Positions 1 through 64,000 of a stretch of DNA of 64,000 bases are shown piece by piece. The DNA lies in assembly GCA_002372315.1 (NCBI GenBank), contig DFFU01000026.1, positions 1,230 to 65,229 on the forward strand. The letters are read 5' to 3'. The stretch comes from Alphaproteobacteria bacterium UBA3768. GTDB taxonomy: Bacteria; Pseudomonadota; Alphaproteobacteria; CAAHEQ01; UBA3637. A program made the position numbers and the translations under genes. Positions within the stretch are counted from its first letter, which is position 1. Each line of letters begins with the position of its first letter. The notes beneath the pieces were generated by a model. That model was not told the DNA's origin. It ran no database searches and saw only the letters and a list, made by a program, of their open reading frames with translations.

Positions 1-125
1 GACTCATGCCCATCATGGTGCGACGAATATACATGCGCTTTCCAACGTGTAAGTCCACAGGATTTGGGGTGCCATCTGCTAATCGACCACGAATATTTCC
101 TTGACTTTGGGATGTTTTTTTCATT
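1..125 (-). CDS. HTH XRE-family transcriptional regulator, N-terminal fragment (gene continues beyond window start)
   Basis: Reverse translation from 125 gives MKKTSQSQGNIRGRLADGTPNPVDLHVGKRMYIRRTMMGMS, the typical N-terminus of small XRE/Cro-type HTH proteins of alphaproteobacteria. It is incomplete, hence absent from the ORF track. Confidence 0.5.
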
Positions 126-216
126 TTGCCTCCTTGGTACAACTATTACGTTTATTTTACATAAAAGAATATGACTTGTCAATACATCTTTTTTGATTAT
201 TTTTTTGAATAAAGAA

Positions 217-245
217 TTGACTTATTGAAAAAAAAGTGTTAAAAT
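217..245 (+). promoter_or_regulatory. sigma70-like promoter TTGACT-17-TAAAAT upstream of rpoD
   Basis: TTGACT at 217-222, a 17-nt spacer, and TAAAAT at 240-245, about 35 nt upstream of the likely rpoD ATG at 281. Confidence 0.4.
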
Positions 246-280
246 ATACAAATAACGTTATTTTTTTAGGGTGGGTAATA

Positions 281-2227
281 ATGACATCAATCAATTTGGA
301 AAAAGAAACTTTGGATAATAATTCAGAAGTTCAAGATTCTCGTGCTTTGTTTGCGAATTTGATCGAACAAGGTAAAGAGCGTGGTTTTTTGGCGATAGAG
401 CATTTGCGTAAAGTTTTACCCCAAGAGGTTCAAACAGATGAAAAATGGGAACAATTGGTTTCAGCATTGACTGAAATGGGTATTAACTTAGTTGACAGCA
501 CGGATGACATTACGGATGTTATAGACAGAACAAATGTTGTTGAAGAAGATACCCCCACTGATAGTACTGATTCAGATACTAAAACAGAGCTTTCTATCAC
601 AATGCCAGGGATTAAAGATCCTGTCCGGATGTATTTACGTGAAATGGGATCAGTTGATTTACTTTCACGGGAAGGTGAAATTGCAATTGCAAAACGTATT
701 GCGGCTGGTTTTGGTGTGATGATGGATGGTTTGGCTGAATCTGCTTTGACAGCTCAACAATTAGCAGATTGGCATGCGGATTTATCCGAAGGACGCATCT
801 TGCTGCGTGAGGTCATTGATTTGGAGGCAGCGATGGAAGATGCGCCTAGAACTGCATTGGTAGGGACTGTTGATGTTGCTCCCCCCGTCCAAGATGCAAG
901 TGAAGAGGAAGACGAAGATTCCTCAGTTGCAGAAGAGGATGATGAAGACGACGGAATGCTTTCTTTGGATCAAATGGAAATCACACTGCTGCCTATTGTT
1001 TTGGATTCTTTATTTAAAATTGAACAAAATTTTAAAAAGTTCTTAAAGCTACAATCTGATTATATGATTAAAGTTGTTAAACAACAAAAAAATGATACAG
1101 CTTTAATCAATAAATATAAGTCTTTGCGTGCATCTTTGGTTGAAGATATCAAACAATTACATTTAAATCCTGTCCATTTGGATATGTTGGTCAATCGTAT
1201 CAACGATATCAATTCTGCCTTGATGATGCAGGAGGGGCGTCTGTTGCGTTTGGCAAGCAGTTGTAAAATTGATCGTGATGACTTTTTAAAGGTATATAAA
1301 GACCATGAAGGGGATTTAAATTGGTTGAAAAAGAAGGTTGTTTCAAAAAGCAAATCCTGGAATACATTTTATGATCAGTGCAGGCCTGAAGCAAGAGCCA
1401 TCTATGAAAGTATTTTGAATATTTCAAAAGAAACAGGAATGCCAATAGCGATCTATCGCAACTTGGTGAATATTGTGCGTAAAGGTCGTCAAGAAATGAA
1501 TAAGGCTAAGCAAGAAATGATTGAGGCAAATTTGCGCTTAGTGATTGCTATTTCTAAACGTTATATGCATCGAAATTTGCAATTTTTGGATTTGATTCAA
1601 GAGGGAAATATTGGCTTGATGAAGGCTGTAGATAAGTTTGAATATCAACGAGGTAATAAGTTTTCTACTTATGCAACATGGTGGATTCGTCAATCTATTA
1701 CGCGTGCGATTGCAGATCAGGCGAGAACGATTCGCATCCCCGTTCATATGATTGAAACGATTAATAAAATGTTACGTACTTCTCATCAAATGCAGATTGA
1801 AACAGGACATGAGCCAACTCCTGAAGAATTGGCTCCACGCTTAAATATGACCGCTGAAAAAATAAAAAAGGTTATGAAAATTGCCAAAGAACCGATTTCT
1901 TTGGAAACACCTGTTGGTGATGAAGAAGATACGCATTTAGGGGATTTTATTGAAGATAAAAATACAATTCAACCTTTGGAAGCGGCAATTCAGGCAAATT
2001 TGCGTCAGTCATGTACGGCGGTTTTATCAACATTGTCGCCACGTGAAGAGCGTGTGTTGCGTATGCGCTTTGGTATTGGTATGAATACAGACCACACTTT
2101 GGAAGAGGTGGGGGCTCAATTTGCTGTTACCCGTGAGCGTATTCGCCAGATTGAAGCTAAAGCATTACGTAAATTAAAACATCCGACCCGTTCACGTAAG
2201 TTGCGTACCTTCTTGGAAGATATGTAA
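281..2227 (+). CDS. rpoD: RNA polymerase sigma-70 factor RpoD
   Basis: Regions 1.1 to 4 are recognisable (acidic spacer DEDDGMLS, region 2 [15 protein letters not shown], region 4 [27 protein letters not shown]). Start is placed at the ATG at 281 (MTSINLEK) after a GGGTGGG Shine-Dalgarno; the track ORF begins at 236. Confidence 0.93.
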
Positions 2228-2300
2228 TTTTATTAATTGGCATTTTTCCCTTGACTTTATGAATTTAAGGTTTTAAACTAAATCCAAAACGGGGGATTTG

Positions 2301-4037
2301 ATGGAAAAAGTAAGTTTATCTTGTCAAAAATTTGATGGTATAGCTTTTGTGGAAGGGTTCGCCAAAGCTCAGGCGTTAGTTTTGCGTCCGTTAGAGCAGT
2401 ATACGCCTCAACGTTCCAATCATCAAGATCAAGAACGGACACGCTTTCTGGATGCTTGTTCTATTTTGAAAGAAGAGTTAGATTTAACTTTGACAGGTAA
2501 AATAGCTGATGAACAAAAAGCACTTTTGGAAACTTCGAAAATGCTATTGCTGGATCGTGGTTGGAATCGTCAGATTATTCAGATCATTGATCAAGGGTAT
2601 ACAGCAGAAACAGCTGTGCACCAAGCAACGCATCAAATAGTGGAACGTATTGGAAAAATTGAGGACGTTTACTTGCGTGAACGACTGAGCGATTTTAAAG
2701 ATTTGGCTGTTCGTATTTTACATATATTGGAACGACTAAAATCTGGCAAAAAATTAAAGGTCATTCCTAAACAAGTTATTTTGGTTGCACAAAGTTTAGG
2801 CCCCGCTGAATTGTTGGACTATGATTTATCAAAGATAAAGGGTATCGCCTTAGCAGAAGGAAGTCAGACGATGCATGTCACTATTGTAGCACGTGCCTAT
2901 GGAATTCCTTTATTGGGGGGAATTGAAAATATTTGTCAACAGGTTCAATCAGGAGATTTGTTAATCTTAGATGGGCAAAATGGTCGTCTTTATCAAAATC
3001 CATCCGATGAGGTGATTGATGAATTACATCGTTATCAAGCAAGCGAGCATAAAAGATTGTTGCAAGAGAATAAGAATAAAGATAATTTGGCGCAAACATT
3101 GGATGGACAAGTAATCGAATTGGGAATCAATTTAGGGTTAGCGGATGATTTGTTGGTTGCCAATGCTCCACCTTTTGATAAGGTGGGACTTTATCGAACA
3201 GAATTACCCTTTATGTTGGCAAAAGAATTACCAAATTGTTCAGAACAGGTAAGAACTTATCAAAAAGTTTTGGCACACGCCAAGGGGCGACCTGTCATTT
3301 TTAGGACCTTAGATGTCGGTTCAGATAAGGTTCTACCCTATGTGCATCATCAACCAGAGGAAAATCCAGCTATGGGTTGGCGTTCGACACGAATGACGCT
3401 AGATAGACGTGCTTTGTTGCGTACACAATTACGAGCATTGATTCGTGCAGTAGATGGTAAACCCTTATGGGTAATGTTTCCCATGATAGCAGACATAGGT
3501 GAATTTTTGGCATCAAAAAGAACATTAGAATTAGAACTAAAAAGTGCAGAAAAAAGAGGTGAAACATTACCATCGGAAGTCCACGTAGGGAGTATGTTGG
3601 AAATTCCGTCACTCATTTTTGGGTTGAAGAATTTCGTTCATTATTTCGATTTTATCTCAGTAGGCACAAATGATTTGATGCAATTTATGTTTGCGGCAGA
3701 TCGGGGAAATATCAATGTATCTTCTAGATATGATACGTTGAATGTTTCTTTTTTAATGGCGTTGGATTATATCCAAAAAACTTGTCGTCAAGCACATGTG
3801 CCGTGTTCAGTTTGTGGTGAAATGGCAGGACGTACATTAGAGGCAATGGCCCTGATTAGTTTGGGGTACACTTCTCTTTCTATGAATCCACATAGCTTAT
3901 TGCGGGTGAAAACAGCCTTGCTTGGAGTAAACCAAGAAGAATTGCAAAACTATATGGAACGATTATTGAAGACTGAACACCTTTCTGTGCGTACACAATT
4001 GATGGCTTATTTGCGTGATCATGAGGTTTTGTTTTAA
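2301..4037 (+). CDS. phosphoenolpyruvate--protein phosphotransferase (PTS Enzyme I, short PtsI/PtsP-type without GAF domain)
   Basis: 579 aa. Enzyme I N-terminal phosphohistidine region (GSQTMHVTIVARAYGIPLLGG) and a C-terminal PEP-utilising TIM barrel (ISVGTNDLMQF, CGEMAG). Confidence 0.85.
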   Translation: MEKVSLSCQKFDGIAFVEGFAKAQALVLRPLEQYTPQRSNHQDQERTRFLDACSILKEELDLTLTGKIADEQKALLETSKMLLLDRGWNRQIIQIIDQGYTAETAVHQATHQIVERIGKIEDVYLRERLSDFKDLAVRILHILERLKSGKKLKVIPKQVILVAQSLGPAELLDYDLSKIKGIALAEGSQTMHVTIVARAYGIPLLGGIENICQQVQSGDLLILDGQNGRLYQNPSDEVIDELHRYQASEHKRLLQENKNKDNLAQTLDGQVIELGINLGLADDLLVANAPPFDKVGLYRTELPFMLAKELPNCSEQVRTYQKVLAHAKGRPVIFRTLDVGSDKVLPYVHHQPEENPAMGWRSTRMTLDRRALLRTQLRALIRAVDGKPLWVMFPMIADIGEFLASKRTLELELKSAEKRGETLPSEVHVGSMLEIPSLIFGLKNFVHYFDFISVGTNDLMQFMFAADRGNINVSSRYDTLNVSFLMALDYIQKTCRQAHVPCSVCGEMAGRTLEAMALISLGYTSLSMNPHSLLRVKTALLGVNQEELQNYMERLLKTEHLSVRTQLMAYLRDHEVLF

Positions 4038-4046
4038 AGGAAAAAA

Positions 4047-4862
4047 ATGACAATTCTATTGGCTGATATAGGTGGAACTCATGCACGGTTTTCGTGTTTA
4101 AAATCAAATAAAATGACGCCCTTAATAAAAGTAAATTGTGGTGATTTTAAAACGCCATTGGAGCTGATTGAAAAATTTTTTGTGTCTGAGAAGATTCAAG
4201 GTATATATCTTTCTGTTGCAGGACCAGTTTATAAGGGAAAAGTTCAATGGACAAATCGTCCAAAATGGCAATTGTCAGAATCAGAATTAAAAAGAACTTT
4301 TAAAGTAAAAAAGGTATTAATTATCAATGATATGGTTGCGCAAGCTCATGGTTTAAAATTGCCTGAAAGGCAAAAGGCATTGTTAATGAATGTTGGTACA
4401 GGAATGGGGACTTCACTCATTTTAAATGGATGCATTTATCCATGTGAATTTGGATTAGTTTTAGATGAAAAGAAACGTAAAAAAGAATATTTACTTTCTG
4501 GTCAAGGTGTTTTACGCATTTATCATGATTTGGGTGGAAAAAAGGAGGTTTGCTCTGCAAAGCTTTTGGATGAAATGCGACAAAATAAGGATAAACATGC
4601 AATAAAAGCATATCAAAAATTTTATGAACTTTGGGGAAAAATTGCAGGGAATATTGCCACTGGATTAATGTTAAATCGTATCTATTTATGGGGTGGATTA
4701 GTTCCCAAAAATAAAAAAGATTTAAAAGATTTTTTAAAAACTTTTCATGACAAAAAATTACCTAAATTTAATCAAAAAATACAGGTTAAAATTGTCCGTG
4801 AAAAATCATTGGCCATTAAAGGGTTGAGGAATTTATCAATGAATAAATTCTCTCAATCATAG
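4047..4862 (+). CDS. glk: glucokinase-family sugar kinase
   Basis: N-terminal LADIGGTHARF (Glk VGDVGGTNARF), IINDMVAQAHG, and a GGL block near the C-terminus. At 271 aa it is shorter than E. coli Glk. Confidence 0.65.
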   Translation: MTILLADIGGTHARFSCLKSNKMTPLIKVNCGDFKTPLELIEKFFVSEKIQGIYLSVAGPVYKGKVQWTNRPKWQLSESELKRTFKVKKVLIINDMVAQAHGLKLPERQKALLMNVGTGMGTSLILNGCIYPCEFGLVLDEKKRKKEYLLSGQGVLRIYHDLGGKKEVCSAKLLDEMRQNKDKHAIKAYQKFYELWGKIAGNIATGLMLNRIYLWGGLVPKNKKDLKDFLKTFHDKKLPKFNQKIQVKIVREKSLAIKGLRNLSMNKFSQS

Positions 4863-5220
4863 CGGCGAACCCATTTCGGCGAGTAGGGGATAGGTTTTCT
4901 TCTAATCCTAACTTTTTAAATATTTCGGGCAAATTTAAAGCGCAAATTTCATCACGTGTTTTACCATTGACTAAAGTTAATAAAATGGCTTCTAGCCCCC
5001 GAACAATAACAGCATCACTGTTTGCTAGAAAGTAAAATTTATCCTCTTTTTTTTCACCTTTAATCCATACTTGAGATTGACATCCAACTACTTTATTGGT
5101 TTCATTACATTCTGACTCAGGTAAAGCAGACATCTGCTCGCCCAGCTCAATTACATAGCGATATTTATCTTCCCAATCTGTAAGGTAAGAAAAATTTTCA
5201 ATCAACTCTTTAGGTGTCAT
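4816..5220 (-). CDS. sufE: SufE-like Fe-S cluster assembly / cysteine desulfuration accessory protein
   Basis: 134 aa, SufE/YgdK-like, with the conserved Cys in the VVGCQSQVWI context. Its 3' end overlaps glk convergently by 47 bp. Confidence 0.7.
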   Translation of the reverse strand: MTPKELIENFSYLTDWEDKYRYVIELGEQMSALPESECNETNKVVGCQSQVWIKGEKKEDKFYFLANSDAVIVRGLEAILLTLVNGKTRDEICALNLPEIFKKLGLEENLSPTRRNGFAAMIERIYSLINSSTL

Positions 5221-5222
5221 TT

Positions 5223-5837
5223 TTAATTTTCTCCATAATGTCTCATAAGTCCCACTAATATTCCTTGAACTTCAACACGATCGTCTGTAAAAATACGTGT
5301 TTCATAGGCAGGATTTGCGGGTTCCAATGCAATAGAATGACCCCGCTTATGAAATTTTTTGAGTGTTACCTCATATTCGTCAACTAAAGCCACCACAATT
5401 TGACCATTATTGGCATTTTTTGCATGTTTGATGATAACCGTATCACCATTCATAATTCCAGCCCCAATCATTGAGTCTCCCTCAACTGTTAGTGCATAGT
5501 AGTCACCTTGACCCAACATATCATTTGGAACAGCAATTTTTTCACTTTCGTTGGCAATCGCTTCAATCGGTAATCCCGCTGCAATTTTTCCATACAGTGG
5601 CAGATAGGCACAATCATTCGCCGCAATTTCTTTAGCCTCTGGTAAGGCAAGACCTCTTGTTTGATGCGGTATACGGCTCAGTATACCTTGCTCCTCTAGC
5701 TCTTTAATCAATCGGTGAATACTTGATTTTGATTTTAAGTTCATAAAATCTTTCATTTCATCAAAACTGGGAGCATAGCCATTTTTTTTGCTATAATCCC
5801 GAATAAATTCCCATAAAATATGTTGTTTTGGTGTCAT
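5223..5837 (-). CDS. lexA: LexA repressor
   Basis: N-terminal wHTH followed by the S24 peptidase domain (VEGDSMIGAGIMNGD, catalytic Ser and Lys). SOS boxes lie immediately upstream. Confidence 0.95.
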   Translation of the reverse strand: MTPKQHILWEFIRDYSKKNGYAPSFDEMKDFMNLKSKSSIHRLIKELEEQGILSRIPHQTRGLALPEAKEIAANDCAYLPLYGKIAAGLPIEAIANESEKIAVPNDMLGQGDYYALTVEGDSMIGAGIMNGDTVIIKHAKNANNGQIVVALVDEYEVTLKKFHKRGHSIALEPANPAYETRIFTDDRVEVQGILVGLMRHYGEN

Positions 5838-5850
5838 ATAGAGCTCCTTT

Positions 5851-5905
5851 GTTCTACTTTTGTTCCAATATTAGAACAAAAGTAGAACATTGTCAAGTAA
5901 AAAAT
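5851..5905 (-). promoter_or_regulatory. lexA promoter with two alphaproteobacterial SOS boxes (GTTC-N7-GTTC) arranged as an inverted pair
   Basis: Box 1 is GTTCTACTTTTGTTC at 5851-5865 and box 2 is GAACAAAAGTAGAAC at 5874-5888. On the minus strand, TTGACA (revcomp of 5891-5896), a 17-nt spacer containing box 2, and TAATAT (revcomp of 5868-5873) form the promoter. Box 1 overlaps the predicted +1. Confidence 0.6.
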
Positions 5906-5908
5906 AAT

Positions 5909-7024
5909 TCATTTATTTTTAGCTGGTGGTATGGACATGAAATTTGTTTTTGGAAATCCTTTTTGGGCGATATTATAGTTTTTAAACTCATCAAGAAAAG
6001 TAACTTCCTTTATGGATTTTATCCAGTTTGGTAAAGAAATTTGTTGATTTTCATGATTTAATTCAATTTCCAATAATGCATTATTGGGTTCAGAGTCAAA
6101 GGTATCTAGCTCAAAATATTGTCCTTTATCAACAAAACACCAACGCGTTTTATTGATTATAGTTTCAGCTTCTGTCAATAAAGACATGTATTCATTTTGT
6201 GAAATTTTTCTTTCTTTTTCAATGCGTTTTAATGGTGAGAAGGATTGCTTTTCTGTATAAAAGTAGGTAAAACCATTTTCGTTTCCACGTGCTCGGATAC
6301 GCCTTTGGGTTGAACCATGGTTTGGTAGATACGCTTGAATAATTTTTTGAGCGACTGCACCATGTGCTGTTAGGTCTTTTTCATTAGGTTTTTGAATTAA
6401 AAATTTTCGTTCAATTTCTAAGGGGACAGGAATTCCTAAGACATCAAAAACACTATTGCATAGCCGATTGATTTTATCATGAAAATTAGTTGAATTATCA
6501 ATAATGCGCAAGTGAGGGTGTCCCACATAGGCTTGTTGCGTTTTTTCATCAGTCAAACGTGCAATATCTAAATTATTTTCGCGGCGCGCGGGATTATTTG
6601 CACAGGTGTAAAATTCTTCGGCTCCATTGGCGGCAGTTACCATATGAAAAACAGCATCGTATCTATTGCAGGCTTCATTCGGTTTAATGTTATGGAGTTT
6701 CAAGATATTTTCATAATCTTTGGAATCCATATAGGCTAAGCAGTCAGGAATTCCTCTGTCAAGTAAAATGACTGATTTGGAGTATAATTTGGCAGCCTCA
6801 TTCGCAATTTTTTCTTTGGTTAATTGCAGCTCTATCAGTAGTTTTTCATAGGGTAGGATACCAATTTCTGGTACATGAATTCCGGATAAAGTCATTTCCG
6901 TGGATGCCTCAGAAACTGTAATAACCTTATAGCCTTTTTCGTTAAGTCGCTGTTCTAGGGTGCTTAAACAAGTTGTTTTTCCCGCACAAGGACCTCCAGT
7001 AATAACAATTTGTGTTACAGACAT
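5909..7024 (-). CDS. P-loop AAA-family ATPase fused to a C-terminal CYTH (triphosphate tunnel) domain
   Basis: Walker A GGPCAGKTT near the N-terminus and the CYTH signature EIERKFL plus a later EIELNHE in the C-terminal half. Start is placed at MSVTQ with a strong SD AAGGAGG; the track ORF extends to 7138. Confidence 0.7.
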   Translation of the reverse strand: MSVTQIVITGGPCAGKTTCLSTLEQRLNEKGYKVITVSEASTEMTLSGIHVPEIGILPYEKLLIELQLTKEKIANEAAKLYSKSVILLDRGIPDCLAYMDSKDYENILKLHNIKPNEACNRYDAVFHMVTAANGAEEFYTCANNPARRENNLDIARLTDEKTQQAYVGHPHLRIIDNSTNFHDKINRLCNSVFDVLGIPVPLEIERKFLIQKPNEKDLTAHGAVAQKIIQAYLPNHGSTQRRIRARGNENGFTYFYTEKQSFSPLKRIEKERKISQNEYMSLLTEAETIINKTRWCFVDKGQYFELDTFDSEPNNALLEIELNHENQQISLPNWIKSIKEVTFLDEFKNYNIAQKGFPKTNFMSIPPAKNK

Positions 7025-7147
7025 TTTTTTCCTCCTTTTTTCTATTAAAAAAGGACGGTATTTAAACCGTCCTGCTAGATGTTTAAATGGGGTCATTTTA
7101 TCAGATATTGATAAAATATGTATTCTTTTTTTAAACATCGCGAAGTT

Positions 7148-7176
7148 ATACTATCTATGTTAGATGCAATTGTCAA
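7148..7176 (-). promoter_or_regulatory. sigma70-like promoter TTGACA-17-TAGTAT for the ATPase-CYTH gene
   Basis: Minus strand: TTGACA (revcomp of 7171-7176), 17 nt, TAGTAT (revcomp of 7148-7153). The 17-mer ATTGTCAAGTAAAAAAT is identical to the one in the lexA promoter at 5889-5905. Confidence 0.4.
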
Positions 7177-7224
7177 GTAAAAAATGGGCCGCCAAAGCGA
7201 CCCACAAAAATTTGAAAATAATTT

Positions 7225-7836
7225 TTATCTCTTTGAGAATTGGAATCTCTTACGGGCTTTGGAAAGACCAGGTTTCTTACGTTCAACCACACGGCTATCA
7301 CGTGTTAAGAATCCAGCCTTCTTTAAAGCGGTATGCAATTCGGGTTCAAACAAGTCCAAAGCACGACTGATACCATGGCGCAATGCATATGCTTGACCAG
7401 AAAGTCCACCACCAATAGCTGTGCAAACAACATCAAATTCACCCACACGATTTGTCACAACAAAAGGCTGGTTGATAATCATTTGTAACACAGGACGAGG
7501 GAAGTAATCTTTCATATCGCGATCATTGACGACGATTTTTCCTTTACCCAATTTAATGAAAACACGGGCAATGGCATTTTTCTTTTTACCAGTTGCTTGA
7601 CTGCGACCAAATTTATCCTTTTTGGGTTCACGTTTGGTGGCAACTTCTACTTTTACCTCTTTTGTTTCTTCCTTTGGTGTCTCAATTGTTTTTTCTTCAT
7701 TGACGACAGTTTTCAAGTCTTCCAAAGATTTCTTGGCAACCTTTGAAACTTTCTTTTCCACAACAGTTTTCGTTGTTTCTTTTTTGGCTGTTGTTTTCTT
7801 GGTTGTCTTTTTTTCTGTTTCTTTTTTTGCGACCAT
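7225..7836 (-). CDS. rpsI: 30S ribosomal protein S9 with a roughly 70-aa Lys/Glu/Thr-rich N-terminal extension
   Basis: The C-terminal 130 aa is canonical S9 ([17 protein letters not shown], ending ...[11 protein letters not shown]). The N-terminus [23 protein letters not shown]... is low-complexity. Confidence 0.9.
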
Positions 7837-8306
7837 TATTCACCTCTCTTGTTTTTGGGGTTTTTCTTGGCAATGTCCAACACGATTGGGTTTTGTGCGG
7901 CATGAGTATGTTCTGCCCCAGCAAAGACACGCAATTTTGTCATTTGTTGACGTCCTAATTTATTGCGAGAAATCATCTTTTTCACAGCGTTAATCAAAAC
8001 GCGTTCAGGGTGTTCAGCCAATTGAGCCTTTAAAGTGACATCCTTAATACCACCGATATAGCCAGTGTGATGATAGTAATGCTTCTGTTCTTCTTTTTTA
8101 CCTGTGACAGCGATTTTCGCAGCATTGATGACCACAACATAGTCGCCACAGTCTTGATTGGGGGTATAGCAGGCCTTATTCTTACCACGCAAAATGGTGG
8201 CAATTTGACTGGCCAAACGTCCCAAAACCAAATCAGTCGCATCAATCAAATACCATTTGATATCAGCGTCAGCTGGTTTGATATTTTGTGTTTGTTTTGT
8301 TGTCAT
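7836..8306 (-). CDS. rplM: 50S ribosomal protein L13
   Basis: 156 aa, L13 signature, in the conserved rplM-rpsI operon order. Its stop overlaps the rpsI start. Confidence 0.95.
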
Positions 8307-8403
8307 TTTTATTCCTTTTTGTTAAAAAACGTTTAAATTATATCAGATAAGATTAGTAATGTCAAGCAGTTTTTTGTGTGGTATTATAATACCAAATATA
8401 AAT

Positions 8404-9603
8404 CTATTCGTCTTTATTGGTTTTGAAATTGCCAGAGCCGGCATTACAGAAAAGTTTTTTTGTTACTTTATCAAACATACAAGGTTCGCCTGAGTATTGT
8501 GATGATTCAGGCGAAAGAACGGGGATGAAATCACGAATAAGTGTTCCGTTATGATATATTTTACAGTAATACATCTTGCCAACATAGTTTTTTTCCCTTG
8601 GATTTGCTTTAAATAAAAGTATATTAGAAAAAACGGTTTGTTTTGCTCTCAAAGTTCCTGTTGTAGTTACCCCATTTACAGTTAAACTTTTTATTAAAGT
8701 ATCTCCATTTGCTTCAGCACTTATATAAAAGTCGTTTGCACCAGAAAAAGTAGCAGAAGTAGTATTTACATCTGCTGGATTTGGTGCTTCTTTTGTATAA
8801 TTAAAAACATATTTTTGATATAAACCTAAAACATTTCCACCACCATTCAGAATATAATATCCAACTATATCTTGTTCTGCAGTTGGCATATCAGGTGTAT
8901 AAACGTGTGTTTCGTATTTTAAAGTCGTTGAAGTTGGCACATAACCCGTATCAATATACTGTGCTCCAGTGGATTCCAAATATTCCAGTTTTTCGCAGCC
9001 ATCTTGACAGGAGTGCGCTTCAAGATTACAAACCATACATTCATTTTCTTGATTACAATCCTCATTCGTTTCACACGCATGGGTAGGGGTAGCACAAGAC
9101 CCTATACAAATCCCTTGACTTTGACCATCCGCTATTTGACATACCCCACATACATTACAATCTAAATCGCTGTGACAAAATTTTGTGGAAACAGCACCTT
9201 CTAAATTTTTATGAAATGTCCATTCAAATTGATTCGTTACAACACACGTAAAGGGTATAATTTGGCTGGCCAAAGGCATCCCCTTATTTAACAGCTCCTG
9301 ACAAATGGATTGGGGAATATTGGATACAACCAATTTAAAGTAGTCCTGATTGACCTTTTGGGCAGACACAGGATATTTATCATCAATTTTATTGGAAAAA
9401 TCGGATAAAGCACATTCTGTCCGATCCATCATGACCATTTGAGCAGAACACGTATGTGCCATCATATTGATATCGTGTAAAATCGTGTTGGCATCATGGG
9501 AATTGACTATATGGCGATATCCCCATATCCCCACAACAGACAATATACCCACTATAGCCAATGTCCCCAACATCTCTGTTAAACTGCGCCCGCGCTCTGT
9601 CAT
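8404..9603 (-). CDS. prepilin-type (class III signal) N-terminal domain protein with a Cys-rich central region, 399 aa
   Basis: N-terminus MTERGRSLTEMLGTLAIVGILSVVGIWGY has the G/RSLTE processing motif with Glu at +5 and a hydrophobic helix. The central region has about 20 Cys (CNVCGVCQ..., CMVCNLEAHSCQDGC). Strong SD AAAGGAGG upstream. Confidence 0.6.
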   Translation of the reverse strand: MTERGRSLTEMLGTLAIVGILSVVGIWGYRHIVNSHDANTILHDINMMAHTCSAQMVMMDRTECALSDFSNKIDDKYPVSAQKVNQDYFKLVVSNIPQSICQELLNKGMPLASQIIPFTCVVTNQFEWTFHKNLEGAVSTKFCHSDLDCNVCGVCQIADGQSQGICIGSCATPTHACETNEDCNQENECMVCNLEAHSCQDGCEKLEYLESTGAQYIDTGYVPTSTTLKYETHVYTPDMPTAEQDIVGYYILNGGGNVLGLYQKYVFNYTKEAPNPADVNTTSATFSGANDFYISAEANGDTLIKSLTVNGVTTTGTLRAKQTVFSNILLFKANPREKNYVGKMYYCKIYHNGTLIRDFIPVLSPESSQYSGEPCMFDKVTKKLFCNAGSGNFKTNKDE

Positions 9604-9627
9604 GATAACCTCCTTTTAAAAATAAAA

Positions 9628-9662
9628 AATCCACTTTTTTAAAAGTGGACGGACGCTGAAAA
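9628..9662 (-). terminator. Rho-independent terminator on the minus strand immediately upstream of the pilin-like gene RBS
   Basis: Minus strand reads TCCACTTTT AAAA AAGTGGA followed by TTTTTTATTTTT. Confidence 0.5.
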
Positions 9663-9780
9663 ACTGTCATGTCGAGCAGTGCTACTTATTCAATATATTC
9701 AGTAGACCATCCGCCCGCAGGCGGTACTCCGACACGAACGGAATTTCAGTTCCGGCTTATGTGCAATGACATAAGCAGAG
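9640..9780 (-). ncRNA. candidate structured small RNA or riboswitch-like leader (promoter to terminator, about 140 nt)
   Basis: Minus-strand promoter TTGACA (revcomp of 9807-9812), 17 nt, TAAATT (revcomp of 9784-9789). It is followed by a relatively GC-rich segment with several hairpins (GCUUAUGU..ACAUAAGC, CGGAA..UUCCG, CCGCC UGCG GGCGG) and ends at the terminator at 9628-9662. Confidence 0.35.
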
Positions 9781-9880
9781 CCAATTTAAATCATTTTAGA
9801 TAAAATGTCAAATCAAAATTATTAAAAATTTTGTTGCATTATATAAAAAAATAGTTTAAGGTACTGAAAAAGGAGTTATC

Positions 9881-10576
9881 ATGAAGAAAAAAATAAACAG
9901 TGATTTTCCAGATTTGTCTTGGCGTCGTTACCTTGTGCCACCTGTTCATAAAGAGGGTTTAAAAATTTTAGGGGTTGTTTTGACTATCTCTATTGCATTT
10001 GGGTTCATTTCTGCATGGTTTGGGTTGCTTTTTGGCCCATTCTGTGTGTTTTCATTCTATTTCTTTCGTAATCCTGAACGTGTTGTTCCAACAGGTGAGA
10101 ATTTGATTTTGGCCCCTGCTGATGGTATCGTATGTAAAATAGAAGAAGTGGATACCCCTAAGGCTTTTAAAATGAAAGATAAAAAGTTGACACGTGTGAG
10201 TATTTTTATGAGTGTCTTTAATGTGCATGTGAATCGTGCACCTGTTTCGGGAAAAGTGACTGCTTTAAATTATCATCCAGGAAAGTTTGTCAGTGTTGCC
10301 GAAAAAGATAGTGAAGATAATGAACGTCAAGAAATTTTGTTGACAACTGACAACAAAGTTCAGTTAGCTTTTACACAAATTGCAGGTTTGGTAGCCCGTA
10401 GGATTTACTGTCCTTTAAAAGTAGGGGATGACTTGAAAGCAGGACAAGTCTTTGGGATGATTCGTTTTGGATCCAGATTAGATGTTTATTTGCCCAAAAA
10501 AGTAAAACCTGAAGTATTGGTAGGCCAAACAATGGTTGCAGGTGAAACTGTTATCGCAAAATTAGGTGAGGAGTAA
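9881..10576 (+). CDS. psd: phosphatidylserine decarboxylase proenzyme (small type)
   Basis: 231 aa with the C-terminal self-cleavage motif region FGSRLDV (GST-type), just upstream of pssA. Confidence 0.85.
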   Translation: MKKKINSDFPDLSWRRYLVPPVHKEGLKILGVVLTISIAFGFISAWFGLLFGPFCVFSFYFFRNPERVVPTGENLILAPADGIVCKIEEVDTPKAFKMKDKKLTRVSIFMSVFNVHVNRAPVSGKVTALNYHPGKFVSVAEKDSEDNERQEILLTTDNKVQLAFTQIAGLVARRIYCPLKVGDDLKAGQVFGMIRFGSRLDVYLPKKVKPEVLVGQTMVAGETVIAKLGEE

Positions 10577-11372
10577 AAAAATGACAAATAAAGAAGTAAA
10601 CCCGAAAATTATTTTTCCAAATGCAGTGACTATGTTGGCATTAGCGTTCGGTGTTTCCTCTATAAATATGTCTTTATGGGGGAACTGGAAAATGGCTGTT
10701 ATATTTATTATTTTGGCTGGTCTTTTCGACTTTCTAGATGGGAAAGTGGCGCGTTTATTGGGGGTTTCATCTAAATTTGGGGCTGAGTTGGATTCTTTAT
10801 CAGATTTTGTAAGTTTTGGTGTGGCGCCAGGATTATTGATGTATCAATGGAGCATGAATGCTCAATATCGTCTGATGGCTATGAATAATATAGCCTATAA
10901 ACCTATGGCGGTTGGGATTGCATGGTGTTTTATTTTGTTTTTAGCAATGTGTTGTGCGACACGATTGGCTCGATTTAATACAATGCTAGACGAAAAGCAA
11001 CCAGATTATTGGAAGCACTTTTTTATGGGGGTGCCGGCTCCTGCTGGTGGAGCTTTGGCGATGTTGCCTTTAATTTTATGGTTAGCTACAAATCAAACAT
11101 ATAGTTTTCTGCGTTCACCGTTGTTTGCTGGTACTTTTGTTGTATTTTCTGGTGTAATGATGGCTAGTAAAATTCCAACTTTTTGTTTAAAGCATATTCA
11201 TATTGATCGTGATTATGCGTGGATTTTACTTGTTTTTCTTCTTTTGTTGATTGCAGGCTTGATGACATATACGTGGATTGTGATGAGTGTTCTTGGTGTT
11301 TTTTATCTCTTATCAATCCCAGCTAGTATTTGCCTGTTTTTAAAACTAAAAAAGAAAGTATTGTCGAAATAA
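10566..11372 (+). CDS. pssA: CDP-diacylglycerol--serine O-phosphatidyltransferase
   Basis: CDP-alcohol phosphatidyltransferase motif DFLDGKVAR...GAELDSLSDFVSFGVAP, in a multi-TM protein. Confidence 0.9.
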   Translation: MRSKKMTNKEVNPKIIFPNAVTMLALAFGVSSINMSLWGNWKMAVIFIILAGLFDFLDGKVARLLGVSSKFGAELDSLSDFVSFGVAPGLLMYQWSMNAQYRLMAMNNIAYKPMAVGIAWCFILFLAMCCATRLARFNTMLDEKQPDYWKHFFMGVPAPAGGALAMLPLILWLATNQTYSFLRSPLFAGTFVVFSGVMMASKIPTFCLKHIHIDRDYAWILLVFLLLLIAGLMTYTWIVMSVLGVFYLLSIPASICLFLKLKKKVLSK

Positions 11373-11394
11373 AAAAGTAAGAAGGGGGGGGAGA

Positions 11395-11925
11395 ATGTTT
11401 CGAAAAATTTTATTTTGTATACTTTTGGGACTTCCCTTGGTTGTGAATGCCCAAAACACATTACGCAAAAAATCACCTGAAGCTATGAATAGAGTGCGTC
11501 AAATTTTGGACATGAAGGTTTTTCATGATAGAATGATTGTGAAAGATATTTTAAAGTCTATGCGTGATCAGGATGCGTCAGGTAGAACATCAGATCCAGA
11601 TTTGCTCAATGAAATGGGGCATGAAGGATTGTTTTCAAAAAAAGATTCTGATATAATTCGTAAAGAATCTGCACGTAAAGTTGTGCGTACCAGATTGATG
11701 AAAAAAACTTGGGAAGAACAGGAAAAAGAAATTGATGAAGATCCTTTTGAGGCTTTTATTGGTTTAATTGAAAATCAGGAAGTTCCCAATTTAAAAAAAG
11801 AGGAGTTGGATAGTCTCAATTCTGTGGATAAAACTGTAATACCTAGAACATTACAGATGTTGACAGAGTCAGGTCCAAGTGTTGGAGCAGAAGCGGTGTC
11901 TGTGACCTATGATGAAGTGCGCTAG
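11395..11925 (+). CDS. secreted hypothetical protein
   Basis: Signal peptide MFRKILFCILLGLPLVVNAQ, then charged low-complexity sequence with no recognisable domain. Confidence 0.45.
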   Translation: MFRKILFCILLGLPLVVNAQNTLRKKSPEAMNRVRQILDMKVFHDRMIVKDILKSMRDQDASGRTSDPDLLNEMGHEGLFSKKDSDIIRKESARKVVRTRLMKKTWEEQEKEIDEDPFEAFIGLIENQEVPNLKKEELDSLNSVDKTVIPRTLQMLTESGPSVGAEAVSVTYDEVR

Positions 11926-11930
11926 TTCGA

Positions 11931-12668
11931 ATGAAATATAAAAAAAATCTTAAAAGGTTGGCTCCTATAGTTGTTTTGGTACGGCCACAGTTGGCTCAAA
12001 ATATAGGGATGGTTGCACGGGCAATGATGAATTGTGGTTTATCAGAATTACGCTTGGTAAATCCGAAGCAATCCCAACTTTCAAAAGAAGCGATTTCCGC
12101 TTCATCAGGTGCGCAGAGTATTTTGGAACAAGCAAAAAAGTATAATTCATTATCCTTGGCTCTTTCGGATGTGAATTATACGTTTGCAACAACAGCACGT
12201 CAACGGGATATGGTTAAATCGGTTTGTTCTCCCGAAAGCGCTAATTTAAAAATAAATCAACTTCTAAAATCAAAACAAAAGGTTGCATTGATTTTTGGAC
12301 CGGAGCGTACTGGTTTGGAAAATGATGATCTTATTTTGGCCAACGCAATTTTATCTGTCAATTTAAATCCTGTTCACCCATCACTTAATTTAGCTCAAGC
12401 TGTTTTATTGATTGGTTGGAGTTGGTGGAACAGTCAAAATGATGTGATTGAAAATAAGAATTATTCTTTGGCCTCACATGACGAATTAGAACAATTTTTA
12501 ACTTTTTTGGAAAATACATTATCACAAAATGGTTATTTTCAATGGGCTGATAAAAAGCAGAGGATGATAAATAATATGCGAAACATCTTTGTACGCAATG
12601 AATTGACTTCATCCGAAATAAAAACATTGTACAGAATGATAAAAAAAATTTCTGGCAGAAAAATTTAG
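11931..12668 (+). CDS. trmJ: SpoU/TrmH-family RNA 2'-O-methyltransferase (TrmJ-like)
   Basis: N-terminus VVLVRPQLAQNIGMVARAMMNCGLSELRLVNP resembles E. coli TrmJ. Length 245 aa. Confidence 0.7.
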   Translation: MKYKKNLKRLAPIVVLVRPQLAQNIGMVARAMMNCGLSELRLVNPKQSQLSKEAISASSGAQSILEQAKKYNSLSLALSDVNYTFATTARQRDMVKSVCSPESANLKINQLLKSKQKVALIFGPERTGLENDDLILANAILSVNLNPVHPSLNLAQAVLLIGWSWWNSQNDVIENKNYSLASHDELEQFLTFLENTLSQNGYFQWADKKQRMINNMRNIFVRNELTSSEIKTLYRMIKKISGRKI

Positions 12669-12721
12669 TTTTTTTATTAAAAAGTACTTGTTTTTTTGAT
12701 GAAATTTGTGTATGAACATAA

Positions 12722-13804
<1,083 letters not shown>

Positions 13805-13821
13805 GTTGAAAGAGGTTGCCC

Positions 13822-14676
13822 ATGGAGAGCAAAGTCTTTCGTTTAAAACGTATAAGGGCACAGATAAGACGTTTGTTACCTCTTTTCTTTTTGTTTGTTG
13901 CGTTGCTCATCATGGTTTTGGTGCGTTCCGATTCCCCAGCTGTTACCGAGATTCGGACTATTCTATGGGAGTATATAACTCCTGTTGTTTCTGTTGTAAA
14001 ACGTCCCGTTCTCTGGATAAAAAGTGGTACAGAGGGAGTTAAGGATTTGATTTTCACTTATCAAAATAATATTGAGTTAAAACAAGAAAATCAAGATCTA
14101 AAAAAGTGGCAATTACAGGCCTTAAAATTACAAACAGAGAATATTGAATTAAAAAGACATTTTAATTATAAAATTTCAAATAAAGTAAAAGAAATAATGG
14201 CTGAAATTGTCTTAGATGAGGGAGGGGAATTTGGTCGTTCTTTTGTTGTGCAGGCTGGTCGTGAACAGGGTGTAAAAAAGGGAATGCTTGCATTTGGACC
14301 AGTTGGATTATTTGGGCGAATTACTCATGTTGGGAAAAAATATTCTCGTTTAATGCCCATGACTGACTATATGTCTCATGTCCCTGTCTATGTTGGGCAG
14401 GAAAAAAAAGTAGCCTTTTTGATTGGAGATAATACTGATAGGCCCTATTTGCAATTTACTGATGAAAAAGAATATGCACAAAAAAATGATATTGTCTTTT
14501 CATCCGGATATATGGGAATTTATCCATCTAATTTACCCATTGGTCGGGTTGATCAAGAAAATGAAAATGCTCCGCGTGTGCTATTATTTGAAAATATTAA
14601 CGGTTTAACATTTGTTCGGCTGATAGATTTTGGATTAACAGAAAATCTTTTAAGTGAAGATTTGGAGTCGCTGTGA
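13822..14676 (+). CDS. mreC: rod shape-determining protein MreC
   Basis: Lies between mreB and mreD, with an N-terminal TM segment and coiled coil. The ATG at 13822 has an AGAGG SD 6 nt upstream; the track starts at the TTG at 13816. Confidence 0.85.
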   Translation: MESKVFRLKRIRAQIRRLLPLFFLFVALLIMVLVRSDSPAVTEIRTILWEYITPVVSVVKRPVLWIKSGTEGVKDLIFTYQNNIELKQENQDLKKWQLQALKLQTENIELKRHFNYKISNKVKEIMAEIVLDEGGEFGRSFVVQAGREQGVKKGMLAFGPVGLFGRITHVGKKYSRLMPMTDYMSHVPVYVGQEKKVAFLIGDNTDRPYLQFTDEKEYAQKNDIVFSSGYMGIYPSNLPIGRVDQENENAPRVLLFENINGLTFVRLIDFGLTENLLSEDLESL

Positions 14677-15179
14677 AAACAAAATTATTGAAAAATTTTT
14701 TATACTATTTTTTCCCCATTTTATGGGCTATTTTGTTTGTTTGTATAGGGGTTATTCCAACACGCTTGTTTCAAAATTTTCATCAAAATATTCCGTTTAT
14801 TTTGGTTGTGATATTTTACTTTGCTTTATTTGGTTCTAACAGGTTGAATGTGTTGATTGTTTTTGGGCTTGGTTTATTGACAGATTTTCTATCCCCATCT
14901 GCTATATTGGGTTTAAATGCTTTTATATATGTTATAATGTTCTTTATGGCGCAATTGTTTAAAAGTTATCTATATAATCTTTCTTTTTGTCATTTATGGA
15001 TTATTTTTTGTATTTTAATGTTGTTTGTAGACATAGTATGGGTTTGGTTAGCACGATTTACAACAAATTTATGGGTAACACCATCATTTTGGTTTGTCCA
15101 ATATTTATTTACTTGCATGTTTTATCCGATTATTGTGTGGATAACTGCTAAGTTAAATCTATATACAAAGGATGTGTGA
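14673..15179 (+). CDS. mreD: rod shape-determining protein MreD
   Basis: 168-aa polytopic membrane protein after mreC, with overlapping start and stop. Confidence 0.8.
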   Translation: MKTKLLKNFLYYFFPILWAILFVCIGVIPTRLFQNFHQNIPFILVVIFYFALFGSNRLNVLIVFGLGLLTDFLSPSAILGLNAFIYVIMFFMAQLFKSYLYNLSFCHLWIIFCILMLFVDIVWVWLARFTTNLWVTPSFWFVQYLFTCMFYPIIVWITAKLNLYTKDV

Positions 15180-16996
15180 TGGTTGTATGGCGTTATGAAA
15201 AAAAGCATATCCTTACAAAAAGATTGATGGTTTTATCTAGTTTCTTTCTAATAGTGTTTATTATTTTAATTGGACGTTTATTTTATTTACAAATTATTTT
15301 GGGTGATAAATATTTCTTGATGGCCGAAAAAAATCGTTTATCTGTTCGTTTAACAATGCCAGATCGGGGAAGGATTTATGACCGAAATGGTGTGATATTA
15401 GCGGATAATACCAGTACTTTTCAAGCTGTTTTAATTAAGGAACAAGCCAAGGATTATAAAAAAGTATTAAAACGTTTTTCAATGATTATTAATTTAGACG
15501 AAGAGGAATTGGAACACATTCAAAAGGATTTAAAGCGCAAGCGTGATTTCATGTTGGTTCGTTTGAAAGATAATTTGTCGTCTGAGCAAGTTGCTTTGTT
15601 ATATCTTAATGCACCAGATTTACCAGGTGTACAAATAGAACGTGGAAAAATCCGGCGATATCGTGAAAAAGAACGCTATGCACACACATTGGGATATGTG
15701 TCTTTACTCACAGATTCTGATACCGATAAAAAAGATGATCCTTTGTTGGATTTGCCTGGCTACAGAATTGGGAAAACGGGTATTGAAAAAAGTCAAAATA
15801 ATTTGTTGAAAGGTGTTCCAGGTTATTTAAAAAGTGAAGTTAATGCATCGGGCCGTACAGTGCGGATTTTGGAAAAAGCAAATCCTGTACCAGGAAAAGA
15901 TATAAAATTGACTATTGATAATCGCTTACAAAAATTTGCATTATCAACTTTGGGTGAACATGCCGCCAGTGCCATTGTTATGGATGTAAATACAGGTGAA
16001 ATATTATCAATGGTTTCAGCTCCTTCATTTGATCCAAGTTTGTTCCTGGCGCCAATCAGTGTCAAAAACTGGGAAAAATTACGCGATGATAAACGTTCTC
16101 CACTTCAAAATAAAGCTTTGAATGGAACTTATTCACCTGGATCAATATTTAAACTTGTGGTAGCACTGGCGGGTTTAGAAAGCAAAACAATAAAACAGCA
16201 TACGACAATTAATTGTGCAGGGCATACTAAATTGGGCGAACAAAAGTTTCACTGTTGGAAGTCAACAGGGCATGGTCCCTTGGATTTAATAGGAGCTCTT
16301 GCAGCTTCATGCGATGTTTACTTTTATGAAATTTCTCAGCGTATTGGGGCGGAAAATATATTGAATACGGCTCGCAAATTGGGTTTTGGAGAAAAAACAG
16401 GGATAGAGATGGAAGGGGAAAGAGCAGGGATTGTTCCTTCTTTTGAATGGAAAAAGAAAAAATTTAATGATTCTTGGCGCATGGGGGATACTTTAAATTT
16501 AAGTATTGGTCAGGGTTTTTTAAATGTGACACCTCTTCAAATTGTTCGTGCTGTTGCTGCAATTGCAAATGGTGGAAAATTGATACAGCCTCATCTATTA
16601 AAAAGTACAAAAGCAAATGTTAAAAATTTGGATTTTGATCCTCAAAATTTAAATATTGTACGAACAGGTATGTTTCAAGTTGTTAATGAACCAGGAGCAA
16701 CAGCCTATGGGGCTCGTTTTAATTTGAATGGGATGAAAATGGCTGGTAAAACAGCCACAACACAGGTACGTCGTATAACTCAAGAGCAACGTGATAAAGG
16801 GCTGCTAAAGGAAAAAGATATTCCTTGGCAATATCGTGATCATGCCTTGTTTGCTGCCTATGCACCTACAGATGATCCTCGCTATGCCATTGTTGTGGTG
16901 GTGGAGCATGGTGGTGGTGGCAGCCGTGTCGCAGCGCCCATTGCATCAAAGATTTTACAAGAAACATTACGTTTAGATTTAGAAGGTGAGAAATGA
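15176..16996 (+). CDS. mrdA: penicillin-binding protein 2 (peptidoglycan D,D-transpeptidase MrdA)
   Basis: Transpeptidase motifs SxxK (SPGSIFK), SxN (SCDVYF) and KTG (AGKTATTQ). Position follows mreD. Confidence 0.9.
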   Translation: MMVVWRYEKKHILTKRLMVLSSFFLIVFIILIGRLFYLQIILGDKYFLMAEKNRLSVRLTMPDRGRIYDRNGVILADNTSTFQAVLIKEQAKDYKKVLKRFSMIINLDEEELEHIQKDLKRKRDFMLVRLKDNLSSEQVALLYLNAPDLPGVQIERGKIRRYREKERYAHTLGYVSLLTDSDTDKKDDPLLDLPGYRIGKTGIEKSQNNLLKGVPGYLKSEVNASGRTVRILEKANPVPGKDIKLTIDNRLQKFALSTLGEHAASAIVMDVNTGEILSMVSAPSFDPSLFLAPISVKNWEKLRDDKRSPLQNKALNGTYSPGSIFKLVVALAGLESKTIKQHTTINCAGHTKLGEQKFHCWKSTGHGPLDLIGALAASCDVYFYEISQRIGAENILNTARKLGFGEKTGIEMEGERAGIVPSFEWKKKKFNDSWRMGDTLNLSIGQGFLNVTPLQIVRAVAAIANGGKLIQPHLLKSTKANVKNLDFDPQNLNIVRTGMFQVVNEPGATAYGARFNLNGMKMAGKTATTQVRRITQEQRDKGLLKEKDIPWQYRDHALFAAYAPTDDPRYAIVVVVEHGGGGSRVAAPIASKILQETLRLDLEGEK

Positions 16997-18144
16997 GCTT
17001 TTTTAAAGATAGAAATTGCTATATGAAAGATTATAATTTATCGTTAATGGATAAAATTAAGGGTTTTGATTATATATATTTGTTTTTTATTTCTTTGGTG
17101 GTGTTTATTGGATTGGGGGTTTTATATTCTGTTGGAGGTCATTGGATCAGTAAACAATCTTTTCATTTTATTTTGAGTTTAGGTATTTTGATTGTAATCG
17201 CTTTTTCCAATTTGAGGTTATGGATGAAGTATGCTTATTGGATTTATGGCGCAGCCTTACTCATGTTATTGGCTGTTGATTTGGTTGGTTATACGGGGAT
17301 GGGAGCCCAACGTTGGTTAAATTTTGGTATTATGAAGGTACAACCATCCGAGGTTATGAAAATAGCTCTAGTACTTGCTTTAGCACGCTATTTTCATGGT
17401 GCTGATTTGGATGATATTCGTTCCATTAAATATACTATACCTCCTGTTTTAATGGTAGTTGTTCCAGTTTTATTGATTTTAAAACAGCCAGATTTAGGAA
17501 CGGCGATGATGTTGGTTTTTATGAGTGTGTCTGTTTTCTTTTTGGTTGGTGTTCAAATATGGAAATTTGTTGTGCTTGGATTGGCTGCATTGGGGACGTT
17601 TCCAATTATTTGGTCATTATTGCATGATTATCAAAAAAGACGTGTTTTGACCTTTTTAAATCCAGAAAAAGACCCTTTGGGTGCTGGATATCACATATCT
17701 CAATCCAAAATTACCTTAGGTTCAGGGGGATTTTGGGGAAAAGGTTTTATGCAAGGTACGCAAAGCCATTTGAACTTTATTCCCGAAAAACAAACAGATT
17801 TTATTTTCACGGTTTTTGCCGAAGAATTTGGATGGATAGGCTCTTTGGGGCTGATACTCTTATATATTATTTTGATTAGTTATGGTTTTGCGATTACCAT
17901 AAAATGCCAAAATTTTTTTGGTAAGGTTTTAGCGGCAGGCTTAACTGTTAACTTGGCACTTTATGTTTTTATCAATTTGGGGATGGTAATGGGGTTGATG
18001 CCCGTTGTCGGTGTGCCTTTGCCCATGATGAGTTATGGTGGTACAGCAATGATGACGTTGTTTATCAGTTTTGGTTTGATGGAATGTGTTAAAATAAATC
18101 ATGAAATGGTCATTGGCAGATTAGGGTCGATTGATGATGAATGA
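16993..18144 (+). CDS. rodA: peptidoglycan glycosyltransferase RodA (SEDS family)
   Basis: 383-aa multi-TM SEDS protein downstream of mrdA. Overlapping stop/start ATGA. Confidence 0.9.
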   Translation: MSFFKDRNCYMKDYNLSLMDKIKGFDYIYLFFISLVVFIGLGVLYSVGGHWISKQSFHFILSLGILIVIAFSNLRLWMKYAYWIYGAALLMLLAVDLVGYTGMGAQRWLNFGIMKVQPSEVMKIALVLALARYFHGADLDDIRSIKYTIPPVLMVVVPVLLILKQPDLGTAMMLVFMSVSVFFLVGVQIWKFVVLGLAALGTFPIIWSLLHDYQKRRVLTFLNPEKDPLGAGYHISQSKITLGSGGFWGKGFMQGTQSHLNFIPEKQTDFIFTVFAEEFGWIGSLGLILLYIILISYGFAITIKCQNFFGKVLAAGLTVNLALYVFINLGMVMGLMPVVGVPLPMMSYGGTAMMTLFISFGLMECVKINHEMVIGRLGSIDDE

Positions 18145-19726
18145 TATTGATAACATATTGGATAGTGCTTTTTTGGATTATAATCAGGGCAACTATAAAG
18201 CTGCGGAACAAAAAGCCCGTGAGGTTTTGATTATTTGTCCATCACATGGTGATTGTTTTTATCTGTTGGGCTTAATAGCCCATAAAAAAGGGATTTTTGC
18301 ACAGGCTTGTGATTTATTAAATTTGGCTGTCAAAAACTATCCTGATCAAATGAGTTATCGCTTGGCGTTGGCAGAAGTTTATCAGCATCATGGCGACTAT
18401 GATAAGGCTTTAGATATGTATCGTCCATTTGTACATATGCCAAATGTTCAGTTACAATTGGGCTGGATTGCTTTGGCTCAGCACCAAAATCAAAAAGCAA
18501 AAAAAATTTTTGAAAATTTATTATCTGGCGAATTGAGGGCTCAGGCTTATCGAGGTCTTGCTTTTTGTTATAAAGATAGAAAAAAATGGTATTACCTACA
18601 AAAAAGCTTTAACATTGATCGCAACTCATTTGTGGTTCAAGATATTGTTGCATACTTATTGCAGAGAAAAAATTACAAAAAAATCTCCTCTTATATGCCT
18701 TATTTGAAAAATGATCTGTTAAAGAGTAAGTATTTGATAGGAATCAAAGATTATAATGGGGCCAAAAATATTTTGGCGACCCTTGTTTTAAAAAATCCAT
18801 ATGATGTTGATGTTTTGACCTTAATGGGAGTATGTTCTGAAAATTTAAAAGATTATCCAATGTCTGAAAAATTTTATACGCAAGTGCTTGAATTGGATAA
18901 AAATAATTGGAATGCACACAAAGCATTGGCCCGTATTATGATGCGCCAAAAAAAATTACCCATTGCTTTGGAACATTATCAAGTTTTATGTCGTTTGAAT
19001 CCGCAAGATAAAGAAACATTATTGGCAATGGCAACAATATTGGAAGGGGTAGAGGACGAAGCTGAAGCGTTAGGGGTTTATTTTAGACTTCTTACTTTAA
19101 AGTGCAAGGGGTTAAATTATAAAATTAAAAATTGTATTGAGCGGCTTTATAAAAAAGATGCAAAATTGGCAAAACAATTTGCAAAAGGTTGGGTGAAATG
19201 TTATCCCCAAAATAAAATTGCACAAAAGTTATTGAAAATATTAGGGCTATTCTTGATATCTATGGGGATGATATTTCCTGTTCAAGCAGATTATTTTTCG
19301 CAAGACAAAAATTGGGATTTAGTTTGGCGTAATCGTATGGCTGGCATGGGACATGCGGAAAGTCAGTATGAATTAGCACAAATGTTTGAATTGGGAAAAG
19401 ATGTGCCTCAAGACATTGGCCAAGCGATTCATTATTATCAACTGTCAGCAGCGCAAGATTATTTTCCAGCTATGCTTAAATTGGGGGAAATTTTTCGCCA
19501 AGAAAACGCATATCAGGACAAAAAAAAATCATTGCAATGGTATACTTATGCAGCTCAAAAAGGTGAAGTTCAAGCGCAATTATATTTAGCAAATTTTTAC
19601 CAAGAAAAAGAACAATTTGATAAGAATCAGGCAAAATATTGGTTAGAAAAGGCCCTGAAACAGCTTTTTCCAAATACCACCGATTTAACCCAAGTTTCGC
19701 CAGATTATAAAAAATTATCTGAATAA
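18131..19726 (+). CDS. TPR-repeat / Sel1-repeat protein with an internal hydrophobic signal-like segment
   Basis: The N-terminal 350 aa is TPR-like. A segment KLLKILGLFLISMGMIFPVQA follows, then Sel1 repeats (GHAESQYELAQMFELGKDVPQD...). Confidence 0.65.
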   Translation: MMMNDIDNILDSAFLDYNQGNYKAAEQKAREVLIICPSHGDCFYLLGLIAHKKGIFAQACDLLNLAVKNYPDQMSYRLALAEVYQHHGDYDKALDMYRPFVHMPNVQLQLGWIALAQHQNQKAKKIFENLLSGELRAQAYRGLAFCYKDRKKWYYLQKSFNIDRNSFVVQDIVAYLLQRKNYKKISSYMPYLKNDLLKSKYLIGIKDYNGAKNILATLVLKNPYDVDVLTLMGVCSENLKDYPMSEKFYTQVLELDKNNWNAHKALARIMMRQKKLPIALEHYQVLCRLNPQDKETLLAMATILEGVEDEAEALGVYFRLLTLKCKGLNYKIKNCIERLYKKDAKLAKQFAKGWVKCYPQNKIAQKLLKILGLFLISMGMIFPVQADYFSQDKNWDLVWRNRMAGMGHAESQYELAQMFELGKDVPQDIGQAIHYYQLSAAQDYFPAMLKLGEIFRQENAYQDKKKSLQWYTYAAQKGEVQAQLYLANFYQEKEQFDKNQAKYWLEKALKQLFPNTTDLTQVSPDYKKLSE

Positions 19727-21019
19727 TTATTCTTTTTCTTTCTCTTTTCGATTTTCTTTGAAAAAACTACCCAAATAATGTTGAGTATATTTTCCTTTTC
19801 TATTTTCTGGTAATACGATTTGGCCATCGGGTCGAACAACGATTGGAAAAATTAAATTCGCACCTTCTTTATCCAAGAGTTTGGATGAAAATTGGTTGGC
19901 ACGTCCTCCCGCATGAATTTTTTCTTTTACGACAAGACAATCTTGAAATAATTCATCCGCAACAGAAGGGCCATCTTTTAAAAAGAGATGCGCAACATAA
20001 ACACCATAATGTCCAGGAACAGATTTAATCAAATCTACAGTATCCCTAAATTGTTTTATATTATGGGGCATATTTTCTTTTGGGGTATCGACAAAGGACA
20101 TATGGATGTCATCATTAGAACAAGCCTTTGCAATAGCTCTTTTTGAAATTTTATCAGTAATACCTTTTGTTTGGAAAAAGAAAGGTCTGTTATTGGATGT
20201 TAAAAAATTGGAAATATCACCAGCATCAACTCCCATAATTGGATCGTAATATTGGGCGCAATCAGAATCGTGATAAAAACGATCGAACTTTTCCAAACCT
20301 TGTTCTTTAAACGATTCTTCACCTTCACAGTATTTATACAATTTTTCCAATCCATCATAAAAGCATCTCCAAATAGGGTAGGGCATATGAGATAAATGTG
20401 GTTTAGCATCCGCAAAACAGTGGGAACAATTATTCTGGCAACCTGATGAAAGTTGGATAACTGGAAAAGCATATTTTTGTTGTCCATGAATATTAATCCC
20501 ATCAAAAAGTAATGCATCAGGTATTGAATTAAACTGCTCCAAACCTGGCCAAGTAATATAATATTTTAAATCCATTAAGAATTTATTACTGGTTTTCATG
20601 GCTAATTCGGCCATATCATCTGTGATTTCGTTGTGGCAAATAGCATGTAAAAGCCTTTTTAATGCCCAACGCCCACGCATAGAAAGTATATTTTCTTTAA
20701 AAGTTGGAATATGCTTGCTTGTTGTTAAAGGAATAGAACAATTTGAATAAGCGGTCAATACTTTGATGGCGTGTGAAATCGTATAGGCATTGATTTTATG
20801 ATGCAGGGAAATATTTGAAAAATTTGGGGAGTTTTTAATAATTTTGCGCATTTCAGGATGGATGCTCTCTTTGACATAAAAAGGTAACTCAGACCAACGA
20901 TCATAGGCTTGGCGCACAATTAAAGGCGAATAGATTTCAGAAAGCAAAAAAACATCCAAAACTTTGGGAACAATTTTGGGGTTGTCTTTGTTTTGCCAGA
21001 CAAATTCAAATATGTTCAC
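19727..21019 (-). CDS. hypothetical protein with radical-SAM-like CxxxCxxC motif
   Basis: 430 aa containing SSGCQNNCSHCF (C-x3-C-x2-C). No other assignable domain by eye. Confidence 0.45.
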   Translation of the reverse strand: MNIFEFVWQNKDNPKIVPKVLDVFLLSEIYSPLIVRQAYDRWSELPFYVKESIHPEMRKIIKNSPNFSNISLHHKINAYTISHAIKVLTAYSNCSIPLTTSKHIPTFKENILSMRGRWALKRLLHAICHNEITDDMAELAMKTSNKFLMDLKYYITWPGLEQFNSIPDALLFDGINIHGQQKYAFPVIQLSSGCQNNCSHCFADAKPHLSHMPYPIWRCFYDGLEKLYKYCEGEESFKEQGLEKFDRFYHDSDCAQYYDPIMGVDAGDISNFLTSNNRPFFFQTKGITDKISKRAIAKACSNDDIHMSFVDTPKENMPHNIKQFRDTVDLIKSVPGHYGVYVAHLFLKDGPSVADELFQDCLVVKEKIHAGGRANQFSSKLLDKEGANLIFPIVVRPDGQIVLPENRKGKYTQHYLGSFFKENRKEKEKE

Positions 21020-21159
21020 TATAACCTCCTGAAAACATTATAATTATAACATATTTATCTGATTTTGTCAATTTTAAAAATAATAGACAAAAATTTTTAT
21101 TGTCTTTGGTATTGTTTAATAACGCTTAGCAAACTTTTTATTCAGGTTTTTATTTCAGG

Positions 21160-21190
21160 TATAAAAAAACACCCCACAGGGGATGCTTTT
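21160..21190 (-). terminator. hairpin (CCCC ACA GGGG) flanked by A and T runs; terminator for the tRNA-Ser transcript
   Basis: Sequence aaaaaacaCCCCacaGGGGatgcttttttt. Confidence 0.4.
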
Positions 21191-21194
21191 TTTA

Positions 21195-21284
21195 TGGCGG
21201 AAGGGGAGAGATTCGAACTCTCGGTGGGGTTGCCCCCACGCCGGTTTTCAAGACCGGTGCCTTAAACCACTCGACCACCCTTCC
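21195..21284 (-). tRNA. tRNA-Ser (anticodon UGA), 90 nt with long variable arm and encoded CCA
   Basis: Revcomp GGAAGGGTGGTCGAGTGGTTTAAGGCACCGGTCTTGAAAACCGGCGTGGGGGCAACCCCACCGAGAGTTCGAATCTCTCCCCTTCCGCCA. Acceptor GGAAGGG/CCCTTCC, anticodon loop CTTGAAA. Confidence 0.9.
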
Positions 21285-21399
21285 TCGGGAAATATCCTTT
21301 GATTTAAAAGCAGGTGCATTTTATTCTAAAAAAACAAAAAAATCAAGTGCTTTTTTATTTAAAATGCGCTATGATAATGAAAGCGAATCGGGGAATATA

Positions 21400-22608
21400 A
21401 TGAAAAAATTTTTAAAATCAATATGTTGCGCAACTTTTATATCCATTATTTTATTGACACGGATTGCTTGTGCACAAGCAGATGAATTTAGAATGTGGCA
21501 AAATGATTTTGAAAAACAAGCATTGTCTGATGGGATTTCACAACAAACACTCAATAAATTTATGCCCAAAATGCAATTATTACCCCACCTAATTGAAACA
21601 GATTTAAAAAAGCCTGAGTATCTGCGTAATTTTTGGGATTATATTCAATCACGTTTAACAGTAGAAAAAGTTGAAAAAGCAAAACAATATAAACATAAAT
21701 ATTCAACATGGTTAAAGCGAGTGGCTGAAAAATATCATATTCCGCCTGAATATTTATTGGCTCTTTGGAGTATGGAAACAGACTTGGGATCTTTTGTCGG
21801 AAAAACACCTTTGATTAGTTCTTTGGGAACATTGGCTTATCATCCACGTCGCCGTAATTTTTTTACAAAAGAACTATTGGCGTATTTTCATATTCTAGAA
21901 AGTGAACCTTATCCACCTCAGTACGGGTCATGGGATGGTGGTTTTGGGCACTTTCAGTTTATGCCGACCACGTTTGTAGCCTATGCTGTGGACGCAGACA
22001 GTAATGGTACCAAAAGCCTGACAGGGAGTATTCCTGATTCTTTGGCATCTGCTGCGAATTATTTACATAAGATGGGATGGCATGGAGATGAACCTTGGGG
22101 GCATGAGGTCAAATTGCCCGAAAATTTTGATTGGAGTTTGATGGGACAAGATAAATCTGTTTCAGAATGGGAAATGTTGGGGATAAAGAGAAAAGATAAT
22201 GCTCAATTTTCAGAATCAGAAGAAAAAATTTTGGCAACTTTAAGGATACCTATGGGGATGGATGGTCCAGCTTTTTTGACGTACCCAAACTTTAAATTAA
22301 TTAATAGGTGGAATAAATTAGAATTATATGCCTTGACAACAGGCATTTTATCGGATATGATAGCAAATAGAAGGCAAATGCCAATGCGCCCTGTTGATTT
22401 TAGGCCATTGCGCACACAAGAGTTTCTGAGATTGCAACAAATCTTAGCTGATATGGGCTATTATGGGGGGGCAATTGATGGAATGTTGGGACCAAACATG
22501 CGGAAAGCGATTCGTATGTTCCAACGGGATAACAAGATGATAACAGACGGCTATCCTAATGGTGAAGTTTTGACAAAATTAAATATTTATAACAAGGAGT
22601 TAAAGTAA
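21400..22608 (+). CDS. lytic murein transglycosylase (MltB-like) with C-terminal peptidoglycan-binding domain
   Basis: Signal peptide MKKFLKSICCATFISIILL. Has the SLT domain 2 region (WSMETDLGSF) and a C-terminal PG_binding_1-like repeat (FQRDNKMITDGYPNGEVL). Confidence 0.8.
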   Translation: MKKFLKSICCATFISIILLTRIACAQADEFRMWQNDFEKQALSDGISQQTLNKFMPKMQLLPHLIETDLKKPEYLRNFWDYIQSRLTVEKVEKAKQYKHKYSTWLKRVAEKYHIPPEYLLALWSMETDLGSFVGKTPLISSLGTLAYHPRRRNFFTKELLAYFHILESEPYPPQYGSWDGGFGHFQFMPTTFVAYAVDADSNGTKSLTGSIPDSLASAANYLHKMGWHGDEPWGHEVKLPENFDWSLMGQDKSVSEWEMLGIKRKDNAQFSESEEKILATLRIPMGMDGPAFLTYPNFKLINRWNKLELYALTTGILSDMIANRRQMPMRPVDFRPLRTQEFLRLQQILADMGYYGGAIDGMLGPNMRKAIRMFQRDNKMITDGYPNGEVLTKLNIYNKELK

Positions 22609-23525
22609 TGAATAAATTTATTTATACCACTATTTTAAGTACAGTTTTGTTGGCCGGTTGTTCATCCAATGGTCCAATGTTTCACTCATGGGGGGATTAT
22701 GAAAATCAACGTACGGAAAATGCGGTGTATCGTGTGGAAGAACCTTATGAGGTGAAAGGTGTTTGGTATGTTCCTGCAGAACAAACAGAATATTCAGAAA
22801 AGGGATTGGCTTCTTGGTATATGCCAGCAGGGGATTCCGCTCTGACTGCCAACGGGGAAGTTTATGATGTGAATATTCCTTCGGCACGTCATAAAACTTT
22901 GCCTTTGCCAAGTATTGTCAAAATTACAAATTTGGAAAATAATAAAAGTATTATAGCGCGTGTCAATGATCGTGGCCCTATGGTTAACAATCGATTGATT
23001 GATGTTTCTCAAAGTGCTGCTAAAGAGTTAGAAATGCCTGTTTCTGGTACTGTTTTAGTTCAAGTAGATTTAATGCCTGAGGAAAGTGCTATTTTAAAGC
23101 AACAATTAGTAGAAGCGGGTCGTGTGTATCAAAGTGCAATGCCAGTCCCAACAACATCTGCTGATGATAAATTATTTACGATTGAAAAACCAGATGGAGT
23201 GATTTATAATGGTGAACAATTGGCCCCTGTGACGGCTCCAACATCTGTGGTGCAACCAGTGAAGACACAACAGAAAGCCAAAGTAGTTACTCCAGTTATG
23301 GAAGGTCCATCTGTTCAATTGGGAAGTTTTGCAAATCCACAAAATGCCCAAAGATTGCAAGGCAGATTGATGGCTGAATATCCTGTTCATATTGATACAA
23401 TTCAAAGAAATGGTCGTGTTTTGTCAGTCGTTAAAGTGGGGCCATTTGCCGATAAGCAACAGGCGAGTAAAGCTCTACAAGAGTTGAAACAATTGGGATA
23501 TAAAGATGCCTATATTGTGCGATAA
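22608..23525 (+). CDS. rlpA: septal ring lytic transglycosylase RlpA (DPBB domain + C-terminal SPOR domain)
   Basis: Lipobox LLAGCSS, a DPBB core (GLASWYMPAGDSALTANGEVYD) and a C-terminal SPOR-like domain (VQLGSFANPQNAQRL...). Confidence 0.85.
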   Translation: MNKFIYTTILSTVLLAGCSSNGPMFHSWGDYENQRTENAVYRVEEPYEVKGVWYVPAEQTEYSEKGLASWYMPAGDSALTANGEVYDVNIPSARHKTLPLPSIVKITNLENNKSIIARVNDRGPMVNNRLIDVSQSAAKELEMPVSGTVLVQVDLMPEESAILKQQLVEAGRVYQSAMPVPTTSADDKLFTIEKPDGVIYNGEQLAPVTAPTSVVQPVKTQQKAKVVTPVMEGPSVQLGSFANPQNAQRLQGRLMAEYPVHIDTIQRNGRVLSVVKVGPFADKQQASKALQELKQLGYKDAYIVR

Positions 23526-24645
23526 AAAAGTTTTGGTCTTTGGGCTTACAGCGATGCTAACGAGTATCGCTGTTGCCGGAGACTATACGACAAAAGCAAA
23601 ATATGCTTTGTTGATGGATTCGGACACAGGCTATGTTATGTTTGATAAAAATGCAGACGAACCGATGCATCCTGCATCCATGACGAAACTGATGACAGCA
23701 TATATGGTTGATGAAGCGGTTCAAAATGGAAAGTTTAAATTAAATGATGAATTTGAAGTTTCTGAAAATGCGTGGAGGAAAGGTGGGGCTGCAACGGGTG
23801 GTTCTACAATGTTTTTAAAACCTCATCAAAAAGTCCGTTTGGATGATTTGTTGAAAGGAATTATTGTCCAATCTGGTAATGATGCTTGTATTGTTGTAGC
23901 CGAAAATATGGCTGGAACAGAGGAAGCTTTTGCTGCTCAAATGACGCAAAAAGCCAAAAAATTGGGCATGAAGAATACAACCTTTAAAAATGCGACAGGC
24001 TTGCCTGATAAAGAGCATTTGATGAGTGCCAAGGATTTGGCTATTTTATCTCAGCATATTATTCATGATTTTCCTGAACAATATCAAATCTATTCCCAAA
24101 AAGAATTTTCATACAATGGAATTAGACAAGGCAATCGTAACCCACTTCTATATTCTTTAGAGGGGGCAGATGGTTTAAAGACAGGTCATACTTCACAGTC
24201 TGGCTATGGTTTAACGGCTTCGGTTAAAACTAAAGATGGGCGTCGTTTGATCATGGTTATAAACGGACTAAAAAGTATGAATGAACGTGCTGAGGAAGCT
24301 CGAAGATTGATGAATTGGGGATTGGCAAATTTTCAAAATTCTGATTTATTATCCATTAATAAACCTCTTGCTGAAGTGAATGTTTGGTTGGGAACGCAAA
24401 AAACGGTTCGTGCAGTACCTGCTAAAAATTTAATTCAAACACATGCACTAGTGGATGATATCAATGCTGTTTCTATTGTCCAATACCAACAACCGATTTT
24501 GGCACCTATTCAAAAAGGGCAAAAATTGGGAAAAATTATTACAACGCTATCGGACAATACAAAGGTTGAAACTGATTTAATTGCTGCGGAAGATGTTAAA
24601 AAATTGGGATTTTTCTCTAAAATAAAAGCATTATTTGGGGGGTAA
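23506..24645 (+). CDS. D-alanyl-D-alanine carboxypeptidase (PBP5/6 family)
   Basis: SxxK (ASMTKLMT), SGN (VQSGNDAC) and KTG (LKTGHTSQ) motifs, plus an N-terminal signal sequence. Confidence 0.85.
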   Translation: MPILCDKKVLVFGLTAMLTSIAVAGDYTTKAKYALLMDSDTGYVMFDKNADEPMHPASMTKLMTAYMVDEAVQNGKFKLNDEFEVSENAWRKGGAATGGSTMFLKPHQKVRLDDLLKGIIVQSGNDACIVVAENMAGTEEAFAAQMTQKAKKLGMKNTTFKNATGLPDKEHLMSAKDLAILSQHIIHDFPEQYQIYSQKEFSYNGIRQGNRNPLLYSLEGADGLKTGHTSQSGYGLTASVKTKDGRRLIMVINGLKSMNERAEEARRLMNWGLANFQNSDLLSINKPLAEVNVWLGTQKTVRAVPAKNLIQTHALVDDINAVSIVQYQQPILAPIQKGQKLGKIITTLSDNTKVETDLIAAEDVKKLGFFSKIKALFGG

Positions 24646-25275
24646 ATGTCTGGATTATTCATCACTTTTGAAGGTGGAGAAGGAGCTGGTAAATCTACCC
24701 AGATTCGATTACTAAAAGAGGCGTTGGAATCGCTTGGGAAGAATGTTTTGTTGACGCGAGAACCGGGGGGAAGTGAAGGTGCTGAAACGATTCGGCCTTT
24801 ATTGGTATCTGGAAATTCTGATTGGGATTCTTTAACGGAGGCTTTGCTATTTTCGGCTGCCAGACGCGATCATTTAGTACATAAGATATGGCCAGCGTTA
24901 AAGAGAGGAAGTGTTGTTTTATGTGATCGCTTCATGGACAGTACAATGGCGTACCAGGGCTATGGGCGTGGCGATAATAAATTGATTCAAACTCAATTGC
25001 AACAACTTTATCAAATGATTGCATCCGATTTTGTTCCTGATTTAACATTTATTTTGGATATTGATCCGATAATTGGTTTAAAACGTAGTTGTGATCGTGC
25101 AGGTAATACAGAAAGGCGCTTTGAGAATATGGACATTTCCTTTCATCAAAATTTACGACAAGCCTTTTTGAAGATTGCAAAAAATGATTCAAAACGTTAT
25201 CATATCATTTGTGCTGATCAATCCGTTGAAAACGTCCATCAACAAATTATGAAAGTGATGAATGAATATGTCTGA
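24646..25275 (+). CDS. tmk: thymidylate kinase
   Basis: MSGLFITFEGGEGAGKST P-loop and LID region. 209 aa. Confidence 0.95.
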   Translation: MSGLFITFEGGEGAGKSTQIRLLKEALESLGKNVLLTREPGGSEGAETIRPLLVSGNSDWDSLTEALLFSAARRDHLVHKIWPALKRGSVVLCDRFMDSTMAYQGYGRGDNKLIQTQLQQLYQMIASDFVPDLTFILDIDPIIGLKRSCDRAGNTERRFENMDISFHQNLRQAFLKIAKNDSKRYHIICADQSVENVHQQIMKVMNEYV

Positions 25276-26191
25276 GCAGTCACAAAAAATATCGCAACGG
25301 TTTTTAAAAGATAATACTGCCATGTCATGGTTGATTGTTGGCGGAAAAGGTTTAGGTAAAAGGGATTTAGTTGAATCTGTTGCTAAAGATTTGCTGGGAA
25401 CTAAAGGTATGACCTCTGGTTTTAAAATTTTAGAGTGTGGTTTGACAGAAGAAGCCAAAAAAAGGATTCAAAAAAATATTTTAGAAGGAAAAAGTGTTGA
25501 AAATGTTTCAGATGATGATAAAAAAAATGAAATAACTGTAGAGGATATTCGTGGTGGAATTAATTTTTTATCTCTAAAAACAACTTTAGCTTGCAAGATT
25601 TTAGTAATATCTTTGGCAGAGCAGATGAATATCAATGCTCAAAATGCACTGTTGAAAACATTGGAAGAACCTTTTGAAAAAACTCTTATATTCCTTTTAT
25701 CTGAAAATCCAGCAAAACTCTTACCGACTATTTTATCGCGATGTCAGAAGGTATATTTGCGCCCCAAAACCAAACAACAAATAGAGCATTGGATTGAGCA
25801 AAAATACCCTAGTGAAAAAAATCTTTCTTTGGTTGCAGAACTTTCACAAGGAATGCCAGGAATTGCTGATGAGATATGTGCTTATGATGGCCTAAGTTTG
25901 TATAGAAAACTGAATTGTTTTTTGGTGCCTATGAAACAGTTAAATATATCTGCTGTTTTGGATTTTTCTCAGGAAGTTTCAAAGGATAAATATCAGTGGC
26001 ATCTAAGCACTTACTTTATTTTGAAGTTTTTAAATGAACAATCCCAAAATAGTTCATTAATTGTGGGGCAAAAATTTATTCATATTTATCATTGGGTTGA
26101 ATCTTTGATACGCAAAACAGATATGCTTTATTTGGATAAAGCTCAAGTATTTTCTGATATAATCTTTAAAATAGCGGAGCAATTAAGATGA
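25262..26191 (+). CDS. holB: DNA polymerase III delta-prime subunit
   Basis: Conserved tmk-holB-tatD order. AAA-like clamp-loader fold with a degenerate Walker A (LIVGGKGLGK) and an SRC motif (ILSRCQKV). Confidence 0.8.
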   Translation: MNMSEQSQKISQRFLKDNTAMSWLIVGGKGLGKRDLVESVAKDLLGTKGMTSGFKILECGLTEEAKKRIQKNILEGKSVENVSDDDKKNEITVEDIRGGINFLSLKTTLACKILVISLAEQMNINAQNALLKTLEEPFEKTLIFLLSENPAKLLPTILSRCQKVYLRPKTKQQIEHWIEQKYPSEKNLSLVAELSQGMPGIADEICAYDGLSLYRKLNCFLVPMKQLNISAVLDFSQEVSKDKYQWHLSTYFILKFLNEQSQNSSLIVGQKFIHIYHWVESLIRKTDMLYLDKAQVFSDIIFKIAEQLR

Positions 26192-26970
26192 CAATAGATT
26201 CTCATTGTCATTTGGGACAAGATGACTATGAAATTCCTGTTCATCAGGTGATCCAGGAAGCATTTGATAATGGGGTTAATTGCATTATGGGAGTAGCTTG
26301 TGAGGCTAAAGATTGGTTGGAACTTTTGGATTTAATTCAGAAACAAGAAAATGTTTATGGTGCTATTGGATTACATCCCGAGTATGCTAATTATGATTAT
26401 ACAATGGATTTGATAAAACTATCTGATTTATTTAAGAAAAATTCAAATTTATTAGCTGTGGGTGAAATAGGTCTAGATTATCATGAAGCTCCACAAACTA
26501 TTGAAGCACAAAAAAAATTGTTTTATGAACAAATCAAAATTGCTAATCAATTAGAAAAACCTATTATGATTCACACACGTGATGCTGAAGAAGATACGAT
26601 TCGTTTTTTACAAAAAGCAAATAACGAACATCTGTTATCAAAAAAAGGTGTGATTCATTGTTTTACAGGAAGTGAGACAATGGCGCAGGAGGCATTAAAA
26701 TTGGGATTTTATATTTCAGCGTCAGGTGTTATCACTTTTAAATCTGCACAAAATTTAAGAGATATTTTTAAAAAAATTCCTTTGGATAGATTGATGGTTG
26801 AAACTGATGCCCCATGGTTGGCACCAACACCTTATCGTGGTCAAAAGAATAGGCCTGCTTATGTGCAAAAAACTTTGGAAAAATTGGCTGAAATCAAAGG
26901 AATTACCTCTCAAGAAATGGAAAAAATAACGGATGATAATTTTAAAAGGTTATATTTAGGAGTGAAATAA
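26188..26970 (+). CDS. tatD: TatD-family metal-dependent DNase/hydrolase
   Basis: DSHCHL at the N-terminus, with GEIGLDYH and HTRDA motifs. Confidence 0.85.
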   Translation: MTIDSHCHLGQDDYEIPVHQVIQEAFDNGVNCIMGVACEAKDWLELLDLIQKQENVYGAIGLHPEYANYDYTMDLIKLSDLFKKNSNLLAVGEIGLDYHEAPQTIEAQKKLFYEQIKIANQLEKPIMIHTRDAEEDTIRFLQKANNEHLLSKKGVIHCFTGSETMAQEALKLGFYISASGVITFKSAQNLRDIFKKIPLDRLMVETDAPWLAPTPYRGQKNRPAYVQKTLEKLAEIKGITSQEMEKITDDNFKRLYLGVK

Positions 26971-27719
26971 TGAAAATAACGATTTTAGGTTCTGGACCAT
27001 CCTATGGAATGCCTTCTTTGACCCGAGGTTTTGGGGAATGTGATCCTGATGAACCCAAAAATGTGCGCTTTCGCAGCGCGATTTTGTTATCTGATAAAGG
27101 GACTCAAATTTTATTTGATACACCACCAGAAATTCGGTTACAGTTGTTGACGATTAAAAATCGTAAATTAGATGCTTTATGCTATACACATTTGCATTAT
27201 GATCATACAGGTGGAGCGGATGATGTCAATAAAATGATTCAAGATCAAGGCAGGAGCTTGGATGTTTATGCACAAAAGCAAGATATGGACTATTTTAAAA
27301 AACATCAAGCCTACATTTTTAAAGATAAATATTATCATTTACACGAAGTAAAATTTTATAAATCATTTAAAGTCAATCATTTGTCTATTTTACCGATAAA
27401 ACAGTATCATGATGATATTTTGTCTGTTGGGTATAGAATAGGTAATATAGCTTATTCAACAGATGTACGGACATTGGATGAAAAGTCTTGGCAGTTATTA
27501 GAAGGAATTGATACTTGGATTTTGGGAGGAGTGGCCTATAAGGAAAATAAAAAGCATGTTTCAATGGATGAAGCGCTACATTGGATTGAAAAATTACAAC
27601 CTAAACGTGTTTTTTTAACCCATATTGGAGCCCATATGGATTATAAAAAGTTATGCCAAAAATTGCCAAAAAATATAAGGCCATGCTACGATGGAATGGT
27701 TATAAATATAAAAACTTGA
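26970..27719 (+). CDS. MBL-fold metallo-hydrolase
   Basis: HxHxDH motif (THLHYDHTGG). 249 aa. Confidence 0.7.
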   Translation: MKITILGSGPSYGMPSLTRGFGECDPDEPKNVRFRSAILLSDKGTQILFDTPPEIRLQLLTIKNRKLDALCYTHLHYDHTGGADDVNKMIQDQGRSLDVYAQKQDMDYFKKHQAYIFKDKYYHLHEVKFYKSFKVNHLSILPIKQYHDDILSVGYRIGNIAYSTDVRTLDEKSWQLLEGIDTWILGGVAYKENKKHVSMDEALHWIEKLQPKRVFLTHIGAHMDYKKLCQKLPKNIRPCYDGMVINIKT

Positions 27720-27768
27720 CAAAACTAAAAAAGTATGATAAAATAAGTATTATAAATAGGAGGGGTGT

Positions 27769-27864
27769 ATGTGGTTTGATGATTTGTTTTATCAATTTAG
27801 TGATGTTATTATTGGGGCTATTTTCTTGTTAGGCCTTAAATCGTTTGGTGATGACATAAAATAA
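27769..27864 (+). CDS. candidate small hydrophobic protein (31 aa) MWFDDLFYQFSDVIIGAIFLLGLKSFGDDIK
   Basis: Perfect AGGAGG SD at 27758-27763, 5 nt before the ATG at 27769, in an otherwise non-coding 210-bp intergenic region. Below the ORF-track size cutoff. Confidence 0.35.
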   Translation: MWFDDLFYQFSDVIIGAIFLLGLKSFGDDIK

Positions 27865-27931
27865 TTAAAAATTTTTGTTGCACTTGTCACAATATTTTGA
27901 TATGATATAGATATAGAACGAAAGGGAAACT

Positions 27932-28834
27932 ATGTCATTAGTTATGCATCAAAAAATTACACCACGTCAATCGGCGTTGAAAAGACGCCCAGAAACACGT
28001 GAAGAGAAGATGATTAATAGTCTTTCACCAATATTGAATTTAATGGTAAAAGCTGTGCGTCGTGCGTCTTCTTCTCTACTCAGAGATTTTCACGAAATAT
28101 CGCATCTACAGCTTAGTAAAAAAGGGCCGGGGGATTTTGTGTCTAGTGCAGACTTGATGGTTGAAAAAAAATTGATTGCGCTTTTGCAAGAGGCAAAGCC
28201 AGAATTTGGCATTTTATCAGAAGAATGTGGTGAAATTCCTGCTAAAAATGGTTCGCCTTACCGTTGGGTAATCGACCCCATAGATGGAACGACAAATTTT
28301 ATCCATGCAATTCCAACTTTTGCGATTTCTTTGGCATTGATGCGTGGGGACGAAGTTTTGGATGCTGTTATTTTTAATCCTGTAGTGAATGAACTTTATT
28401 ATGCTGAAAAGGGGCAGGGGGCTTTTGTGATGCGTCCGACTGGGGATGAACGTTTGCGAGTTTCTGTCAGAAACAATGCGGAAACAACTATAACTGCAAT
28501 TAATCCAGCTTTCTTAGCAACTTGTCCTGAAATTGTTGCCACTCTTTTAAAGAAAAATGCGGCGATCAGGATAAATGGAAGCACAACATTAGCGCTAGCC
28601 TCTGTCGCATCAGGGCAATTTGATGCATTTATGGAAAATCGCATTCATTTGTGGGATATTGTAACAGGCTATTTGCTGGTGAAAGAGGCTGGTGGAATTG
28701 TTCAGACATGGACGGGTAAAACATCTTTGACGGATATAATAGAGGAGGGAAGTTTTTTAGCGACGACGATGGATTTTCGTGACGAAATTATAAAAAAATT
28801 ACCTAAGACCAAAAAAAACTTGCAAAAGAAATAA
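27932..28834 (+). CDS. suhB: inositol monophosphatase family protein (SuhB-like)
   Basis: IMPase motifs (WVIDPIDGTTNF, WDIVTG). The true start may be the internal ATG at 28010 (MINSLSPILNLMVKAVRRA), matching SuhB N-termini. Confidence 0.85.
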   Translation: MSLVMHQKITPRQSALKRRPETREEKMINSLSPILNLMVKAVRRASSSLLRDFHEISHLQLSKKGPGDFVSSADLMVEKKLIALLQEAKPEFGILSEECGEIPAKNGSPYRWVIDPIDGTTNFIHAIPTFAISLALMRGDEVLDAVIFNPVVNELYYAEKGQGAFVMRPTGDERLRVSVRNNAETTITAINPAFLATCPEIVATLLKKNAAIRINGSTTLALASVASGQFDAFMENRIHLWDIVTGYLLVKEAGGIVQTWTGKTSLTDIIEEGSFLATTMDFRDEIIKKLPKTKKNLQKK

Positions 28835-28881
28835 AATCTGTGTATAATACGAAAATATTTTAATGAAAGTGAGAAAATAAA

Positions 28882-29067
28882 ATGGCAACACCAAAAAAGA
28901 AAACTTCTAAGTCTAAACGTGATATGCGTCGTTCACATGATGCCTTATCTGCAAATGCTGTTGTGGAATGTCCCAAATGTGGTGAGATGATGCGTCCACA
29001 TCATGTTTGTCCATCTTGCGGTACATACCGTAAAAAAGAAGTATTGGTTAAAAAGACAACCAAATAA
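28882..29067 (+). CDS. rpmF: 50S ribosomal protein L32 (zinc-ribbon form)
   Basis: [22 protein letters not shown] plus CPKCGE...CPSCG. In the rpmF-plsX arrangement. Confidence 0.9.
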
Positions 29068-29078
29068 GGATTTTTCCC

Positions 29079-30134
29079 TTGACAGGAAAAGAAACTTTGA
29101 TTCTTTCAATTGACGCAATGGGGGGCGATAACGCACCCCGTTCGGTGATCGAAGGCGTTTCTATTGTTGCAAAAGAACATCCTGGTGAACTCTTCTTTTT
29201 CTTGTTTGGGGATGAAAATAAGCTGATTCCAATTATTGATGAAGTCGGTTTAGATTCCAAGTGTTATAAAATTCATCATACGACTGATTTCGTACGTGCT
29301 GATGCAAAGCCAGCCCAAATCCTAAGGTCTGGACGCGAAACGAGTATGTGGAAATCTATTATGGCTGTACGTAATGGCTATGCAAAAGCTGTTATTTCTG
29401 CGGGTAATACAGGGGCTTTAATGGCTATGAGTAAGATTTGCTTGGGAACACTGCAAGGAATTGATAGACCTGCAATTGCTGGGATTTTGCCATCTGCAAC
29501 AGGTCCTATTGTAATGTTAGATCTAGGGGCCAACGCAAAATGTGATCCACAAAATTTAGTGGAATTTTCGTTGATGGGTGAGGTTTTATATCATGTTTTA
29601 TTTAACGAAGAAAGACCATCTATCGGACTATTGAATATTGGTTCTGAGGAAACAAAGGGACGCGAAGAAATTCGTGAAGCAGCGTCAATTTTACATGAAA
29701 TGGGTGATAAGATAAATTATCAAGGTTTTGTGGAAGGTAATGATATTTCTGCGGGAAAAACAAATGTAGTTGTATCTGATGGCTTTTCAGGAAATATTGC
29801 TTTAAAAACAATTGAGGGGGCTGCAAAATTTATTGCAAAAGCTTTGAAACAAGAAGTAAAAGGTTCCTGGATTTCAATGTTTGGTTTTTTGATGGCGCAT
29901 TCAAGTTTGTCAAAATTTAAAAAGAAATTTGATCCACGTATTTATAATGGTGCTATGTTTTTGGGATTAAAAGGGATTTCTGTTAAAAGTCATGGGGGAA
30001 CAGATGCCTATGGATTTTCCTGTGCCATTGAAGCAGCAATCAAAATGGCGCGTCAGGATATTTGTGAAAAAACAAAGTCTGAAATTGCTTCTGTACTGAA
30101 TATGTCTGCCTTGGATGATACAACGGCACCTTAA
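29079..30134 (+). CDS. plsX: phosphate acyltransferase PlsX
   Basis: LSIDAMGGDNAP N-terminus and a conserved PlsX core. TTG start in the track. Confidence 0.9.
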   Translation: MTGKETLILSIDAMGGDNAPRSVIEGVSIVAKEHPGELFFFLFGDENKLIPIIDEVGLDSKCYKIHHTTDFVRADAKPAQILRSGRETSMWKSIMAVRNGYAKAVISAGNTGALMAMSKICLGTLQGIDRPAIAGILPSATGPIVMLDLGANAKCDPQNLVEFSLMGEVLYHVLFNEERPSIGLLNIGSEETKGREEIREAASILHEMGDKINYQGFVEGNDISAGKTNVVVSDGFSGNIALKTIEGAAKFIAKALKQEVKGSWISMFGFLMAHSSLSKFKKKFDPRIYNGAMFLGLKGISVKSHGGTDAYGFSCAIEAAIKMARQDICEKTKSEIASVLNMSALDDTTAP

Positions 30135-30204
30135 AAAAAATAAAAAAACACTTGCATATTTTTAAAAATTGTTGCATGATATATTTTGATATAAGGAGAA
30201 AAAA

Positions 30205-30498
30205 ATGACTGAGAAAGTAAAAACTTTGGTTCGTTCGGATATTGCTGAGGCCATTCATCAAGAATTGGGATTTTCTCGTTCTGATGCATTTAAGATGATT
30301 GAAAAAACGTTTTCAATCATCGCTGCTGAATTAGCTACGCGGCGTAGTGTTAAGATTTCGGGATTTGCATCCTTTGAACCCTATTTGAAAAAAGAACGTG
30401 TTGGTCGTAATCCTAAGACGGGAAAGGAGTATCCTATCTCGCAACGTACTGTCTTGGCGTTTAAACCATCTCCTGTATTGAAAAAAAATAAAAAATAA
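30205..30498 (+). CDS. ihfA: integration host factor subunit alpha
   Basis: HU/IHF fold (GFGSFE-like FASFEPYLKKERVGRNPKTGKE). Followed by a MerR regulator, as is typical in alphaproteobacteria. Confidence 0.85.
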   Translation: MTEKVKTLVRSDIAEAIHQELGFSRSDAFKMIEKTFSIIAAELATRRSVKISGFASFEPYLKKERVGRNPKTGKEYPISQRTVLAFKPSPVLKKNKK

Positions 30499-30509
30499 GG
30501 TTCTAAACG

Positions 30510-30845
30510 GTGAAATCTGAAAACGCATATCGTACCATTGCTGAAGTTTCTGAATTGCTACAGGTTCAGCCATCTGTTTTGCGTTTTTGGGAAACCCAAT
30601 TTAAGCAAGTTAAGCCATTAAAACGCATGGGGCGACGTTATTACAGTACAGAAGATGTTGTTTTGTTGGCTCGTATACGTGATCTCTTGTATAAAGATTT
30701 TCTTACAATAAAAGGGGTTCAAAAGCGGCTAGCATCTCCAGATGATGTTCAATCTTTATCTCACGAAAAGATGCCTCGTCGTCCAGAGGATGCTTTTTTG
30801 GCTGAAATTTCAGATATTAAAGAAGAATTAGCGGAATATATATAG
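30510..30845 (+). CDS. MerR-family transcriptional regulator
   Basis: N-terminal MerR HTH (YRTIAEVSELLQVQPSVLRFWETQF), the conserved partner gene downstream of ihfA. Confidence 0.8.
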   Translation: MKSENAYRTIAEVSELLQVQPSVLRFWETQFKQVKPLKRMGRRYYSTEDVVLLARIRDLLYKDFLTIKGVQKRLASPDDVQSLSHEKMPRRPEDAFLAEISDIKEELAEYI

Positions 30846-30872
30846 AAAACTTTATGAGTTGAATTTAAAAAC

Positions 30873-31571
30873 TCACCTGTGCGGTTCGTTTTTTTCTGCT
30901 TTTTTCAAGATATAACCACGCCCCCAAACATTTTGAATATAATCTTCATCACCTGTTAGAGCTTTAATTTTTCGACGTATTTTGCATAAAAAAACGTCTA
31001 TTATTTTGCTATCTGGGGGCTCATCCATAATACCATAAAGTTGGTTAATAAAGTTATCTTTGCTAATAGTAGATCCTTGATTAAGTGCCAGTAATTCTAA
31101 TAATGCGTATTCTTTTGCTGTTAAAGGAATTAATTTATCGCCAATAGAGGCTATTTTGGTATTGATGTTGATATTCATTTTTCCAATGCGAATATTAGGA
31201 TCAGAAAAACCACAACTTCGGCGAATAAGCGCTTTAACACGTGCTAATAATTCGATTCGTTCATAGGGTTTTGTTAGATAGTCATCGGCCCCTAAATTTA
31301 AACACTCAGCCTTCTTTTCTGTTTGATTAATAGCTGATAAAATAAGAATAGGTGTATTATTTTTTTGCAGACGAACCTGCTTTAAAACATCTATACCCTT
31401 TATATCTGGTAGCATTAAATCAAGGATGATTAAATCATAGTCATATAATTTAATCAATTCCAAACCATCATGTCCTGTATGGGCAGACTCAGGAATCATT
31501 TGTTCTCTTTTTAACAGTAAGGCGATATTTTGGTTTGCAATCTTATCATCATCTATAATCAGTATATGCAT
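30873..31571 (-). CDS. ctrA: cell-cycle response regulator CtrA (OmpR family)
   Basis: MHILIIDDD with D51 (LDLMLPD), T/K motifs and a winged-helix C-terminus. Strong similarity to Caulobacter CtrA blocks (DYDLIxLDLxLPDxxGIDVL, GADDYxTKP). Confidence 0.85.
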   Translation of the reverse strand: MHILIIDDDKIANQNIALLLKREQMIPESAHTGHDGLELIKLYDYDLIILDLMLPDIKGIDVLKQVRLQKNNTPILILSAINQTEKKAECLNLGADDYLTKPYERIELLARVKALIRRSCGFSDPNIRIGKMNININTKIASIGDKLIPLTAKEYALLELLALNQGSTISKDNFINQLYGIMDEPPDSKIIDVFLCKIRRKIKALTGDEDYIQNVWGRGYILKKAEKNEPHR

Positions 31572-31587
31572 ATTTTTATCCTTCTTT

Positions 31588-31602
31588 TTAACTGTAAATT
31601 AA
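31588..31602. promoter_or_regulatory. CtrA-box-like motif TTAA-N7-TTAA (TTAACTGTAAATTAA)
   Basis: Located 17 nt upstream of the ctrA start, within the divergent region shared with the pilin-like gene at 31674. Confidence 0.4.
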
Positions 31603-31673
31603 GTTTCAAGAAAAATCAATAATTTTTTTTAAATATACTTGACAGTGAAAAATAAAAATGCTAATGAATAACT

Positions 31674-32207
31674 ATGACAATACGAAATTTGAAAAAACAT
31701 TTTATCTGTAATACGGCCGAATCAGGGCGTACTATGGTTGAGTTGATGGCTGTTTTGGCTATCATTGGTGTCCTTTCAGTTGGGGGATTTTGGTTGTTTA
31801 AAACTTCCAATCAAGAACGACAGGTTGATGATATTATTTATCACATGAATATACAGGTAGCACAGATTTATCCTGCATTGGAGCAAAATGGACAATTTTC
31901 TTCCAAAAAAGATTTAGATACCTTTTTGTTATCTTTTAAAAAAGAAGTGGGTGATTACATTTTGACCTTTCAATCCGATCCGAATGCAAGTGGAAACGAT
32001 TTTATGATGCAAGTAACAAAGGCCAATGGAGAACCTATTAAAGGGGGAATGTGTCGTAAGCTTATTTCCAAAATGTCAGAACTAAAAATGGCCCAAGATG
32101 TTTCTTTTTCATTGAAAGATGAAGAAATGGAAGATGGAACTATCCAAGATGTGATGGTACCTTTAAATGAAAGAATTATTGATTACAAATCGGTTTGTGG
32201 AGATTAA
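31674..32207 (+). CDS. prepilin-type N-terminal domain protein (pilin/pseudopilin-like), 177 aa
   Basis: MTIRNLKKHFICNTAESGRTMVELMAVLAIIGVLSVGGFW has G/RTMVE with Glu +5 and a hydrophobic helix, the same unusual Arg +1 as the 8404-9603 protein. Confidence 0.55.
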   Translation: MTIRNLKKHFICNTAESGRTMVELMAVLAIIGVLSVGGFWLFKTSNQERQVDDIIYHMNIQVAQIYPALEQNGQFSSKKDLDTFLLSFKKEVGDYILTFQSDPNASGNDFMMQVTKANGEPIKGGMCRKLISKMSELKMAQDVSFSLKDEEMEDGTIQDVMVPLNERIIDYKSVCGD

Positions 32208-32208
32208 A

Positions 32209-33270
32209 GTGAAAAAAATTTTTATACTTTGTTCTGTTTTGGCTGTTATATCATCGGCCCAAGCTGGCTATCGTATGACTCCGCGTGAAGCCATTTATTA
32301 TTGGGCAAGTCAGGGACATTTAAAAAATTTAAAAGCCTTGCAGAAATCTGGATATTCTTTAGATATGCCTGATTCAAGGGGGTATCAAGCGATTTGTGAA
32401 GCCGTGGAAAGAAAAAATGTTAAAGCTTTTAGAACATTAAAAAAAGCTGGAGCAAAAATGAATGTTTTTTGCCTGTACAATGTTTCTCAAGAACAACGTC
32501 AAGAATTTGAAAAAAGTTACAATGCCTTGTCTCCCGTCATACCAGTGATGACAGAGGATATGCTTAAAGAAGATGGTGCGGAAGCTACAGATGCAAAAAC
32601 TGTATCTCAGGATTTAGGAGTAAAGGTTTCAAATACAGATTTTTTAGACACATCGAACATTACCATTTCGCAGAATGAAAGTTCGGAAAATCTTCACTCA
32701 AAAGATGAGACTGAAAGCATTGTTTTTAAGCCTTATATATCTGCGGGTTTATTTTATGGTACTTCAAAATCAAGTCTAATGGTTTCTGGTCAACAAAAGG
32801 GCAAATATCATGTTTCAGATAAGGTTCCTGGGATGATGCTGGCATTTGGAGCAAAGATTTTTAATTTTAGAACGGAATTGGCATTTCAAGGGCACGCAGA
32901 AGCCACTGATAAAGTGATTGATAATGCAGTTAAAAATCGGTTGCAAACGTATGCTGGTTTTATCAATGCTTTTTATGATATTCCAACGGGCATAGCATTG
33001 ACGCCATATGTTGGTGCTGGTATTGGTATGGCTCATAATAAAACAACACTATCTGATAATGTGATAAAATACAGTAACTCAAATTGGTCTTTTGCGTGGC
33101 AGTTGGCTTTGGGATTAAATTATCCTTTGACAGAAAATTTGATCGCTGATTTAGGATATCGTTATACTGATTATGGACGTGTTAATTTGGTCAATGAAAA
33201 TGGAATCAAGTATAAGAATGATGATATAAGAATGCATAATATAATGCTTGGACTTAGGTATGAAATGTGA
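32209..33270 (+). CDS. outer-membrane beta-barrel protein (OmpA-like / opacity-porin family)
   Basis: GTG start after a GGAGA SD; signal peptide KKIFILCSVLAVISSAQA; alternating amphipathic beta-strands with aromatic girdle residues in the C-terminal 180 aa. Confidence 0.6.
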   Translation: MKKIFILCSVLAVISSAQAGYRMTPREAIYYWASQGHLKNLKALQKSGYSLDMPDSRGYQAICEAVERKNVKAFRTLKKAGAKMNVFCLYNVSQEQRQEFEKSYNALSPVIPVMTEDMLKEDGAEATDAKTVSQDLGVKVSNTDFLDTSNITISQNESSENLHSKDETESIVFKPYISAGLFYGTSKSSLMVSGQQKGKYHVSDKVPGMMLAFGAKIFNFRTELAFQGHAEATDKVIDNAVKNRLQTYAGFINAFYDIPTGIALTPYVGAGIGMAHNKTTLSDNVIKYSNSNWSFAWQLALGLNYPLTENLIADLGYRYTDYGRVNLVNENGIKYKNDDIRMHNIMLGLRYEM

Positions 33271-33325
33271 TTTGAACTGGAGAAGGACTACTCATTTTTT
33301 GCTTGAATCTTATATAGATAAATTG

Positions 33326-33360
33326 AAATAATCGTTGATTTTTATTTTTTTATTTGATAT
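33326..33360 (+). promoter_or_regulatory. near-consensus sigma70 promoter TTGATT-17-TGATATAAT (extended -10) driving a roughly 170-nt structured leader of aspS
   Basis: TTGATT, a 17-nt spacer, then TATAAT preceded by TG. The downstream leader contains hairpins AACCC UUCG GGUU and GUCAGG..GCGAA CGAAA UUCGC..CCUGAC. Confidence 0.45.
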
Positions 33361-33546
33361 AATGAAGCTCGCTTTGATCCTGCTGACACAGGGGAGCGTA
33401 AGGGAAGAAAGGCTTTTTAGGCTGATTAGAACCCTTCGGGTTGCGCCCGTAACAGCGTGCTTAAGGGGATTCATAGGATCCTGAAGTCAGGTGGCACAGC
33501 GAACGAAATTCGCCCTGACGCTTAACAAAAAGAAAAAGGAAATATT

Positions 33547-35313
33547 ATGCAAACTTACAGAACAAAATTATGTGGCGAACTACGCTCCACAGATGCAGGG
33601 AAAGAAGTCATTCTTTCGGGATGGGTTCAAACCAAACGTGATCATGGAAATTTATTATTTGTGGATTTACGTGATAATGATGGTATCACACAATGTGTTG
33701 TGGATGTAAATGCACCCTGTTTTAAAGAATTGGAAAAGGCACGTCCTGAATCCGTTATTCGTGTGGAAGGGAAGGTTGTCCTACGTGATCAGGCCACTAT
33801 CAATCCCAAAATGCCTACGGGCGAAATTGAATTGGTTGTGAACAATGTAAAAACATTGGGAGAGGCGCAAGTTTTGCCATTTTTGATTACAGCTGATTCA
33901 TCAGAATTATCAGAAGAACAACGTTTAACTTATCGTTTCTTGGATTTGCGCCGTAGTAAACCCCATGCCAATATCTTAATGCGTAATCGTCTGAATAAAT
34001 TTGTAAGAGATGCGATGTGGAATATGGGATTTACGGAATTTCAAACACCGATTTTAACTTCATCAAGTCCAGAAGGTGCTCGGGACTATTTAGTGCCATC
34101 TCGTGTTCATAAGGGGGAATTTTATGCTTTACCACAATCTCCACAACAATTTAAGCAATTACTGATGGTGGCAGGTTTTGATCGGTATTTTCAATTGGCG
34201 CCTTGTTTTCGTGATGAGGACAGTCGTGCTGATCGTTCGCCAGGTGAATTTTATCAAATTGACTGGGAAATGTCTTTTGTAACTCAAGAAGAAATTATGG
34301 AAGTTGGGGAAAAACTGATCAGTGCTATTTTCAAAGAATTTGCCCCAGAAGCTATCTGTTCACAGGCTCCTTTCCAACGCATTCCATATGATGAAGCAAT
34401 GTTGACCTATGGGACAGATAAACCAGATTTGCGTAATCCACTTAAAATTATCGATGTCTCGGAGGTTTTTGCGGGTTCTGAATTTGGTATTTTCGCCAAT
34501 ACTGTGGCCGAAGGTGGTTTTGTGCGTGCTATTCGTGCTCCTAAATCGGCTGATAAACCTCGCAGTTGGTTTGATAAATTAAATGCCTTTGCCGTTGAAA
34601 ATGAAATGGGTGGCTTGGGCTATATCGTTCGTACGGCAGAGGGCAACAAAGGGCCTATCGCCAAGAAGTTGGACGAAGCCCGCCTCAACAAATTATTTGA
34701 ATTGACTGGCTTGGAAGTTGGCGACAGTGTGTTCTTTGTCTGTGGTAAAGGCGAAAAAACAGCCCTTTTTGCTGGTAAAGTCCGCAACTTATTGGGCAAG
34801 GAATTAGATCTTTTTGAAAAGAATGCTTTTCGTTTTTGTTGGGTCGTGGATTTCCCATTTTATGAAATGGATCCAGACACAGGAAAGCCGATGTTCAGCC
34901 ACAACCCGTTCTCTATGCCTCAGGGCGAATTGGAAGCTTTGCAAAACAAAGATCCTTTAACTATTAAGGCCTATCAATTTGATATGGTGGGGAACGGCTT
35001 GGAAATGCTGTCAGGGGCCATTCGTAACCACAGACCTGATGTGATGTTTAAGGCCTTTGAAATTGCAGGCTATGGTAAAGAAGTTGTAGAGGCTAAATTT
35101 GGAGGTATGTTAAATGCCTTTAAGTATGGTGCTCCTCCACATGGTGGAGCAGCCTTCGGATTTGACCGCATTGTGATGATGTTGGAGCATGAAGACTTTA
35201 TTCGTGAAGTTATTGCGTTTCCATTCAATCAACAGGCACAAGACCTTTTGATGCATGCGCCGTCCGTAGTTACAGAGCAACAACTGCGTGAAGTGCATAT
35301 TAAGTTGCGCTAA
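33547..35313 (+). CDS. aspS: aspartate--tRNA ligase
   Basis: Class II aaRS motifs ([28 protein letters not shown]) and an N-terminal OB-fold anticodon-binding domain. 588 aa. Confidence 0.95.
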
Positions 35314-35375
35314 ATAACGATTATGGGGCAGGGGGCAAGTACTTCCTGTCCTTTTTATTTTTAAGGAGAATATTG

Positions 35376-36161
35376 ATGTACATTGACTTTATTGCAGATT
35401 ATGGTTCAACAACAGGACAAGATGATTTGGCTTTTTCGGAAGTCAATATCAAGCTATGTGAAGAATTTGATGCTTTGAATATGCCTTTTCCAATGATAAA
35501 AAATCTTTCAGTTGGCCCATTTAATACAATAGAAACGGGTTTTGTTGTTGCTCAGATTGCCCAAAACTCAAAATTGGGAAAGAAGCATATTGTTTATCAT
35601 AATACTGCTCCCAGAAAAGATGAACTGTCAGCACGTGAAAATAATGCTGGTGAATTTTTGGCTGTTTGTGAGTTGGCAAATGGTGTTCGGATTATTGGGG
35701 TCTATGGTGGTTATACTTTTTCATTTCTTGATGCGCCAGTTTATAAGGTTAAATGTGCTTATGATGGTTCACAATTTCGTTCACGTGATGTGTTCCCAAA
35801 ATGTGTTGCTAGCCTTGCCCAATGTGTTGATAAGCCCCTTTCTGATTGGTCGCTGTTGGGGGAGAAAGTGAACAATATACCAAAGGTTCCTGAAAATATA
35901 ATTTTAAGCGTTGATGGATATGGTAATATAAAAACAAATATTCAAATTTCAGATAATATAAAATCCGTTATAATCAATGATATTAAAGAGAATTTAAAAG
36001 TTGGTCAAGGTATTTTTGATATCAATGATGGTGATTTAGTATTGGCTCCAGGTTCTTCTGGATGGAAAGGAAATTTTTTAACAGAAATATGTTTGCGTGG
36101 TGGTTCTGCATCTCAGTTATTTAATAATCCTAAAGCAGGAGATAAAATTAGCTTAAGATAA
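35376..36161 (+). CDS. DUF62 / SAM hydroxide adenosyltransferase (fluorinase/chlorinase-like) family protein
   Basis: N-terminal FIADYG and C-terminal VDGYGNIKTNI blocks resemble the family signature (LTDFG ... IDHFGNLITNI). Confidence 0.55.
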   Translation: MYIDFIADYGSTTGQDDLAFSEVNIKLCEEFDALNMPFPMIKNLSVGPFNTIETGFVVAQIAQNSKLGKKHIVYHNTAPRKDELSARENNAGEFLAVCELANGVRIIGVYGGYTFSFLDAPVYKVKCAYDGSQFRSRDVFPKCVASLAQCVDKPLSDWSLLGEKVNNIPKVPENIILSVDGYGNIKTNIQISDNIKSVIINDIKENLKVGQGIFDINDGDLVLAPGSSGWKGNFLTEICLRGGSASQLFNNPKAGDKISLR

Positions 36162-36172
36162 AGGGTTATTTC

Positions 36173-37081
36173 ATGAAAATTAATTTGGATAAAACAAAAA
36201 TACGTGATGAAGAAGGCCCGATTTTTTTATATCATTCCAGTTTGGTATCAGATATAAAAAATTTTTTGCCATTATCTCATTTTGGAACAATTGTGGCGGC
36301 TCAAATGCGTGGGACACATCAAATATATAAGTATTTTGGTTTTGATGCTCCGTATCCTATACCAAAGCAATTACCAGATTTTATACTAAAACGCCTTACT
36401 CAAACGAAAAAACAACCTCAAATTTTCACATATAAAGTGCATTTGGGAATCAAAAATCCTTTGACAATTCCTGATTTGGTCGATCATTCTTTGAATCAAT
36501 ATTATCAATGGTTTAATGGAAAATATGTACCCAAAACGAAATTTCTAACACATGAAGAGTTGCGTGGTGGTATGGGATCGGAAAATACAGAATATAAAAA
36601 AAAGTTAACACAATTTATTTTTGTGGATCCATTTACCCGAACGATAGAGGATTTAAAAAAAGAGCTGACTGCAGAATCAATATATCCCAATAATATGGAT
36701 TTTGATCATACATCCTCAAAATTTCCATATTACTTAAAGCCTGTTATTGAAACAGCGAAAAAAATTCCATTTAAACTTGCAGAATGTGTATGTTTTCAAA
36801 GACTTATTAGATTTATGGAAAAAGAAGGTTATGATAGCTTTTCTTATGAAAACCAATGTGAAGATCCAGGAAATAAAAGTTATATTATATTTCGTCCTCA
36901 GCAAGTTTTTTTTGAAAATGCTCCAGAAATAGAACACATAATTCCAGAATCACTTGAAAAAAAGAATCTTTTAAACGCTATTGAGCGTGCTTTTTTCTCT
37001 TTGGGAAAAGCACCTTGCGATCGGGTAGAAAAGTACAGATTACTAGGGCACCGCTTGTCTACATTAAAAAATATGGAATAA
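36173..37081 (+). CDS. hypothetical protein
   Basis: 302-aa ORF with chromosomal-type codon usage and no recognisable domain. Confidence 0.45.
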   Translation: MKINLDKTKIRDEEGPIFLYHSSLVSDIKNFLPLSHFGTIVAAQMRGTHQIYKYFGFDAPYPIPKQLPDFILKRLTQTKKQPQIFTYKVHLGIKNPLTIPDLVDHSLNQYYQWFNGKYVPKTKFLTHEELRGGMGSENTEYKKKLTQFIFVDPFTRTIEDLKKELTAESIYPNNMDFDHTSSKFPYYLKPVIETAKKIPFKLAECVCFQRLIRFMEKEGYDSFSYENQCEDPGNKSYIIFRPQQVFFENAPEIEHIIPESLEKKNLLNAIERAFFSLGKAPCDRVEKYRLLGHRLSTLKNME

Positions 37082-37125
37082 TATTTAAGGAAGAATTAAA
37101 GTACTTATAAATAAATGCAACAAGA

Positions 37126-37201
37126 TGGTGGGTGCGACAGGGATTGAACCTGTGACCCCTACCGTGTGAAGGTAATGCTCTTCCTCTGAGCTAAGCACCC
37201 C
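37126..37201 (-). tRNA. tRNA-Val(CAC)-like gene, variant copy (attL side of island)
   Basis: The 3' 56 nt are identical to the tRNA-Val at 54619-54693. The D-arm differs (GCTTAGCTCAGAGGAAGAGC) and base pair 7-66 is a T.C mismatch. It has its own TTGACT-17-TATAAT promoter (revcomp of 37218-37246). Confidence 0.65.
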
Positions 37202-37647
37202 AAGTTCAACTGAAAGCATTATACAATAAAGGTTTTATAAAGTCAATAGGCAAAAATAGGAAAATTGAAAAATACTTTTTAAACCCTCTAAAATACCCCT
37301 AAATCTGTTTCAACTGTTGAAAAAATGTTGAAAAATGGTTCTGTTGAAAAAATATAAGAAGAGAAAATAAACAGATACCATCTCACATATCTTAAATTAT
37401 CTCACTTTTTCCAACACAAGAAAGGTTTCTGATACCCCCCTTTCTTGTGTATTTTTATGGGTTATGGCATCTTTCCCCCCACAAATTAACTGAAAGGGAA
37501 AGTATGACTAACAAGAAAGATTATCTCACATTTTCCAACATAATCTCAAATCCTCTAAAAAGCAGGATGAAATGTATGGTTGCCAAATATCTAAATAACA
37601 AGTTTTTCCATATACTTTCCAAGCATTTTAACTGAAAGGATTTTACA

Positions 37648-38943
37648 ATGGCAACAAAATTAAATCAAGTAATCACACTAAATCAAAAAGCAGTGGAAAA
37701 CTTACCAGTTCCACAAGAAAAGAGTGTCATATACTATGACACCAAAGAAGAGAAATTGTATCTCTTGGTAAGTAAAACAGGAACAAAAACATTTTACCTG
37801 TTATCAAGAGTGAAAAGCAGAGTGGCAAGAATTAAAATTGGCAGATTTCCTGACATTAAAGTTGAAAAGGCAAGAGAAATTGCCCAACAATTAAAAAGTT
37901 CTATTGCCACAGGTAATGACCCAGAGAAGAACAAACTTGCTCTTAAAGGGGATATTACCTTCAAGGAACTTTTTGATATGTATATTGAAAAGTATGCCAA
38001 AGACAACCTAAAATCTTGGAAGATTGGGCAGTATGTAATCAACAAACATTGCCAAAAGTTCTTCAACAGAAAATTGACAACCATAACCAACAAGGAACTC
38101 AAAGAGTTCATTGAGGAAGTGGCAACCAACAGCACTGATACTGCCAACACATTGCTGAAAAAACTGAAAGGCATTTTTAACAAAGGCATTGAATGGGAAA
38201 TCTACAAGGGGGACAACCCTGTCAATAACATCAAATCATACAAAGAAAACAGAAGAGATAGGTTCTTACAACCTATTGAACTGGGTGATTTCTTTGATGT
38301 CTTAAAGGATGAACCAGAGGATTTGAGGGATATTGTCATCCTTGGATTAAACACAGCAGCAAGAAAAAGCAATATTCTGTCTATGGAATGGAATGAACTG
38401 GACCTTGCTAACAATCTTTGGAGAATACCTGCCCATAAATCCAAAAATGGTGATGTAATGATTATTCCATTGTTGGATGAGGCAAAGAATGTTTTATTAA
38501 AAAGGAAAAGTGAAGATTTCCAAAGAAAATATCATTGTCATACAAGACAAGGAGAGAAACTAAAAAATCTTTTTGCCACTTATGTTTTCCCTTCTGTTAG
38601 GAATAAAGAAGGACACTTAATGGGATTTAGAAGGTTATGGGATGCTTTCAGAAAGCACTTTTTTGAGAAGTGTAAGTTATCAAAAGGTGATTTGGTTTTC
38701 CATGATTTAAGAAGAACTCTTGCTTCATTTGAAGCACTGACTGGGCAATATTCTTTACAGATTATTGGAAAATCATTAGGGCATAAATCTACTGCTTCAA
38801 CAGAAATCTATGCCAGATTACTAACAGAACCAGTTAGAGCATCCATGAATGCTGCCACAGATTTGATGAAAAAACAGATGGATTTTCCAACATTATCTCA
38901 AAAGGTAGAAGATTATCCAAGGTTATCCAAGAACAATGAGTAA
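37648..38943 (+). CDS. int: tyrosine-type site-specific integrase (phage integrase family)
   Basis: C-terminal catalytic box HDLRRTLASFEAL...GHKSTASTEIYARL (R, H-x-x-R, Y). N-terminal SAM-like/arm-binding domain. Adjacent to the tRNA-derived att site. Confidence 0.9.
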   Translation: MATKLNQVITLNQKAVENLPVPQEKSVIYYDTKEEKLYLLVSKTGTKTFYLLSRVKSRVARIKIGRFPDIKVEKAREIAQQLKSSIATGNDPEKNKLALKGDITFKELFDMYIEKYAKDNLKSWKIGQYVINKHCQKFFNRKLTTITNKELKEFIEEVATNSTDTANTLLKKLKGIFNKGIEWEIYKGDNPVNNIKSYKENRRDRFLQPIELGDFFDVLKDEPEDLRDIVILGLNTAARKSNILSMEWNELDLANNLWRIPAHKSKNGDVMIIPLLDEAKNVLLKRKSEDFQRKYHCHTRQGEKLKNLFATYVFPSVRNKEGHLMGFRRLWDAFRKHFFEKCKLSKGDLVFHDLRRTLASFEALTGQYSLQIIGKSLGHKSTASTEIYARLLTEPVRASMNAATDLMKKQMDFPTLSQKVEDYPRLSKNNE

Positions 38944-39013
38944 AAATGCTTATGGGTCAATGACTTATTTGAAGAAATGAAATAAGATATTTGACATAGA
39001 AAGGAGTAGAAAA

Positions 39014-39199
39014 ATGACTAAATTACTTACACCAGAAGAAACAGCAGAACTACTGAATGTTTCAATCAAATTACTCAATGATTGGAGATACAATCAGAAG
39101 GTAAATCTCCCCTATGTCAAAATTGGGAAATTGGTGAGATACAAATTGTCTGATGTTGAACAATTCATACAAGGATGTTGTGTTCAAATGAGTTTTTAA
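39014..39199 (+). CDS. AlpA-family phage/island transcriptional regulator or excisionase (HTH)
   Basis: 61 aa, LLTPEETAELLNVSIKLLNDWRYNQKVNLPYVKIGKLVRYKLSDVEQFI, the classic AlpA/Xis pattern. Confidence 0.65.
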   Translation: MTKLLTPEETAELLNVSIKLLNDWRYNQKVNLPYVKIGKLVRYKLSDVEQFIQGCCVQMSF

Positions 39200-39328
39200 G
39201 AAATGCCACTTAAAAGGTGGTTGCCAGAGAACTGGCAAAAAATCAAGGCAGGTGTCTTGTAGTTGTAAATGGAAGGAGCAACTTAAAAGAAGTCCAACCA
39301 AAGAAAGTATAACTGAAAGGTTTTTAAT

Positions 39329-40126
39329 ATGAAAAAGAATAACAAATATAAAAAACAAATGAGAAGAAAAAAAACAAATGCTGAAAAGAAGTTAGCACAT
39401 ACTAACTGCTTAAATCAGAAGGAAAATCTTACTTCAAGTATTGAGGAAGGAGAACAAGGTGGAAAAATACGTGTTTGTCATAGTATGATTCCTGCCTGGG
39501 GCACATCTGAAGATGAACAACTTGCCAAAGAAGTATTCCTTTTTTCAGAAGTATTTGACATGTTCCAATCTGACAAAATGGTGAATTTTGTAATTATGAA
39601 AATTACTTTTTTGGGTAAGGATGATGATATTAGTGATGCTATTGAAAAATTAAAAAGTTTTTCATCAACTCTCTCACCAAGTTTTTCTATAAGTGAAAAA
39701 GCTGTTGCTGATGGAGTATTCTTTGGTGGTTTTAATAAGCAAAGTAAGAGAGAGCACATTAGGTTAAGTAATGATGAATTATCTATTCAAATGGATGAAA
39801 CATTTGATGTTGGGGAATTATTTGGACTTAATCTAAATCAAGTTGAAAAGGTTTGTTTCACACTTCCAAAAGATTGCTCTAAAAAATTAAAAAAACAAAC
39901 TCACTTATTGAGGTCTTGTCTTTTGGGAATGATGTATGATAATGAGTTTAATATTTCAGAAATCTCTATTTCTTGTGAAAATCAAGCAGTTCTTATTGAC
40001 ATGATGAAAATGGAGAAAAAATTACCTTTCCCTCTACTGACTGAATTAAGCAAAGATTATGATGGGAAAATCATTGCTACAATCTCTAAAACATTTGGTT
40101 TAGGTGCTTTTAAGAAAGCAGCATAA
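39329..40126 (+). CDS. hypothetical protein (island cargo)
   Basis: 265 aa, preceded by the AACTGAAAGG motif. No recognisable domain. Confidence 0.4.
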   Translation: MKKNNKYKKQMRRKKTNAEKKLAHTNCLNQKENLTSSIEEGEQGGKIRVCHSMIPAWGTSEDEQLAKEVFLFSEVFDMFQSDKMVNFVIMKITFLGKDDDISDAIEKLKSFSSTLSPSFSISEKAVADGVFFGGFNKQSKREHIRLSNDELSIQMDETFDVGELFGLNLNQVEKVCFTLPKDCSKKLKKQTHLLRSCLLGMMYDNEFNISEISISCENQAVLIDMMKMEKKLPFPLLTELSKDYDGKIIATISKTFGLGAFKKAA

Positions 40127-40203
40127 ATCCAAAAAGTTGTATGTGGTTGGAGCAACTTAAAAGAAGTCCAACCAAGTAAATCTTACAGAAAAGGAGTAAA
40201 AAT

Positions 40204-40503
40204 ATGTGTAAGACAGCAAAAACCTTTGAAGGAGGGTTAAATCCTTCAAATAACAATGTTTCAACTTCAAAAGAAGAAAGAAACAAGACCCAAAAGTGGT
40301 TGGAAAATTGGATAAACAACTCATCTGCTTCCAATGATGAAAAATCAAAGGTCAAGCAATGGTTGGAAGATTGGGTTAAAGATACACCAACTGCTAATGA
40401 AAGTAAATCCAAAACAAAGGAATGGTTGGAAAAATGGTGCTCCAATAACAACCAAAATCCAACAAAACAATTCCTTGAATGTTGGATAAAGGATTGTGCC
40501 TAA
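40204..40503 (+). CDS. small tandem-repeat protein (about 4 x 21-aa K-x-K-x-WLE-x-W units)
   Basis: KTQKWLENWINN / KVKQWLEDWVKD / KTKEWLEKWCSN / TKQFLECWIKDCA. Confidence 0.4.
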   Translation: MCKTAKTFEGGLNPSNNNVSTSKEERNKTQKWLENWINNSSASNDEKSKVKQWLEDWVKDTPTANESKSKTKEWLEKWCSNNNQNPTKQFLECWIKDCA

Positions 40504-40606
40504 AATTAGGCAGATACTGCCTATGCTATATGTGTAGGCAGTATCCTTTCTAAAAATTACATTTTTTAATCATAAATACATTTGTAGTGAAAAAGGAGAA
40601 AATAAT

Positions 40607-41185
40607 ATGACAGATTTAACAATTACTCAAAGACATATTTTAGAATTTATTAGGTTCAAAACAAATAAGGGTTTTCCCTTTTATGGAAGTAATGAGTATG
40701 TTGCCAATGCTTTGGAAATAAAGGAAAGTTCAGCAAAAGTTCTTATCAACAAACTAATCAAGGATAATTATTTAATAAAATCCAGTGATATTAAGCATAA
40801 AAGAATTTTATCTTTATCTGGTAAGGAATATCCAAGAATGCCTTGGGTAAATATGTCAGATGTCAATAAATGGGAAATTCAAAAGAAAAGAGATGAATAC
40901 CTCAAAGAATATGAAACTGCTGATAAATGGGGTTATAAACTTCAAGCAGAAAATGATATTCTTCAAAAAAGATGTGGTGATTTACAAAGGAACTATGATG
41001 AGTTAAAAAAGGTATATGATGGGTTATCTAAACAATTACAAGAAACCTTTGTTCCTCAATATCAAGCAATGGCACAAAGAGTTAAAGGTTTGGAAAAATT
41101 ACTAAAAGAGCAATATGGTCTTACAGATAAGCAAATAAGTGTTATGTTAAAACCAGTAAGTATTCCTATTGGAGAATATTGTTGA
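40607..41185 (+). CDS. hypothetical protein with N-terminal winged-helix-like domain and C-terminal coiled coil
   Basis: ITQRHILEFIRFKTNKGFPFYGSNEYVANALEIKESSAKVLINKLIKDNYL, then heptad-rich sequence. Confidence 0.4.
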   Translation: MTDLTITQRHILEFIRFKTNKGFPFYGSNEYVANALEIKESSAKVLINKLIKDNYLIKSSDIKHKRILSLSGKEYPRMPWVNMSDVNKWEIQKKRDEYLKEYETADKWGYKLQAENDILQKRCGDLQRNYDELKKVYDGLSKQLQETFVPQYQAMAQRVKGLEKLLKEQYGLTDKQISVMLKPVSIPIGEYC

Positions 41186-41633
41186 GAGTTTTTAACTCCA
41201 TATTCTTACAATATTCATCTTTGGCAATATACATAAAGTCCCAACCTAATAATTTTCTCTGTTTCTTATCTTCTGTTGAGTAAAAATCTTTGTATTGGTT
41301 CAATAATTCTTTTATTTCTGCTTTTAATTCATCACTTGCTTCATCATTGTCATCAACATAGGTATAGCAAGAGCATCCATTAACATCCAAATAATTGGGG
41401 TCTCCACCTAATTCAAGCAGATATTTAACACTATCTGCTTTTAATGTAAATTGGCAACATAGTTGAAGTAAAGAAGACAAGTTCATAGTAATGGGTTCAT
41501 TTATGTATTCTATGGTGCTTATAATCTCATCCATCTTTTTAGGATTACTCATAACATCTACCATATTCTTATATCTAATTTCTACATTTAAGTTGGCAGT
41601 TTTATTATTACCTAATATTTTAATTAAAAACAT
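41166..41633 (-). CDS. hypothetical protein with one ankyrin-like repeat
   Basis: LLQLCCQFTLKADSVKYLLELGGDPNYLDVNGCSCYTYV. Confidence 0.3.
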   Translation of the reverse strand: MFLIKILGNNKTANLNVEIRYKNMVDVMSNPKKMDEIISTIEYINEPITMNLSSLLQLCCQFTLKADSVKYLLELGGDPNYLDVNGCSCYTYVDDNDEASDELKAEIKELLNQYKDFYSTEDKKQRKLLGWDFMYIAKDEYCKNMELKTLNNILQ

Positions 41634-41712
41634 TTCAAACCTCTTTTCTATATCATAAATATTTATTAGTTTTAGGTTAAACTATGTAATTTTTTAACCT
41701 TTTAATACAGGT

Positions 41713-41857
41713 GGAAATGACTATTGCCACTTTTTTTGTAGAGGAAATGACTATTGCCACCATTCTTTGATATAGGAATCAGTATTACTCTCATTGAGAA
41801 TGAATGTTTCAATTATTGAAAATGAGTATTACCATTAGAGGAAATGAATATTGCCAC
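41713..41857. repeat. iteron-like array: 3 good plus 3 degenerate copies of an 18-bp repeat GGAAATGA(C/A)TATTGCCAC at 21-33 bp spacing
   Basis: Copies at 41713-41730, 41743-41760 and 41840-41857 are identical or differ at one position. Degenerate copies lie at 41776-41790, 41797-41815 and 41818-41836. Confidence 0.5.
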
Positions 41858-42313
41858 CCCATTTTGGGATATGCCTTATTTTATAAGGGGTTTGATGGTG
41901 TTTTTTCTTCCTATAATAGTATTATAATAGAATTAAAAAAGAACTATTATAATAGTTCTTTTTCTTCTTTTTGTATAATAGCAAACTTGTTTAATGGGGA
42001 ATAATAGAGGTAGTTAAATAAAGGGAGATTAAATAACCCAAATTAAACAAGCAAATAAGTTAGTCCAATTAAAAAGGAAAATAATATGGGGATATTAAAC
42101 AAGGGAAAATAATATAGGGGCATTAGTCAGGTAAAATAATGAAACTGGAATAATGGAAACTGGGTGATGTGGGGTTGTTCTGCTGGGGTAGTTTTTTTGT
42201 GAGGGGACACCTCTAAATGAGATAAATAGTTATGAGTAATTTTGAACTCTTTTTTCATTACAAACCCCACCATTTCTGGTGGGGATTTTTATGAAAAATA
42301 ATTAAAATATTTT

Positions 42314-42345
42314 TGACTTTCTATGGGTAAATATGGTATAATATA
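42314..42345 (+). promoter_or_regulatory. sigma70-like promoter TTGACT-18-TATAAT upstream of the restriction gene region
   Basis: tttgactttctatgggtaaatatggtataat. Confidence 0.4.
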
Positions 42346-42351
42346 AATACA

Positions 42352-42465
42352 ATAAAAGAGAAATAAAACATCATCTTTTTTTGTTTTATCTAATATAATT
42401 TTCATTGTCATAAAACCAAGTTAATTGTTTTACCTGCCAGTAAAATGGCAGGTTTTTAGTATTTT
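42352..42465 (+). ncRNA. candidate short transcript or leader (about 110 nt) ending in a Rho-independent terminator (CCTGCCA gtaaaa TGGCAGG + U-run at 42431-42465)
   Basis: A promoter immediately upstream and an intrinsic terminator about 105 nt before the restriction-gene ATG at 42573. A second hairpin+T-run (CCCCACC atttct GGTGGGG) at 42266-42295. Confidence 0.3.
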
Positions 42466-42572
42466 TTTATATGAGATGTCAAAATCTGCCATCCTAAAAA
42501 CTTTTTAGTTTGCTTTTTTTATCATAATAGTTTAACATATCCCAATGATTAAATCAACACAAGGGAGTTGTT

Positions 42573-45500
42573 ATGACCAAACCAATAGTTTCATTTAATG
42601 ATGTTTTATCCAAGTTTAGAGCAGAAGCATTCTCTGAAAGGGATAAAGGGTTCAGATTTGAAAAACTGATGAAGAAATATCTTCAAATTGAACCTCAATA
42701 CAAAAACATCTTAAAGACAGTGTGGTTATGGAATGAGTTTCCATTTAGAAATGATTTTAGTGGAAAAGATACAGGAATTGACTTGGTTGCTCAAACAGTT
42801 GAAGGAGATTACTGGGCAATTCAATGTAAATGTTTCAGAGAGGATGCTTATATTGACAAATCAGGTGTTGATAGTTTCTTATCCACATCCAGTAAAAGTT
42901 TCATGGGAGAAGATGGTAAAAGCAAACAATTTACCCAAAGATTATGGATTTCTACAACAAATCATTGGAATAGTGAAGCAGAAGAAACCATTAAAAACCA
43001 AAATCCCCCACTTCACAGGATTAGTTTAACAGATTTACAAAACACATCTGATTACATTGACTGGGATGAATTGGTCAATGGTATGGAAACAAGTGCCTTA
43101 AAAGAGAAAAAACATCCCAGAGACCACCAAATCCAAGCAATCAACAACTTCCATGAACATTTTAAAAATGCTGATAGAGGTAAGTTGATTATGGCATGTG
43201 GGACAGGTAAGACCTATACATCCTTAAAGATTGCTGAAAATGAAACTGATGGGAAAGGAACAATCCTGTTTTTAGTGCCATCTATTGCTTTATTGGGTCA
43301 AACTTTAAGAGAATGGAGTGCCCAAGCAGAAAAACCCATTTATCCTATCTGTATCTGTTCTGATGCTACTGTTGGACAGGATGAAGATGATGATATAAGT
43401 GTAGTTGATTTAGCATTACCTGCCAGCACAAATGTGAGAAGCATTGTCAATCAGTTTGAAGTTGCTAAAAAGAACCAGAAGGGAATGATAGTTGTATTCT
43501 CAACTTACCAATCCATAGATGTTATTTCCAAAGCACAAGCAGAATTAAATAAAAGACAGAAGGATAACTGTATCTTTGACTTGATTATCTGTGATGAAGC
43601 ACACAGAACCACTGGAATTATCTTAAAGGATAAAGAAAAAGGTGGTTATGATGAAAAATCCTTTACCAAAGTCCATGACAATAAATGGGTTGAAGCAAAG
43701 AAAAGATTGTATATGACAGCAACTCCAAGATTGTATAAGGAAGATGCCAAGAAAAAAGCAGAAGAAGGTGATGCTATACTTTGTTCAATGGATGATGAAG
43801 CAATTTATGGACAAGAAGTTTATAGAATTGGATTTGGTGAAGCAGTTGATAAGAGGTTGTTATCAGATTACAAGGTCTTGGTTTTAACATTAAAAGAAGA
43901 ACAAATCCCAGCAGCATTTAGAAGTATCATCAACTCTGGTAAGAAAGATAAAGAAATTACCACAGATGATGTCAGTAAGTTGATTGGATGTATAAATGCT
44001 CTGTCTAAAAGGGTTATAGAAGCAGATAAAGAGTTCAATGATGATAGAGCACCCATGAGGAAAGCAGTTGCTTTCTGCCAAAGCATTAAAGCATCCAAAA
44101 TGATTACTGGGATGTTTAATGAGCATAAAGATACCTATTACAATTCTCTCCCACAGGAAGAAAGAGAAAAGTTGGTGGGTGTAGAAGCAAAGCATATAGA
44201 TGGAACAATGGGAGCAAGTCAAAGAGATGAATTATTGACTTGGTTAAAAGATACCCCAGAAGATGGTAAAGAATGCCATATTTTAACCAATGTGAAGTGT
44301 TTGTCAGAAGGTGTTGATGTGCCATCACTGGATGCTGTGATGTTCTTGGCAGCAAGAAACAGTCAGGTTGATGTGGTCCAATCTGTTGGAAGAGTTATGA
44401 GAACAGCACCTGATAAGAAGTATGGATACATCATTATTCCTGTAATGATACCAGAAGGAATTAAACCAGAAGAAGCATTGGAGGATAACAAAAGATATGC
44501 TGTTATTTGGACAGTATTGAATGCTTTAAGAGCACATGATGACAGATTTGATGCTGAAATCAACAAAATCAACTTGAATAAGAAGAAAGGTGATAGAATA
44601 AAAGTCATTGGTGTTGGTAATGGTGAAGATGATGGGGATGGTAGTGGAAAACCAACCAGTAGAGACACCCAATTAGAAAGACAATTGACTTTACCATTAG
44701 CAGAATTACAAGAATTACAAAATGTGATTTATGCCAAAATGGTTCAAAAGGTTGGCAGTAAGAGATATTGGGTTCAATGGGCACAAGATGTTGCCAAGAT
44801 TGCTCAAAGATATATTGTTAAAATCAACCATCTAATTGAAACAGATACTAAATCACAAGAAGTATTCAATAAGTTCTTAAAAGGTTTAAGAAAGAACATC
44901 AACCCATCTGTATCCAAAGATGAAGCAATCCAAATGTTGGCACAGCATTTGATTACCCAACCTGTGTTTGAAGCATTGTTTGAAAATTATTCATTTGTAT
45001 CCAACAACCCTGTATCTAAATCCTTACAAAAGATGGTGGATTTATTGGAAAAGCAAGCAATGGATGAAGAAGGTGAGAAGACCCTTCATAAGTTCTATGA
45101 ATCTGTTAAAGAGAGAGTTAAAGGGATTGACAATGCTGATGGCAGACAGAAGATTATTATTGAACTGTATGATAAGTTCTTCAAAACTGCTTTCCCAAAG
45201 GTTGTGGAACAGTTGGGAATTGTCTATACACCAATAGAAGTAGTTGATTTTATAAACAATTCTGTTGCCCAAGTATTGAAAAAAGAGTTTAACAGGAACT
45301 TGTCTGATGAAAATATTCATATCCTTGACCCATTTACAGGGACAGGAACATTTATTACGAGGTTGATTCAAACTGGTTTAATTGATAAGGAAGCATTACC
45401 AAGAAAGTATGCCAAAGAACTTCATGCCAATGAGATTGTGCTGTTGGCATATTACATTGCTTCAATCAATATTGAAAATGCTTACCATGATGCTGTGGGT

Positions 45501-47465
45501 ATGGAAAATGGTTATAAGTCATTTGATGGTATTTGTTTGACAGATACCTTCCAATTGGGGGAAACAGATGAAGCAACCAACCTGTTTGATGAAATGCTCC
45601 CACAAAACTCTGAAAGAGTGATGGAACAAAAGAAATTACCTGTCAGGGTAATCATTGGGAATCCACCTTATTCCATTGGTCAGAAGTCAGCAAATGATAA
45701 TGCCCAAAACCAATCTTATCCAAAATTGGATAGAAGAGTTGAAGAAACTTATGCTAAATATTCCAATGCTGCTTTGAACAAAGGATTATATGATAGTTAT
45801 ATCAAAGCATTCAGGTGGTCATCTGATAGAATTGATGAAAAGAATGGAGGTATAATTGCCTTTGTATCAAATGGTAGTTGGATTGATGGGCAATCTATGG
45901 ATGGTTTAAGAAAAGCATTTGAAAAAGAGTTTAATTCCATATATGTCTTTAATATGAGAGGAAATACCAGAACAAGTGGAGAAACAGCAAGAAAAGAAGG
46001 GGGACAAACATTTGGAAGTGGATGTAGAACAACTGTTGCTATCACAATCTTGGTTAAAAATCCAAAAGTTGAAACAGAAAAAGCAACCATCTATTATACA
46101 CAAGTTCCTGATTATCAAAGTAGAGAGGACAAATTAGCATTATTAGCACACTATAAGGATATTACCAATAGTAGGATACAATTTAAGGTCCTAAAACCCA
46201 ATGAACATGGGGATTGGTTAAATCAAAGAAGTGATTTATTCAGTTCCTTCATACCCGTTGAACCTGATAAAAAGTTCAATCTTAAATCAACAAGTATGTT
46301 TAATTTAAATGTTATTGGAGTAGCAACTAATAGAGATGCCTGGGTGTATAATTATTCACAAAGAAATTTGGAAAGTAATGTGAGAAAAATGGTTGATTTT
46401 TATAATGAACAAAGAAAAGGGTATCAAACAGCATTACAAAAAAACAACTTGTTGAAAGTTGAGGATTTTATTGATATAGACCCAAAGAAAATTAGTTGGA
46501 CAAGAAGTTTAAGAAATCAAGTTAAAAATAACAAAGAAAATACATATCAGTCAGATGTTTATTATGAAGGTTGTTACAGACCATATTGTAAGCAACATTT
46601 GTATTATGAAAACTCATTTATTGAAAGTCCTGGTTTAAGTAAGCAATTATTCCCAACATCACAGCATAAAAATATGTGTATTGCTGTATCTGGCATTGGT
46701 GCTGGAAAAGATTTCTCAACTTTAATTGTAAATCAAGTTCCTTGCTTGGATATGGTTGAGAAAGGTCAATGCTTTCCACTCTATTACTATGAAAAGAATG
46801 AAGGGAATATTGGAACATTGTTTGATGATGGGAAAGACCAATATATCAGAAGAGATGGTATAACTGACTTTATCTTGGAACAATGTAGAACTAGATATGG
46901 ACATAAAGTATCCAAAGAGGATATCTTCTATTATGTCTATGGATTATTACATTCCAATGATTACAGAACCCAATTTGCTGCTGATTTGAAGAAAATGTTA
47001 CCCAGAATACCATTAGTGGATATTCCAAATGATTTCTTTGAGTTTAGTAAGGCAGGAAGACAATTGGCAGAACTTCATTTGAACTATGAAACTGTGCCTG
47101 CTTATCCAGATGTAGAGGTTATTGGTGAAGAAAAAGGAAACTTCCATGTGGATAAGATAACATTTGCCAAAAAGGATGGTGAAGTTGATAAAACAACCTT
47201 GATTTACAATTCTTCCATCAAAATTACCAATATCCCATTAGAAGCATATGACTATGTTGTCAATGGAAAGTCAGCAATAGAATGGATTATGGACAGATAC
47301 CAAGTCAAAGTTGATAAGGATAGTGGTATCAAAAATGACCCAAATGACTGGGGATTAGAACATAATAATCCCAGATACATCTTGGATCTGATTTTATCAG
47401 TTATAACAGTCAGTATGGCAACCAATGAAATAGTTAAAAAATTACCAAAGTTGGATTTGAAATAA
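42573..47465 (+). CDS. Type ISP-like single-polypeptide restriction-modification enzyme: Mrr-type PD-(D/E)xK nuclease + SF2 DEAH helicase-like motor + gamma-class N6-adenine methyltransferase + C-terminal target-recognition region (1630 aa)
   Basis: aa 60-90 GIDLVAQ...YWAIQCKCF (Mrr catalytic core). Walker A ACGTGKT (aa about 208), DEAH box LIICDEAHRT (aa about 341), motif VI QSVGRVMR (aa about 603). MTase motif I DPFTGTGTF (aa about 919) and motif IV NPPY (aa about 1030). GGIIAFVSNGSW and YVFNMRGN blocks typical of Eco57I/LlaGI-like MTases. AGA/AGG-rich island codon usage. Confidence 0.8.
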   Translation: MTKPIVSFNDVLSKFRAEAFSERDKGFRFEKLMKKYLQIEPQYKNILKTVWLWNEFPFRNDFSGKDTGIDLVAQTVEGDYWAIQCKCFREDAYIDKSGVDSFLSTSSKSFMGEDGKSKQFTQRLWISTTNHWNSEAEETIKNQNPPLHRISLTDLQNTSDYIDWDELVNGMETSALKEKKHPRDHQIQAINNFHEHFKNADRGKLIMACGTGKTYTSLKIAENETDGKGTILFLVPSIALLGQTLREWSAQAEKPIYPICICSDATVGQDEDDDISVVDLALPASTNVRSIVNQFEVAKKNQKGMIVVFSTYQSIDVISKAQAELNKRQKDNCIFDLIICDEAHRTTGIILKDKEKGGYDEKSFTKVHDNKWVEAKKRLYMTATPRLYKEDAKKKAEEGDAILCSMDDEAIYGQEVYRIGFGEAVDKRLLSDYKVLVLTLKEEQIPAAFRSIINSGKKDKEITTDDVSKLIGCINALSKRVIEADKEFNDDRAPMRKAVAFCQSIKASKMITGMFNEHKDTYYNSLPQEEREKLVGVEAKHIDGTMGASQRDELLTWLKDTPEDGKECHILTNVKCLSEGVDVPSLDAVMFLAARNSQVDVVQSVGRVMRTAPDKKYGYIIIPVMIPEGIKPEEALEDNKRYAVIWTVLNALRAHDDRFDAEINKINLNKKKGDRIKVIGVGNGEDDGDGSGKPTSRDTQLERQLTLPLAELQELQNVIYAKMVQKVGSKRYWVQWAQDVAKIAQRYIVKINHLIETDTKSQEVFNKFLKGLRKNINPSVSKDEAIQMLAQHLITQPVFEALFENYSFVSNNPVSKSLQKMVDLLEKQAMDEEGEKTLHKFYESVKERVKGIDNADGRQKIIIELYDKFFKTAFPKVVEQLGIVYTPIEVVDFINNSVAQVLKKEFNRNLSDENIHILDPFTGTGTFITRLIQTGLIDKEALPRKYAKELHANEIVLLAYYIASINIENAYHDAVGMENGYKSFDGICLTDTFQLGETDEATNLFDEMLPQNSERVMEQKKLPVRVIIGNPPYSIGQKSANDNAQNQSYPKLDRRVEETYAKYSNAALNKGLYDSYIKAFRWSSDRIDEKNGGIIAFVSNGSWIDGQSMDGLRKAFEKEFNSIYVFNMRGNTRTSGETARKEGGQTFGSGCRTTVAITILVKNPKVETEKATIYYTQVPDYQSREDKLALLAHYKDITNSRIQFKVLKPNEHGDWLNQRSDLFSSFIPVEPDKKFNLKSTSMFNLNVIGVATNRDAWVYNYSQRNLESNVRKMVDFYNEQRKGYQTALQKNNLLKVEDFIDIDPKKISWTRSLRNQVKNNKENTYQSDVYYEGCYRPYCKQHLYYENSFIESPGLSKQLFPTSQHKNMCIAVSGIGAGKDFSTLIVNQVPCLDMVEKGQCFPLYYYEKNEGNIGTLFDDGKDQYIRRDGITDFILEQCRTRYGHKVSKEDIFYYVYGLLHSNDYRTQFAADLKKMLPRIPLVDIPNDFFEFSKAGRQLAELHLNYETVPAYPDVEVIGEEKGNFHVDKITFAKKDGEVDKTTLIYNSSIKITNIPLEAYDYVVNGKSAIEWIMDRYQVKVDKDSGIKNDPNDWGLEHNNPRYILDLILSVITVSMATNEIVKKLPKLDLK

Positions 47466-48862
47466 TGGATATAAATGACTTTCTAACAGATTTACTTAAA
47501 AAAGATTTCAAAAAGAAATCTAAAGGAAAGTCAGCATCCAGTGCCATCAACGCCATTAAAACTGTATCAAGTCCTATGGAAGATAAGGATTATAAGTTAG
47601 ATAAGGCACAAGAAGAACTGTTTGACTTGATTGAAAACACCCATACAAATGTATTCATTCAAGGTCAGGCAGGAACAGGAAAATCAACTTTTATCAACCA
47701 CTTAAAGAAATATTCTGATAAAAGGATCAGAATTGTCTGTCCAACAGCAGTTGCTGCCATCAATGTTGGTGGAACAACCATACATTCTTTATTCAAATTA
47801 CCATTCTCTGATTTTTTTATCTTTGATGATCTATTAAAAGAAAAAAGACAGAAACTTAAATCCATCTTGAATAAGACAGATTTACTCATAATTGATGAAG
47901 TTTCTATGGTTAGACCAGATATGTTGGATATTATAGACCTGCTATCCAGACAAGCAAAAGGTAAGGATGAACCATTTGGTGGATTACAGATGCTTCTGAT
48001 AGGTGATTTATGCCAATTACCGCCAGTAATTAAATCCAATGCTTACCATATCTTTAAGGAAGCATATGGACATAGAAATCCATATTTCTTTGATGCCAAC
48101 TCTTATAAAGCAGGAAACTTTGAAAAAATTGAACTGACAAAGGTTTATAGACAATCTGACAAAGAATTATTGAAAAATCTTATCAGGGTTAGGGAAAACA
48201 AAGAGGTTGATGAAGCAGTTGAATACTTTAATACCTGTAAGATTGATGATGAAGATGTCCTCAATACTGCTATGACTATCACTCCTTATAAACAAGTAGC
48301 AGAAAACATCAACCAAAAGAGATTGGGAGAATTAGAAACTCCTGTTCATACTTATGTTTGCCAAACCAAAGGAACATTTGATGAAGCAAAGGAATGTCCT
48401 TCTCCCAGAGTTTTAACATTAAAAGAAGGTGCTTTGGTTATCTTTAATAAGAATAACCCACCGTCTTGGATAAATGGAACAAGTGGAATTATTGAGAAAT
48501 TGGAAGATGATGCTATTACTGTAAAGGTCTTAAAAACTGGTGAAAGTGTTGCTGTTAAAAGAGAAGAATGGAAAAGTTATCAGTATGATTATGACAGAGA
48601 AACAGGAACTGTTGTTGAAAAAGAAGTTGGGACATTTATTCAATTCCCATTACAACTGGGATATGCTCTGACTATTCATAAAGCACAAGGTAAAACTTTG
48701 GATAAAGTTGTAATAGACCTGAATAGAGGAGCATTTGCTCATGGTCAATTATATGTTGCTTTAAGTAGAACCAGAAAGAAAGCAGATATTCATTTAACTA
48801 AAAGAATTGATGTATCTGATATTATTATGGATGATAGAATTGTTGAGTTTATGGGGAAATAA
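47465..48862 (+). CDS. PIF1/RecD-like SF1B DNA helicase
   Basis: Walker A GQAGTGKST, Walker B LLIIDEVSMV, the PIF1 signature PFGGLQMLLIGDLCQLPPV, and C-terminal LTIHKAQGKTLDKVVIDL. The start codon overlaps the upstream stop (ATAATGG). Confidence 0.8.
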   Translation: MDINDFLTDLLKKDFKKKSKGKSASSAINAIKTVSSPMEDKDYKLDKAQEELFDLIENTHTNVFIQGQAGTGKSTFINHLKKYSDKRIRIVCPTAVAAINVGGTTIHSLFKLPFSDFFIFDDLLKEKRQKLKSILNKTDLLIIDEVSMVRPDMLDIIDLLSRQAKGKDEPFGGLQMLLIGDLCQLPPVIKSNAYHIFKEAYGHRNPYFFDANSYKAGNFEKIELTKVYRQSDKELLKNLIRVRENKEVDEAVEYFNTCKIDDEDVLNTAMTITPYKQVAENINQKRLGELETPVHTYVCQTKGTFDEAKECPSPRVLTLKEGALVIFNKNNPPSWINGTSGIIEKLEDDAITVKVLKTGESVAVKREEWKSYQYDYDRETGTVVEKEVGTFIQFPLQLGYALTIHKAQGKTLDKVVIDLNRGAFAHGQLYVALSRTRKKADIHLTKRIDVSDIIMDDRIVEFMGK

Positions 48863-48863
48863 G

Positions 48864-49676
48864 ATGCTAAAAGTTGGAACAAGAGAAGAAATTAAACAAT
48901 TCTTAAAGGAACATAATACAGGATTTTATGTGTATATCCTGTATCATCCAAACAAAACCCCATTCTATGTAGGTAAAGGAAAAGGAAAAGGAAATAGAGT
49001 ATTTCAGCATGAATATGAAGTAGAACATTCCCAGTATAATAATCCATATAAAATCAACACAATTAAAAAAATATACAGATTGGGGGGAACTGTTGGATAT
49101 GGTATTGACAATATCTTTGAACAGGAAGCAGATGCCTTTGCCAGAGAAAGAGAATTAGTAAAACAAATTGGGAGACCCCCATTAACCAATTTAACTGATG
49201 GAGGAGAAGGTGCTGTCAATTTAGACCTTATCTCAAAACAAAAACATAATGATACTCTTTGGGGAGATACTGGGGATAATCCAAGAAGTATTATAAACAG
49301 AACCTTCCAAGAATTAGCACCAGTAAAATCTGTGCCTATAAAACCACTCCAACAGTTCAAAGCAGTCCATCTAACTCCTCATCCAAAGGCAAGAAATTAT
49401 AGTCCAAGAGAAGCAGCAGCACTCTTTATCAGTTCTGTCTTTAATGGGGTTTTAATTGAAGAAGGAGCAATTATTCCAAGATTGGTCAATATCAAAGGGG
49501 TAGATGGAATTATAGAAAATGGAGTTGGAAGAGATATTTTAGTTGCTGGTTGGGCAACCATTATTCCAAATGATGACCCAACATTAGAACAATTCCAACT
49601 AACTAAAAGTGGTAAGGATGCTATCCAAAGATACATCAAGGATTTACCAAAAGAAGTGCTCAACAGGTATATGTAA
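48864..49676 (+). CDS. GIY-YIG nuclease domain protein
   Basis: N-terminus GFYVYILYHPNKTPFYVGKGKGKGNRVFQHEYE matches GIY...YIG...R...H spacing, and a Glu follows about 40 aa later (FEQEADAF). The ATG at 48864 comes right after the helicase stop; the track ORF begins at 48807. Confidence 0.65.
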   Translation: MLKVGTREEIKQFLKEHNTGFYVYILYHPNKTPFYVGKGKGKGNRVFQHEYEVEHSQYNNPYKINTIKKIYRLGGTVGYGIDNIFEQEADAFARERELVKQIGRPPLTNLTDGGEGAVNLDLISKQKHNDTLWGDTGDNPRSIINRTFQELAPVKSVPIKPLQQFKAVHLTPHPKARNYSPREAAALFISSVFNGVLIEEGAIIPRLVNIKGVDGIIENGVGRDILVAGWATIIPNDDPTLEQFQLTKSGKDAIQRYIKDLPKEVLNRYM

Positions 49677-49687
49677 AGGAGAATAAT

Positions 49688-49894
49688 ATGGGATTTTTTA
49701 GTGAATTATTTGGTGCTATTATGAACCAGAACAATAATTATGGAGATCAAAATTACCATAGAGGAGAACCCACAGCAGAAGATTACATTAGGTCTGGTGA
49801 AATAGAAAAAGACAACTATGATGATGGCAAAAGGAACACCATAGATGAGGATGGTGGTTTGTCTGATAGTTGGGACAAAGAGGATAGAGAATAA
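49688..49894 (+). CDS. small acidic hypothetical protein (68 aa)
   Basis: ORF with an SD (AAGGAGAA) directly after the GIY-YIG gene. Asp/Glu-rich. Confidence 0.3.
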   Translation: MGFFSELFGAIMNQNNNYGDQNYHRGEPTAEDYIRSGEIEKDNYDDGKRNTIDEDGGLSDSWDKEDRE

Positions 49895-50503
49895 TTAAAG
49901 GTTTCCTATCCCCACTTTCTTCAAATATCTACACATAGTTGTTGGATGAACTCCCATTATCTTGGATATTTTTGCTTGTGATATACCTTTATCAAGCAAT
50001 TTTTTTATCTTCTGTCTGCTCTTGGATAGTTTTAATTCTCTTGTCTTTGAACCCAATGGTCTTCCTAATTTTACATTCTGTTCTTTTAATTTATTTAATG
50101 CCATTCTAATTCTGGTGGAGATGTGGTCTCTTTCAATTTCAGCAGCAAGACCAAAGGTATATGCCATTATTTTGGATTGTAAATCATTCTTAAAGTTATA
50201 ATTCTCTTTAATACTGATAATTTTAATATCTTTATTAATAGCATCCTGTAAAATACCTGCCAGTTCATAAAGATTTCTTGCTAACCTACTAATCTCTGTA
50301 ATAATAATGGTATCCCCAGCAACTGCTGTTTCCATCAACTTACCTAATTCTCTTTTACTCAAAGGTTTTCTACTGCTAATGTTTTCCTCTATCCATCTAT
50401 CCACTTTAATCCTGTTGTTTTTAGCATATTCAACAATAGCAAAGTGTTGGTTGGAACAGGTTTGTTTCTTTTCCATAGAACACCTACAATATCCATAAAT
50501 CAT
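49895..50503 (-). CDS. serine recombinase (resolvase/invertase family)
   Basis: N-terminal catalytic domain IYGYCRCSMEKKQ (Ser nucleophile), the SRLARN motif, and a C-terminal HTH (ISQAKISKIMGVHPTTMCRYL). Confidence 0.85.
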   Translation of the reverse strand: MIYGYCRCSMEKKQTCSNQHFAIVEYAKNNRIKVDRWIEENISSRKPLSKRELGKLMETAVAGDTIIITEISRLARNLYELAGILQDAINKDIKIISIKENYNFKNDLQSKIMAYTFGLAAEIERDHISTRIRMALNKLKEQNVKLGRPLGSKTRELKLSKSRQKIKKLLDKGISQAKISKIMGVHPTTMCRYLKKVGIGNL

Positions 50504-50742
50504 AATTCACCTCTTTTTATTTTATTTATTGAAAATACAAGATTTTTTGTTGTAAGAAGTGTTAGCAAATAATCATTTGTTTTCTCAATGACTTATACAA
50601 TTCCTAATTACAACAAGATACAAATTGCCACATATTCCTTATTTTTCAATATATTCAATGGAATAATGAGGTGTTTTAGATACCTCTTTTTTATCTAAAA
50701 AAGTATTTGCTTTTTAACAAATGTTTTTGTAATATTCTGGGT

Positions 50743-51195
50743 ATGACTAAAACTTGTTGCTTTTTTGGTAATGCTACTATCTGGAATGTGAAGGAAATTG
50801 CTGATAAAATTAGGAAAGCAGTAGTTGATTTAATAACCAATAAGCAAGTTGATACTTTCTTGGTTGGGATTAAAGGTGAGTTTGAAACATTATCACATAA
50901 AATATTACAGGAAATAAGATTAGATTATCCAAATATTAAAATTATGCTGGTAATTGCTTATGAAAGAGACCTTCATAAATGTGGTTATCACTTTGATGAC
51001 TTTTATTATCCACCATTAGCAGAAGTTGGGTATAGGGGATGGAGCATTGCTAAAAGGAATGATTGGATTGTAGAACAAACAGATTATGTGATTGCTTGTA
51101 ATCAGTATCAAGGTAGAGCATACAACTATTGTAAAAAAGCAAAAAACAAAGGAAAAACCATTATTGAGATAGGAAAACAAGATGAACCTGTTTAA
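50743..51195 (+). CDS. SLOG-superfamily protein (DUF1273/YpsA-like)
   Basis: VDTFLVGIKGEFETLSHKILQEIRLDYPNIKIMLVIAYE ... DYVIAC ... KTIIEI matches the YpsA-like Rossmannoid pattern. Confidence 0.45.
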   Translation: MTKTCCFFGNATIWNVKEIADKIRKAVVDLITNKQVDTFLVGIKGEFETLSHKILQEIRLDYPNIKIMLVIAYERDLHKCGYHFDDFYYPPLAEVGYRGWSIAKRNDWIVEQTDYVIACNQYQGRAYNYCKKAKNKGKTIIEIGKQDEPV

Positions 51196-51364
51196 TTTTT
51201 TTAAGAAGAAACCTGAAAGCACATTAGATAAAGCATTAAAGGAAGTTGAAAGAGTTGGTAAGCAACAACCAGTAAAGGGAGTTGAGGCATTGGATGAATA
51301 TTTCAAAGCACATCCCTATAAAATGAAAAAGATAAAAAGTAAAAAAAGAACTAAAAAGCAATAA
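51182..51364 (+). CDS. small basic hypothetical protein (60 aa)
   Basis: ORF overlapping the end of the SLOG gene. Lys-rich C-terminus. Confidence 0.25.
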   Translation: MNLFNFFKKKPESTLDKALKEVERVGKQQPVKGVEALDEYFKAHPYKMKKIKSKKRTKKQ

Positions 51365-51412
51365 ATTACATCTTTTAACCAATAAATACTTATACCAACA
51401 AAGGATATAAGT

Positions 51413-51826
51413 ATGATGGATTATGATGATGTAGATATAGTGTTAGAAAACTTACCACTTTTATTACAAAATAAGGATAAGATATTAAATAATAAAACTT
51501 ATTCAAAATGTAAAATAAGAGGTTCAGGTATATTTTTTAAGAATAAAAACATCTATATTGGTTTTACATTAGGCAATTTGCTTAAATTATGGTCCAGTCC
51601 TTGTTCCTGTTGGAAGTTTAGTAAGTATTATACCTATAAGATGACCTTGTTTGGCAATGGTGAAGCAGATATATTCTCCAAAGCAGTTGATGGTTCTTAT
51701 CAGCAATCTTTAATAGATGGGGATTTAATTGTTCCACATATTGAAGATGCTGTAAGAATAGGTGAAATGGTGCTAATTCCAAAATGTATAGATGATGTAA
51801 TTAAAGAATTAAAGGAAAGTAGATGA
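51413..51826 (+). CDS. hypothetical protein
   Basis: 137-aa ORF whose stop overlaps the next start (ATGA). Confidence 0.4.
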   Translation: MMDYDDVDIVLENLPLLLQNKDKILNNKTYSKCKIRGSGIFFKNKNIYIGFTLGNLLKLWSSPCSCWKFSKYYTYKMTLFGNGEADIFSKAVDGSYQQSLIDGDLIVPHIEDAVRIGEMVLIPKCIDDVIKELKESR

Positions 51827-52257
51827 AATTTGATTTTAGTGAGATAAAGAAGTTTTTACAGGAAAAAGCAGATATTGCCAAAGTGGTATCTATATCACCA
51901 TCATTTGGTAGTGAATTTACCACAGATTTAAGTAATGCTACACTTATACCAAAGAAAAAAGAACCAACTATGAGTGATGAAGAACTACAATTCCTTGAAT
52001 TATGCCAAAAACTTTTAAGAAAACTTGGTTTCATAAAAACAAGTTATGACTTTTCAGAGCAATTCATGGGTAAGAGTAAGCATTATTATTCAATGCTTTT
52101 AAGTGAAGGTAGGCAATGTTCCATAGATGGATTACACAATTTAATTAAAAATATTGAAACATTGAATGATGTTCCTGCCACTTCATCAAAATATTTGGAT
52201 GATTTAATAGAAAAAGGAAATAAACTTTTAACCAAAAGGTTGCTGAAATACTTTTAA
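51823..52257 (+). CDS. hypothetical protein
   Basis: 144-aa ORF translationally coupled to 51413-51826. Confidence 0.4.
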   Translation: MKFDFSEIKKFLQEKADIAKVVSISPSFGSEFTTDLSNATLIPKKKEPTMSDEELQFLELCQKLLRKLGFIKTSYDFSEQFMGKSKHYYSMLLSEGRQCSIDGLHNLIKNIETLNDVPATSSKYLDDLIEKGNKLLTKRLLKYF

Positions 52258-52412
52258 TTTTACTTTTATTTTCAAAATTCTCATACAGCAACTTGGTTGT
52301 TCCTCATAATTCAATAATTATGGGGAATTTTTATTGTAAAATCAGAGTTTAGTTGGACCATACATAAAAAAAGTGTAAAAACAGAGTTAAATGTATTGAC
52401 AATTTTACAATT

Positions 52413-53015
52413 TTGCGATATTGTAATGCGACTTTTAAGAGTTCAAATTTACAAAAAAAGGAGCATTCAATGGATTTTGGGTATAAAAGAGTATCAACCA
52501 TAGACCAATCAACCGAAAGACAATTGGAAGGAATTAAACTGGACCGAGTTTTTGAAGATAAACTATCTGGTAAGGATAGGAATAGACCACAATTGGACTT
52601 GCTGTTGTCAATTTTAAGAGAAGGAGACACAATCCACATTCATAGTATGGATAGGTTAGCAAGGAACACCAGAGACCTACTCAATTTGGTGGAAGAAATT
52701 ACAGGAAAGAATTGTAAAGTCATCTTTCACACAGAACATCTGTCCTTTGAACCTAATAAAACAGACCCATACCAACAGTTGATGATGACAATGTTGGGAG
52801 CAGTAGCACAATTGGAGAGAAGTTTAATCCTTCAAAGACAGAAGGAGGGGATTGCCATTGCCAAGAGTAAAGGAAGATTTAAGGGAGGGAAAAGTAAGTT
52901 ATCAGCAGAACAGGTGCTGGAATTAAAGGAATTATCCAAAACCAACTCAATTACATCTCTGGCAAAAAAGTTTGGTATCACCAGACCTACTTGCTATGCT
53001 TATTTGAAAGGATAA
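52413..53015 (+). CDS. serine recombinase (resolvase/invertase, Hin/Gin-like)
   Basis: FGYKRVSTIDQ catalytic Ser, the DRLARN motif, and a C-terminal HTH (ITSLAKKFGITRPTCYAYL). Confidence 0.85.
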   Translation: MRYCNATFKSSNLQKKEHSMDFGYKRVSTIDQSTERQLEGIKLDRVFEDKLSGKDRNRPQLDLLLSILREGDTIHIHSMDRLARNTRDLLNLVEEITGKNCKVIFHTEHLSFEPNKTDPYQQLMMTMLGAVAQLERSLILQRQKEGIAIAKSKGRFKGGKSKLSAEQVLELKELSKTNSITSLAKKFGITRPTCYAYLKG

Positions 53016-53017
53016 TC

Positions 53018-53272
53018 TTATTGGCAGGTTAGTAGAAGGTATTTCTCTGTAATTACCTTTTCTCTTTCTTTGACTTCAAACTTAATGTGATGGTTCATAA
53101 ATGTAATCTCCCCAGATTTATGTTCCTTATCATCATCCTTAAAATCATTATAATTAGCAATTAGTTGTTCAAGTTGCCACATTTCCTTACTATTAAATAA
53201 AGGGAAATCTGGGGGTGAATAGACCTTTGTAAATTGTTTCCTAATCTTATCATTTTCTTTTGATGGTTTCAT
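53018..53272 (-). CDS. hypothetical protein (84 aa)
   Basis: ORF on the minus strand between a resolvase and the pentapeptide-repeat gene. Confidence 0.3.
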   Translation of the reverse strand: MKPSKENDKIRKQFTKVYSPPDFPLFNSKEMWQLEQLIANYNDFKDDDKEHKSGEITFMNHHIKFEVKEREKVITEKYLLLTCQ

Positions 53273-53385
53273 AAGAACCTCCTGTAAAGATTAGATATCA
53301 AAATCCCCCTAAAATAAAGCAGGGGGATGATATTTTCAGTGAATCCAATATAAATGTTGGAATATTTGAGATAATCTTGGATTAT

Positions 53386-54468
53386 TTAAGAATTTTTACA
53401 TTCTTCTTCAAATCTTCTTTTGAACTCCATTACTTCTGAAAGTGGATACTTCAAAGGTTTATGTCCTTTGTTGGATGGTGTTGGCATCCAAAGAAACTCA
53501 CCTTTCTCTGCTTTATGCTTTGCCAGTGTTTTTCTTTTCCTGAATGAAGCAGGACCAATTCCAACAATTTCACACATCTCTTTTTCCAACACCACATCTG
53601 GGATTAGATTAGGGGAAATCTGATTGTTTGAAGGAGGTAATCCCATCATCTTTCTTCTTTTTTCCATTTCCTCTGTTTCAGGTGGAAGAAGAGATTTATA
53701 TTTCATAACATTCTTTTGAACTTCTTTCATCATCTCTGACATTACATATAAATTAGAGTGTTCAAGACAATAGATGAACTCTTGTAATCCATCTATAAGT
53801 TCTTTTTCCATCTTATGTTCTTGATTATACCACCAATCAACATTGTAGAACAAACTTCTTAAACCAAACTTGACATCCCCAAATCTAAAACAACCAGAAA
53901 ACTTGGTATCTTGGCAATTAAAATCCAAACCATTGAGATGATAAAAACTTGTCATTCCTAAAAGTTCAGATTGCTTAAATGCTATTGTGCTATGGTATTC
54001 TTTATTTCCATTTCCACTAATTAGCACTTTTGAAAGAGCATTGGTTATAATGTTGTTGAAATCAGCATAACCATTAAAATCACAGGTATCCAAAGTCAAA
54101 TTGCCAGAAAACTTTGATTTATTAAAACTGAAATCACAATTAAAAGAGCATTCCTTAAAGGTAGTATTGCCATTAAAAGAGCAACCCTCAAATGTAAATG
54201 GAATATTACAATTTTTGTTTTTAATGTTCAAATCAGTAAAGTGGCAATTTTTGAATAAGATTTTGTTATAATTAGTGAGTTTATCAGTAAGACCTTCATA
54301 TTGACCACCTAATAAATCAGCAACTACTTTTGAGTTTGTTTTGAAATCTTTATTTTGAATAAAAAATAACTTCTTACTTTTCATAGATTGTCTTAAAGCA
54401 TCATACTCATCCCCTGTAAAAGTATCATCTTTTCTGCCTTCTGGTCTTTCTCTGATTATAACTGCCAT
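53386..54468 (-). CDS. pentapeptide-repeat protein fused to a C-terminal AlpA/MerR-like HTH-type domain
   Basis: The central region has F-centred pentapeptide repeats (GCSFN GNTTF KECSF NCDFS ... TCDFN). The C-terminus EIVGIGPASFRKRKTLAKHKAEKGEFLWMPTPSNKGHKPLKYPLSEVMEFK resembles an AlpA-type DNA-binding domain. Confidence 0.45.
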   Translation of the reverse strand: MAVIIRERPEGRKDDTFTGDEYDALRQSMKSKKLFFIQNKDFKTNSKVVADLLGGQYEGLTDKLTNYNKILFKNCHFTDLNIKNKNCNIPFTFEGCSFNGNTTFKECSFNCDFSFNKSKFSGNLTLDTCDFNGYADFNNIITNALSKVLISGNGNKEYHSTIAFKQSELLGMTSFYHLNGLDFNCQDTKFSGCFRFGDVKFGLRSLFYNVDWWYNQEHKMEKELIDGLQEFIYCLEHSNLYVMSEMMKEVQKNVMKYKSLLPPETEEMEKRRKMMGLPPSNNQISPNLIPDVVLEKEMCEIVGIGPASFRKRKTLAKHKAEKGEFLWMPTPSNKGHKPLKYPLSEVMEFKRRFEEECKNS

Positions 54469-54618
54469 AGTTGCCTCCTTTGAGCATTTTTATGGGTAGC
54501 ATTATACACCAAAATTACCTCCAAAAGCAATCCAAATGTTGAAAATATGTTGAAAAAAAATAGTCCAAAAGTTCATCACTTTTAGACCTCTTATAAGTTA
54601 TTGATTTTATTGAAAAAA

Positions 54619-54693
54619 TGGTGGGTGCGACAGGGATTGAACCTGTGACCCCTACCGTGTGAAGGTAATGCTCTCCCGCTGAGCTACGCACCC
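54619..54693 (-). tRNA. tRNA-Val (anticodon CAC), canonical copy (attR side)
   Basis: Revcomp GGGTGCGTAGCTCAGCGGGAGAGCATTACCTTCACACGGTAGGGGTCACAGGTTCAATCCCTGTCGCACCCACCA. Perfect acceptor stem. TTGACA-17-TAGAAT promoter upstream (revcomp of 54711-54739). Confidence 0.9.
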
Positions 54694-54747
54694 AAGTTCA
54701 ATGCTCGTATTCTAACTGAAATTTTTCTGATTGTCAAGAAGAATTTT

Positions 54748-55251
54748 TTACCTTGATTGGTATTTTTTGTAAAATTTGTTTCCAGACAGTAAAACCAAAT
54801 CTTCTGCAGGTCCTATATAATGTCTAAAACCATCAATAATTTTTGTCCTAGGGCCGAATATTCCTTTTGAAAAGCCCTCAGGGGCTATTGAGGTACAAAA
54901 ACTTTTCAGGTAATACTCAACTAAATTGGGATAACTGCTGGCCCAAGCCGATAGAGCTGAAATTGTGCAAATAGCTTTCTTTACTTCTTTTGCTTTTTCC
55001 GGATGTGAAATCATTTTATCTAAGCATGAACGTAGCAATCCTAAAGAGGTGTATTGATAATTTAAGTGATAGTAAGTTTGAGTTTTTTTACACTTGTTAT
55101 TTCGTGATAAACTTCCGCCAACATAAATGGCCCTGATGATATCTTGTCTTTTTTCTGAACTTAATTCGGGACTTGATAAAGCAAAATCTTGTAATGTCAG
55201 CAAAGCCTGAGCAAACAATCTTTTTTTTAATATTTTATCTTTATAGCTCAT
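54748..55251 (-). CDS. hypothetical protein (167 aa)
   Basis: ORF translationally coupled to the upstream gene at 55253-55708. Confidence 0.4.
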   Translation of the reverse strand: MSYKDKILKKRLFAQALLTLQDFALSSPELSSEKRQDIIRAIYVGGSLSRNNKCKKTQTYYHLNYQYTSLGLLRSCLDKMISHPEKAKEVKKAICTISALSAWASSYPNLVEYYLKSFCTSIAPEGFSKGIFGPRTKIIDGFRHYIGPAEDLVLLSGNKFYKKYQSR

Positions 55252-55252
55252 T

Positions 55253-55708
55253 TTATATTTCCTTGTGGCTATATGTAAAAATGGAATAAAGTTGGGCTAA
55301 GGGCTCCTTCTTCCTGGGATTAGTAAATGTATCCTTTGGCCAATGGGCAAGTTCCGCTGGATACAATTCTTGGCAGAATTGATGGATTTGGCGCATGTGT
55401 GTTGGTCGGCATAATATCGCAACCGGAACGAAATCTTGGATAGCCTTCCCAAGATACTGTTGCCCCTTAAGACCCCAGTAAAGTTGATCATCTTTATCAT
55501 TATAAAAACGTTCAGATAAAGCACTCATCAGGTAATCTTCGGCTACTTTCTTATCCCCAAATTTTGCTTCTCTGATACCTTTAAGTAATTGCATAACTAA
55601 CATTTGTTTGGCATTTTCATTCCACTTGGTTGAAAAGTACTTAAAAGTATTTAATGCCTTATTAAAACGAATATTCATTTTCATGGAAGAGGGGGAACTT
55701 TGAGACAT
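55253..55708 (-). CDS. hypothetical protein (151 aa)
   Basis: First gene of a two-gene unit between tRNA-Asn and tRNA-Val. Confidence 0.4.
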   Translation of the reverse strand: MSQSSPSSMKMNIRFNKALNTFKYFSTKWNENAKQMLVMQLLKGIREAKFGDKKVAEDYLMSALSERFYNDKDDQLYWGLKGQQYLGKAIQDFVPVAILCRPTHMRQIHQFCQELYPAELAHWPKDTFTNPRKKEPLAQLYSIFTYSHKEI

Positions 55709-55773
55709 TTTTTGCTCCTATAAAACAAAAAAAGGGAGACGTCAGTTTGCTTCTGAAATCCCCCTTTTTTAAT

Positions 55774-55848
55774 TGGCTCCAGCGGTAGGGCTCGAACCTA
55801 CGACCAATCGGTTAACAGCCGATTGCTCTACCACTGAGCTACGCTGGA
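55774..55848 (-). tRNA. tRNA-Asn (anticodon GUU)
   Basis: Revcomp TCCAGCGTAGCTCAGTGGTAGAGCAATCGGCTGTTAACCGATTGGTCGTAGGTTCGAGCCCTACCGCTGGAGCCA. A hairpin+T-run terminator follows at 55730-55770. Confidence 0.9.
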
Positions 55849-55907
55849 AACAGTGGCCATTATAACAAAAAATTTTGCATATTGCAAGAACTTTTTATTA
55901 TTTTCTT

Positions 55908-55982
55908 TGGAGGCCGGTACCGGAATCGAACCGATATAAAAGGATTTGCAGTCCTCTGCATAAGCCATTCTGCCAACCGGCC
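55908..55982 (-). tRNA. tRNA-Cys (anticodon GCA)
   Basis: Revcomp GGCCGGTTGGCAGAATGGCTTATGCAGAGGACTGCAAATCCTTTTATATCGGTTCGATTCCGGTACCGGCCTCCA. Confidence 0.9.
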
Positions 55983-56144
55983 ATCAAAAGATAACCCTAT
56001 ATTTACCCGATTTTTTTTATTAAGTCAAGTAAAAAAATAACTTTTTTACATTGAATGTTTTTACTTGCATTTTTTATGTGGTTATAATATAATCAGTATG
56101 CATTGATAGACAATTACAATATTCCTTTTTCAAATGGAGGGAAC

Positions 56145-59100
56145 ATGAGATATTCAAAAACAACCATCAAAGAATTGAACAGATTGTACCGCCATGTTTT
56201 AAAAAAATGTTTTATCTTAAATGTTTTTGGTATTTTATGGACGATGCCGACATATGCAGCTGATGATGTCATATTAAGTGATATTATAAATCAGCAAAAA
56301 ATTGTGTCGGATTCTGATGTTGCAAAAATTAATTCCGAAATTAACATTTATTCAACGAACGAAACTACACCATCTGCTTTACAAGCAAATCAAGTTGAAA
56401 TTTCTGGGAAATTAAATGTGGGAAATGGTTCTGATGCTACTTCTCAGACCCTTTCTAGCATAATTGTTCCAGAAGTGACAGTTTGGCATCATGATGAGCA
56501 TGTCAGTTATTGGAATTATGAACGTGGATCAATTAAAGTTTTATCTGGAGGAGAACTCAATTTAACGGCTACTGGGTTGAATTCTACAAAGATAACTGGT
56601 AGATCGGGCGAAGGCTTTGATTGGTATAACCCTGCTTTGGAGGTTAGTGAAGGGGCTATTTTGAACATAGAGGCATCAAATTTGCCGTCTGATGCTTATA
56701 ATGGTGATTCAGATTTTATAGATGATTGGAATATTGATTATGGTGTGTCTCTTCAAACTGCATCAGCTGTCATCAATGGGGCACTTAATATTACTGCTAC
56801 CGATAATTTAGTTCATTGGACAACAGGTCGTGAGGGTATAACGCTTGGGACAAATGCAATTTTTAATATAAATCTGAAAACTTCAGAAGTTCCGATGGAT
56901 TTAAAAATCCATGCGGGGGGAGCTTTTGTATCAGGTTCAAATTCAAAAATTAATTTGAATTCAAATTCTGCAATATCGGCAGATAGTGAAAGTTCTGATA
57001 TAGAGATTGGGGCAGCAAAAATTGATTTATCTGGGCAAATTGCGGCTATATCTTCTGATATTTCTTCAATTGCAGGATATGCAATAGAAGATGGTGGGGT
57101 TGTAATTCCGACAATCCAAATTGGGCATAATGAAAACCCCAGAAGCACATTGAATATGACCTTTTCTGATATGGGCATTATAGCAGCCACAGATCATTAT
57201 TATCAAATGATGGATGAAGAGGATAAAGAAGAACTTTTATCTGTTAAATCTAATCCTGAAATATTTTTGTCAGAGTTAAGAGGAACACTTTATATGATTA
57301 AGGGTGTTAAGTTGTCCGATGATGTTATGGTTTCTTCTGTGGCTGGTACACAAGAAAAATATGTTTGGGCTGAAAAACAGGAAAATGGTGAATGGCAAGA
57401 AACCCTATATGATAATAGCGCAGATGGATTTTGGGATAGAGTAAAAAATTATATCCAAAGCATGAACAATGACCAGTTGATTCAGATGAATGATAATCTT
57501 GTGACCGCTGTTCGTGGTTTTGAAACAGATGGTATTCATTTTGAAAATGCGGATGTTACCCTTGAAAACGGAGTTGAAGTAGCCAATAAATTATCGGGTG
57601 ACATTGTTGCTGACGAATCAAACATCACTTTAAATGGTTCTAATGAAGAAGAAGGACGTATTTTCTCAACTATTATTAATCATTCTGGTGCGACCGGTGA
57701 TATTGCTTTTAATGATTCAACTATTACGATGAATGACGATACATCCCTTGTACGTGGTATATATGAATGGGATGAAACTGTTGCTGATGGAATAGATGTT
57801 ATACAGCATAACTTGGGTATTGCCAGCTCTCAAGGGGATATCGGTTTTGATACTTCTACATTAAATATGAACGGAACTTCTTCGTTAGTTTTATCGGATA
57901 CGAATGGACGAATTGTCGCCAAAGATAATTCTATCATCAATATTAATGGTGACAATGTATTTTCTTTGAAAAATGTTATAGATGGGGAAGGTGCTGGTGC
58001 TGTTTTCTTGAAAGAATCGACTCTGAATATTGCCAAAGGAGCTTCCTTAACCTTAAATACTCAGTTAAAAGGATATATAGATGAGCATGGTAAGGAATGG
58101 GCACCAGCCATTCACGGGGATGCAGATTCTGTTATTAACTTAGAAGGGACATTGAAAGGCAGTGTTTCCACAGCTGGATTGTTGGCGTTCACGGATAAAG
58201 ATGCCTTTATTGATGGGGATATTTTATCTGTAGGAACATTAGATATTACACCTATTTCTGGTGAAATTAGTGATATTGTCAGTGGTCAGATTATAGGTGT
58301 TGATAATTTATCCTTAACAGGGAATAAAGAATATACATTGAACAAAGCCATATTTAGTACGTCTGATGACGATGTTGCTTATGTTATGTCGTCTGTCATC
58401 ATGGATAATTTTAAGCAAATTATGAAATTAACTTCCAATGAAAAAGAATACTACACCACTGATGGGCGAACAACCCTGACACCTATAGATAATCAAATGG
58501 GCGCACTTTCTGTGGTTGATGGGGCAACCTTATCTAGCGACAAAACATTTTATGCCGATTCGGTTGTTTTGGATAATGGTGCTTCACTGAATATGACAAA
58601 TATTTCAAGTATTGAAAATTTGACCATTAAAAATGGTTCTCAAGGGAAATTTAATTGTGCACTATCGGCTCATTCTGTTTTATTGGAAGGAAAAAATAGT
58701 GGTTTAGAGCTGGGGGGAACACCCCTGGATTTCAGCCTTATTTCAGGGACTTTTAGTGTTCTAAATGGGGCCACCCTAAAGACTGAGAATGGGCCTTCAT
58801 TCATGCTTGGTACTATAGTATTGGATCATGCAACATGGAATGGCAATAATATTGCAGAAGTTAACCTTGCTGAAATTTCATCTGATAACTCTGTTTTAAA
58901 TTTGAATAATTCAAAATTTTCTCATGGCCTAGAGACAGTGATGAATATTCGCAATTCTAAAGTGACTCTTTCCAATTCTGATTTTGGATTAGCTGAGACA
59001 AATTTTGATCATACAACTTTGGTATCCACAAACTCAGTGATTGGAAATCGTCCAATAACTCTTGTCAATGCGCGTTATCTCACAGATGAAGGTGATATTA

Positions 59101-62100
59101 TACCAGCATTTGCTGTTCTGGGGAGCGGCGAAGCCTTTGATTCCAAAATGCTCATCAAAAATAGCCATATCACTTTAAACGGCAATTCTGCTTTGGAAAG
59201 TTCTAGTATATTTAATGACTATCAGCTGGGAGCCATAGCTATTACACCTACTTATTTTAAAGAAAATGCTGCCAAATGGGTGGGAATGTTGAGTGAATCC
59301 CCTATGGACTGGATAGAGGATCCACAAGGGTATGTGGATGGGTTGACTACATTTGCAAATAACATTGAATTGGATAATACGACTATTATGCTGAATGGTA
59401 CCTCATCAATAATCAATAACTCATTGTCTTTGACGAATGCTGAAGGTGAAAGTACTGGTAATGTCAATTTGGTTGATTCTGAATTAAATGTCAATGGCAA
59501 TAATACGATCCGCACCACTGGTGTGGTCAATTTGGCAAACAGTACCTTAAATATTGCCCAAGGTTCAAAATTAACGCTTGAACGTAACGAGATAGAGGGA
59601 TCAGACGGGCTTGCCACTATTTATGGTGATGCTGATTCTGTTATTGATATCTCTGGAAGGTTAAATGGTAATGTCAATACACTAGGTGAATTAAAATTCT
59701 CAAGTGATACAGCATTTGTTAATGGGGATATTCAGGCCGCTGAATTAAATGTGGCAGATGGGACAACTTGGTCATTGGATAGAAGCAAAAGTTTTTCGGC
59801 CGACAAAATTAATATAGAGCGAGGAGGAACAATAGACATTATAGCCAAAAACAGAGATGCTAATTTATCGACAGAAGTCATTGATGTTGCTGGAACTTTA
59901 AATGTTGGAAATACCCAATCCGTCACACAGAAATTACTTTCTTCCATTGCGGGAACTGTAAACGTTCTTGATGGTGGGGTAATGAATCTAAATGCTACAG
60001 GAAATCAAAATACACGTTTTTCACATCAAAATGGAGTCAATGGAGAATTTTCTGAAAATAATCTTACAATAAATAAAGGTGGCCAATTCAATGTAGTTTC
60101 TTCAAATTTGCCAATAAACTATAATTCTTACAGTGGTGATGATACTGAAATAGGTGCTTTTTTAGAAACAGGGGATGTTTTGGCGAATGGGCAGATTCAT
60201 TTAGTGACAAATAACAATATAATCAACTGGCAAGCGAATAATTTTACTTTGGGTGAAACTGGAAAGTTGATTGTAATCAACAAAGATCCCAAAAAACAGG
60301 ATGTGGATATAAATATAAATGTTGGTAATTTTACCTCAGATAAAGGATCCGAAATTCAATTACTTTCAGATGAAACTGCTGATATTGGATTGACGGCGGA
60401 TACAATGAATCTGTCTGGGAATATTAAAATGAATAGTGCTTCCGCATTTGCTTTTGGGTCTTCTTTTAATGCTGATAATGCTCTAATTGATTTAACCTAT
60501 TCAGATATCGGAATGAATAGATATGCTGATAATTATTTTGATTTAATGGATGAAGAAAACCAAAGAGAAAGAATTCTACAGCTCAAGCAAAATATTGCAA
60601 ATGGGAATCTTTTATACGAAATTTATGGAATTTTATCTAAAAATTCGTCCGTTCGGATAACTGATAATCTTTCTGTTTCCCATAATTCTCAAACAGGACA
60701 ATACTCCTTCAATAATGAAGATCAAATGATGGAGTATAACGATTTTGAACAAGAACTACAAAAACGATTATCTTCGTTGAAATCTACTTCAAAATTAAAA
60801 CAATTGCATGACAATTTATTAGATTATAGAAGAGCAAGGATAGCAGATATGACAATCCGAAATTCAATTATAAATGCTGAATATGCTTCTGAAATATATA
60901 ATGAATTGTCTGGTGATATGAATATTTTATCATCAGAAATCAATTTGAAAAAAGGAAAAAAGTATACCTCTATCATAAATCATCAAGGGCGAATGGGGGA
61001 TATTTATTTTGGTAAAGATAATGATTCCATAAGATCAAGTTTAGTTAATTTGCATGACAATACTGGTATTATAAAGGGGTTGTTTTACTGGGATGAAAAG
61101 GGGATGAGATTATCTCCGAATGTGAAGGTATCTGAAGGGTCAATTATATTTGATAATAATTCAACATTGAACATGTATGGGACATCATATTTGGCGCTTT
61201 CTGACACAAATGGACGAATCGTTGCGAAAAATGGTTCAACCATTAATATAAATGGAAATAACACGTTTCATTTGATAAATTCTATACAAGGGAAAGGGGC
61301 TGGTTCTATTTTCTTGGGTGATGAAAGTGGTGATATAGATAATAAAACGACCTTAAATATTGCATCCAACAGTTCTTTGAGCCTTTTAACTCAGAATAAT
61401 GAGGGGTATAATGATGGAACAGAACAATACTTGCCCATTATTTATGGCTATGAAAATTCTGTTATAAATATAGCGGGAACATTAAAAGGTAGTGTATCCA
61501 CAGATGGATTGTTGAAATTTTCTAGTAAAAAGGCCAAAATAAATGGCGATATTTTAAAATTGGGAGCTTTGGAATTTGCTACTGCTGGTGGTGAGATCAG
61601 CAATTTTATTTCAGGTAAATTATATAACCTCAATGAACTTAATTTGGCGGGTAAAGATAGATATACTTTGAATAAAGGTGTATTTGCTGTCAACGATGAT
61701 GATATAGCATGCGAAATTTGGAACAGCGCTTATCCAAAAGAAAGGAATATTGTAAAGCTAACAGAAGGAGAATATAATAGTTTAATTGATCCCACATATA
61801 TGATAACTGATTTTAAATTGAAGCCAGTGGATAATCAATTCAAACTTATCTCATTAAAAGAGGGGGCTTCATTTTCAAGCAATAAATCACTTTATGCCGA
61901 TTCAGTAATTGTTGATAATGCAAATTTCATAATGACACAACCATTCGGATTTGAAAATTTGTCGTTGAACAATGATGCTAAAATGACTTTAACATCAAAT
62001 AATTCATATTTTCTATTTCCATTTCCATATACATCAGAGATTCATATGGATCATTCGACTTTGAATCTTACTTCTGCACTGATTGGGAATAATGTTATTT

Positions 62101-64000
62101 CTGCCCAAAATAACTCTATTTTAATGACAAAAAATACAGAGCTAACAGGATGGAATACCTTCAGTTTGGATAACTCTCAATGGACATCAAATAATGATGA
62201 TATAGGGATAAATTCACTTCAAATACATGATTCGGATTGGACAGATAATTCCAGTTTGATAATGCTTTCTCCTAATTCCAGTGAAAACTCTATAATAATT
62301 ACAGGACAATCCAATGTGACCTTAAATAATACAAGTACGGTGCGCAGAAATTATATGGGTAGTGGGACTGGAAGTGGTGGTGATAATTATACTAACAGTA
62401 TTCAAATTATGAATGAAGATAACAATCATCCACAAATCACCTTAAATAAAGGTACCGATTTTAATGCACTGAAATTCATGGCTACAGGAACAAAAATAAC
62501 AGCCAATGATGCCTCTTTTGGGGCAGGGGGGATAGCCATTTCAGAAACACTCCTTTCGCCCGAAATGAATGCTGCGATGGATTTAAAAGGACTCTCTCTG
62601 CTTTATAGTACTGCACCTTGGTCCCCAATTGATTTTAGTATTTATGATAGCAATTTAACTTTAAATGGTACTTCATCCTTAAAATTTTCCACAGGCTATG
62701 TACGTGGTGATTTGGTATCAGGAAAAGGAACCTATACGGATCTGACACCCGAGTATATGCGTAAGAATTATACTTATTTATTAAGGGAATTTAACAAGCG
62801 ATATGATGAAGATTTGGCAGAAAATTATATTGATGATTTGTATTCCAGTGCAAATGCCAATATAGATTTAGATAATACCCAAATCACCCTAAATGGTATT
62901 TCATCCATTATCAATGACTCTTTATCAACTGAAACAGAGAAGGGAAATGTAAATTTAACAAATGATTCCATTTTATTGGTAAAAGGTAAAAATACAATTC
63001 GTACCACGAAAGATGTGTATTTGAAGGATAGTACTTTGGATATTGCGAAAGGTGCAACTTTAACGGTTCAATCTGGTTACAATGAATCCAGAAATAAATA
63101 TATGGATGACACTATTTATTTGGATAATGCTATATTGAAACTTTCCGGAACTTTAAATGGTTCTTTAAAAGGGACAGTCAGCTCTTTAACGCTATCCTCT
63201 GGATTTAAATATACGGGTGATATTAATTTTGATAACAGCGAAATCAGCGGTTTTGGTGTGTCAGGTGTCACAAATGTAAGGGCCATTTTGCCAATTTTGG
63301 ATATGTATGAAGAAATGGGTGGAACTAGTATTCAAACATTTACAATGACTGATAGGTCTGCCCTTAATTTATCCACTATATCTGATTTAATTGGTAATGC
63401 CGATGAGATGAGAGTTGAAAATAATTCCACTTTAACTGTTGATGCGAATGCAGAATTAAACAGATTTATTGGCAAGTTATCCACAATCAAAATCAATAAA
63501 AATGTAGAAATGGATGTATCTGAGATTGATTTAAAAGATTCTTCATTAACAATAAATGGAGATATTTCAACCGCAAGTGGTGAAACATACATAAATACCA
63601 ATTCATTGACAATGGATAATTCTAATAAGCCTCAAGCGATGAGTCTCACACTTTCAAATGCAGGTATATTTGTTGAAAATGGTGATGTAAATTTAAAAAA
63701 TACGAATTTAAATATTTTAGGTAGTGCCAGAAATATGGATCCAACGGCATTAGAAGCAGAAGGGGAACTTCGTATTTTTAATGATCCCAATACAAGGGCT
63801 ACAATAAATATTTCTAATGCAGATATTGCGGCTTCAAATATAGCATTAACAAATACCTCATTACTCATGTCAGGGAGTATAGACAAATATACGAAAGAAC
63901 CAATGAATGGTGTAGCAACAAATGAACTGTCTATTGATAATTCAGGAAATAACAGAGCACAGATATCGTTATCAAGGTTATATATTGATGGGAACACAAA
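56145..64000 (+). CDS. giant secreted repeat protein, autotransporter/adhesin-like (>2618 aa in window, 3' end beyond window)
   Basis: The ATG at 56145 follows a GGAGGG SD and the reading frame stays open to the window end. The N-terminus MRYSKTTIKELNRLYRHVLKKCFILNVFGILWTMPTYAADD resembles an extended signal peptide region (ESPR, N-x-x-YR motif). Repeats of the TLNGTSS / INGNNT / DNxTIxLNG type are typical of beta-helical passenger domains, and there is a large internal duplication. Confidence 0.65.
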   Translation, partial: MRYSKTTIKELNRLYRHVLKKCFILNVFGILWTMPTYAADDVILSDIINQQKIVSDSDVAKINSEINIYSTNETTPSALQANQVEISGKLNVGNGSDATSQTLSSIIVPEVTVWHHDEHVSYWNYERGSIKVLSGGELNLTATGLNSTKITGRSGEGFDWYNPALEVSEGAILNIEASNLPSDAYNGDSDFIDDWNIDYGVSLQTASAVINGALNITATDNLVHWTTGREGITLGTNAIFNINLKTSEVPMDLKIHAGGAFVSGSNSKINLNSNSAISADSESSDIEIGAAKIDLSGQIAAISSDISSIAGYAIEDGGVVIPTIQIGHNENPRSTLNMTFSDMGIIAATDHYYQMMDEEDKEELLSVKSNPEIFLSELRGTLYMIKGVKLSDDVMVSSVAGTQEKYVWAEKQENGEWQETLYDNSADGFWDRVKNYIQSMNNDQLIQMNDNLVTAVRGFETDGIHFENADVTLENGVEVANKLSGDIVADESNITLNGSNEEEGRIFSTIINHSGATGDIAFNDSTITMNDDTSLVRGIYEWDETVADGIDVIQHNLGIASSQGDIGFDTSTLNMNGTSSLVLSDTNGRIVAKDNSIININGDNVFSLKNVIDGEGAGAVFLKESTLNIAKGASLTLNTQLKGYIDEHGKEWAPAIHGDADSVINLEGTLKGSVSTAGLLAFTDKDAFIDGDILSVGTLDITPISGEISDIVSGQIIGVDNLSLTGNKEYTLNKAIFSTSDDDVAYVMSSVIMDNFKQIMKLTSNEKEYYTTDGRTTLTPIDNQMGALSVVDGATLSSDKTFYADSVVLDNGASLNMTNISSIENLTIKNGSQGKFNCALSAHSVLLEGKNSGLELGGTPLDFSLISGTFSVLNGATLKTENGPSFMLGTIVLDHATWNGNNIAEVNLAEISSDNSVLNLNNSKFSHGLETVMNIRNSKVTLSNSDFGLAETNFDHTTLVSTNSVIGNRPITLVNARYLTDEGDIIPAFAVLGSGEAFDSKMLIKNSHITLNGNSALESSSIFNDYQLGAIAITPTYFKENAAKWVGMLSESPMDWIEDPQGYVDGLTTFANNIELDNTTIMLNGTSSIINNSLSLTNAEGESTGNVNLVDSELNVNGNNTIRTTGVVNLANSTLNIAQGSKLTLERNEIEGSDGLATIYGDADSVIDISGRLNGNVNTLGELKFSSDTAFVNGDIQAAELNVADGTTWSLDRSKSFSADKINIERGGTIDIIAKNRDANLSTEVIDVAGTLNVGNTQSVTQKLLSSIAGTVNVLDGGVMNLNATGNQNTRFSHQNGVNGEFSENNLTINKGGQFNVVSSNLPINYNSYSGDDTEIGAFLETGDVLANGQIHLVTNNNIINWQANNFTLGETGKLIVINKDPKKQDVDININVGNFTSDKGSEIQLLSDETADIGLTADTMNLSGNIKMNSASAFAFGSSFNADNALIDLTYSDIGMNRYADNYFDLMDEENQRERILQLKQNIANGNLLYEIYGILSKNSSVRITDNLSVSHNSQTGQYSFNNEDQMMEYNDFEQELQKRLSSLKSTSKLKQLHDNLLDYRRARIADMTIRNSIINAEYASEIYNELSGDMNILSSEINLKKGKKYTSIINHQGRMGDIYFGKDNDSIRSSLVNLHDNTGIIKGLFYWDEKGMRLSPNVKVSEGSIIFDNNSTLNMYGTSYLALSDTNGRIVAKNGSTININGNNTFHLINSIQGKGAGSIFLGDESGDIDNKTTLNIASNSSLSLLTQNNEGYNDGTEQYLPIIYGYENSVINIAGTLKGSVSTDGLLKFSSKKAKINGDILKLGALEFATAGGEISNFISGKLYNLNELNLAGKDRYTLNKGVFAVNDDDIACEIWNSAYPKERNIVKLTEGEYNSLIDPTYMITDFKLKPVDNQFKLISLKEGASFSSNKSLYADSVIVDNANFIMTQPFGFENLSLNNDAKMTLTSNNSYFLFPFPYTSEIHMDHSTLNLTSALIGNNVISAQNNSILMTKNTELTGWNTFSLDNSQWTSNNDDIGINSLQIHDSDWTDNSSLIMLSPNSSENSIIITGQSNVTLNNTSTVRRNYMGSGTGSGGDNYTNSIQIMNEDNNHPQITLNKGTDFNALKFMATGTKITANDASFGAGGIAISETLLSPEMNAAMDLKGLSLLYSTAPWSPIDFSIYDSNLTLNGTSSLKFSTGYVRGDLVSGKGTYTDLTPEYMRKNYTYLLREFNKRYDEDLAENYIDDLYSSANANIDLDNTQITLNGISSIINDSLSTETEKGNVNLTNDSILLVKGKNTIRTTKDVYLKDSTLDIAKGATLTVQSGYNESRNKYMDDTIYLDNAILKLSGTLNGSLKGTVSSLTLSSGFKYTGDINFDNSEISGFGVSGVTNVRAILPILDMYEEMGGTSIQTFTMTDRSALNLSTISDLIGNADEMRVENNSTLTVDANAELNRFIGKLSTIKINKNVEMDVSEIDLKDSSLTINGDISTASGETYINTNSLTMDNSNKPQAMSLTLSNAGIFVENGDVNLKNTNLNILGSARNMDPTALEAEGELRIFNDPNTRATINISNADIAASNIALTNTSLLMSGSIDKYTKEPMNGVATNELSIDNSGNNRAQISLSRLYIDGNT

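Follow-up and report, generated by a model that had tools for sequence, protein, structure and literature searches.

Replication origins of the iteron theta type, as in pPS10 and pSC101, combine an AT-rich element, direct repeats phased at ~22 bp and the gene of the protein that binds them, an initiator with two winged helices. At ori-lambda, four dyad-symmetric iterons beside an AT-rich region are bound by dimers of the N-terminal winged-helix domain of the O protein; these iterons lie inside the O gene, and the C-terminal domain of O binds P. Dyads of another kind, the C-boxes, occur as two adjacent copies immediately 5′ of the C gene and nuclease operon in restriction systems controlled by a helix-turn-helix C protein. 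Proteins of the HTH_36 type, such as the Reps of pKL1 and of the Paracoccus plasmids pAES7, pMARC3 and pMOS2, are documented as initiators of plasmids in which an iteron origin precedes rep (PMC3832669), and integrated islands with an iteron origin of their own also exist, for example the tRNA-bound island SGI1 with its oriV (PMC7433901). KfrA proteins of IncP and IncU plasmids join a small N-terminal HTH to a long alpha-helical tail and have a dual role in autoregulation and element maintenance; KfrA of RA3 autoregulates via five 9-bp direct repeats that overlap its promoter, and its partners on plasmids are KfrC, IncC and KorB (PMC7783346). Par of the Staphylococcus plasmid pSK1 is described in PMC11500499, which cites Simpson 2003 and Chan 2022, as a single-protein partition system; its DNA-binding head is followed by a coiled coil and a tail that varies. 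The par gene of pSK1 lies beside a true rep gene, and in the plasmid sequence a cluster of at least five 13-nt repeats directly precedes it.

Here we compare these systems with a 940-bp region (41634-42572) that precedes a Type ISP restriction gene in a window of 64,000 nucleotides from Alphaproteobacteria bacterium UBA3768 (contig DFFU01000026.1). Most of the region appears to belong to a conserved cassette of small integrated islands, which may comprise an origin and a control site, and not to the restriction gene that follows it.

Results

The region had been described from its sequence as non-coding, with repeats, a promoter and terminators, and this description holds: there are six phased repeats (three strong, three degenerate), two stable hairpins and a near-consensus sigma-70 promoter, and three terminator-like sites are found where 0.5 would be expected. 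None of the ORFs within 41634-42572 has a ribosome-binding site, a promoter or a homologue, and the small ORFs were dropped as genes on these grounds; one of 66 aa (41804-42004), which overlaps the repeats, is annotated in the public assembly. Searches against Rfam at gathering and at permissive thresholds returned chance-level matches only, and blastn against plasmids and phages found no match to the region.

The 940 bp consist of two independent parts, split at 42295/42296. Positions 41634-42295, whose functional strand is the minus strand, are a conserved and self-contained cis module. Read on that strand, it begins with a terminator hairpin and continues through a pyrimidine-rich spacer, a group of TATTATAAT boxes, a short spacer and six dyad repeats to a promoter and leader. 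The restriction gene is most likely served by the final ~280 bp only (42296-42572), which are specific to the window.

The repeat array (41713-41857, minus strand) has the minus-strand consensus GTGGCAATAnTCATTTCC, with copies at 41840, 41818, 41796, 41774, 41743 and 41713. Six copies, three of them near-perfect, had been predicted here, in agreement with our count: the 18-mer GGAAATGACTATTGCCAC is exact at 41713 and 41743 and has one mismatch at 41840, and no further copy is present in the 64 kb, where 0.06 chance matches are expected. The copies at 41774, 41796 and 41818 are degenerate, and we accept them as real because they align column by column with well-kept copies in related loci. Start-to-start spacing is 30, 31, 22, 22 and 22 bp in plus-strand order (22, 22, 22, 31 and 30 bp on the minus strand). 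Homology to the arrays of the relatives is in register (blastn E down to 5e-21). At least three helically phased direct repeats, as expected of an iteron origin, are thus present both in the window, with six, and in the relatives, with 6-7. Since no copy lies 5′ of int/xis or elsewhere in the island, the array does not serve here as the master switch for excision.

The AT-box element (41911-41981), which we leave unassigned between the two strands, contains four (C)TATTATAAT-type boxes, at 41911-41919, 41920-41931, 41944-41955 (the palindrome CTATTATAATAG) and 41974-41981. Its GC content of 15.5% is the lowest of the module, and the same element is the lowest-GC 60-mer in seven of the eight modules scanned, that of the window included. 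The TATTATAAT boxes are invariant in every lineage and lie 22-25 bp apart. As in iteron origins, this AT-rich region adjoins the repeats on the side away from the rep gene, and the relatives have it at the same place; it might serve in unwinding, as a group of -10 boxes that can be read on either strand, or as both. An AT-rich tract with repeats had been placed at 41990-42130. Repeats are indeed found there, in tandem units of 14, 28 and 15 bp, but the tract is better described as purine-rich (70% purine on the plus strand, GC 28%), and the AT-richest stretch is 41911-41981 instead. The boxes at the latter position, the most conserved as well as the AT-richest element, had not been singled out before.

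The short spacer (41858-41910, minus strand) carries a small hairpin, CCTTAT-N3-ATAAGG (41874-41888), and a TCAAAC..CCCTT motif; the motif is conserved, and hairpin counterparts of different sequence are present in the related loci L014, L016 and L017. The pyrimidine-rich spacer (41982-42264, minus strand; 62% purine on the plus strand) contains the tandem 14-, 28- and 15-bp units with their ATTATT(TT)CC motifs, and in the relatives its place is taken by an analogous T/C-rich stretch of ~130-190 bp that shares no detectable sequence similarity with it. A non-coding RNA in 41985-42295 was considered and rejected, the fold being no better than that of shuffled sequences (z -0.17). The boundary hairpin (42265-42295) has a stem of 8 bp, 6 of them GC, with a T-run that is good on the plus strand and weak on the minus strand. 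A hairpin and T-run had been noted at 42266-42295; we find the stem-loop at 42265-42284 as CCCCACCA-TTTC-TGGTGGGG (-15.4 kcal/mol, z -3.3), followed by ATTTTTAT, and a terminator-like hairpin occupies the equivalent boundary in every related module.

The putative binder of the repeats is a 192-aa protein encoded at 40607-41185 on the plus strand. It matches Pfam HTH_36 with E 3.8e-4 and 20.6 bits, under the 25-bit cut-off, and HTH_36 is also matched by 29 of 34 aligned family members; weak matches to DnaD_N occur in five of the 34. The AlphaFold2 model (pLDDT 93) predicts a winged helix-turn-helix (wHTH; residues 1-75) followed by one long helix (residues 83-170), an 88-residue coiled coil. 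A full HMMER search detected 54 relatives, all sharing the N-terminal wHTH and the coiled coil, while a word-indexed protein search returned only the 192-aa protein itself. Family members have 170-260 aa, and many end in a short conserved helix, a C-terminal motif that the window protein lacks. The best fold matches of the model are ordinary repressors, namely MarR, LexA and Crp-type regulators; DnaD, the N-terminal DNA-binding domain of 4pql, which we take to be RepA of a staphylococcal plasmid, and TubR, a centromere binder, are among its further matches. Weak matches to phage O-like initiators (E ~0.006-0.009) appeared in a PHROG search. No relationship to Rep_3, RepA_N or pKL1 Rep was detectable, with hhalign probabilities of 10% for pKL1 Rep, 0% for pSK1 RepA and 1% for pSK1 Par; a tblastn search with the protein gave no match among plasmids or phages, and a scan of viral contigs with the family profile found no member.

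The connection between this protein and the repeats comes from 23 related loci that we fetched from several lineages, in which the proteins are 25-51% identical. In all 23 the array and module lie immediately upstream of the homologue of the 192-aa protein with the same geometry, that is, 6-7 dyad sites spaced by 22, 22, 22, 30-31 and then 21-32 bp, and TATTATAAT boxes 255-381 bp 5′ of the ATG, and the window module aligns with these modules element by element. The half-site varies with the lineage of the protein (GGAAAT, GGCAAT, GACAAT or ACAAT) and the AT boxes are constant, a pattern that fits a specific binder combined with a host-recognised or melting element. Comparison thus establishes the existence of module and protein as conserved entities, with their geometry, co-occurrence and covariation; from these, and from the sequence of the restriction-gene leader, we infer that the repeats are bound, that the module functions in replication, and that the promoters and terminators of the two units are used. 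The original prediction had named the product of 40607-41185 as a candidate binder, which the array beside every homologue fetched and the covarying repeats strongly support. The adjacency of a binder gene to binder-specific repeats, typical of iteron origins, holds in 23 of 23 relatives; in the window the gene is 530 bp from the repeats, beyond one other gene.

All the related loci are integrated in chromosomes, and no family member was found on a plasmid, phage or small circular contig among the relatives found. Short contigs with family members, considered as small plasmids, are instead fragments of the same kind of island, and a 17,496-bp Logan contig considered as a circular form of the window island spans exactly 37152-54647, the unitig between the 57-bp att repeats. 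A pattern scan of viral contigs for TATTATAAT boxes returned at least 120 AT-rich stretches, many from giant-virus MAGs, which we regard as chance matches of a low-complexity pattern because no family member is nearby. The window island and its relatives have in common the 192-aa protein with its module and a small Ank-like gene, and nothing else, so the pair behaves as an autonomous cassette. The cargo of the relatives is quite different from that of the window: they have Type I, DpnII or no restriction genes and no Type ISP gene, and their defence genes are on the opposite side and converge with the HTH gene. For a 265-aa protein only two relatives were found, with contigs no longer than 1.5 kb, and an integrase scan of genome representatives gave distant relatives only (38% identity or less), with no useful context. 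The hosts of the cassette are ankyrin-rich, low-GC, uncultured Gram-negative bacteria from bovine and other metagenomes.

Directly behind the module's promoter and leader in the window is a 155-aa ankyrin-like gene (41166-41633, minus strand). The putative promoter and leader (41634-41712, minus strand) consist of TTACAT (41689-41684), an 18-nt spacer, TAAATA (41665-41660) and the SD sequence AAGAGG ahead of the ATG at 41633, and the sequence TAAATAttt with an upstream ATTACA is kept at this position in all lineages. The 155-aa protein is 32% identical (E 3.5e-7) to the product of the gene flanking the module in L013, and PHROG 9262 is matched both by it and by the small Ank gene of L021. The AT boxes precede the ATG of the 155-aa gene by 298 and 323 bp, the geometry seen before the HTH genes of the relatives. 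Conversely, the leader and promoter region of the HTH gene in the window (40552-40606, plus strand) corresponds by homology to the leader that the ankyrin-like gene has in L012 and L013 (blastn matches of 54-56 bp with 82% identity, at L013 656-601 and L012 291-238). An imperfect inverted repeat of 25 nt, 80% complementary, surrounds the tail-to-tail pair of ORFs (40552-40576 and 41670-41694). The window and L012/L013 differ as products of exactly one inversion, each ORF standing behind the other's leader, and as a result of this exchange of leaders it is the 155-aa gene that the module would drive in the window. That the module reads on the minus strand and is placed before this gene had been missed earlier. 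With three of its six repeats degenerate and its array uncoupled from the gene of the protein, the window module may be a decaying or re-used remnant.

The Type ISP restriction-modification enzyme (1630 aa; 42573-47465, plus strand) is identified by Pfam Mrr_cat_2, ResIII, ISP_coupler, Eco57I and Type_ISP_C and by PADLOC as REase_MTase_IIG; its gene is cargo of the island and lies outside the conserved module. A sigma-70 promoter, TTGACT-18-(TG)TATAAT, matches the consensus at 11 of 12 positions at 42313-42342 on the plus strand, within 1-3 bp of the coordinates first given (42314-42345), and is predicted to start transcription near 42349. Near-consensus sites are enriched in the window (15 against 3.7 expected), mostly 5′ of genes and tRNAs, and from its sequence this one is the probable promoter of the restriction gene. 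Within the leader (42349-42572, plus strand) are a terminator at 42432-42453, whose T-run extends to 42469, a palindrome (CTAAAAACTTTTTAG) at 42494-42508 and the SD sequence AAGGGAG at 42561-42567, which in the predicted fold pairs with an upstream UCCC. The terminator hairpin (-14.3 kcal/mol, z -4.4, no equally good fold in 200 shuffles) precedes TTTTTAGTATTTTTTT, and the suggestion of an intrinsic terminator at 42431-42465, ~110 nt downstream of the promoter, is sound at the level of sequence.

Because no other promoter with at least 9 of 12 matches lies between the terminator and the ATG, the promoter-terminator pair is plausibly the restriction gene's leader, and we infer either a leaky attenuator or a ~110-nt RNA. 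A promoter followed ~110 nt on by a strong intrinsic terminator implies that the Type ISP gene would be transcribed by read-through only, behind a constitutive damping leader, and the terminated product would be a ~110-nt RNA of no known family. Neither the MFE nor the centroid fold of the 242-nt leader shows a competing antiterminator structure, and no homologue of the leader was found in relatives, plasmids or phages and no Rfam family; the restriction-proximal ~290 bp have no counterpart in the relatives.

Discussion

Our leading interpretation, held at a probability of about 0.4, is that the module is an iteron-type origin and at the same time an operator, bound by the 192-aa protein. The original prediction of an iteron origin or partition site therefore persists as the best or second-best candidate for the function. 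The module would serve as origin, with initiator sites and an unwinding element, for the 17.5-kb tRNA-Val island after its excision. The six dyad repeats, which share one face of the helix at intervals of two or three turns, would be bound by dimers of the 192-aa protein, and the array would stand at a fixed distance from the constant, extremely AT-rich TATTATAAT element. As in iteron plasmids, the origin would also control the promoter that immediately follows it; in the relatives this promoter would drive the initiator gene itself, and in the window the ORF exchange would place the 155-aa ankyrin-like gene there. No other candidate replication gene conserved in these elements was found.

The comparison with known origins is instructive in both directions. 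The order of AT-rich element, phased repeats and winged-helix binder gene is that of the pPS10 and pSC101 pattern, the family here is HTH_36-like as are the documented Reps of that class, and a tRNA-bound island with its own origin would have a precedent by analogy in SGI1. The protein differs from iteron Reps in having one winged helix and an 88-residue coiled coil instead of two winged helices, each repeat is itself a dyad, and the window module contains neither a DnaA box (TTATCCACA, up to one mismatch) nor an IHF consensus; among the modules scanned, only those of L021 and L020 have DnaA-box-like sites. Dyad repeats beside an AT-rich region recall ori-lambda, but the similarity of the protein to O-like initiators reaches only the weak PHROG scores given above, and these elements have no conserved gene of the P or helicase-loader kind. 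The integrated state of all relatives found and the repressor-like fold of the protein also count against an origin.

A repressor could use sites with dyad symmetry just as well as an initiator, and it is possible, if on the whole doubtful, that the array is simply a multi-site operator for the wHTH/coiled-coil protein, acting on the protein's own promoter in the relatives and on that of the ankyrin-like gene in the window, with no part in replication. The TATTATAAT boxes would then be -10 elements of divergent promoters, and ATTATAAT does read as TATAAT on both strands. Each site is a dyad as expected of dimeric repressors, the best fold matches are regulators, the array always lies just 5′ of a conserved promoter-like ATTACA-17/18-TAAATA with a ribosome-binding site, every element was found integrated, and KfrA of RA3 offers an analogous architecture with an autoregulatory role. 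However, the 6-7 sites extend over 145-190 bp and stop ~18-25 bp 5′ of the -35-like box, not over the core promoter, which makes simple repression unusual; a seventh site covers the box in the L014 lineage only, whereas the KfrA repeats overlap their promoter, and none of the KfrA partners is present here. The absence of repeat copies at int/xis and elsewhere in the island also speaks against a purely regulatory array. The AT element is fixed at ~40-60 bp from the first repeat and is kept across proteins that are only 25% identical, and conservation this strict asks for more than a promoter, with no -35 partner evident. Finally, the cassette is kept as a unit even when the protein's gene is not downstream of it, as in the window.

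A separate question concerns the leader of the restriction gene, where 42349-42465 might encode a free-standing small RNA of ~110 nt, for example antisense to a minus-strand transcript. The strong promoter and strong terminator 110 nt apart and the fold of the intervening RNA (z -2.6) are consistent with this, as is a 40-aa minus-strand ORF (42411-42289) that overlaps it in antisense and stops just before the hairpin at 42284-42265. We nevertheless regard a small RNA as unlikely: it has no match in Rfam and no homologue in relatives, plasmids or phages, and the restriction gene would be left with no recognisable promoter. The minus-strand ORF has neither an SD sequence nor a promoter with at least 9 of 12 matches, and the small hydrophobic ORF with SD, promoter and antisense RNA that marks a type I toxin-antitoxin system was not found.

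Turning back to the module, it is distinctly unlikely that the array is a centromere-like or tethering site of the pSK1 Par kind, coated by the protein while its tail segregates or anchors the excised element. The architecture is admittedly the same: an N-terminal domain for DNA binding precedes a long coiled coil, and the C-terminus is variable, in many members ending in a short conserved helix. TubR is among the fold matches. In the relatives head, coiled coil and repeats 5′ of the protein's own gene occur together as in pSK1, but in the window the array is not 5′ of that gene and the protein lacks the C-terminal motif of many relatives. The repeats here are 16-18-bp dyads at a fixed spacing of 22 or 31 bp and not 13-nt units. 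No sequence relationship to pSK1 Par exists (the hhalign probability of 1% noted above), the 25 Pfam families matched most frequently among the 34 aligned members do not include DUF536, and no ParA, ParM or TubZ partner was found. Moreover, pSK1 par accompanies a replicon, whereas these elements are integrated and have no rep or other replication function, and partition without a replicon makes little sense.

We consider it very improbable that the two-gene cassette is a programmed invertible switch, toggling either the initiator/regulator or the ankyrin-like protein behind the repeat-controlled promoter, with the flip perhaps made by one of the two serine recombinases of the island. If true, it would mean on/off switching of a previously undescribed minimal replicon of small defence islands.

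More improbable still is the earlier proposal that the whole region regulates a toxic restriction enzyme, with the repeats as operators and the promoter-terminator pair as attenuator or small RNA: the region does lie directly 5′ of the Type ISP gene, its promoter, terminator and possible SD sequestration are real as sequence features, and relatives often have restriction or defence cargo nearby, but the module is directed away from the restriction gene, with the hairpin at 42265-42284 as an insulator between the two, relatives keep the module with no Type ISP gene and with defence genes convergent on the other side, and the restriction-proximal ~290 bp are kept in none of them. A Type ISP enzyme of one polypeptide includes a methylase of its own and therefore has no need for its nuclease to be expressed late. 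A helix-turn-helix protein and repeated dyads near a restriction gene resemble a C-protein system, in which regulator and operator travel with and 5′ of the restriction genes; here the array points away and is conserved without the Type ISP gene, the relatives have convergent Type I or DpnII genes or none, and the enzyme is a single polypeptide.

A general lesson for annotation is that a long non-coding stretch 5′ of a restriction gene need not be that gene's regulatory region. The leader that does appear to serve the gene, with its strong promoter and strong terminator, is a testable case of keeping a toxic single-chain enzyme low. If the origin interpretation is true, the winged-helix/coiled-coil protein, the 6-7 dyad sites with 22/31-bp phasing and the TATTATAAT boxes would form a new minimal maintenance cassette, common to small integrated islands with restriction and other defence genes. 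Such a cassette would explain the persistence or amplification of these islands after excision and would provide a ready marker for finding them, together with a candidate replicon from which genetic tools might be built where organisms lack them.

Conserved organization of the repeat module

The 940-bp gap between a 155-aa ORF and the Type ISP restriction-modification gene had been described as holding six repeats, three of them near-perfect, and this agrees with what we find. The 18-mer GGAAATGACTATTGCCAC matches at 41713, 41743 and 41840 with at most one mismatch and nowhere else in the 64 kb (0.06 expected), and three weaker copies lie at 41774, 41796 and 41818, giving spacings of 30, 31, 22, 22 and 22 bp in plus-strand order. 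The original prediction for this region is correct overall, with two corrections: the tract at 41990-42130 is repetitive as proposed but purine-rich rather than especially AT-rich, and the true AT minimum lies at 41911-41981 (GC 15.5%), built of TATTATAAT-type boxes.

Comparison with 23 fetched loci encoding relatives (25–51% identity) of the 192-aa winged-helix (HTH) protein places these elements in a conserved series. At all 23, six to seven dyad sites spaced by 22, 22, 22, 30–31 and then 21–32 bp stand immediately 5′ of the gene, two to four TATTATAAT boxes lie 255–381 bp 5′ of the ATG, there is a T/C-rich spacer, and a terminator-like hairpin marks the distal end of the module. The minus strand of the window matches this series at every element: the boundary hairpin (42284-42265), a pyrimidine-rich spacer, the AT boxes (41981-41911), a short spacer with a small hairpin, six repeats GTGGCAATAnTCATTTCC spaced by 22, 22, 22, 31 and 30 bp, and a promoter-like TTACAT-18-TAAATA followed by an SD and ATG. 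A hairpin with a T-run had been anticipated near 42266-42295 and is present at 42265-42284 (−15.4 kcal/mol, T-run on the plus strand). Blastn of 41634-41990 against the relatives gives E values down to 5e-21, in minus orientation every time. The half-sites change from lineage to lineage (GGAAAT, GACAAT and ACAAT elsewhere, with GGCAAT/GGAAAT in the window), unlike the AT boxes, which are invariant. The shared series and the lineage-specific half-sites together indicate a conserved site cluster co-evolving with the 192-aa protein, whose earlier nomination as the putative binder of the repeats is well supported by comparison.

The window spacer (41982-42264) also contains tandem units of 14, 28 and 15 bp and, on the minus strand, five ATTATT(TT)CC motifs of hybrid appearance, part AT box and part repeat half-site; the relatives have an unrelated T/C-rich spacer in this place. 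One lineage of modules (related locus L021, 7037-7450, and also L020) carries three 8/9 DnaA-box matches, versus ~0.2 expected, inside a 40-nt duplicated unit, in the stretch that separates the small ankyrin gene from the boundary terminator. Three independent Logan contigs (L152, L153 and L154) all stop 20 bp past the HTH-gene stop codon, which suggests a repeat or population-variable junction behind the gene, for example an element end or cargo hot spot.

An exchanged ORF pair behind the module

The window gene behind the module is not the HTH gene (40607-41185) but the 155-aa ORF (41633-41166), convergent with it. The AT boxes lie 298 and 323 bp from this ORF, a distance like that to the HTH genes in relatives, and its product is ankyrin-like, related to the small ankyrin genes found on the module's other side in relatives. 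In relatives the counterpart of its leader (41634-41694) stands before the HTH gene instead, and the 55 bp 5′ of the window HTH gene are 82% identical (blastn) to the ankyrin-like gene leader of related loci L012 and L013. The two leaders (40552-40606 and 41634-41694) form a 25-nt imperfect inverted repeat (80%) flanking the tail-to-tail pair. With leaders swapped reciprocally and inverted in this way, a single inversion of the ORF pair would explain the window arrangement. The SRR5322936 sample gives one unbroken 17.5-kb unitig, which argues against mixed orientations in it.

The protein family and its island

A word-indexed protein search with the 192-aa protein returned nothing beyond itself; a full HMMER scan brought up 54 relatives. 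In common they have a winged helix at the N-terminus, a long helix and a tail that varies between members, and Pfam HTH_36 is matched by 29 of 34. The AlphaFold model (pLDDT 93) has a wHTH at residues 1–75 and a single 88-residue helix at 83–170. Since fold searches returned repressors, DnaD, TubR and ORC winged helices alike, they do not choose between origin, operator and centromere. Family members are absent from the known plasmids and phages, viral contigs and small circular contigs searched.

The array lies within an integrated island of ~17.5 kb in a low-GC bacterial chromosome (~34% GC). Its ends are 57-bp direct repeats of the tRNA-Val(cac) 3′ part (37125-37181 and 54618-54674), and ARAGORN reads both copies as full tRNA-Val genes. 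From the left it encodes a tyrosine integrase (37648-38943), an AlpA/Xis-like HTH protein (39014-39199), ORFs of 265 and 99 aa from no known family, the HTH and ankyrin-like pair and, past the gap, the 1630-aa Type ISP enzyme (42573-47465). Downstream follow a PIF1/RecD-like helicase, a GIY-YIG protein, two serine recombinases (49895-50503 and 52413-53015) and several unknown ORFs. Identical sequence is present in two public assemblies. A public Logan contig of 17,496 bp corresponds to 37152-54647; we considered and rejected a circular island as its source, the contig being a unitig between the 57-bp repeats.

The 99-aa ORF (40204-40503) has four Trp-rich repeats, K-x-(Q/K/E)-W-L-E-x-W, and the only relative seen is on a 1.5-kb metagenome contig (L008), beside an ORF 93% identical to the 265-aa one. 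The helicase (465 aa) and GIY-YIG protein (PD-T4-3-like) lie immediately 3′ of the Type ISP gene and overlap it (47465-49676); they may form a second defence system or an accessory to Type ISP. Neither is kept in related islands.

Relatives sit in small chromosomally integrated elements flanked by housekeeping genes. In these elements integrases or serine recombinases accompany small ankyrin genes and cargo that varies from one to another, such as Type I and DpnII restriction systems, GmrSD, a PLD nuclease and WYL/AAA genes. Their only common ground with the window island is the HTH protein, plus a weak similarity of the ankyrin-like gene.

The restriction-proximal part of the gap

The remaining part of the gap (42296-42572) has no counterpart in any relative, plasmids or phages and matches no Rfam family. 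The predicted TTGACT-18-TATAAT promoter is present at 42313-42342 with an upstream TG, and the intrinsic terminator expected before the restriction gene lies at 42432-42453 (−14.3 kcal/mol, no shuffle equal, T-run on the plus strand). Promoter matches of at least 11/12 number 15 in the window versus 3.7 expected, and because they are enriched four-fold, many just 5′ of genes or tRNAs, consensus promoters appear meaningful in this organism. As 42313-42342 is the only promoter of at least 9/12 before the Type ISP ATG, transcription of the gene probably starts there and runs through the terminator. The predicted leader fold contains no competing antiterminator structure; in its centroid the SD AAGGGAG would pair with an upstream UCCC (region 42540-42567). 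Between terminator and gene start lies a 15-bp palindrome, CTAAAAACTTTTTAG (42494-42508), which, with the paired SD, could provide a protein site and/or translational damping. The simplest reading of 42296-42572 would be a constitutive damping leader with a terminated product of ~110 nt. Less probably, that product would be a free-standing small RNA. A 40-aa ORF antisense to it lacks both SD and promoter.

Discussion

We place a probability of about 40% on the module being an iteron-type origin with a second role in controlling the promoter next to it. The order of AT-rich element, 22-bp-phased sites and binder gene is the classical one, and an unwinding or host-recognised element beside initiator sites would be expected to look like the invariant AT element, which keeps a fixed distance from sites that differ by lineage. 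Plasmid initiators with iteron origins 5′ of rep are documented among HTH_36 proteins (PMC3832669), and SGI1 is an integrated island with such an origin (PMC7433901). These elements contain no other candidate replication gene, and the family shows weak similarities to O-like initiators and DnaD. However, DnaA boxes and IHF sites are absent from the window module, the protein has no homology to tested Rep proteins, and the data contain no extrachromosomal form.

A somewhat less probable reading is an autoregulatory operator array like that of KfrA. RA3 KfrA combines a head-and-tail build matching that of the 192-aa protein with a five-repeat operator (PMC7783346), but the sites here end 18–25 bp before the -35-like box and no further repeat copy occurs within the island. 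A centromere resembling that of pSK1 Par is unlikely: repeats are confirmed directly 5′ of pSK1 par, but the 192-aa protein lacks homology to pSK1 Par and there is no replicon to partition.

The suggestion that the repeats regulate the restriction enzyme is not borne out, the module reading on the minus strand, away from the Type ISP gene. The iteron-like character that the original prediction offered as one possibility is supported. In sum, comparison gives good support to a previously undescribed cassette in which a repeat array is joined to its putative cognate winged-helix protein, and which would belong to the origin, operator or centromere class.

Follow-up and report, generated by a model that had tools for sequence, protein, structure and literature searches.

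The stretch of DNA analysed in this study (64,000 nucleotides, hereafter the window) carries a block of four plus-strand genes at positions 42573-49894, encoding a restriction-modification enzyme of Type ISP, a helicase of the Pif1 family, a GIY-YIG nuclease and a small acidic protein. A first-pass annotation had taken the first three genes for one anti-phage operon, and the locus raises the question of whether they constitute a single machine or separate modules gathered at one site. We consider it probable, at roughly 60%, that the four genes make up a layered defence cassette of separate modules, carried by an integrative island at tRNA-Val, and not one three-part machine. This reading builds on the gene identities, the architecture, the modularity and the recurrent gene association observed in the window and in related loci (L001 and so on).

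The first gene (42573-47465, plus strand) encoded a Type ISP enzyme of 1630 amino acids, in which the five Type ISP domains were present in the order known from LlaGI and LlaBIII, as had been supposed. The Mrr-family nuclease domain (residues 39-170; 42687-43082, plus strand), with the D...QxK residues in GIDLVAQ..AIQCK, matched Pfam Mrr_cat_2 at 7.8e-43. The SF2 helicase-like ATPase (residues 180-611; 43110-44405, plus strand), with GTGKT, DEAH and QSVGRVMR, matched ResIII (1.1e-25) and Helicase_C (1.5e-11). The coupler (residues 732-856; 44766-45140, plus strand), lying between the ATPase and the methyltransferase, matched the full profile PF22240 ISP_coupler at 1.1e-48. The gamma-class N6-adenine methyltransferase core (45318-45935, plus strand) contained DPFTGTGTF and NPPY, and its matches to Eco57I (24.9 bits; cut-off 25.3) and UPF0020 (20.4 bits; cut-off 22.3) were below threshold; the region aligned with LlaBIII, and the half comprising the methyltransferase and target-recognition domain gave 472 bits against 7lo5. 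The C-terminal specificity domain (residues 1242-1606; 46296-47390, plus strand) matched PF18135 Type_ISP_C at 4.2e-113 over profile positions 2-342 of 342. All motifs that the first-pass annotation had quoted were found in the translations. LlaBIII (4xqk) aligned end to end with residues 7-1629 at 1224 bits, with the nuclease motifs in register, LlaGI was likewise collinear, and the PADLOC model REase_MTase_IIG matched over the full length at 2250 bits.

LlaBIII and LlaGI, both from Lactococcus plasmids (PDB 4xqk, 5ffj), thus have the same order of Mrr nuclease, SF2 ATPase, coupler, gamma-class methyltransferase and target-recognition domain, and every catalytic motif is also found in the window enzyme, which differs from them in its target-recognition region. 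A hypervariable stretch at residues ~1101-1400 (45873-46772, plus strand), probably involved in target recognition, showed 23-62% identity in three of four close relatives and 58-80% in the fourth (L008), whereas the flanking bins were 80-100% identical. This focus of divergence on residues ~1100-1400 is what would be expected if a functional enzyme were changing its specificity. Taken alone, the restriction enzyme is of an ordinary kind, complete and, judging from its sequence, apparently intact. LlaBIII and LlaGI are treated as single-gene systems, whereas the window enzyme is coupled to a Pif1 gene.

The four open reading frames were confirmed at the coordinates given here, together with their tight coupling. 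The ISP stop codon TAA (47463-47465) and the Pif1 start codon ATG (47465) have one base in common (TAATG), the Pif1 stop codon TAA (48860-48862) lies 1 nt ahead of the GIY-YIG start codon at 48864, and AAGGAG stands 7 nt ahead of the ATG of the acidic ORF at 49688. The ATG at 48864 was backed by the alignment of homologues, which did not support the TTG at 48807 given in the list of open reading frames. The best promoter-like site before the block (TTGACT-18-TATAAT, TG-extended; 42313-42342, plus strand) agreed at 11 of 12 consensus positions, a match to the consensus only; no other strong plus-strand promoter-like site was found ahead of the ISP gene, and no plus-strand terminator-like site between the genes of the block. 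Downstream of this site, the ISP leader contains a hairpin followed by a T-run (42432-42453, plus strand) ahead of the start codon; this element was not kept in the relatives, whose homology begins at 42565. These signals suggested that the whole block is probably transcribed as a single unit from a promoter near 42313.

The second gene (47465-48862, plus strand) encoded a protein of 465 amino acids whose assignment as a Pif1-family SF1B helicase held. It matched Pfam PIF1 (PF05970) at 5.6e-27, and residues ~43-464 aligned with solved bacterial Pif1 structures at E values of 1e-69 to 6e-91. The SF1 motifs I-VI and the Pif1 signature region between motifs II and III were present (PFGGLQMLLIGDLCQLPPV), and the helicase motif residues were invariant across 30 homologues. 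The SF1B core and all motifs, including the Pif1 signature, are shared with the bacterial Pif1s of solved structure (Bacteroides 5ftb/5fhd, Thermus 6s3e and 8bns/8bnv), but the clade of the window protein adds an N-terminal peptide, MDINDFLTDLLKKDFK (47465-47524, plus strand), and has a fixed place behind restriction genes. The peptide was kept in the Pif1s linked to ISP enzymes, to a split enzyme and to Type III systems, was missing from Pif1s without a restriction partner, and had an HEPN domain in its place in L171. The bacterial Pif1 proteins studied so far have no assigned cellular role, a question that goes back to 2011 or earlier (PMC3113762), and no link between them and restriction genes was reported in the literature searched. 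A separately encoded helicase-family ATPase that teams with a nuclease is described for enzymes of the CglI/NgoAVII type; there, H.CglI is an obligate subunit and belongs to the SF2 DEAD-family ATPases (PMC5737866), whereas the window enzyme contains an SF2 motor of its own, the additional gene encoding an SF1B Pif1.

The arrangement of an ISP gene followed by Pif1 recurred in five diverged ISP lineages. The gap or overlap between the two genes was 0-3 nt in the window, L006, L172 and L177; a 54-codon ORF sits between them in L008, and a PIN gene in L002, where the order is ISP...Pif1-GIY-YIG. Identity to the window fell in parallel for the ISP enzyme (84, 85, 74 and 71%) and Pif1 (89, 80, 72 and 71%), the pair constituting a discrete 6.3-kb unit that co-diverged down to ~71% identity. 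DNA homology between the loci starts 8 nt ahead of the ISP start codon and stops, in L177 and L178, 2 nt past the Pif1 stop codon, and these boundaries were sharp and common amid differing flanks, that of L008 consisting of housekeeping genes. Pif1s of the same clade were also found behind three other restriction architectures, namely a MmeI-like Type IIG enzyme in L171 (where Pif1 is fused to HEPN_AbiU2 and the genes overlap by 8 nt), a split pair of an Eco57I-type methyltransferase and a T5orf172-ResIII protein in L181 (directly 3'), and a Type III Mod with a Res-like protein in L182-185 (directly 3'). In the NJ tree the restriction-linked Pif1s formed one clade, with the Type III-linked ones next to it, and the ~10 independent contexts covered by the analysis were all on low-GC (30-44% GC) metagenomic contigs. 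In L171 the first 27 codons of an ISP gene were kept ahead of the MmeI-like gene at 97.5% nucleotide identity, a scar indicating that the upstream gene was replaced and Pif1 retained.

One clade member (L266, 70% identity) lies behind an 807-aa protein without a family match, with no recognisable restriction gene, and Pif1s at 61% identity or less lie amid housekeeping genes, often in conserved synteny. In a scan of genome contigs with the Pif1 alignment, which did not recover the genome of the window itself, no Pif1 exceeded 61% identity, and an ISP gene was present only at L013, in convergent orientation; the Pif1s of viral contigs reached at most 53% and those of plasmids less than 40%, all of them too distant to bear on the restriction-linked clade. 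Among 80 more distant ISP homologues (52-69% identity) none had Pif1 downstream, and two distant ISP loci, L101 (5-nt gap) and L124, had an unrelated Pif1 on the same strand just upstream of the ISP gene. The gene-neighbourhood survey that the first-pass annotation had suggested bore out the recurrence of Pif1 beside ISP genes, whereas the GIY-YIG gene was absent at most ISP-Pif1 loci. The repeated finding of Pif1 with ISP genes of five lineages, and with three further restriction architectures, supports a real gene link between Pif1 and restriction, which looks new as far as the literature searched shows.

The alternative that survives best, though we hold it to be unlikely, is that Pif1 is an independent gene, either a defence gene in its own right or of housekeeping type, which was co-located with restriction genes through a recombination hot spot of the island without functional coupling. 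This would agree with the many unrelated genes taken up by the slot 3' of ISP genes, with the mechanistic diversity of the partner enzymes, with the confinement of all contexts to low-GC contigs, with the lack of a recognisable restriction partner in L266, and with the scar in L171, where Pif1 may have served as the homology arm for a swap of the upstream gene. Mere neighbourhood is, however, hard to reconcile with a tight coupling that was kept or re-created with four types of upstream gene, with the co-divergence of the ISP enzyme and Pif1 and the common boundaries of the unit in different flanks, with an N-terminal peptide common only to restriction-linked Pif1s, or with the independent adjoining of other Pif1 genes to distant ISP loci. 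The shared ancestry of one type of island, combined with upstream-gene swaps at a recombination hot spot, could likewise give rise to the observed association with no functional coupling of Pif1.

The third gene (48864-49676, plus strand) encoded a nuclease of 270 amino acids with a CMoRE-type GIY-YIG catalytic domain (~residues 16-114) and a C-terminal winged-helix-like domain. The GIY-YIG assignment was upheld by the profile LEM-3_GIY-YIG (27.9 bits; cut-off 27) and by the fold of the AF2 model (pLDDT 87.6), and the catalytic residues Y22, Y35, R45, H49 and E88 were invariant in 55 homologues. The acidic ORF (49688-49894, plus strand; 68 amino acids, pI 4.2, 18 D/E), for which profile searches gave no family match, accompanies the GIY-YIG gene in relatives, with homologues behind that gene in L001 (70% identity) and L004 (73%). 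L004 has no Pif1; there, a methyltransferase and a ResIII protein (63% identical to those of L181) are followed by the GIY-YIG gene (59%) and the acidic ORF. The GIY-YIG nuclease stands on its own in L005, survives in L006 only as a remnant of 49 codons, and is absent from L008, L172, L177, L171, L181 and L183. The GIY-YIG gene with its acidic ORF is a separate, independently mobile module. A 28-nt tandem repeat at 42073-42128 shows 75-79% identity to the start region of the acidic ORF, which may be due to chance.

The best match of gene 3 in both sequence and fold was CMoRE/PD-T4-3, a type IV enzyme of E. coli (9u75, 9u7u; PMC12923530) characterised by modification-dependent DNA cleavage and by phage protection from a single gene. 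Both are two-domain proteins of about 260-270 amino acids with the same N-terminal GIY-YIG subtype and its extra tyrosine, the GIYxY-YIG motif of the CMoRE study (PMC12923530) being present as the variant GFYVY...FYVGKG. The match spans only ~100-119 residues of gene 3, however; its C-terminal domain is winged-helix-like and does not align to the 5hmC-binding domain, and it has a conserved acidic companion ORF, unlike CMoRE. An identification of gene 3 as PD-T4-3/CMoRE was rejected, since the C-terminal reader domain for modified cytosine (5hmC/5ghmC) is not shared. Whether gene 3 might instead be a free-standing homing endonuclease, a selfish insertion behind a restriction operon and not a defence nuclease, was also considered and appears doubtful. 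For this reading, large phage contigs often carry the GIY-YIG nuclease domain, and the gene is located behind different genes with minimal spacers. A scan of viral contigs with the GIY-YIG alignment detected six full-length homologues, on high-GC contigs. Homing endonucleases of the I-TevI type have a GIY-YIG domain, a flexible linker and a C-terminal DNA-binding domain; gene 3 has a GIY-YIG domain followed by a C-terminal winged-helix-like domain. Against this reading, the full-length family including the C-terminal domain was kept at 38-72% identity (mostly ~45%) as single genes in many Alphaproteobacteria, among solved structures its nearest relative is a restriction enzyme, Type IV nucleases (GmrSD_N) fill the same slot behind other ISP genes, and a conserved companion ORF is atypical of homing genes.

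The block is located on an island bounded by two tRNA-Val(cac) genes on the minus strand, at 37126-37200 on the left and 54619-54693 on the right, the two being 95% identical over a 79-nt repeat. Next to the left end are a tyrosine integrase (37648-38943, plus strand; Phage_integrase, Arm-DNA-bind_3) and an HTH_17 excisionase-like ORF (39014-39199). AGA and AGG accounted for 98% of the arginine codons in the island genes and 100% in the four-gene block, compared with 22% in the flanking genes, in agreement with the earlier description of a tRNA-associated island with foreign codon usage. Repeats that could serve as recombination sites were sought around the block; apart from the tRNA-Val duplication, there were only weak AT-rich matches. 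A small serine recombinase of the resolvase/invertase type (49895-50503, minus strand; Resolvase, 2.3e-28, and an HTH) abuts the block in convergent orientation, and homologues of it flank the restriction-Pif1 cassettes of L001, L006, L171, L178 and L181.

A further reading, which we regard as improbable, is that Pif1 serves to move or replicate the cassette or island, partnered with the serine recombinase and not part of defence. Pif1-like helicases drive Helitron-type elements, and Helraiser was among the solved-structure matches of gene 2. Pif1 has a small resolvase gene behind it, in convergent orientation, in the window (past the GIY-YIG gene and acidic ORF), L001, L171, L177-180 and L181, and so do the more distant Pif1s of L016 and L017, where there is no restriction gene, and resolvase genes bracket the cassettes of L006, L178 and L181. 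Nevertheless, Pif1 occurs without an adjacent resolvase in L008, L172 and L183, the flanking resolvases are just 29-86% identical, with the homology between loci ending at the Pif1 stop codon, and the HEPN fusion suits defence more than mobility.

The proposal of a dedicated three-gene system, in which the ISP enzyme, Pif1 and the GIY-YIG nuclease are obligate partners and the helicase and the second nuclease make up a second effector arm of the restriction enzyme, would explain the overlapping or 1-nt junctions, the lack of an internal terminator-like site and the similar gene order of L002, but it was not supported and is the least probable reading of all, as the GIY-YIG gene is missing from L008, L172, L177, L171, L181 and L183 and a remnant in L006, occurs with the acidic ORF behind another restriction system without Pif1 (L004) or alone (L005), L002 has a PIN gene between ISP and Pif1, and none of the 80 distant ISP homologues has Pif1 downstream.

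For the layered cassette, homology to LlaBIII and LlaGI suggests that the ISP enzyme would add its methyl mark to a single strand of an asymmetric site, move along unmodified DNA at the expense of ATP, and cut when two enzymes collide head-on. We infer every biochemical step of the Pif1 and GIY-YIG modules. Pif1, a predicted 5'-3' helicase of a clade passed on together with restriction genes, would be an accessory acting on the same invading DNA; in the most likely version, it would load onto the nicks or 5' tails that restriction produces and unwind them, so that the DNA could no longer be resealed or replicated. At variant loci, an effector fused to Pif1 or encoded next to it (HEPN, PIN, NUDIX or GIY-YIG) would receive the substrate from the helicase. 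The GIY-YIG gene, placed in the variable slot that follows restriction genes, would most likely encode a second, restriction-like nuclease, which the acidic protein may modulate. MmeI-type enzymes do not translocate, and the differing action of the partner enzymes argues against one specific physical mechanism for Pif1.

A survey of the slot took in the ISP homologues whose downstream flank was 1.5 kb or longer, counting genes of at least 150 amino acids on the same strand within 60 nt, and an unrelated gene was found directly 3' in 35 of 64. Type ISP enzymes had been described as stand-alone single-polypeptide systems; they are single polypeptides, but their standing alone has to be qualified. 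The slot genes were mostly unrelated to one another and included SIR2, AAA_13, KAP NTPase, GmrSD_N, HNH, TIR, Fic and LmuB-like proteins. In EcoprrI-PrrC and the Type I restriction-linked (rlo) genes, a second defence gene is reportedly placed within or attached to a restriction operon, and AAA_13, found here 3' of ISP genes, is presumably the family of PrrC and RloC. The likeness lies in the attachment of an effector-type gene to a restriction operon, as seen here in the adjacency, the coupling and the diversity of genes 3' of ISP; the systems there are of Type I with anticodon nucleases, and in the EcoprrI-PrrC logic the restriction enzyme keeps the effector latent until phage anti-restriction releases it, whereas the recurrent partner here is a Pif1 helicase. 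On this comparison, the slot pattern suggests a layered or guarded immunity like that of some Type I systems.

We tentatively propose, as a possibility going beyond the gene link itself, that the Pif1 clade is a dedicated accessory of restriction enzymes (ISP, IIG, split IIG-like and Type III) recruited by its N-terminal peptide, an undescribed two-component architecture, and that second-line effectors, dependent on the ISP enzyme or guarding it, generally dock at the position 3' of ISP genes. The occurrence of one Pif1 clade behind four restriction architectures, together with a scar of partner replacement, is unusual with respect to the literature searched. The ISP genes, usually called stand-alone, carry a hypervariable and often defence-type 3' gene in about half of the sampled homologues, and this slot could be mined for new defence genes. 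If the Pif1 clade is indeed a dedicated restriction accessory, this would be the first physiological role assigned to a prokaryotic Pif1.

The first-pass annotation had placed four ORFs on the plus strand at 42573-49894, and all of them were found exactly at those positions. The stop codon (47463-47465) of the gene for the Type ISP restriction-modification enzyme (ISP; 1630 aa, 42573-47465) shares its last base with the start codon of the Pif1-family helicase gene (465 aa, 47465-48862) in the sequence TAATG. A single base separates the Pif1 stop codon (48860-48862) from the ATG at 48864, the start favoured by homologue alignment, of the GIY-YIG nuclease gene (270 aa, 48864-49676). The small acidic ORF of 68 aa (49688-49894) is preceded by an AAGGAG ribosome-binding site, and the next base after its stop already belongs to a convergent serine recombinase gene. 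The sole strong promoter-like site on the plus strand was located at 42313-42342 and no terminator-like site was found between the genes of the block, so that a single transcript is plausible. The leader between this promoter-like site and the ISP start contains a terminator-like hairpin with a T-run (42432-42453), which may be an attenuator or nothing. Also upstream of the ISP gene, two tandem 28-nt units (42073-42128) showed 75-79% identity to 49675-49702, where the acidic ORF has its ribosome-binding site and start; as the DNA is AT-rich, this likeness may be due to chance.

The assignment of the first gene to the Type ISP enzymes was upheld by its domains, by full-length alignment and by the presence of all catalytic motifs. 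Strong Pfam matches were obtained for Mrr_cat_2, ResIII, Helicase_C, ISP_coupler and Type_ISP_C, with the methyltransferase region scoring just below the Eco57I cut-off, and the PADLOC model for single-chain restriction-methyltransferases matched the full length with 2250 bits. The protein aligned with the known Type ISP enzymes LlaBIII and LlaGI over residues 7-1629 and 174-1629, respectively, and represents a new addition to a known family. Identity among close relatives was 80-100% in most 100-residue bins. At residues ~1100-1400 it fell to 23-62% in three of four close relatives and was 58-80% in the locus L008, the pattern expected if target specificity is changing. The enzyme would protect host DNA through methylation of one strand of its recognition site, and would cut unmodified DNA following ATP-driven translocation and collision.

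The second gene encodes a Pif1-family helicase with all motifs conserved, and solved bacterial Pif1 structures matched it with E-values down to 6e-91. About ten genomic contexts of its close relatives, all on low-GC contigs, were compared (L-numbers denote related loci from other contigs or genomes). In L006, L008, L177 and L172, identity to the window was 84, 85, 74 and 71% for ISP and 89, 80, 72 and 71% for Pif1, respectively, the two values tracking each other. The Pif1 gene followed the ISP gene after a 3-nt gap in L006, a 1-nt gap in both L177 and L172, and a 54-codon ORF in L008. In L002 (Pif1 83% identical over the whole protein, 91% by local tblastn), the order was ISP, a PIN-domain gene of 356 codons, Pif1 and GIY-YIG. 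Pif1 was preceded by other restriction genes in L171 (76%), where an MmeI-like Type IIG enzyme overlapped a HEPN_AbiU2-Pif1 fusion by 8 nt, in L181 (70%), with an Eco57I-type methyltransferase and a T5orf172-ResIII protein, and in L182-185 (65%), with a Type III Mod and a Res-like protein. L266 (70%) carried an 807-aa protein with no family match, Pif1 and NUDIX in this order, 1.4 kb from a Type I system, and the Helicobacter locus L267 (61%) placed Pif1 among housekeeping genes.

Nucleotide homology among the ISP-Pif1 loci sets in 8 nt upstream of the ISP ATG and, in L177/L178, ends 2 nt past the Pif1 stop. Judged by these start and end points, ISP and Pif1 are a discrete 6.3-kb unit in differing flanks, which include housekeeping genes in L008. 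In L171 the first 27 ISP codons survive (545-628, 97.5% nucleotide identity) and end in a stop codon just in front of the MmeI-like Type IIG gene, and the first ~44 Pif1 codons are swapped for the HEPN_AbiU2 domain. The restriction gene has evidently been replaced here with Pif1 retained, the 27-codon stretch being the scar. All restriction-linked Pif1s fell into one clade of the neighbour-joining tree; the sequences linked to Type III systems and that from Helicobacter lay immediately beside this clade. The N-terminal peptide MDIxDFLxxLL..KDF is common to restriction-linked Pif1s and absent in those without such partners; the HEPN domain of L171 stands in its place. The restriction link was lost below about 61% identity to the window. 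Among 80 Pif1 loci of species-representative genomes, just one had an ISP gene near the distant Pif1, in convergent orientation; sampled neighbours of distant Pif1s were sulfate permeases, TPR proteins, kinases and similar. Comparative genomics showed Pif1 to be inherited together with restriction genes.

Pif1 homologues of gut Alphaproteobacteria genomes (L020-L057, about 47-54% identity) lie in a conserved chromosomal neighbourhood: opposite-strand genes of 128, 180 and 585 aa follow downstream, and a large gene (2000-2900 aa) precedes them upstream of Pif1; this conservation suggests a core, non-defence role for the clade. Separately, in L181 (2497-7910) and L004 (1-3629) the gene for an Eco57I-type methyltransferase of 703 aa precedes one for a T5orf172/MUG113-ResIII protein of about 1100 aa. 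Both halves match one PADLOC REase_MTase_IIG model, and the pair appears related to single-chain Type IIG/ISP-like enzymes but split in two, with Pif1 attached in L181 and the GIY-YIG module in L004.

The reverse survey covered 80 full-length ISP homologues (52-69% identity) with their flanks. Pif1 was downstream of ISP in none of the 80, and unrelated Pif1-family genes were upstream on the same strand in two (L101, 5-nt gap; L124, two genes between), which by rough judgement rather than a computed probability is above chance expectation, because Pif1 genes are rare in bacterial genomes. A tightly adjoining downstream gene (same strand, at least 150 aa, at most 60 nt from the ISP stop) was present in 35 of the 64 metagenomic loci among L091-L170 whose downstream flank was 1.5 kb or longer, and most such genes were mutually unrelated. 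Their families included AAA_13, SIR2_2, DUF3644, Peptidase_S58, DUF488, NADAR, Metallophos, AAA_15/21, KAP NTPase, HNH, GmrSD_N (two families), Fic, DprA/SLOG and a ThsB-like TIR protein. PADLOC matches included LmuB, SIR2, AriA-like and several candidate-system proteins, and many genes 3' of ISP in the surveyed loci had no Pfam match. As the coupled genes are mostly unrelated and often of defence type, Type ISP genes seem to have, immediately on their 3' side, a variable slot that takes up defence-type cargo. That Pif1 and the restriction gene are mere neighbours at a hot spot is rather unlikely.

The island that surrounds the block measures 17.4 kb and has a tRNA-Val(cac) copy at either end (37126-37200 and 54619-54693); genes for an integrase and an excisionase-like protein are situated at its left end. 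AGA/AGG accounted for 98% of arginine codons in island genes versus 22% in flanking genes. It is very unlikely that Pif1 is part of the mobility machinery. Small serine recombinase genes (~200 aa, Resolvase + HTH_7) were found at 49895-50503 and 52413-53015, and also in L006, L171, L178 and L181. They punctuate the islands, bracketing restriction-Pif1 cassettes and neighbouring gene groups, which suggests cassettes bounded by recombinase genes. Between the former gene (49895-50503, minus strand) and plus-strand genes at 50707-52257, a ~135-nt segment (core about 50582-50716, within 50574-50724) has the inverted repeats CATTTGTT / AACAAATG on its two sides. It is reversed in L001 (98% identical as reverse complement) and L006 (71%) with both flanks collinear, and looks like a phase-variable invertible switch. 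The next cassette, at 50707-52257, encodes a YpsA/SLOG-like protein (a weak match of 23 bits, cut-off 27.7), two small unknown proteins and a member of the DUF6626 family, which is also found next to related cassettes in L001 and L178.

The third gene belongs to a family of full-length 270-300-aa proteins widespread in Alphaproteobacteria; its members share a conserved C-terminal domain and show no variation at Y22, Y35, R45, H49 and E88. The AlphaFold model (pLDDT 87.6) predicted two domains and a disordered linker. Likeness to the type IV restriction endonuclease CMoRE / PD-T4-3, the closest match, was limited to the nuclease domain; the additional tyrosine in the GIYxY-YIG motif is shared as well. 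In L004, GIY-YIG (59%) and the acidic ORF (73%) come after the methyltransferase and the T5orf172-ResIII protein, the latter with 63% identity to its L181 counterpart, and Pif1 is absent. The GIY-YIG gene of L006 is cut to 49 codons and followed by an unrelated 218-codon gene, and L005 carries a lone 48% homologue adjoining an integrase. Comparative genomics showed GIY-YIG and the acidic ORF to be a separately mobile add-on, and the three-gene operon proposed in the first-pass annotation is, as an obligate system of ISP, Pif1 and GIY-YIG, highly improbable.

A link of Pif1 helicases to restriction systems was not found in the literature searched, such absence being no proof of novelty, and a review of prokaryotic Pif1 helicases gives their roles as unknown and does not mention restriction (PMC3113762). 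Pif1 would act on the same foreign DNA as the restriction enzyme, in the simplest version by unwinding from nicks or ends made by restriction. It may also be the DNA-sensing motor of an effector that is fused to it or encoded next to it, namely HEPN (L171), PIN (L002), NUDIX (L266) or GIY-YIG (the window). Eukaryotic Pif1-family helicases clear protein barriers, and by analogy Pif1 might strip tightly bound restriction complexes off host DNA. The odds that Pif1 and the restriction enzyme are truly linked in function are put at roughly even. For the modular reading as a whole, we estimate a probability of about 0.6 that the ISP-Pif1 unit with its separate GIY-YIG/acidic-ORF module constitutes a layered defence cassette.

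Follow-up and report, generated by a model that had tools for sequence, protein, structure and literature searches.

Fap2 and RadD of Fusobacterium nucleatum are giant autotransporter adhesins from a phylum different from the one studied here. The rod formed by Fap2 measures 47 nm, comprises 2,905 residues and binds Gal-GalNAc and TIGIT, and the conserved fusobacterial N-terminal groove-filling segment and 'matchstick' tip have been described as restricted to Fusobacteriales (PMC12397386). In Brucella, BmaC is a 340-kDa monomeric autotransporter which mediates adhesion to fibronectin and epithelial cells, and its signal peptide is 72 aa long, in a protein that also has PATR repeats (PMC7697752). 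The window analysed in this work, a stretch of 64,000 nucleotides from Alphaproteobacteria bacterium UBA3768, ends within a gene whose product, like BmaC, is a giant type Va autotransporter of Alphaproteobacteria. The two proteins differ, however, in the signal peptide, of only ~38 aa in our protein, and in the PATR repeats, for which we obtained no match, and no sequence similarity between them was detected. Neither was any sequence relation to Fap2 or RadD detected and, unlike our protein, Fap2 has not been described as a two-module super-repeat. In comparison with UpaB, pertactin, Vag8, TibA and the Ag43/AIDA-I type, the protein is 4-8 times longer; it shows no sequence similarity to these classical type Va adhesins, with no Pfam passenger family and no AIDA, PATR, Pertactin or PDB sequence match, and its predicted beta-helix, unlike UpaB/pertactin-type passengers, is interrupted by alpha-helical inserts.

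The explanation that best accounts for our data, to which we give as a whole a probability of about 0.85, is a type Va autotransporter shaped by an ancient duplication, with a beta-helical rod and a probable role as adhesin or spacer. In other respects the protein is unremarkable, being exported by a canonical secretion system and carrying a repeat that is old, not dynamic.

Full-length gene and secretion class

The earlier note on this DNA had described a frame open from 56145 to the window end accompanied only by short antisense ORFs, and both observations hold, since the frame runs through 2,618 codons without a stop and each antisense ORF comprises at most 125 aa. The gene is truncated by the window edge, with 2,395 nt (797 codons and the stop codon) still to follow. 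A 3,416-aa entry of the protein database, P0001, is 100% identical to the window-encoded part, and the full gene lies at positions 10001-20251 of contig L001 (window position = L001 + 46144), as a frame of 10,251 nt with a predicted product of 371 kDa. The P0001 gene is present on contigs from three samples (L001-L003) as well as on a fourth metagenome contig (L087), which was picked up in metagenome contigs by a hand-made degenerate DNA pattern for GTTKSDFDVYTY; that pattern yielded one further copy of the same strain and nothing else. At the DNA level the four assemblies agree fully (100% identity) with one another and with the window, both in the gene and in as much as 10 kb of flanking sequence.

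Beyond the window, P0001 is predicted to continue as a beta-helix to approximately residue 3040, followed by a putative helical linker, a barrel at residues 3155-3386 and the end of the protein at residue 3416. The barrel corresponds to the PF03797 beta-barrel (E=7.6e-40; 137.7 bits against a cut-off of 26), TIGR01414 also matches the C-terminus (E=5e-30; 104.9 bits, cut-off 16), and the last residues (...KYHF) provide the C-terminal aromatic of the outer-membrane-protein beta-signal. Pfam searches of P0001 gave no match to the two-partner secretion (TPS) domain PF05860, nor to the YadA-like anchor PF03895 that marks type Vc proteins, the anchor being PF03797 instead, and no TpsB (Omp85/POTRA) gene occurs among the genes within 10 kb either side of the autotransporter gene. 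Taken together, the in-cis C-terminal barrel, the lack of a TPS domain and of a YadA anchor, and the lack of a nearby TpsB gene identify the protein as a classical (type Va) monomeric autotransporter of an uncultured gut alphaproteobacterium. The Pertactin autochaperone PF03212 found no match in P0001 at E<=10. Autochaperones of this type are common among type Va autotransporters without defining them, and a right-handed beta-helix passenger is likewise typical of the class and not obligatory.

The N-terminus of P0001 reads MRYSKTTIKELNRLYRHVLKK-CFILNVFGILWTM-PTYA/ADD. Its basic and unusually long n-region comprises 21 aa with 7 K/R, the h-region CFILNVFGILWTM is a 13-aa hydrophobic core (residues 22-34) and the sole hydrophobic segment, and the c-region PTYA offers an A-x-A-like site followed by ADD; cleavage after residue 38 is probable from the sequence. 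The NRLYR string reported at the N-terminus does occur, at residues 12-16, whereas the ESPR-type label attached to it could not be maintained. ESPR signal sequences exceed 50 residues and include a conserved 25-aa extension, which by definition is followed by a canonical signal peptide, giving two hydrophobic segments (PMC8151025; PMC2805444). Here, the signal peptide spans ~38 aa with one hydrophobic core, and PF13018 (ESPR) matched neither the whole protein nor the isolated N-terminal 70 aa, even at E<=10. Moreover, NRLYR is not conserved in the closest relative, P0002, which has THAYR in its place, while both N-termini have in common the motif SKTT-x2-EL-x3-YR-x2-LKKCF-x-LN. The regular expression SKTT..EL...YR..LKK, run over ~3 million translated residues of related loci, retrieved P0001 and P0002 only. 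The lack of PF13018, the replacement of NRLYR by THAYR and the shared SKTT..LKKCF motif thus argue that the N-terminal extension is a family-specific long n-region and not an ESPR.

Two other readings of the frame were weighed against a type Va autotransporter. The earlier note had left the choice between an autotransporter and a two-partner exoprotein, and had pointed to the downstream sequence, as the place to look for a translocator or a TpsB partner. Export as a two-partner-secretion (type Vb) TpsA protein with an ESPR-type signal peptide, through a separate TpsB, would suit a giant beta-helical repeat protein whose signal peptide is longer than usual, and the passenger counts the TPS proteins EtpA, HxuA and FHA among its structural neighbours. 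This route is nevertheless refuted by the PF03797 barrel found in cis, and neither PF05860 nor PF13018 is matched nor is any Omp85/POTRA gene encoded within 10 kb on either side, so that only the autotransporter half of the proposal stands and the two-partner half can be practically dismissed. Alternatively, the frame could be what remains of a pseudogene, or an artefact created when the repeat was assembled, given that the nearest species lack the gene at the syntenic position. We regard this as extremely improbable, since the 10,251-nt frame is intact, is preceded by a Shine-Dalgarno sequence and encodes a signal peptide, an entire barrel and Phe as the last residue, and the repeat copies are too diverged for mis-assembly. 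The earlier note had seen its own weak points in a possible frameshift or stop and in a missing translocator; no stop interrupts the 3,416 codons in four independent and identical assemblies, and the C-terminal beta-barrel is present.

Table 1. Position of the features of the autotransporter gene within the window
Feature	Window position	Strand	Remarks
Candidate sigma-70-like promoter, TTTACT-17-TATAAT	56060..56088	+	Weak; consensus scan match alone
Shine-Dalgarno GGAGGG	56136..56141	+	3 nt before ATG; read directly from sequence
Autotransporter gene, 5' part	56145..64000	+	Open frame; first 2,618 of 3,416 codons
Signal peptide, ~38 aa	56145..56258	+	n-region, single hydrophobic core, c-region; cleavage judged by eye
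Super-repeat module 1, residues ~79-1240	56379..59864	+	38% identity to module 2
A-block copy 1, residues 546-693	57780..58223	+	A-block HMM, i-E 3e-59
A-block copy 2, residues 1056-1201	59310..59747	+	A-block HMM, i-E 7e-63
Super-repeat module 2, residues ~1241-2365	59865..63239	+	Predicted beta-helix with two helical inserts
Alpha-helical insert, residues ~1470-1563	60552..60833	+	Just upstream of A-block 3; DSSP on model
A-block copy 3, residues 1649-1803	61089..61553	+	A-block HMM, i-E 5e-56
Second, shorter helical insert, residues ~2202-2234	62748..62846	+	Just upstream of A-block 4; DSSP on model
A-block copy 4, residues 2220-2365	62802..63239	+	A-block HMM, i-E 1e-62
Non-duplicated C-terminal passenger region, start	63240..64000	+	Runs on beyond the window

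Modular architecture and relatives of the passenger

Most of the passenger encoded in the window is taken up by two copies of a large module. The duplication of more than 1,000 aa that had been proposed from the DNA is confirmed as a colinear duplication of ~1,150 aa, in which segment-wise self-BLASTP aligns residues ~79-1225 with ~1241-2360 and sets the two copies 1,100-1,165 aa apart (3.3-3.5 kb; E down to 2e-39), a signal far beyond chance. The blocks of ~135 aa which had been described as ~70% identical at a distance of 3.3 kb are the best-conserved islands of this module, and the figure is right for the DNA in these best blocks (74-75% nt): positions 57858-58262 against 61164-61562 show 58% aa identity (73/125) and 74% nt identity, and positions 59379-59582 against 62859-63071 show 64% and 75%, respectively. 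Over the whole length, a global alignment of modules 1 and 2 gives 38% aa identity. Since the modules are now only this similar, we take their duplication to be ancient and fixed rather than part of an active length-variation locus.

Within the module, the most conserved sub-repeat, of ~145 aa, was named the A block, and an HMM built from the four P0001 copies detected in P0001 exactly four strong copies, of which each module holds two. Where module 2 was modelled, a helical insert precedes each A block, an arrangement which, together with the paired A blocks of each module, makes the repeat a hierarchical one. We propose that the rod grew by hierarchical duplication, the unit of helical insert plus ~145-aa A block occurring twice per module and the module occurring twice.

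An exhaustive HMMER search with module 1 against 1.84 billion cluster representatives returned two relatives only, the metagenomic autotransporters P0002 (2,206 aa; E=3e-84) and P0003 (1,366 aa; E=3e-7), both of which contain PF03797. P0002 is colinear with residues 1439-3416 of P0001 (42% identity over 2,059 aa); it falls short of P0001 by 1,210 aa, the equivalent of one module. P0001 and P0002 share the N-terminal motif, A blocks, the helical insert and the barrel, while P0002 differs from P0001 in having one module, 2 A blocks and a different genomic context, with genes for a HigB toxin and a large serine recombinase as neighbours and DNA of 40% GC. P0001 thus carries 4 A-block copies, P0002 2 and P0003 1, the last count being a lower bound, as the N-terminus of P0003 is incomplete, with an in-frame stop just upstream and no signal peptide. 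This 1/2/4 series indicates a stepwise doubling, and illustrates how giant autotransporter rods grow by whole-module duplication. A quartet formed by module 1, module 2, the P0002 module and P0003 distributed its informative sites as 17/11/10 among the three topologies, and the module duplication is old whether it took place before or after the split of P0001 and P0002.

Other homology searches added no relatives, and the exhaustive HMMER search is the one that carries weight. The 2,618-aa fragment retrieved only itself, and the 4-row module alignment and the two N-termini used as queries retrieved no relatives, results which deserve little weight because the N/S/T-rich composition appears to swamp the word-index pre-filter. 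A genome-contig scan with module 1 gave no relative, and a metagenome-contig scan with the P0001/P0002 alignment gave nothing, the patterns chosen for it being poor. Judged by the exhaustive search, the passenger is nearly an orphan in sequence.

The earlier note had further regarded the repeat as a hotspot for recombinational length variation. Under such a reading, the super-repeat would be an active contingency locus in which homologous recombination between modules alters the copy number among strains, and the whole-module differences within the family (1/2/4 A blocks in 1,366/2,206/3,416 aa) mean that gain or loss of modules did occur in evolution. The present-day gene argues strongly in the opposite direction. 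Its longest exact direct repeat with copies at least 100 nt apart measures 16 nt over 10.25 kb, whereas RecA-dependent homologous recombination requires roughly at least 25 nt of identity; the modules share 38% of their residues, and in blastn their alignable DNA amounts to just one stretch of 161 nt (71% identity) and another of 61 nt (75%). Furthermore, the four copies are identical in DNA, and no length variant of P0001 was found either in these assemblies or in its 90% cluster, P0001, P0002 and P0003 each being a singleton cluster at that level. The surroundings of the gene were also examined for inverted repeats and for a segment able to invert, with chance-level AT-rich matches as the only result. 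We therefore consider an active contingency locus highly unlikely, and the hotspot claim was not sustained.

Predicted fold and possible function

The passenger is predicted to fold as a right-handed beta-helix. An AlphaFold2 model of module 2, built from a 4-row alignment (pLDDT 75.3, pTM 0.64), displays short strands interrupted by two helical inserts (Table 1), the first with helices at module residues 230-259 and 291-323 and the second with helices at module residues 962-994. The start of the first insert carries the motif Y..MDEE(D/N)..E.L..K.N in modules 1 and 2 as well as in P0002, its counterpart in P0003 being the degenerate form FYGLDPDDKREVL. A weak DUF1104 match was observed at P0001 residues 1525-1596. 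A second AlphaFold model covering residues 2401-3416 (pLDDT 65) contains a confident beta-helix of ~620 residues followed by the helical linker and ~12 long strands, where pLDDT falls below 50.

Among the structural neighbours of the model, UpaB obtained the highest value (19.1), followed by Vag8 (17.9), EtpA (17.9), Pertactin (17.7), TibA (17.3), VacA p55 (16.0), Ag43 (15.9) and Fap2 (15.3). Foldseek returned the same order of neighbours, with no E-value <=1e-3. The top-ranked neighbours are non-enzymatic autotransporter passengers, and identity to the neighbours is 5-15%. Sequence searches against Pfam, NCBIfam and PDB found no protease, lipase or other domain in the passenger; in particular, there was no match to Peptidase S6/S8 or GDSL lipase, typical of SPATE or enzymatic autotransporters, no PDB sequence match, no AIDA repeat or PATR in Pfam or NCBIfam at E<=1-10, and no adhesin-repeat family of Pfam. 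A Bactofilin match (PF04519) at residues 1166-1208, within A-block copy 2, stayed below the gathering threshold (26.9 vs 27.9 bits). Bactofilin is itself a beta-helix, and the match means no more than that beta-helix repeats resemble one another.

Given what is established for type Va proteins and the domains found here, a secretion route can be proposed. The ~38-residue Sec signal peptide with its long basic n-region would take the precursor across the inner membrane, the C-terminal ~300 residues would insert into the outer membrane as an autotransporter beta-barrel, and the ~3,000-residue passenger would be threaded out, folding into a long right-handed beta-helical rod with short alpha-helical inserts. 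Each of these steps (Sec export, barrel insertion, passenger extrusion and beta-helix folding) is established behaviour of type Va autotransporters, and we infer that the passenger is displayed at the cell surface. Within this overall model, a role as a long surface adhesin or spacer seems moderately probable by analogy, since the passenger combines the lack of a catalytic domain with an adhesin-like beta-helix and a size comparable to that of Fap2 and BmaC. The helical inserts and the A blocks are candidate binding sites.

An enzymatic or toxic passenger would fit the same fold, because carbohydrate-active lyases and tailspikes are built on it. The protein might in that case be a glycan-degrading or glycan-binding beta-helix of the pectate-lyase fold or tailspike-like kind, or else an effector released by cleavage. 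However, the passengers that rank highest by structure are non-enzymatic, the 5-15% identity to the structural matches speaks for a shared fold and nothing else, and neither Pfam nor NCBIfam assigns a catalytic family. Hence we hold an enzyme or toxin to be rather unlikely, and favour the adhesin or spacer role, with a carbohydrate-active beta-helix as its chief competitor.

A more ambitious proposal would join several of these elements into one, namely an undescribed and very narrow adhesin family of uncultured gut Alphaproteobacteria in which module doubling sets the rod length, the conserved helical inserts with their Y..MDEED motif serve as new receptor-binding domains on a beta-helix scaffold, and the gene was recently acquired at a tRNA-flanked site together with a local inversion. 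Taken jointly, we put this forward tentatively and with more doubt than belief. Were it true, the gene could give a single strain a trait of host or cell-cell attachment without counterpart in its sister species. As regards the breadth of the family, ~15 billion predicted proteins yield only three detectable members. The autotransporter is also a candidate for surface-display or adhesion assays.

Genomic setting and start signals

The housekeeping genes of the window are proteobacterial in type, including RpoD with the sigma-70 non-essential region, PBP2, AspS and others. PheT, encoded in the downstream flank, matches uncultured Alphaproteobacteria known from MAGs of human, Hadza and ruminant guts, with a best identity of 84%. 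No relative of the autotransporter is encoded in any of the 80 loci compared. The two closest species (L004 and L014) keep the colinear order tRNA-Val, p151, tRNA-Asn, tRNA-Cys, QueH, p131, p228, PheT and PheS, and the autotransporter gene is absent from this syntenic site in both of them. The window departs from this order by an inversion of the p228-p131-QueH block, and the 10.25-kb gene there has tRNA-Cys on one side and p228 on the other. Given its absence in L004 and L014 and the inversion of the neighbouring block, we interpret the gene as having been either gained or kept specifically in this lineage, at a rearranged site flanked by tRNA genes. A foreign base composition was also looked for and was not seen, the gene having 34.1% GC against 36% in the backbone. 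Nearly all that is known of uncultured gut Alphaproteobacteria comes from MAGs. A predicted surface rod of 371 kDa that sister species lack at the corresponding site is, in this setting, a plausible determinant of colonisation.

Upstream of the gene, the nearest in-frame stop before the ATG at 56145 is found at 56085-56087. The candidate sigma-70-like promoter (L001 9916-9944) lies ~57 nt upstream of the autotransporter start codon.

Genomic context of the autotransporter locus

The window carries an integrative island bounded by two copies of tRNA-Val(cac), both on the minus strand and identical at 72 of 75 positions, including a 56-nt identical part. Besides the integrase and the restriction-modification enzyme listed in the table, its cargo comprises a PIF1/RecD-like helicase, a GIY-YIG protein, two small serine recombinases and a pentapeptide-repeat protein. 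In the two related genomes represented by contigs L004 and L014, a single tRNA-Val appears where the window has the island between two copies.

Comparison with these closest species, which lack the autotransporter, also located a rearrangement at the autotransporter itself. The three downstream genes p228, p131 and queH are inverted relative to L004 and L014, and the autotransporter sits at the junction adjoining tRNA-Cys. No flanking inverted repeats able to account for this inversion were found around the autotransporter region.

Coordinates of the features discussed (L001, a contig with the identical autotransporter gene)
Feature	Location	Strand	Remarks
Integrative island, ~17.5 kb	window 37126-54693		tRNA-Val(cac) copy at each end
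Tyrosine integrase	window 37648-38943		inside island
Type ISP/IIG restriction-modification enzyme, 1,630 aa	window 42573-47465		inside island
Rearranged region	window 55908-64000 and L001 20251-22380		autotransporter and inverted block
399-aa ORF	window 8404-9603	-	
430-aa ORF	window 19727-21019	-	
p167 and p151	window 54748-55708	-	between tRNAs
p228 and p131	L001 20676-21813	+	downstream of autotransporter

Neighbouring ORFs and identical contigs

Among the medium-sized ORFs, no Pfam family was found for p167, p151, p228, p131 or the two of 399 and 430 aa. Since both L004 and L014 have conserved copies of p151, p228 and p131, and only L014 has one of p167, all four are kept in relatives devoid of the autotransporter and were therefore ruled out as its partners.

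Contigs L001, L002, L003 and L087, derived from four different datasets (ERZ12302850, SRR5322936, SRR873606 and AUXO016092456), showed 100% DNA identity to the window over up to 20 kb, which suggests either one clone common to the samples or related or re-used samples.

Passenger relatives

The gene of the distant passenger relative P0003, as called on L088, begins near the contig start (L088 1-120) with a non-ATG codon, 17 codons past an in-frame stop. The called product lacks a signal peptide, and the gene may be truncated or frameshifted.

Within the second A-block, a sub-repeat of the autotransporter, residues 1166-1208 (window 59640-59768) matched Pfam Bactofilin at 26.9 bits, below the cut-off of 27.9; this match probably reflects a convergent likeness of beta-helix repeats. 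A comparably weak Bactofilin match appeared in P0002, the other passenger relative.
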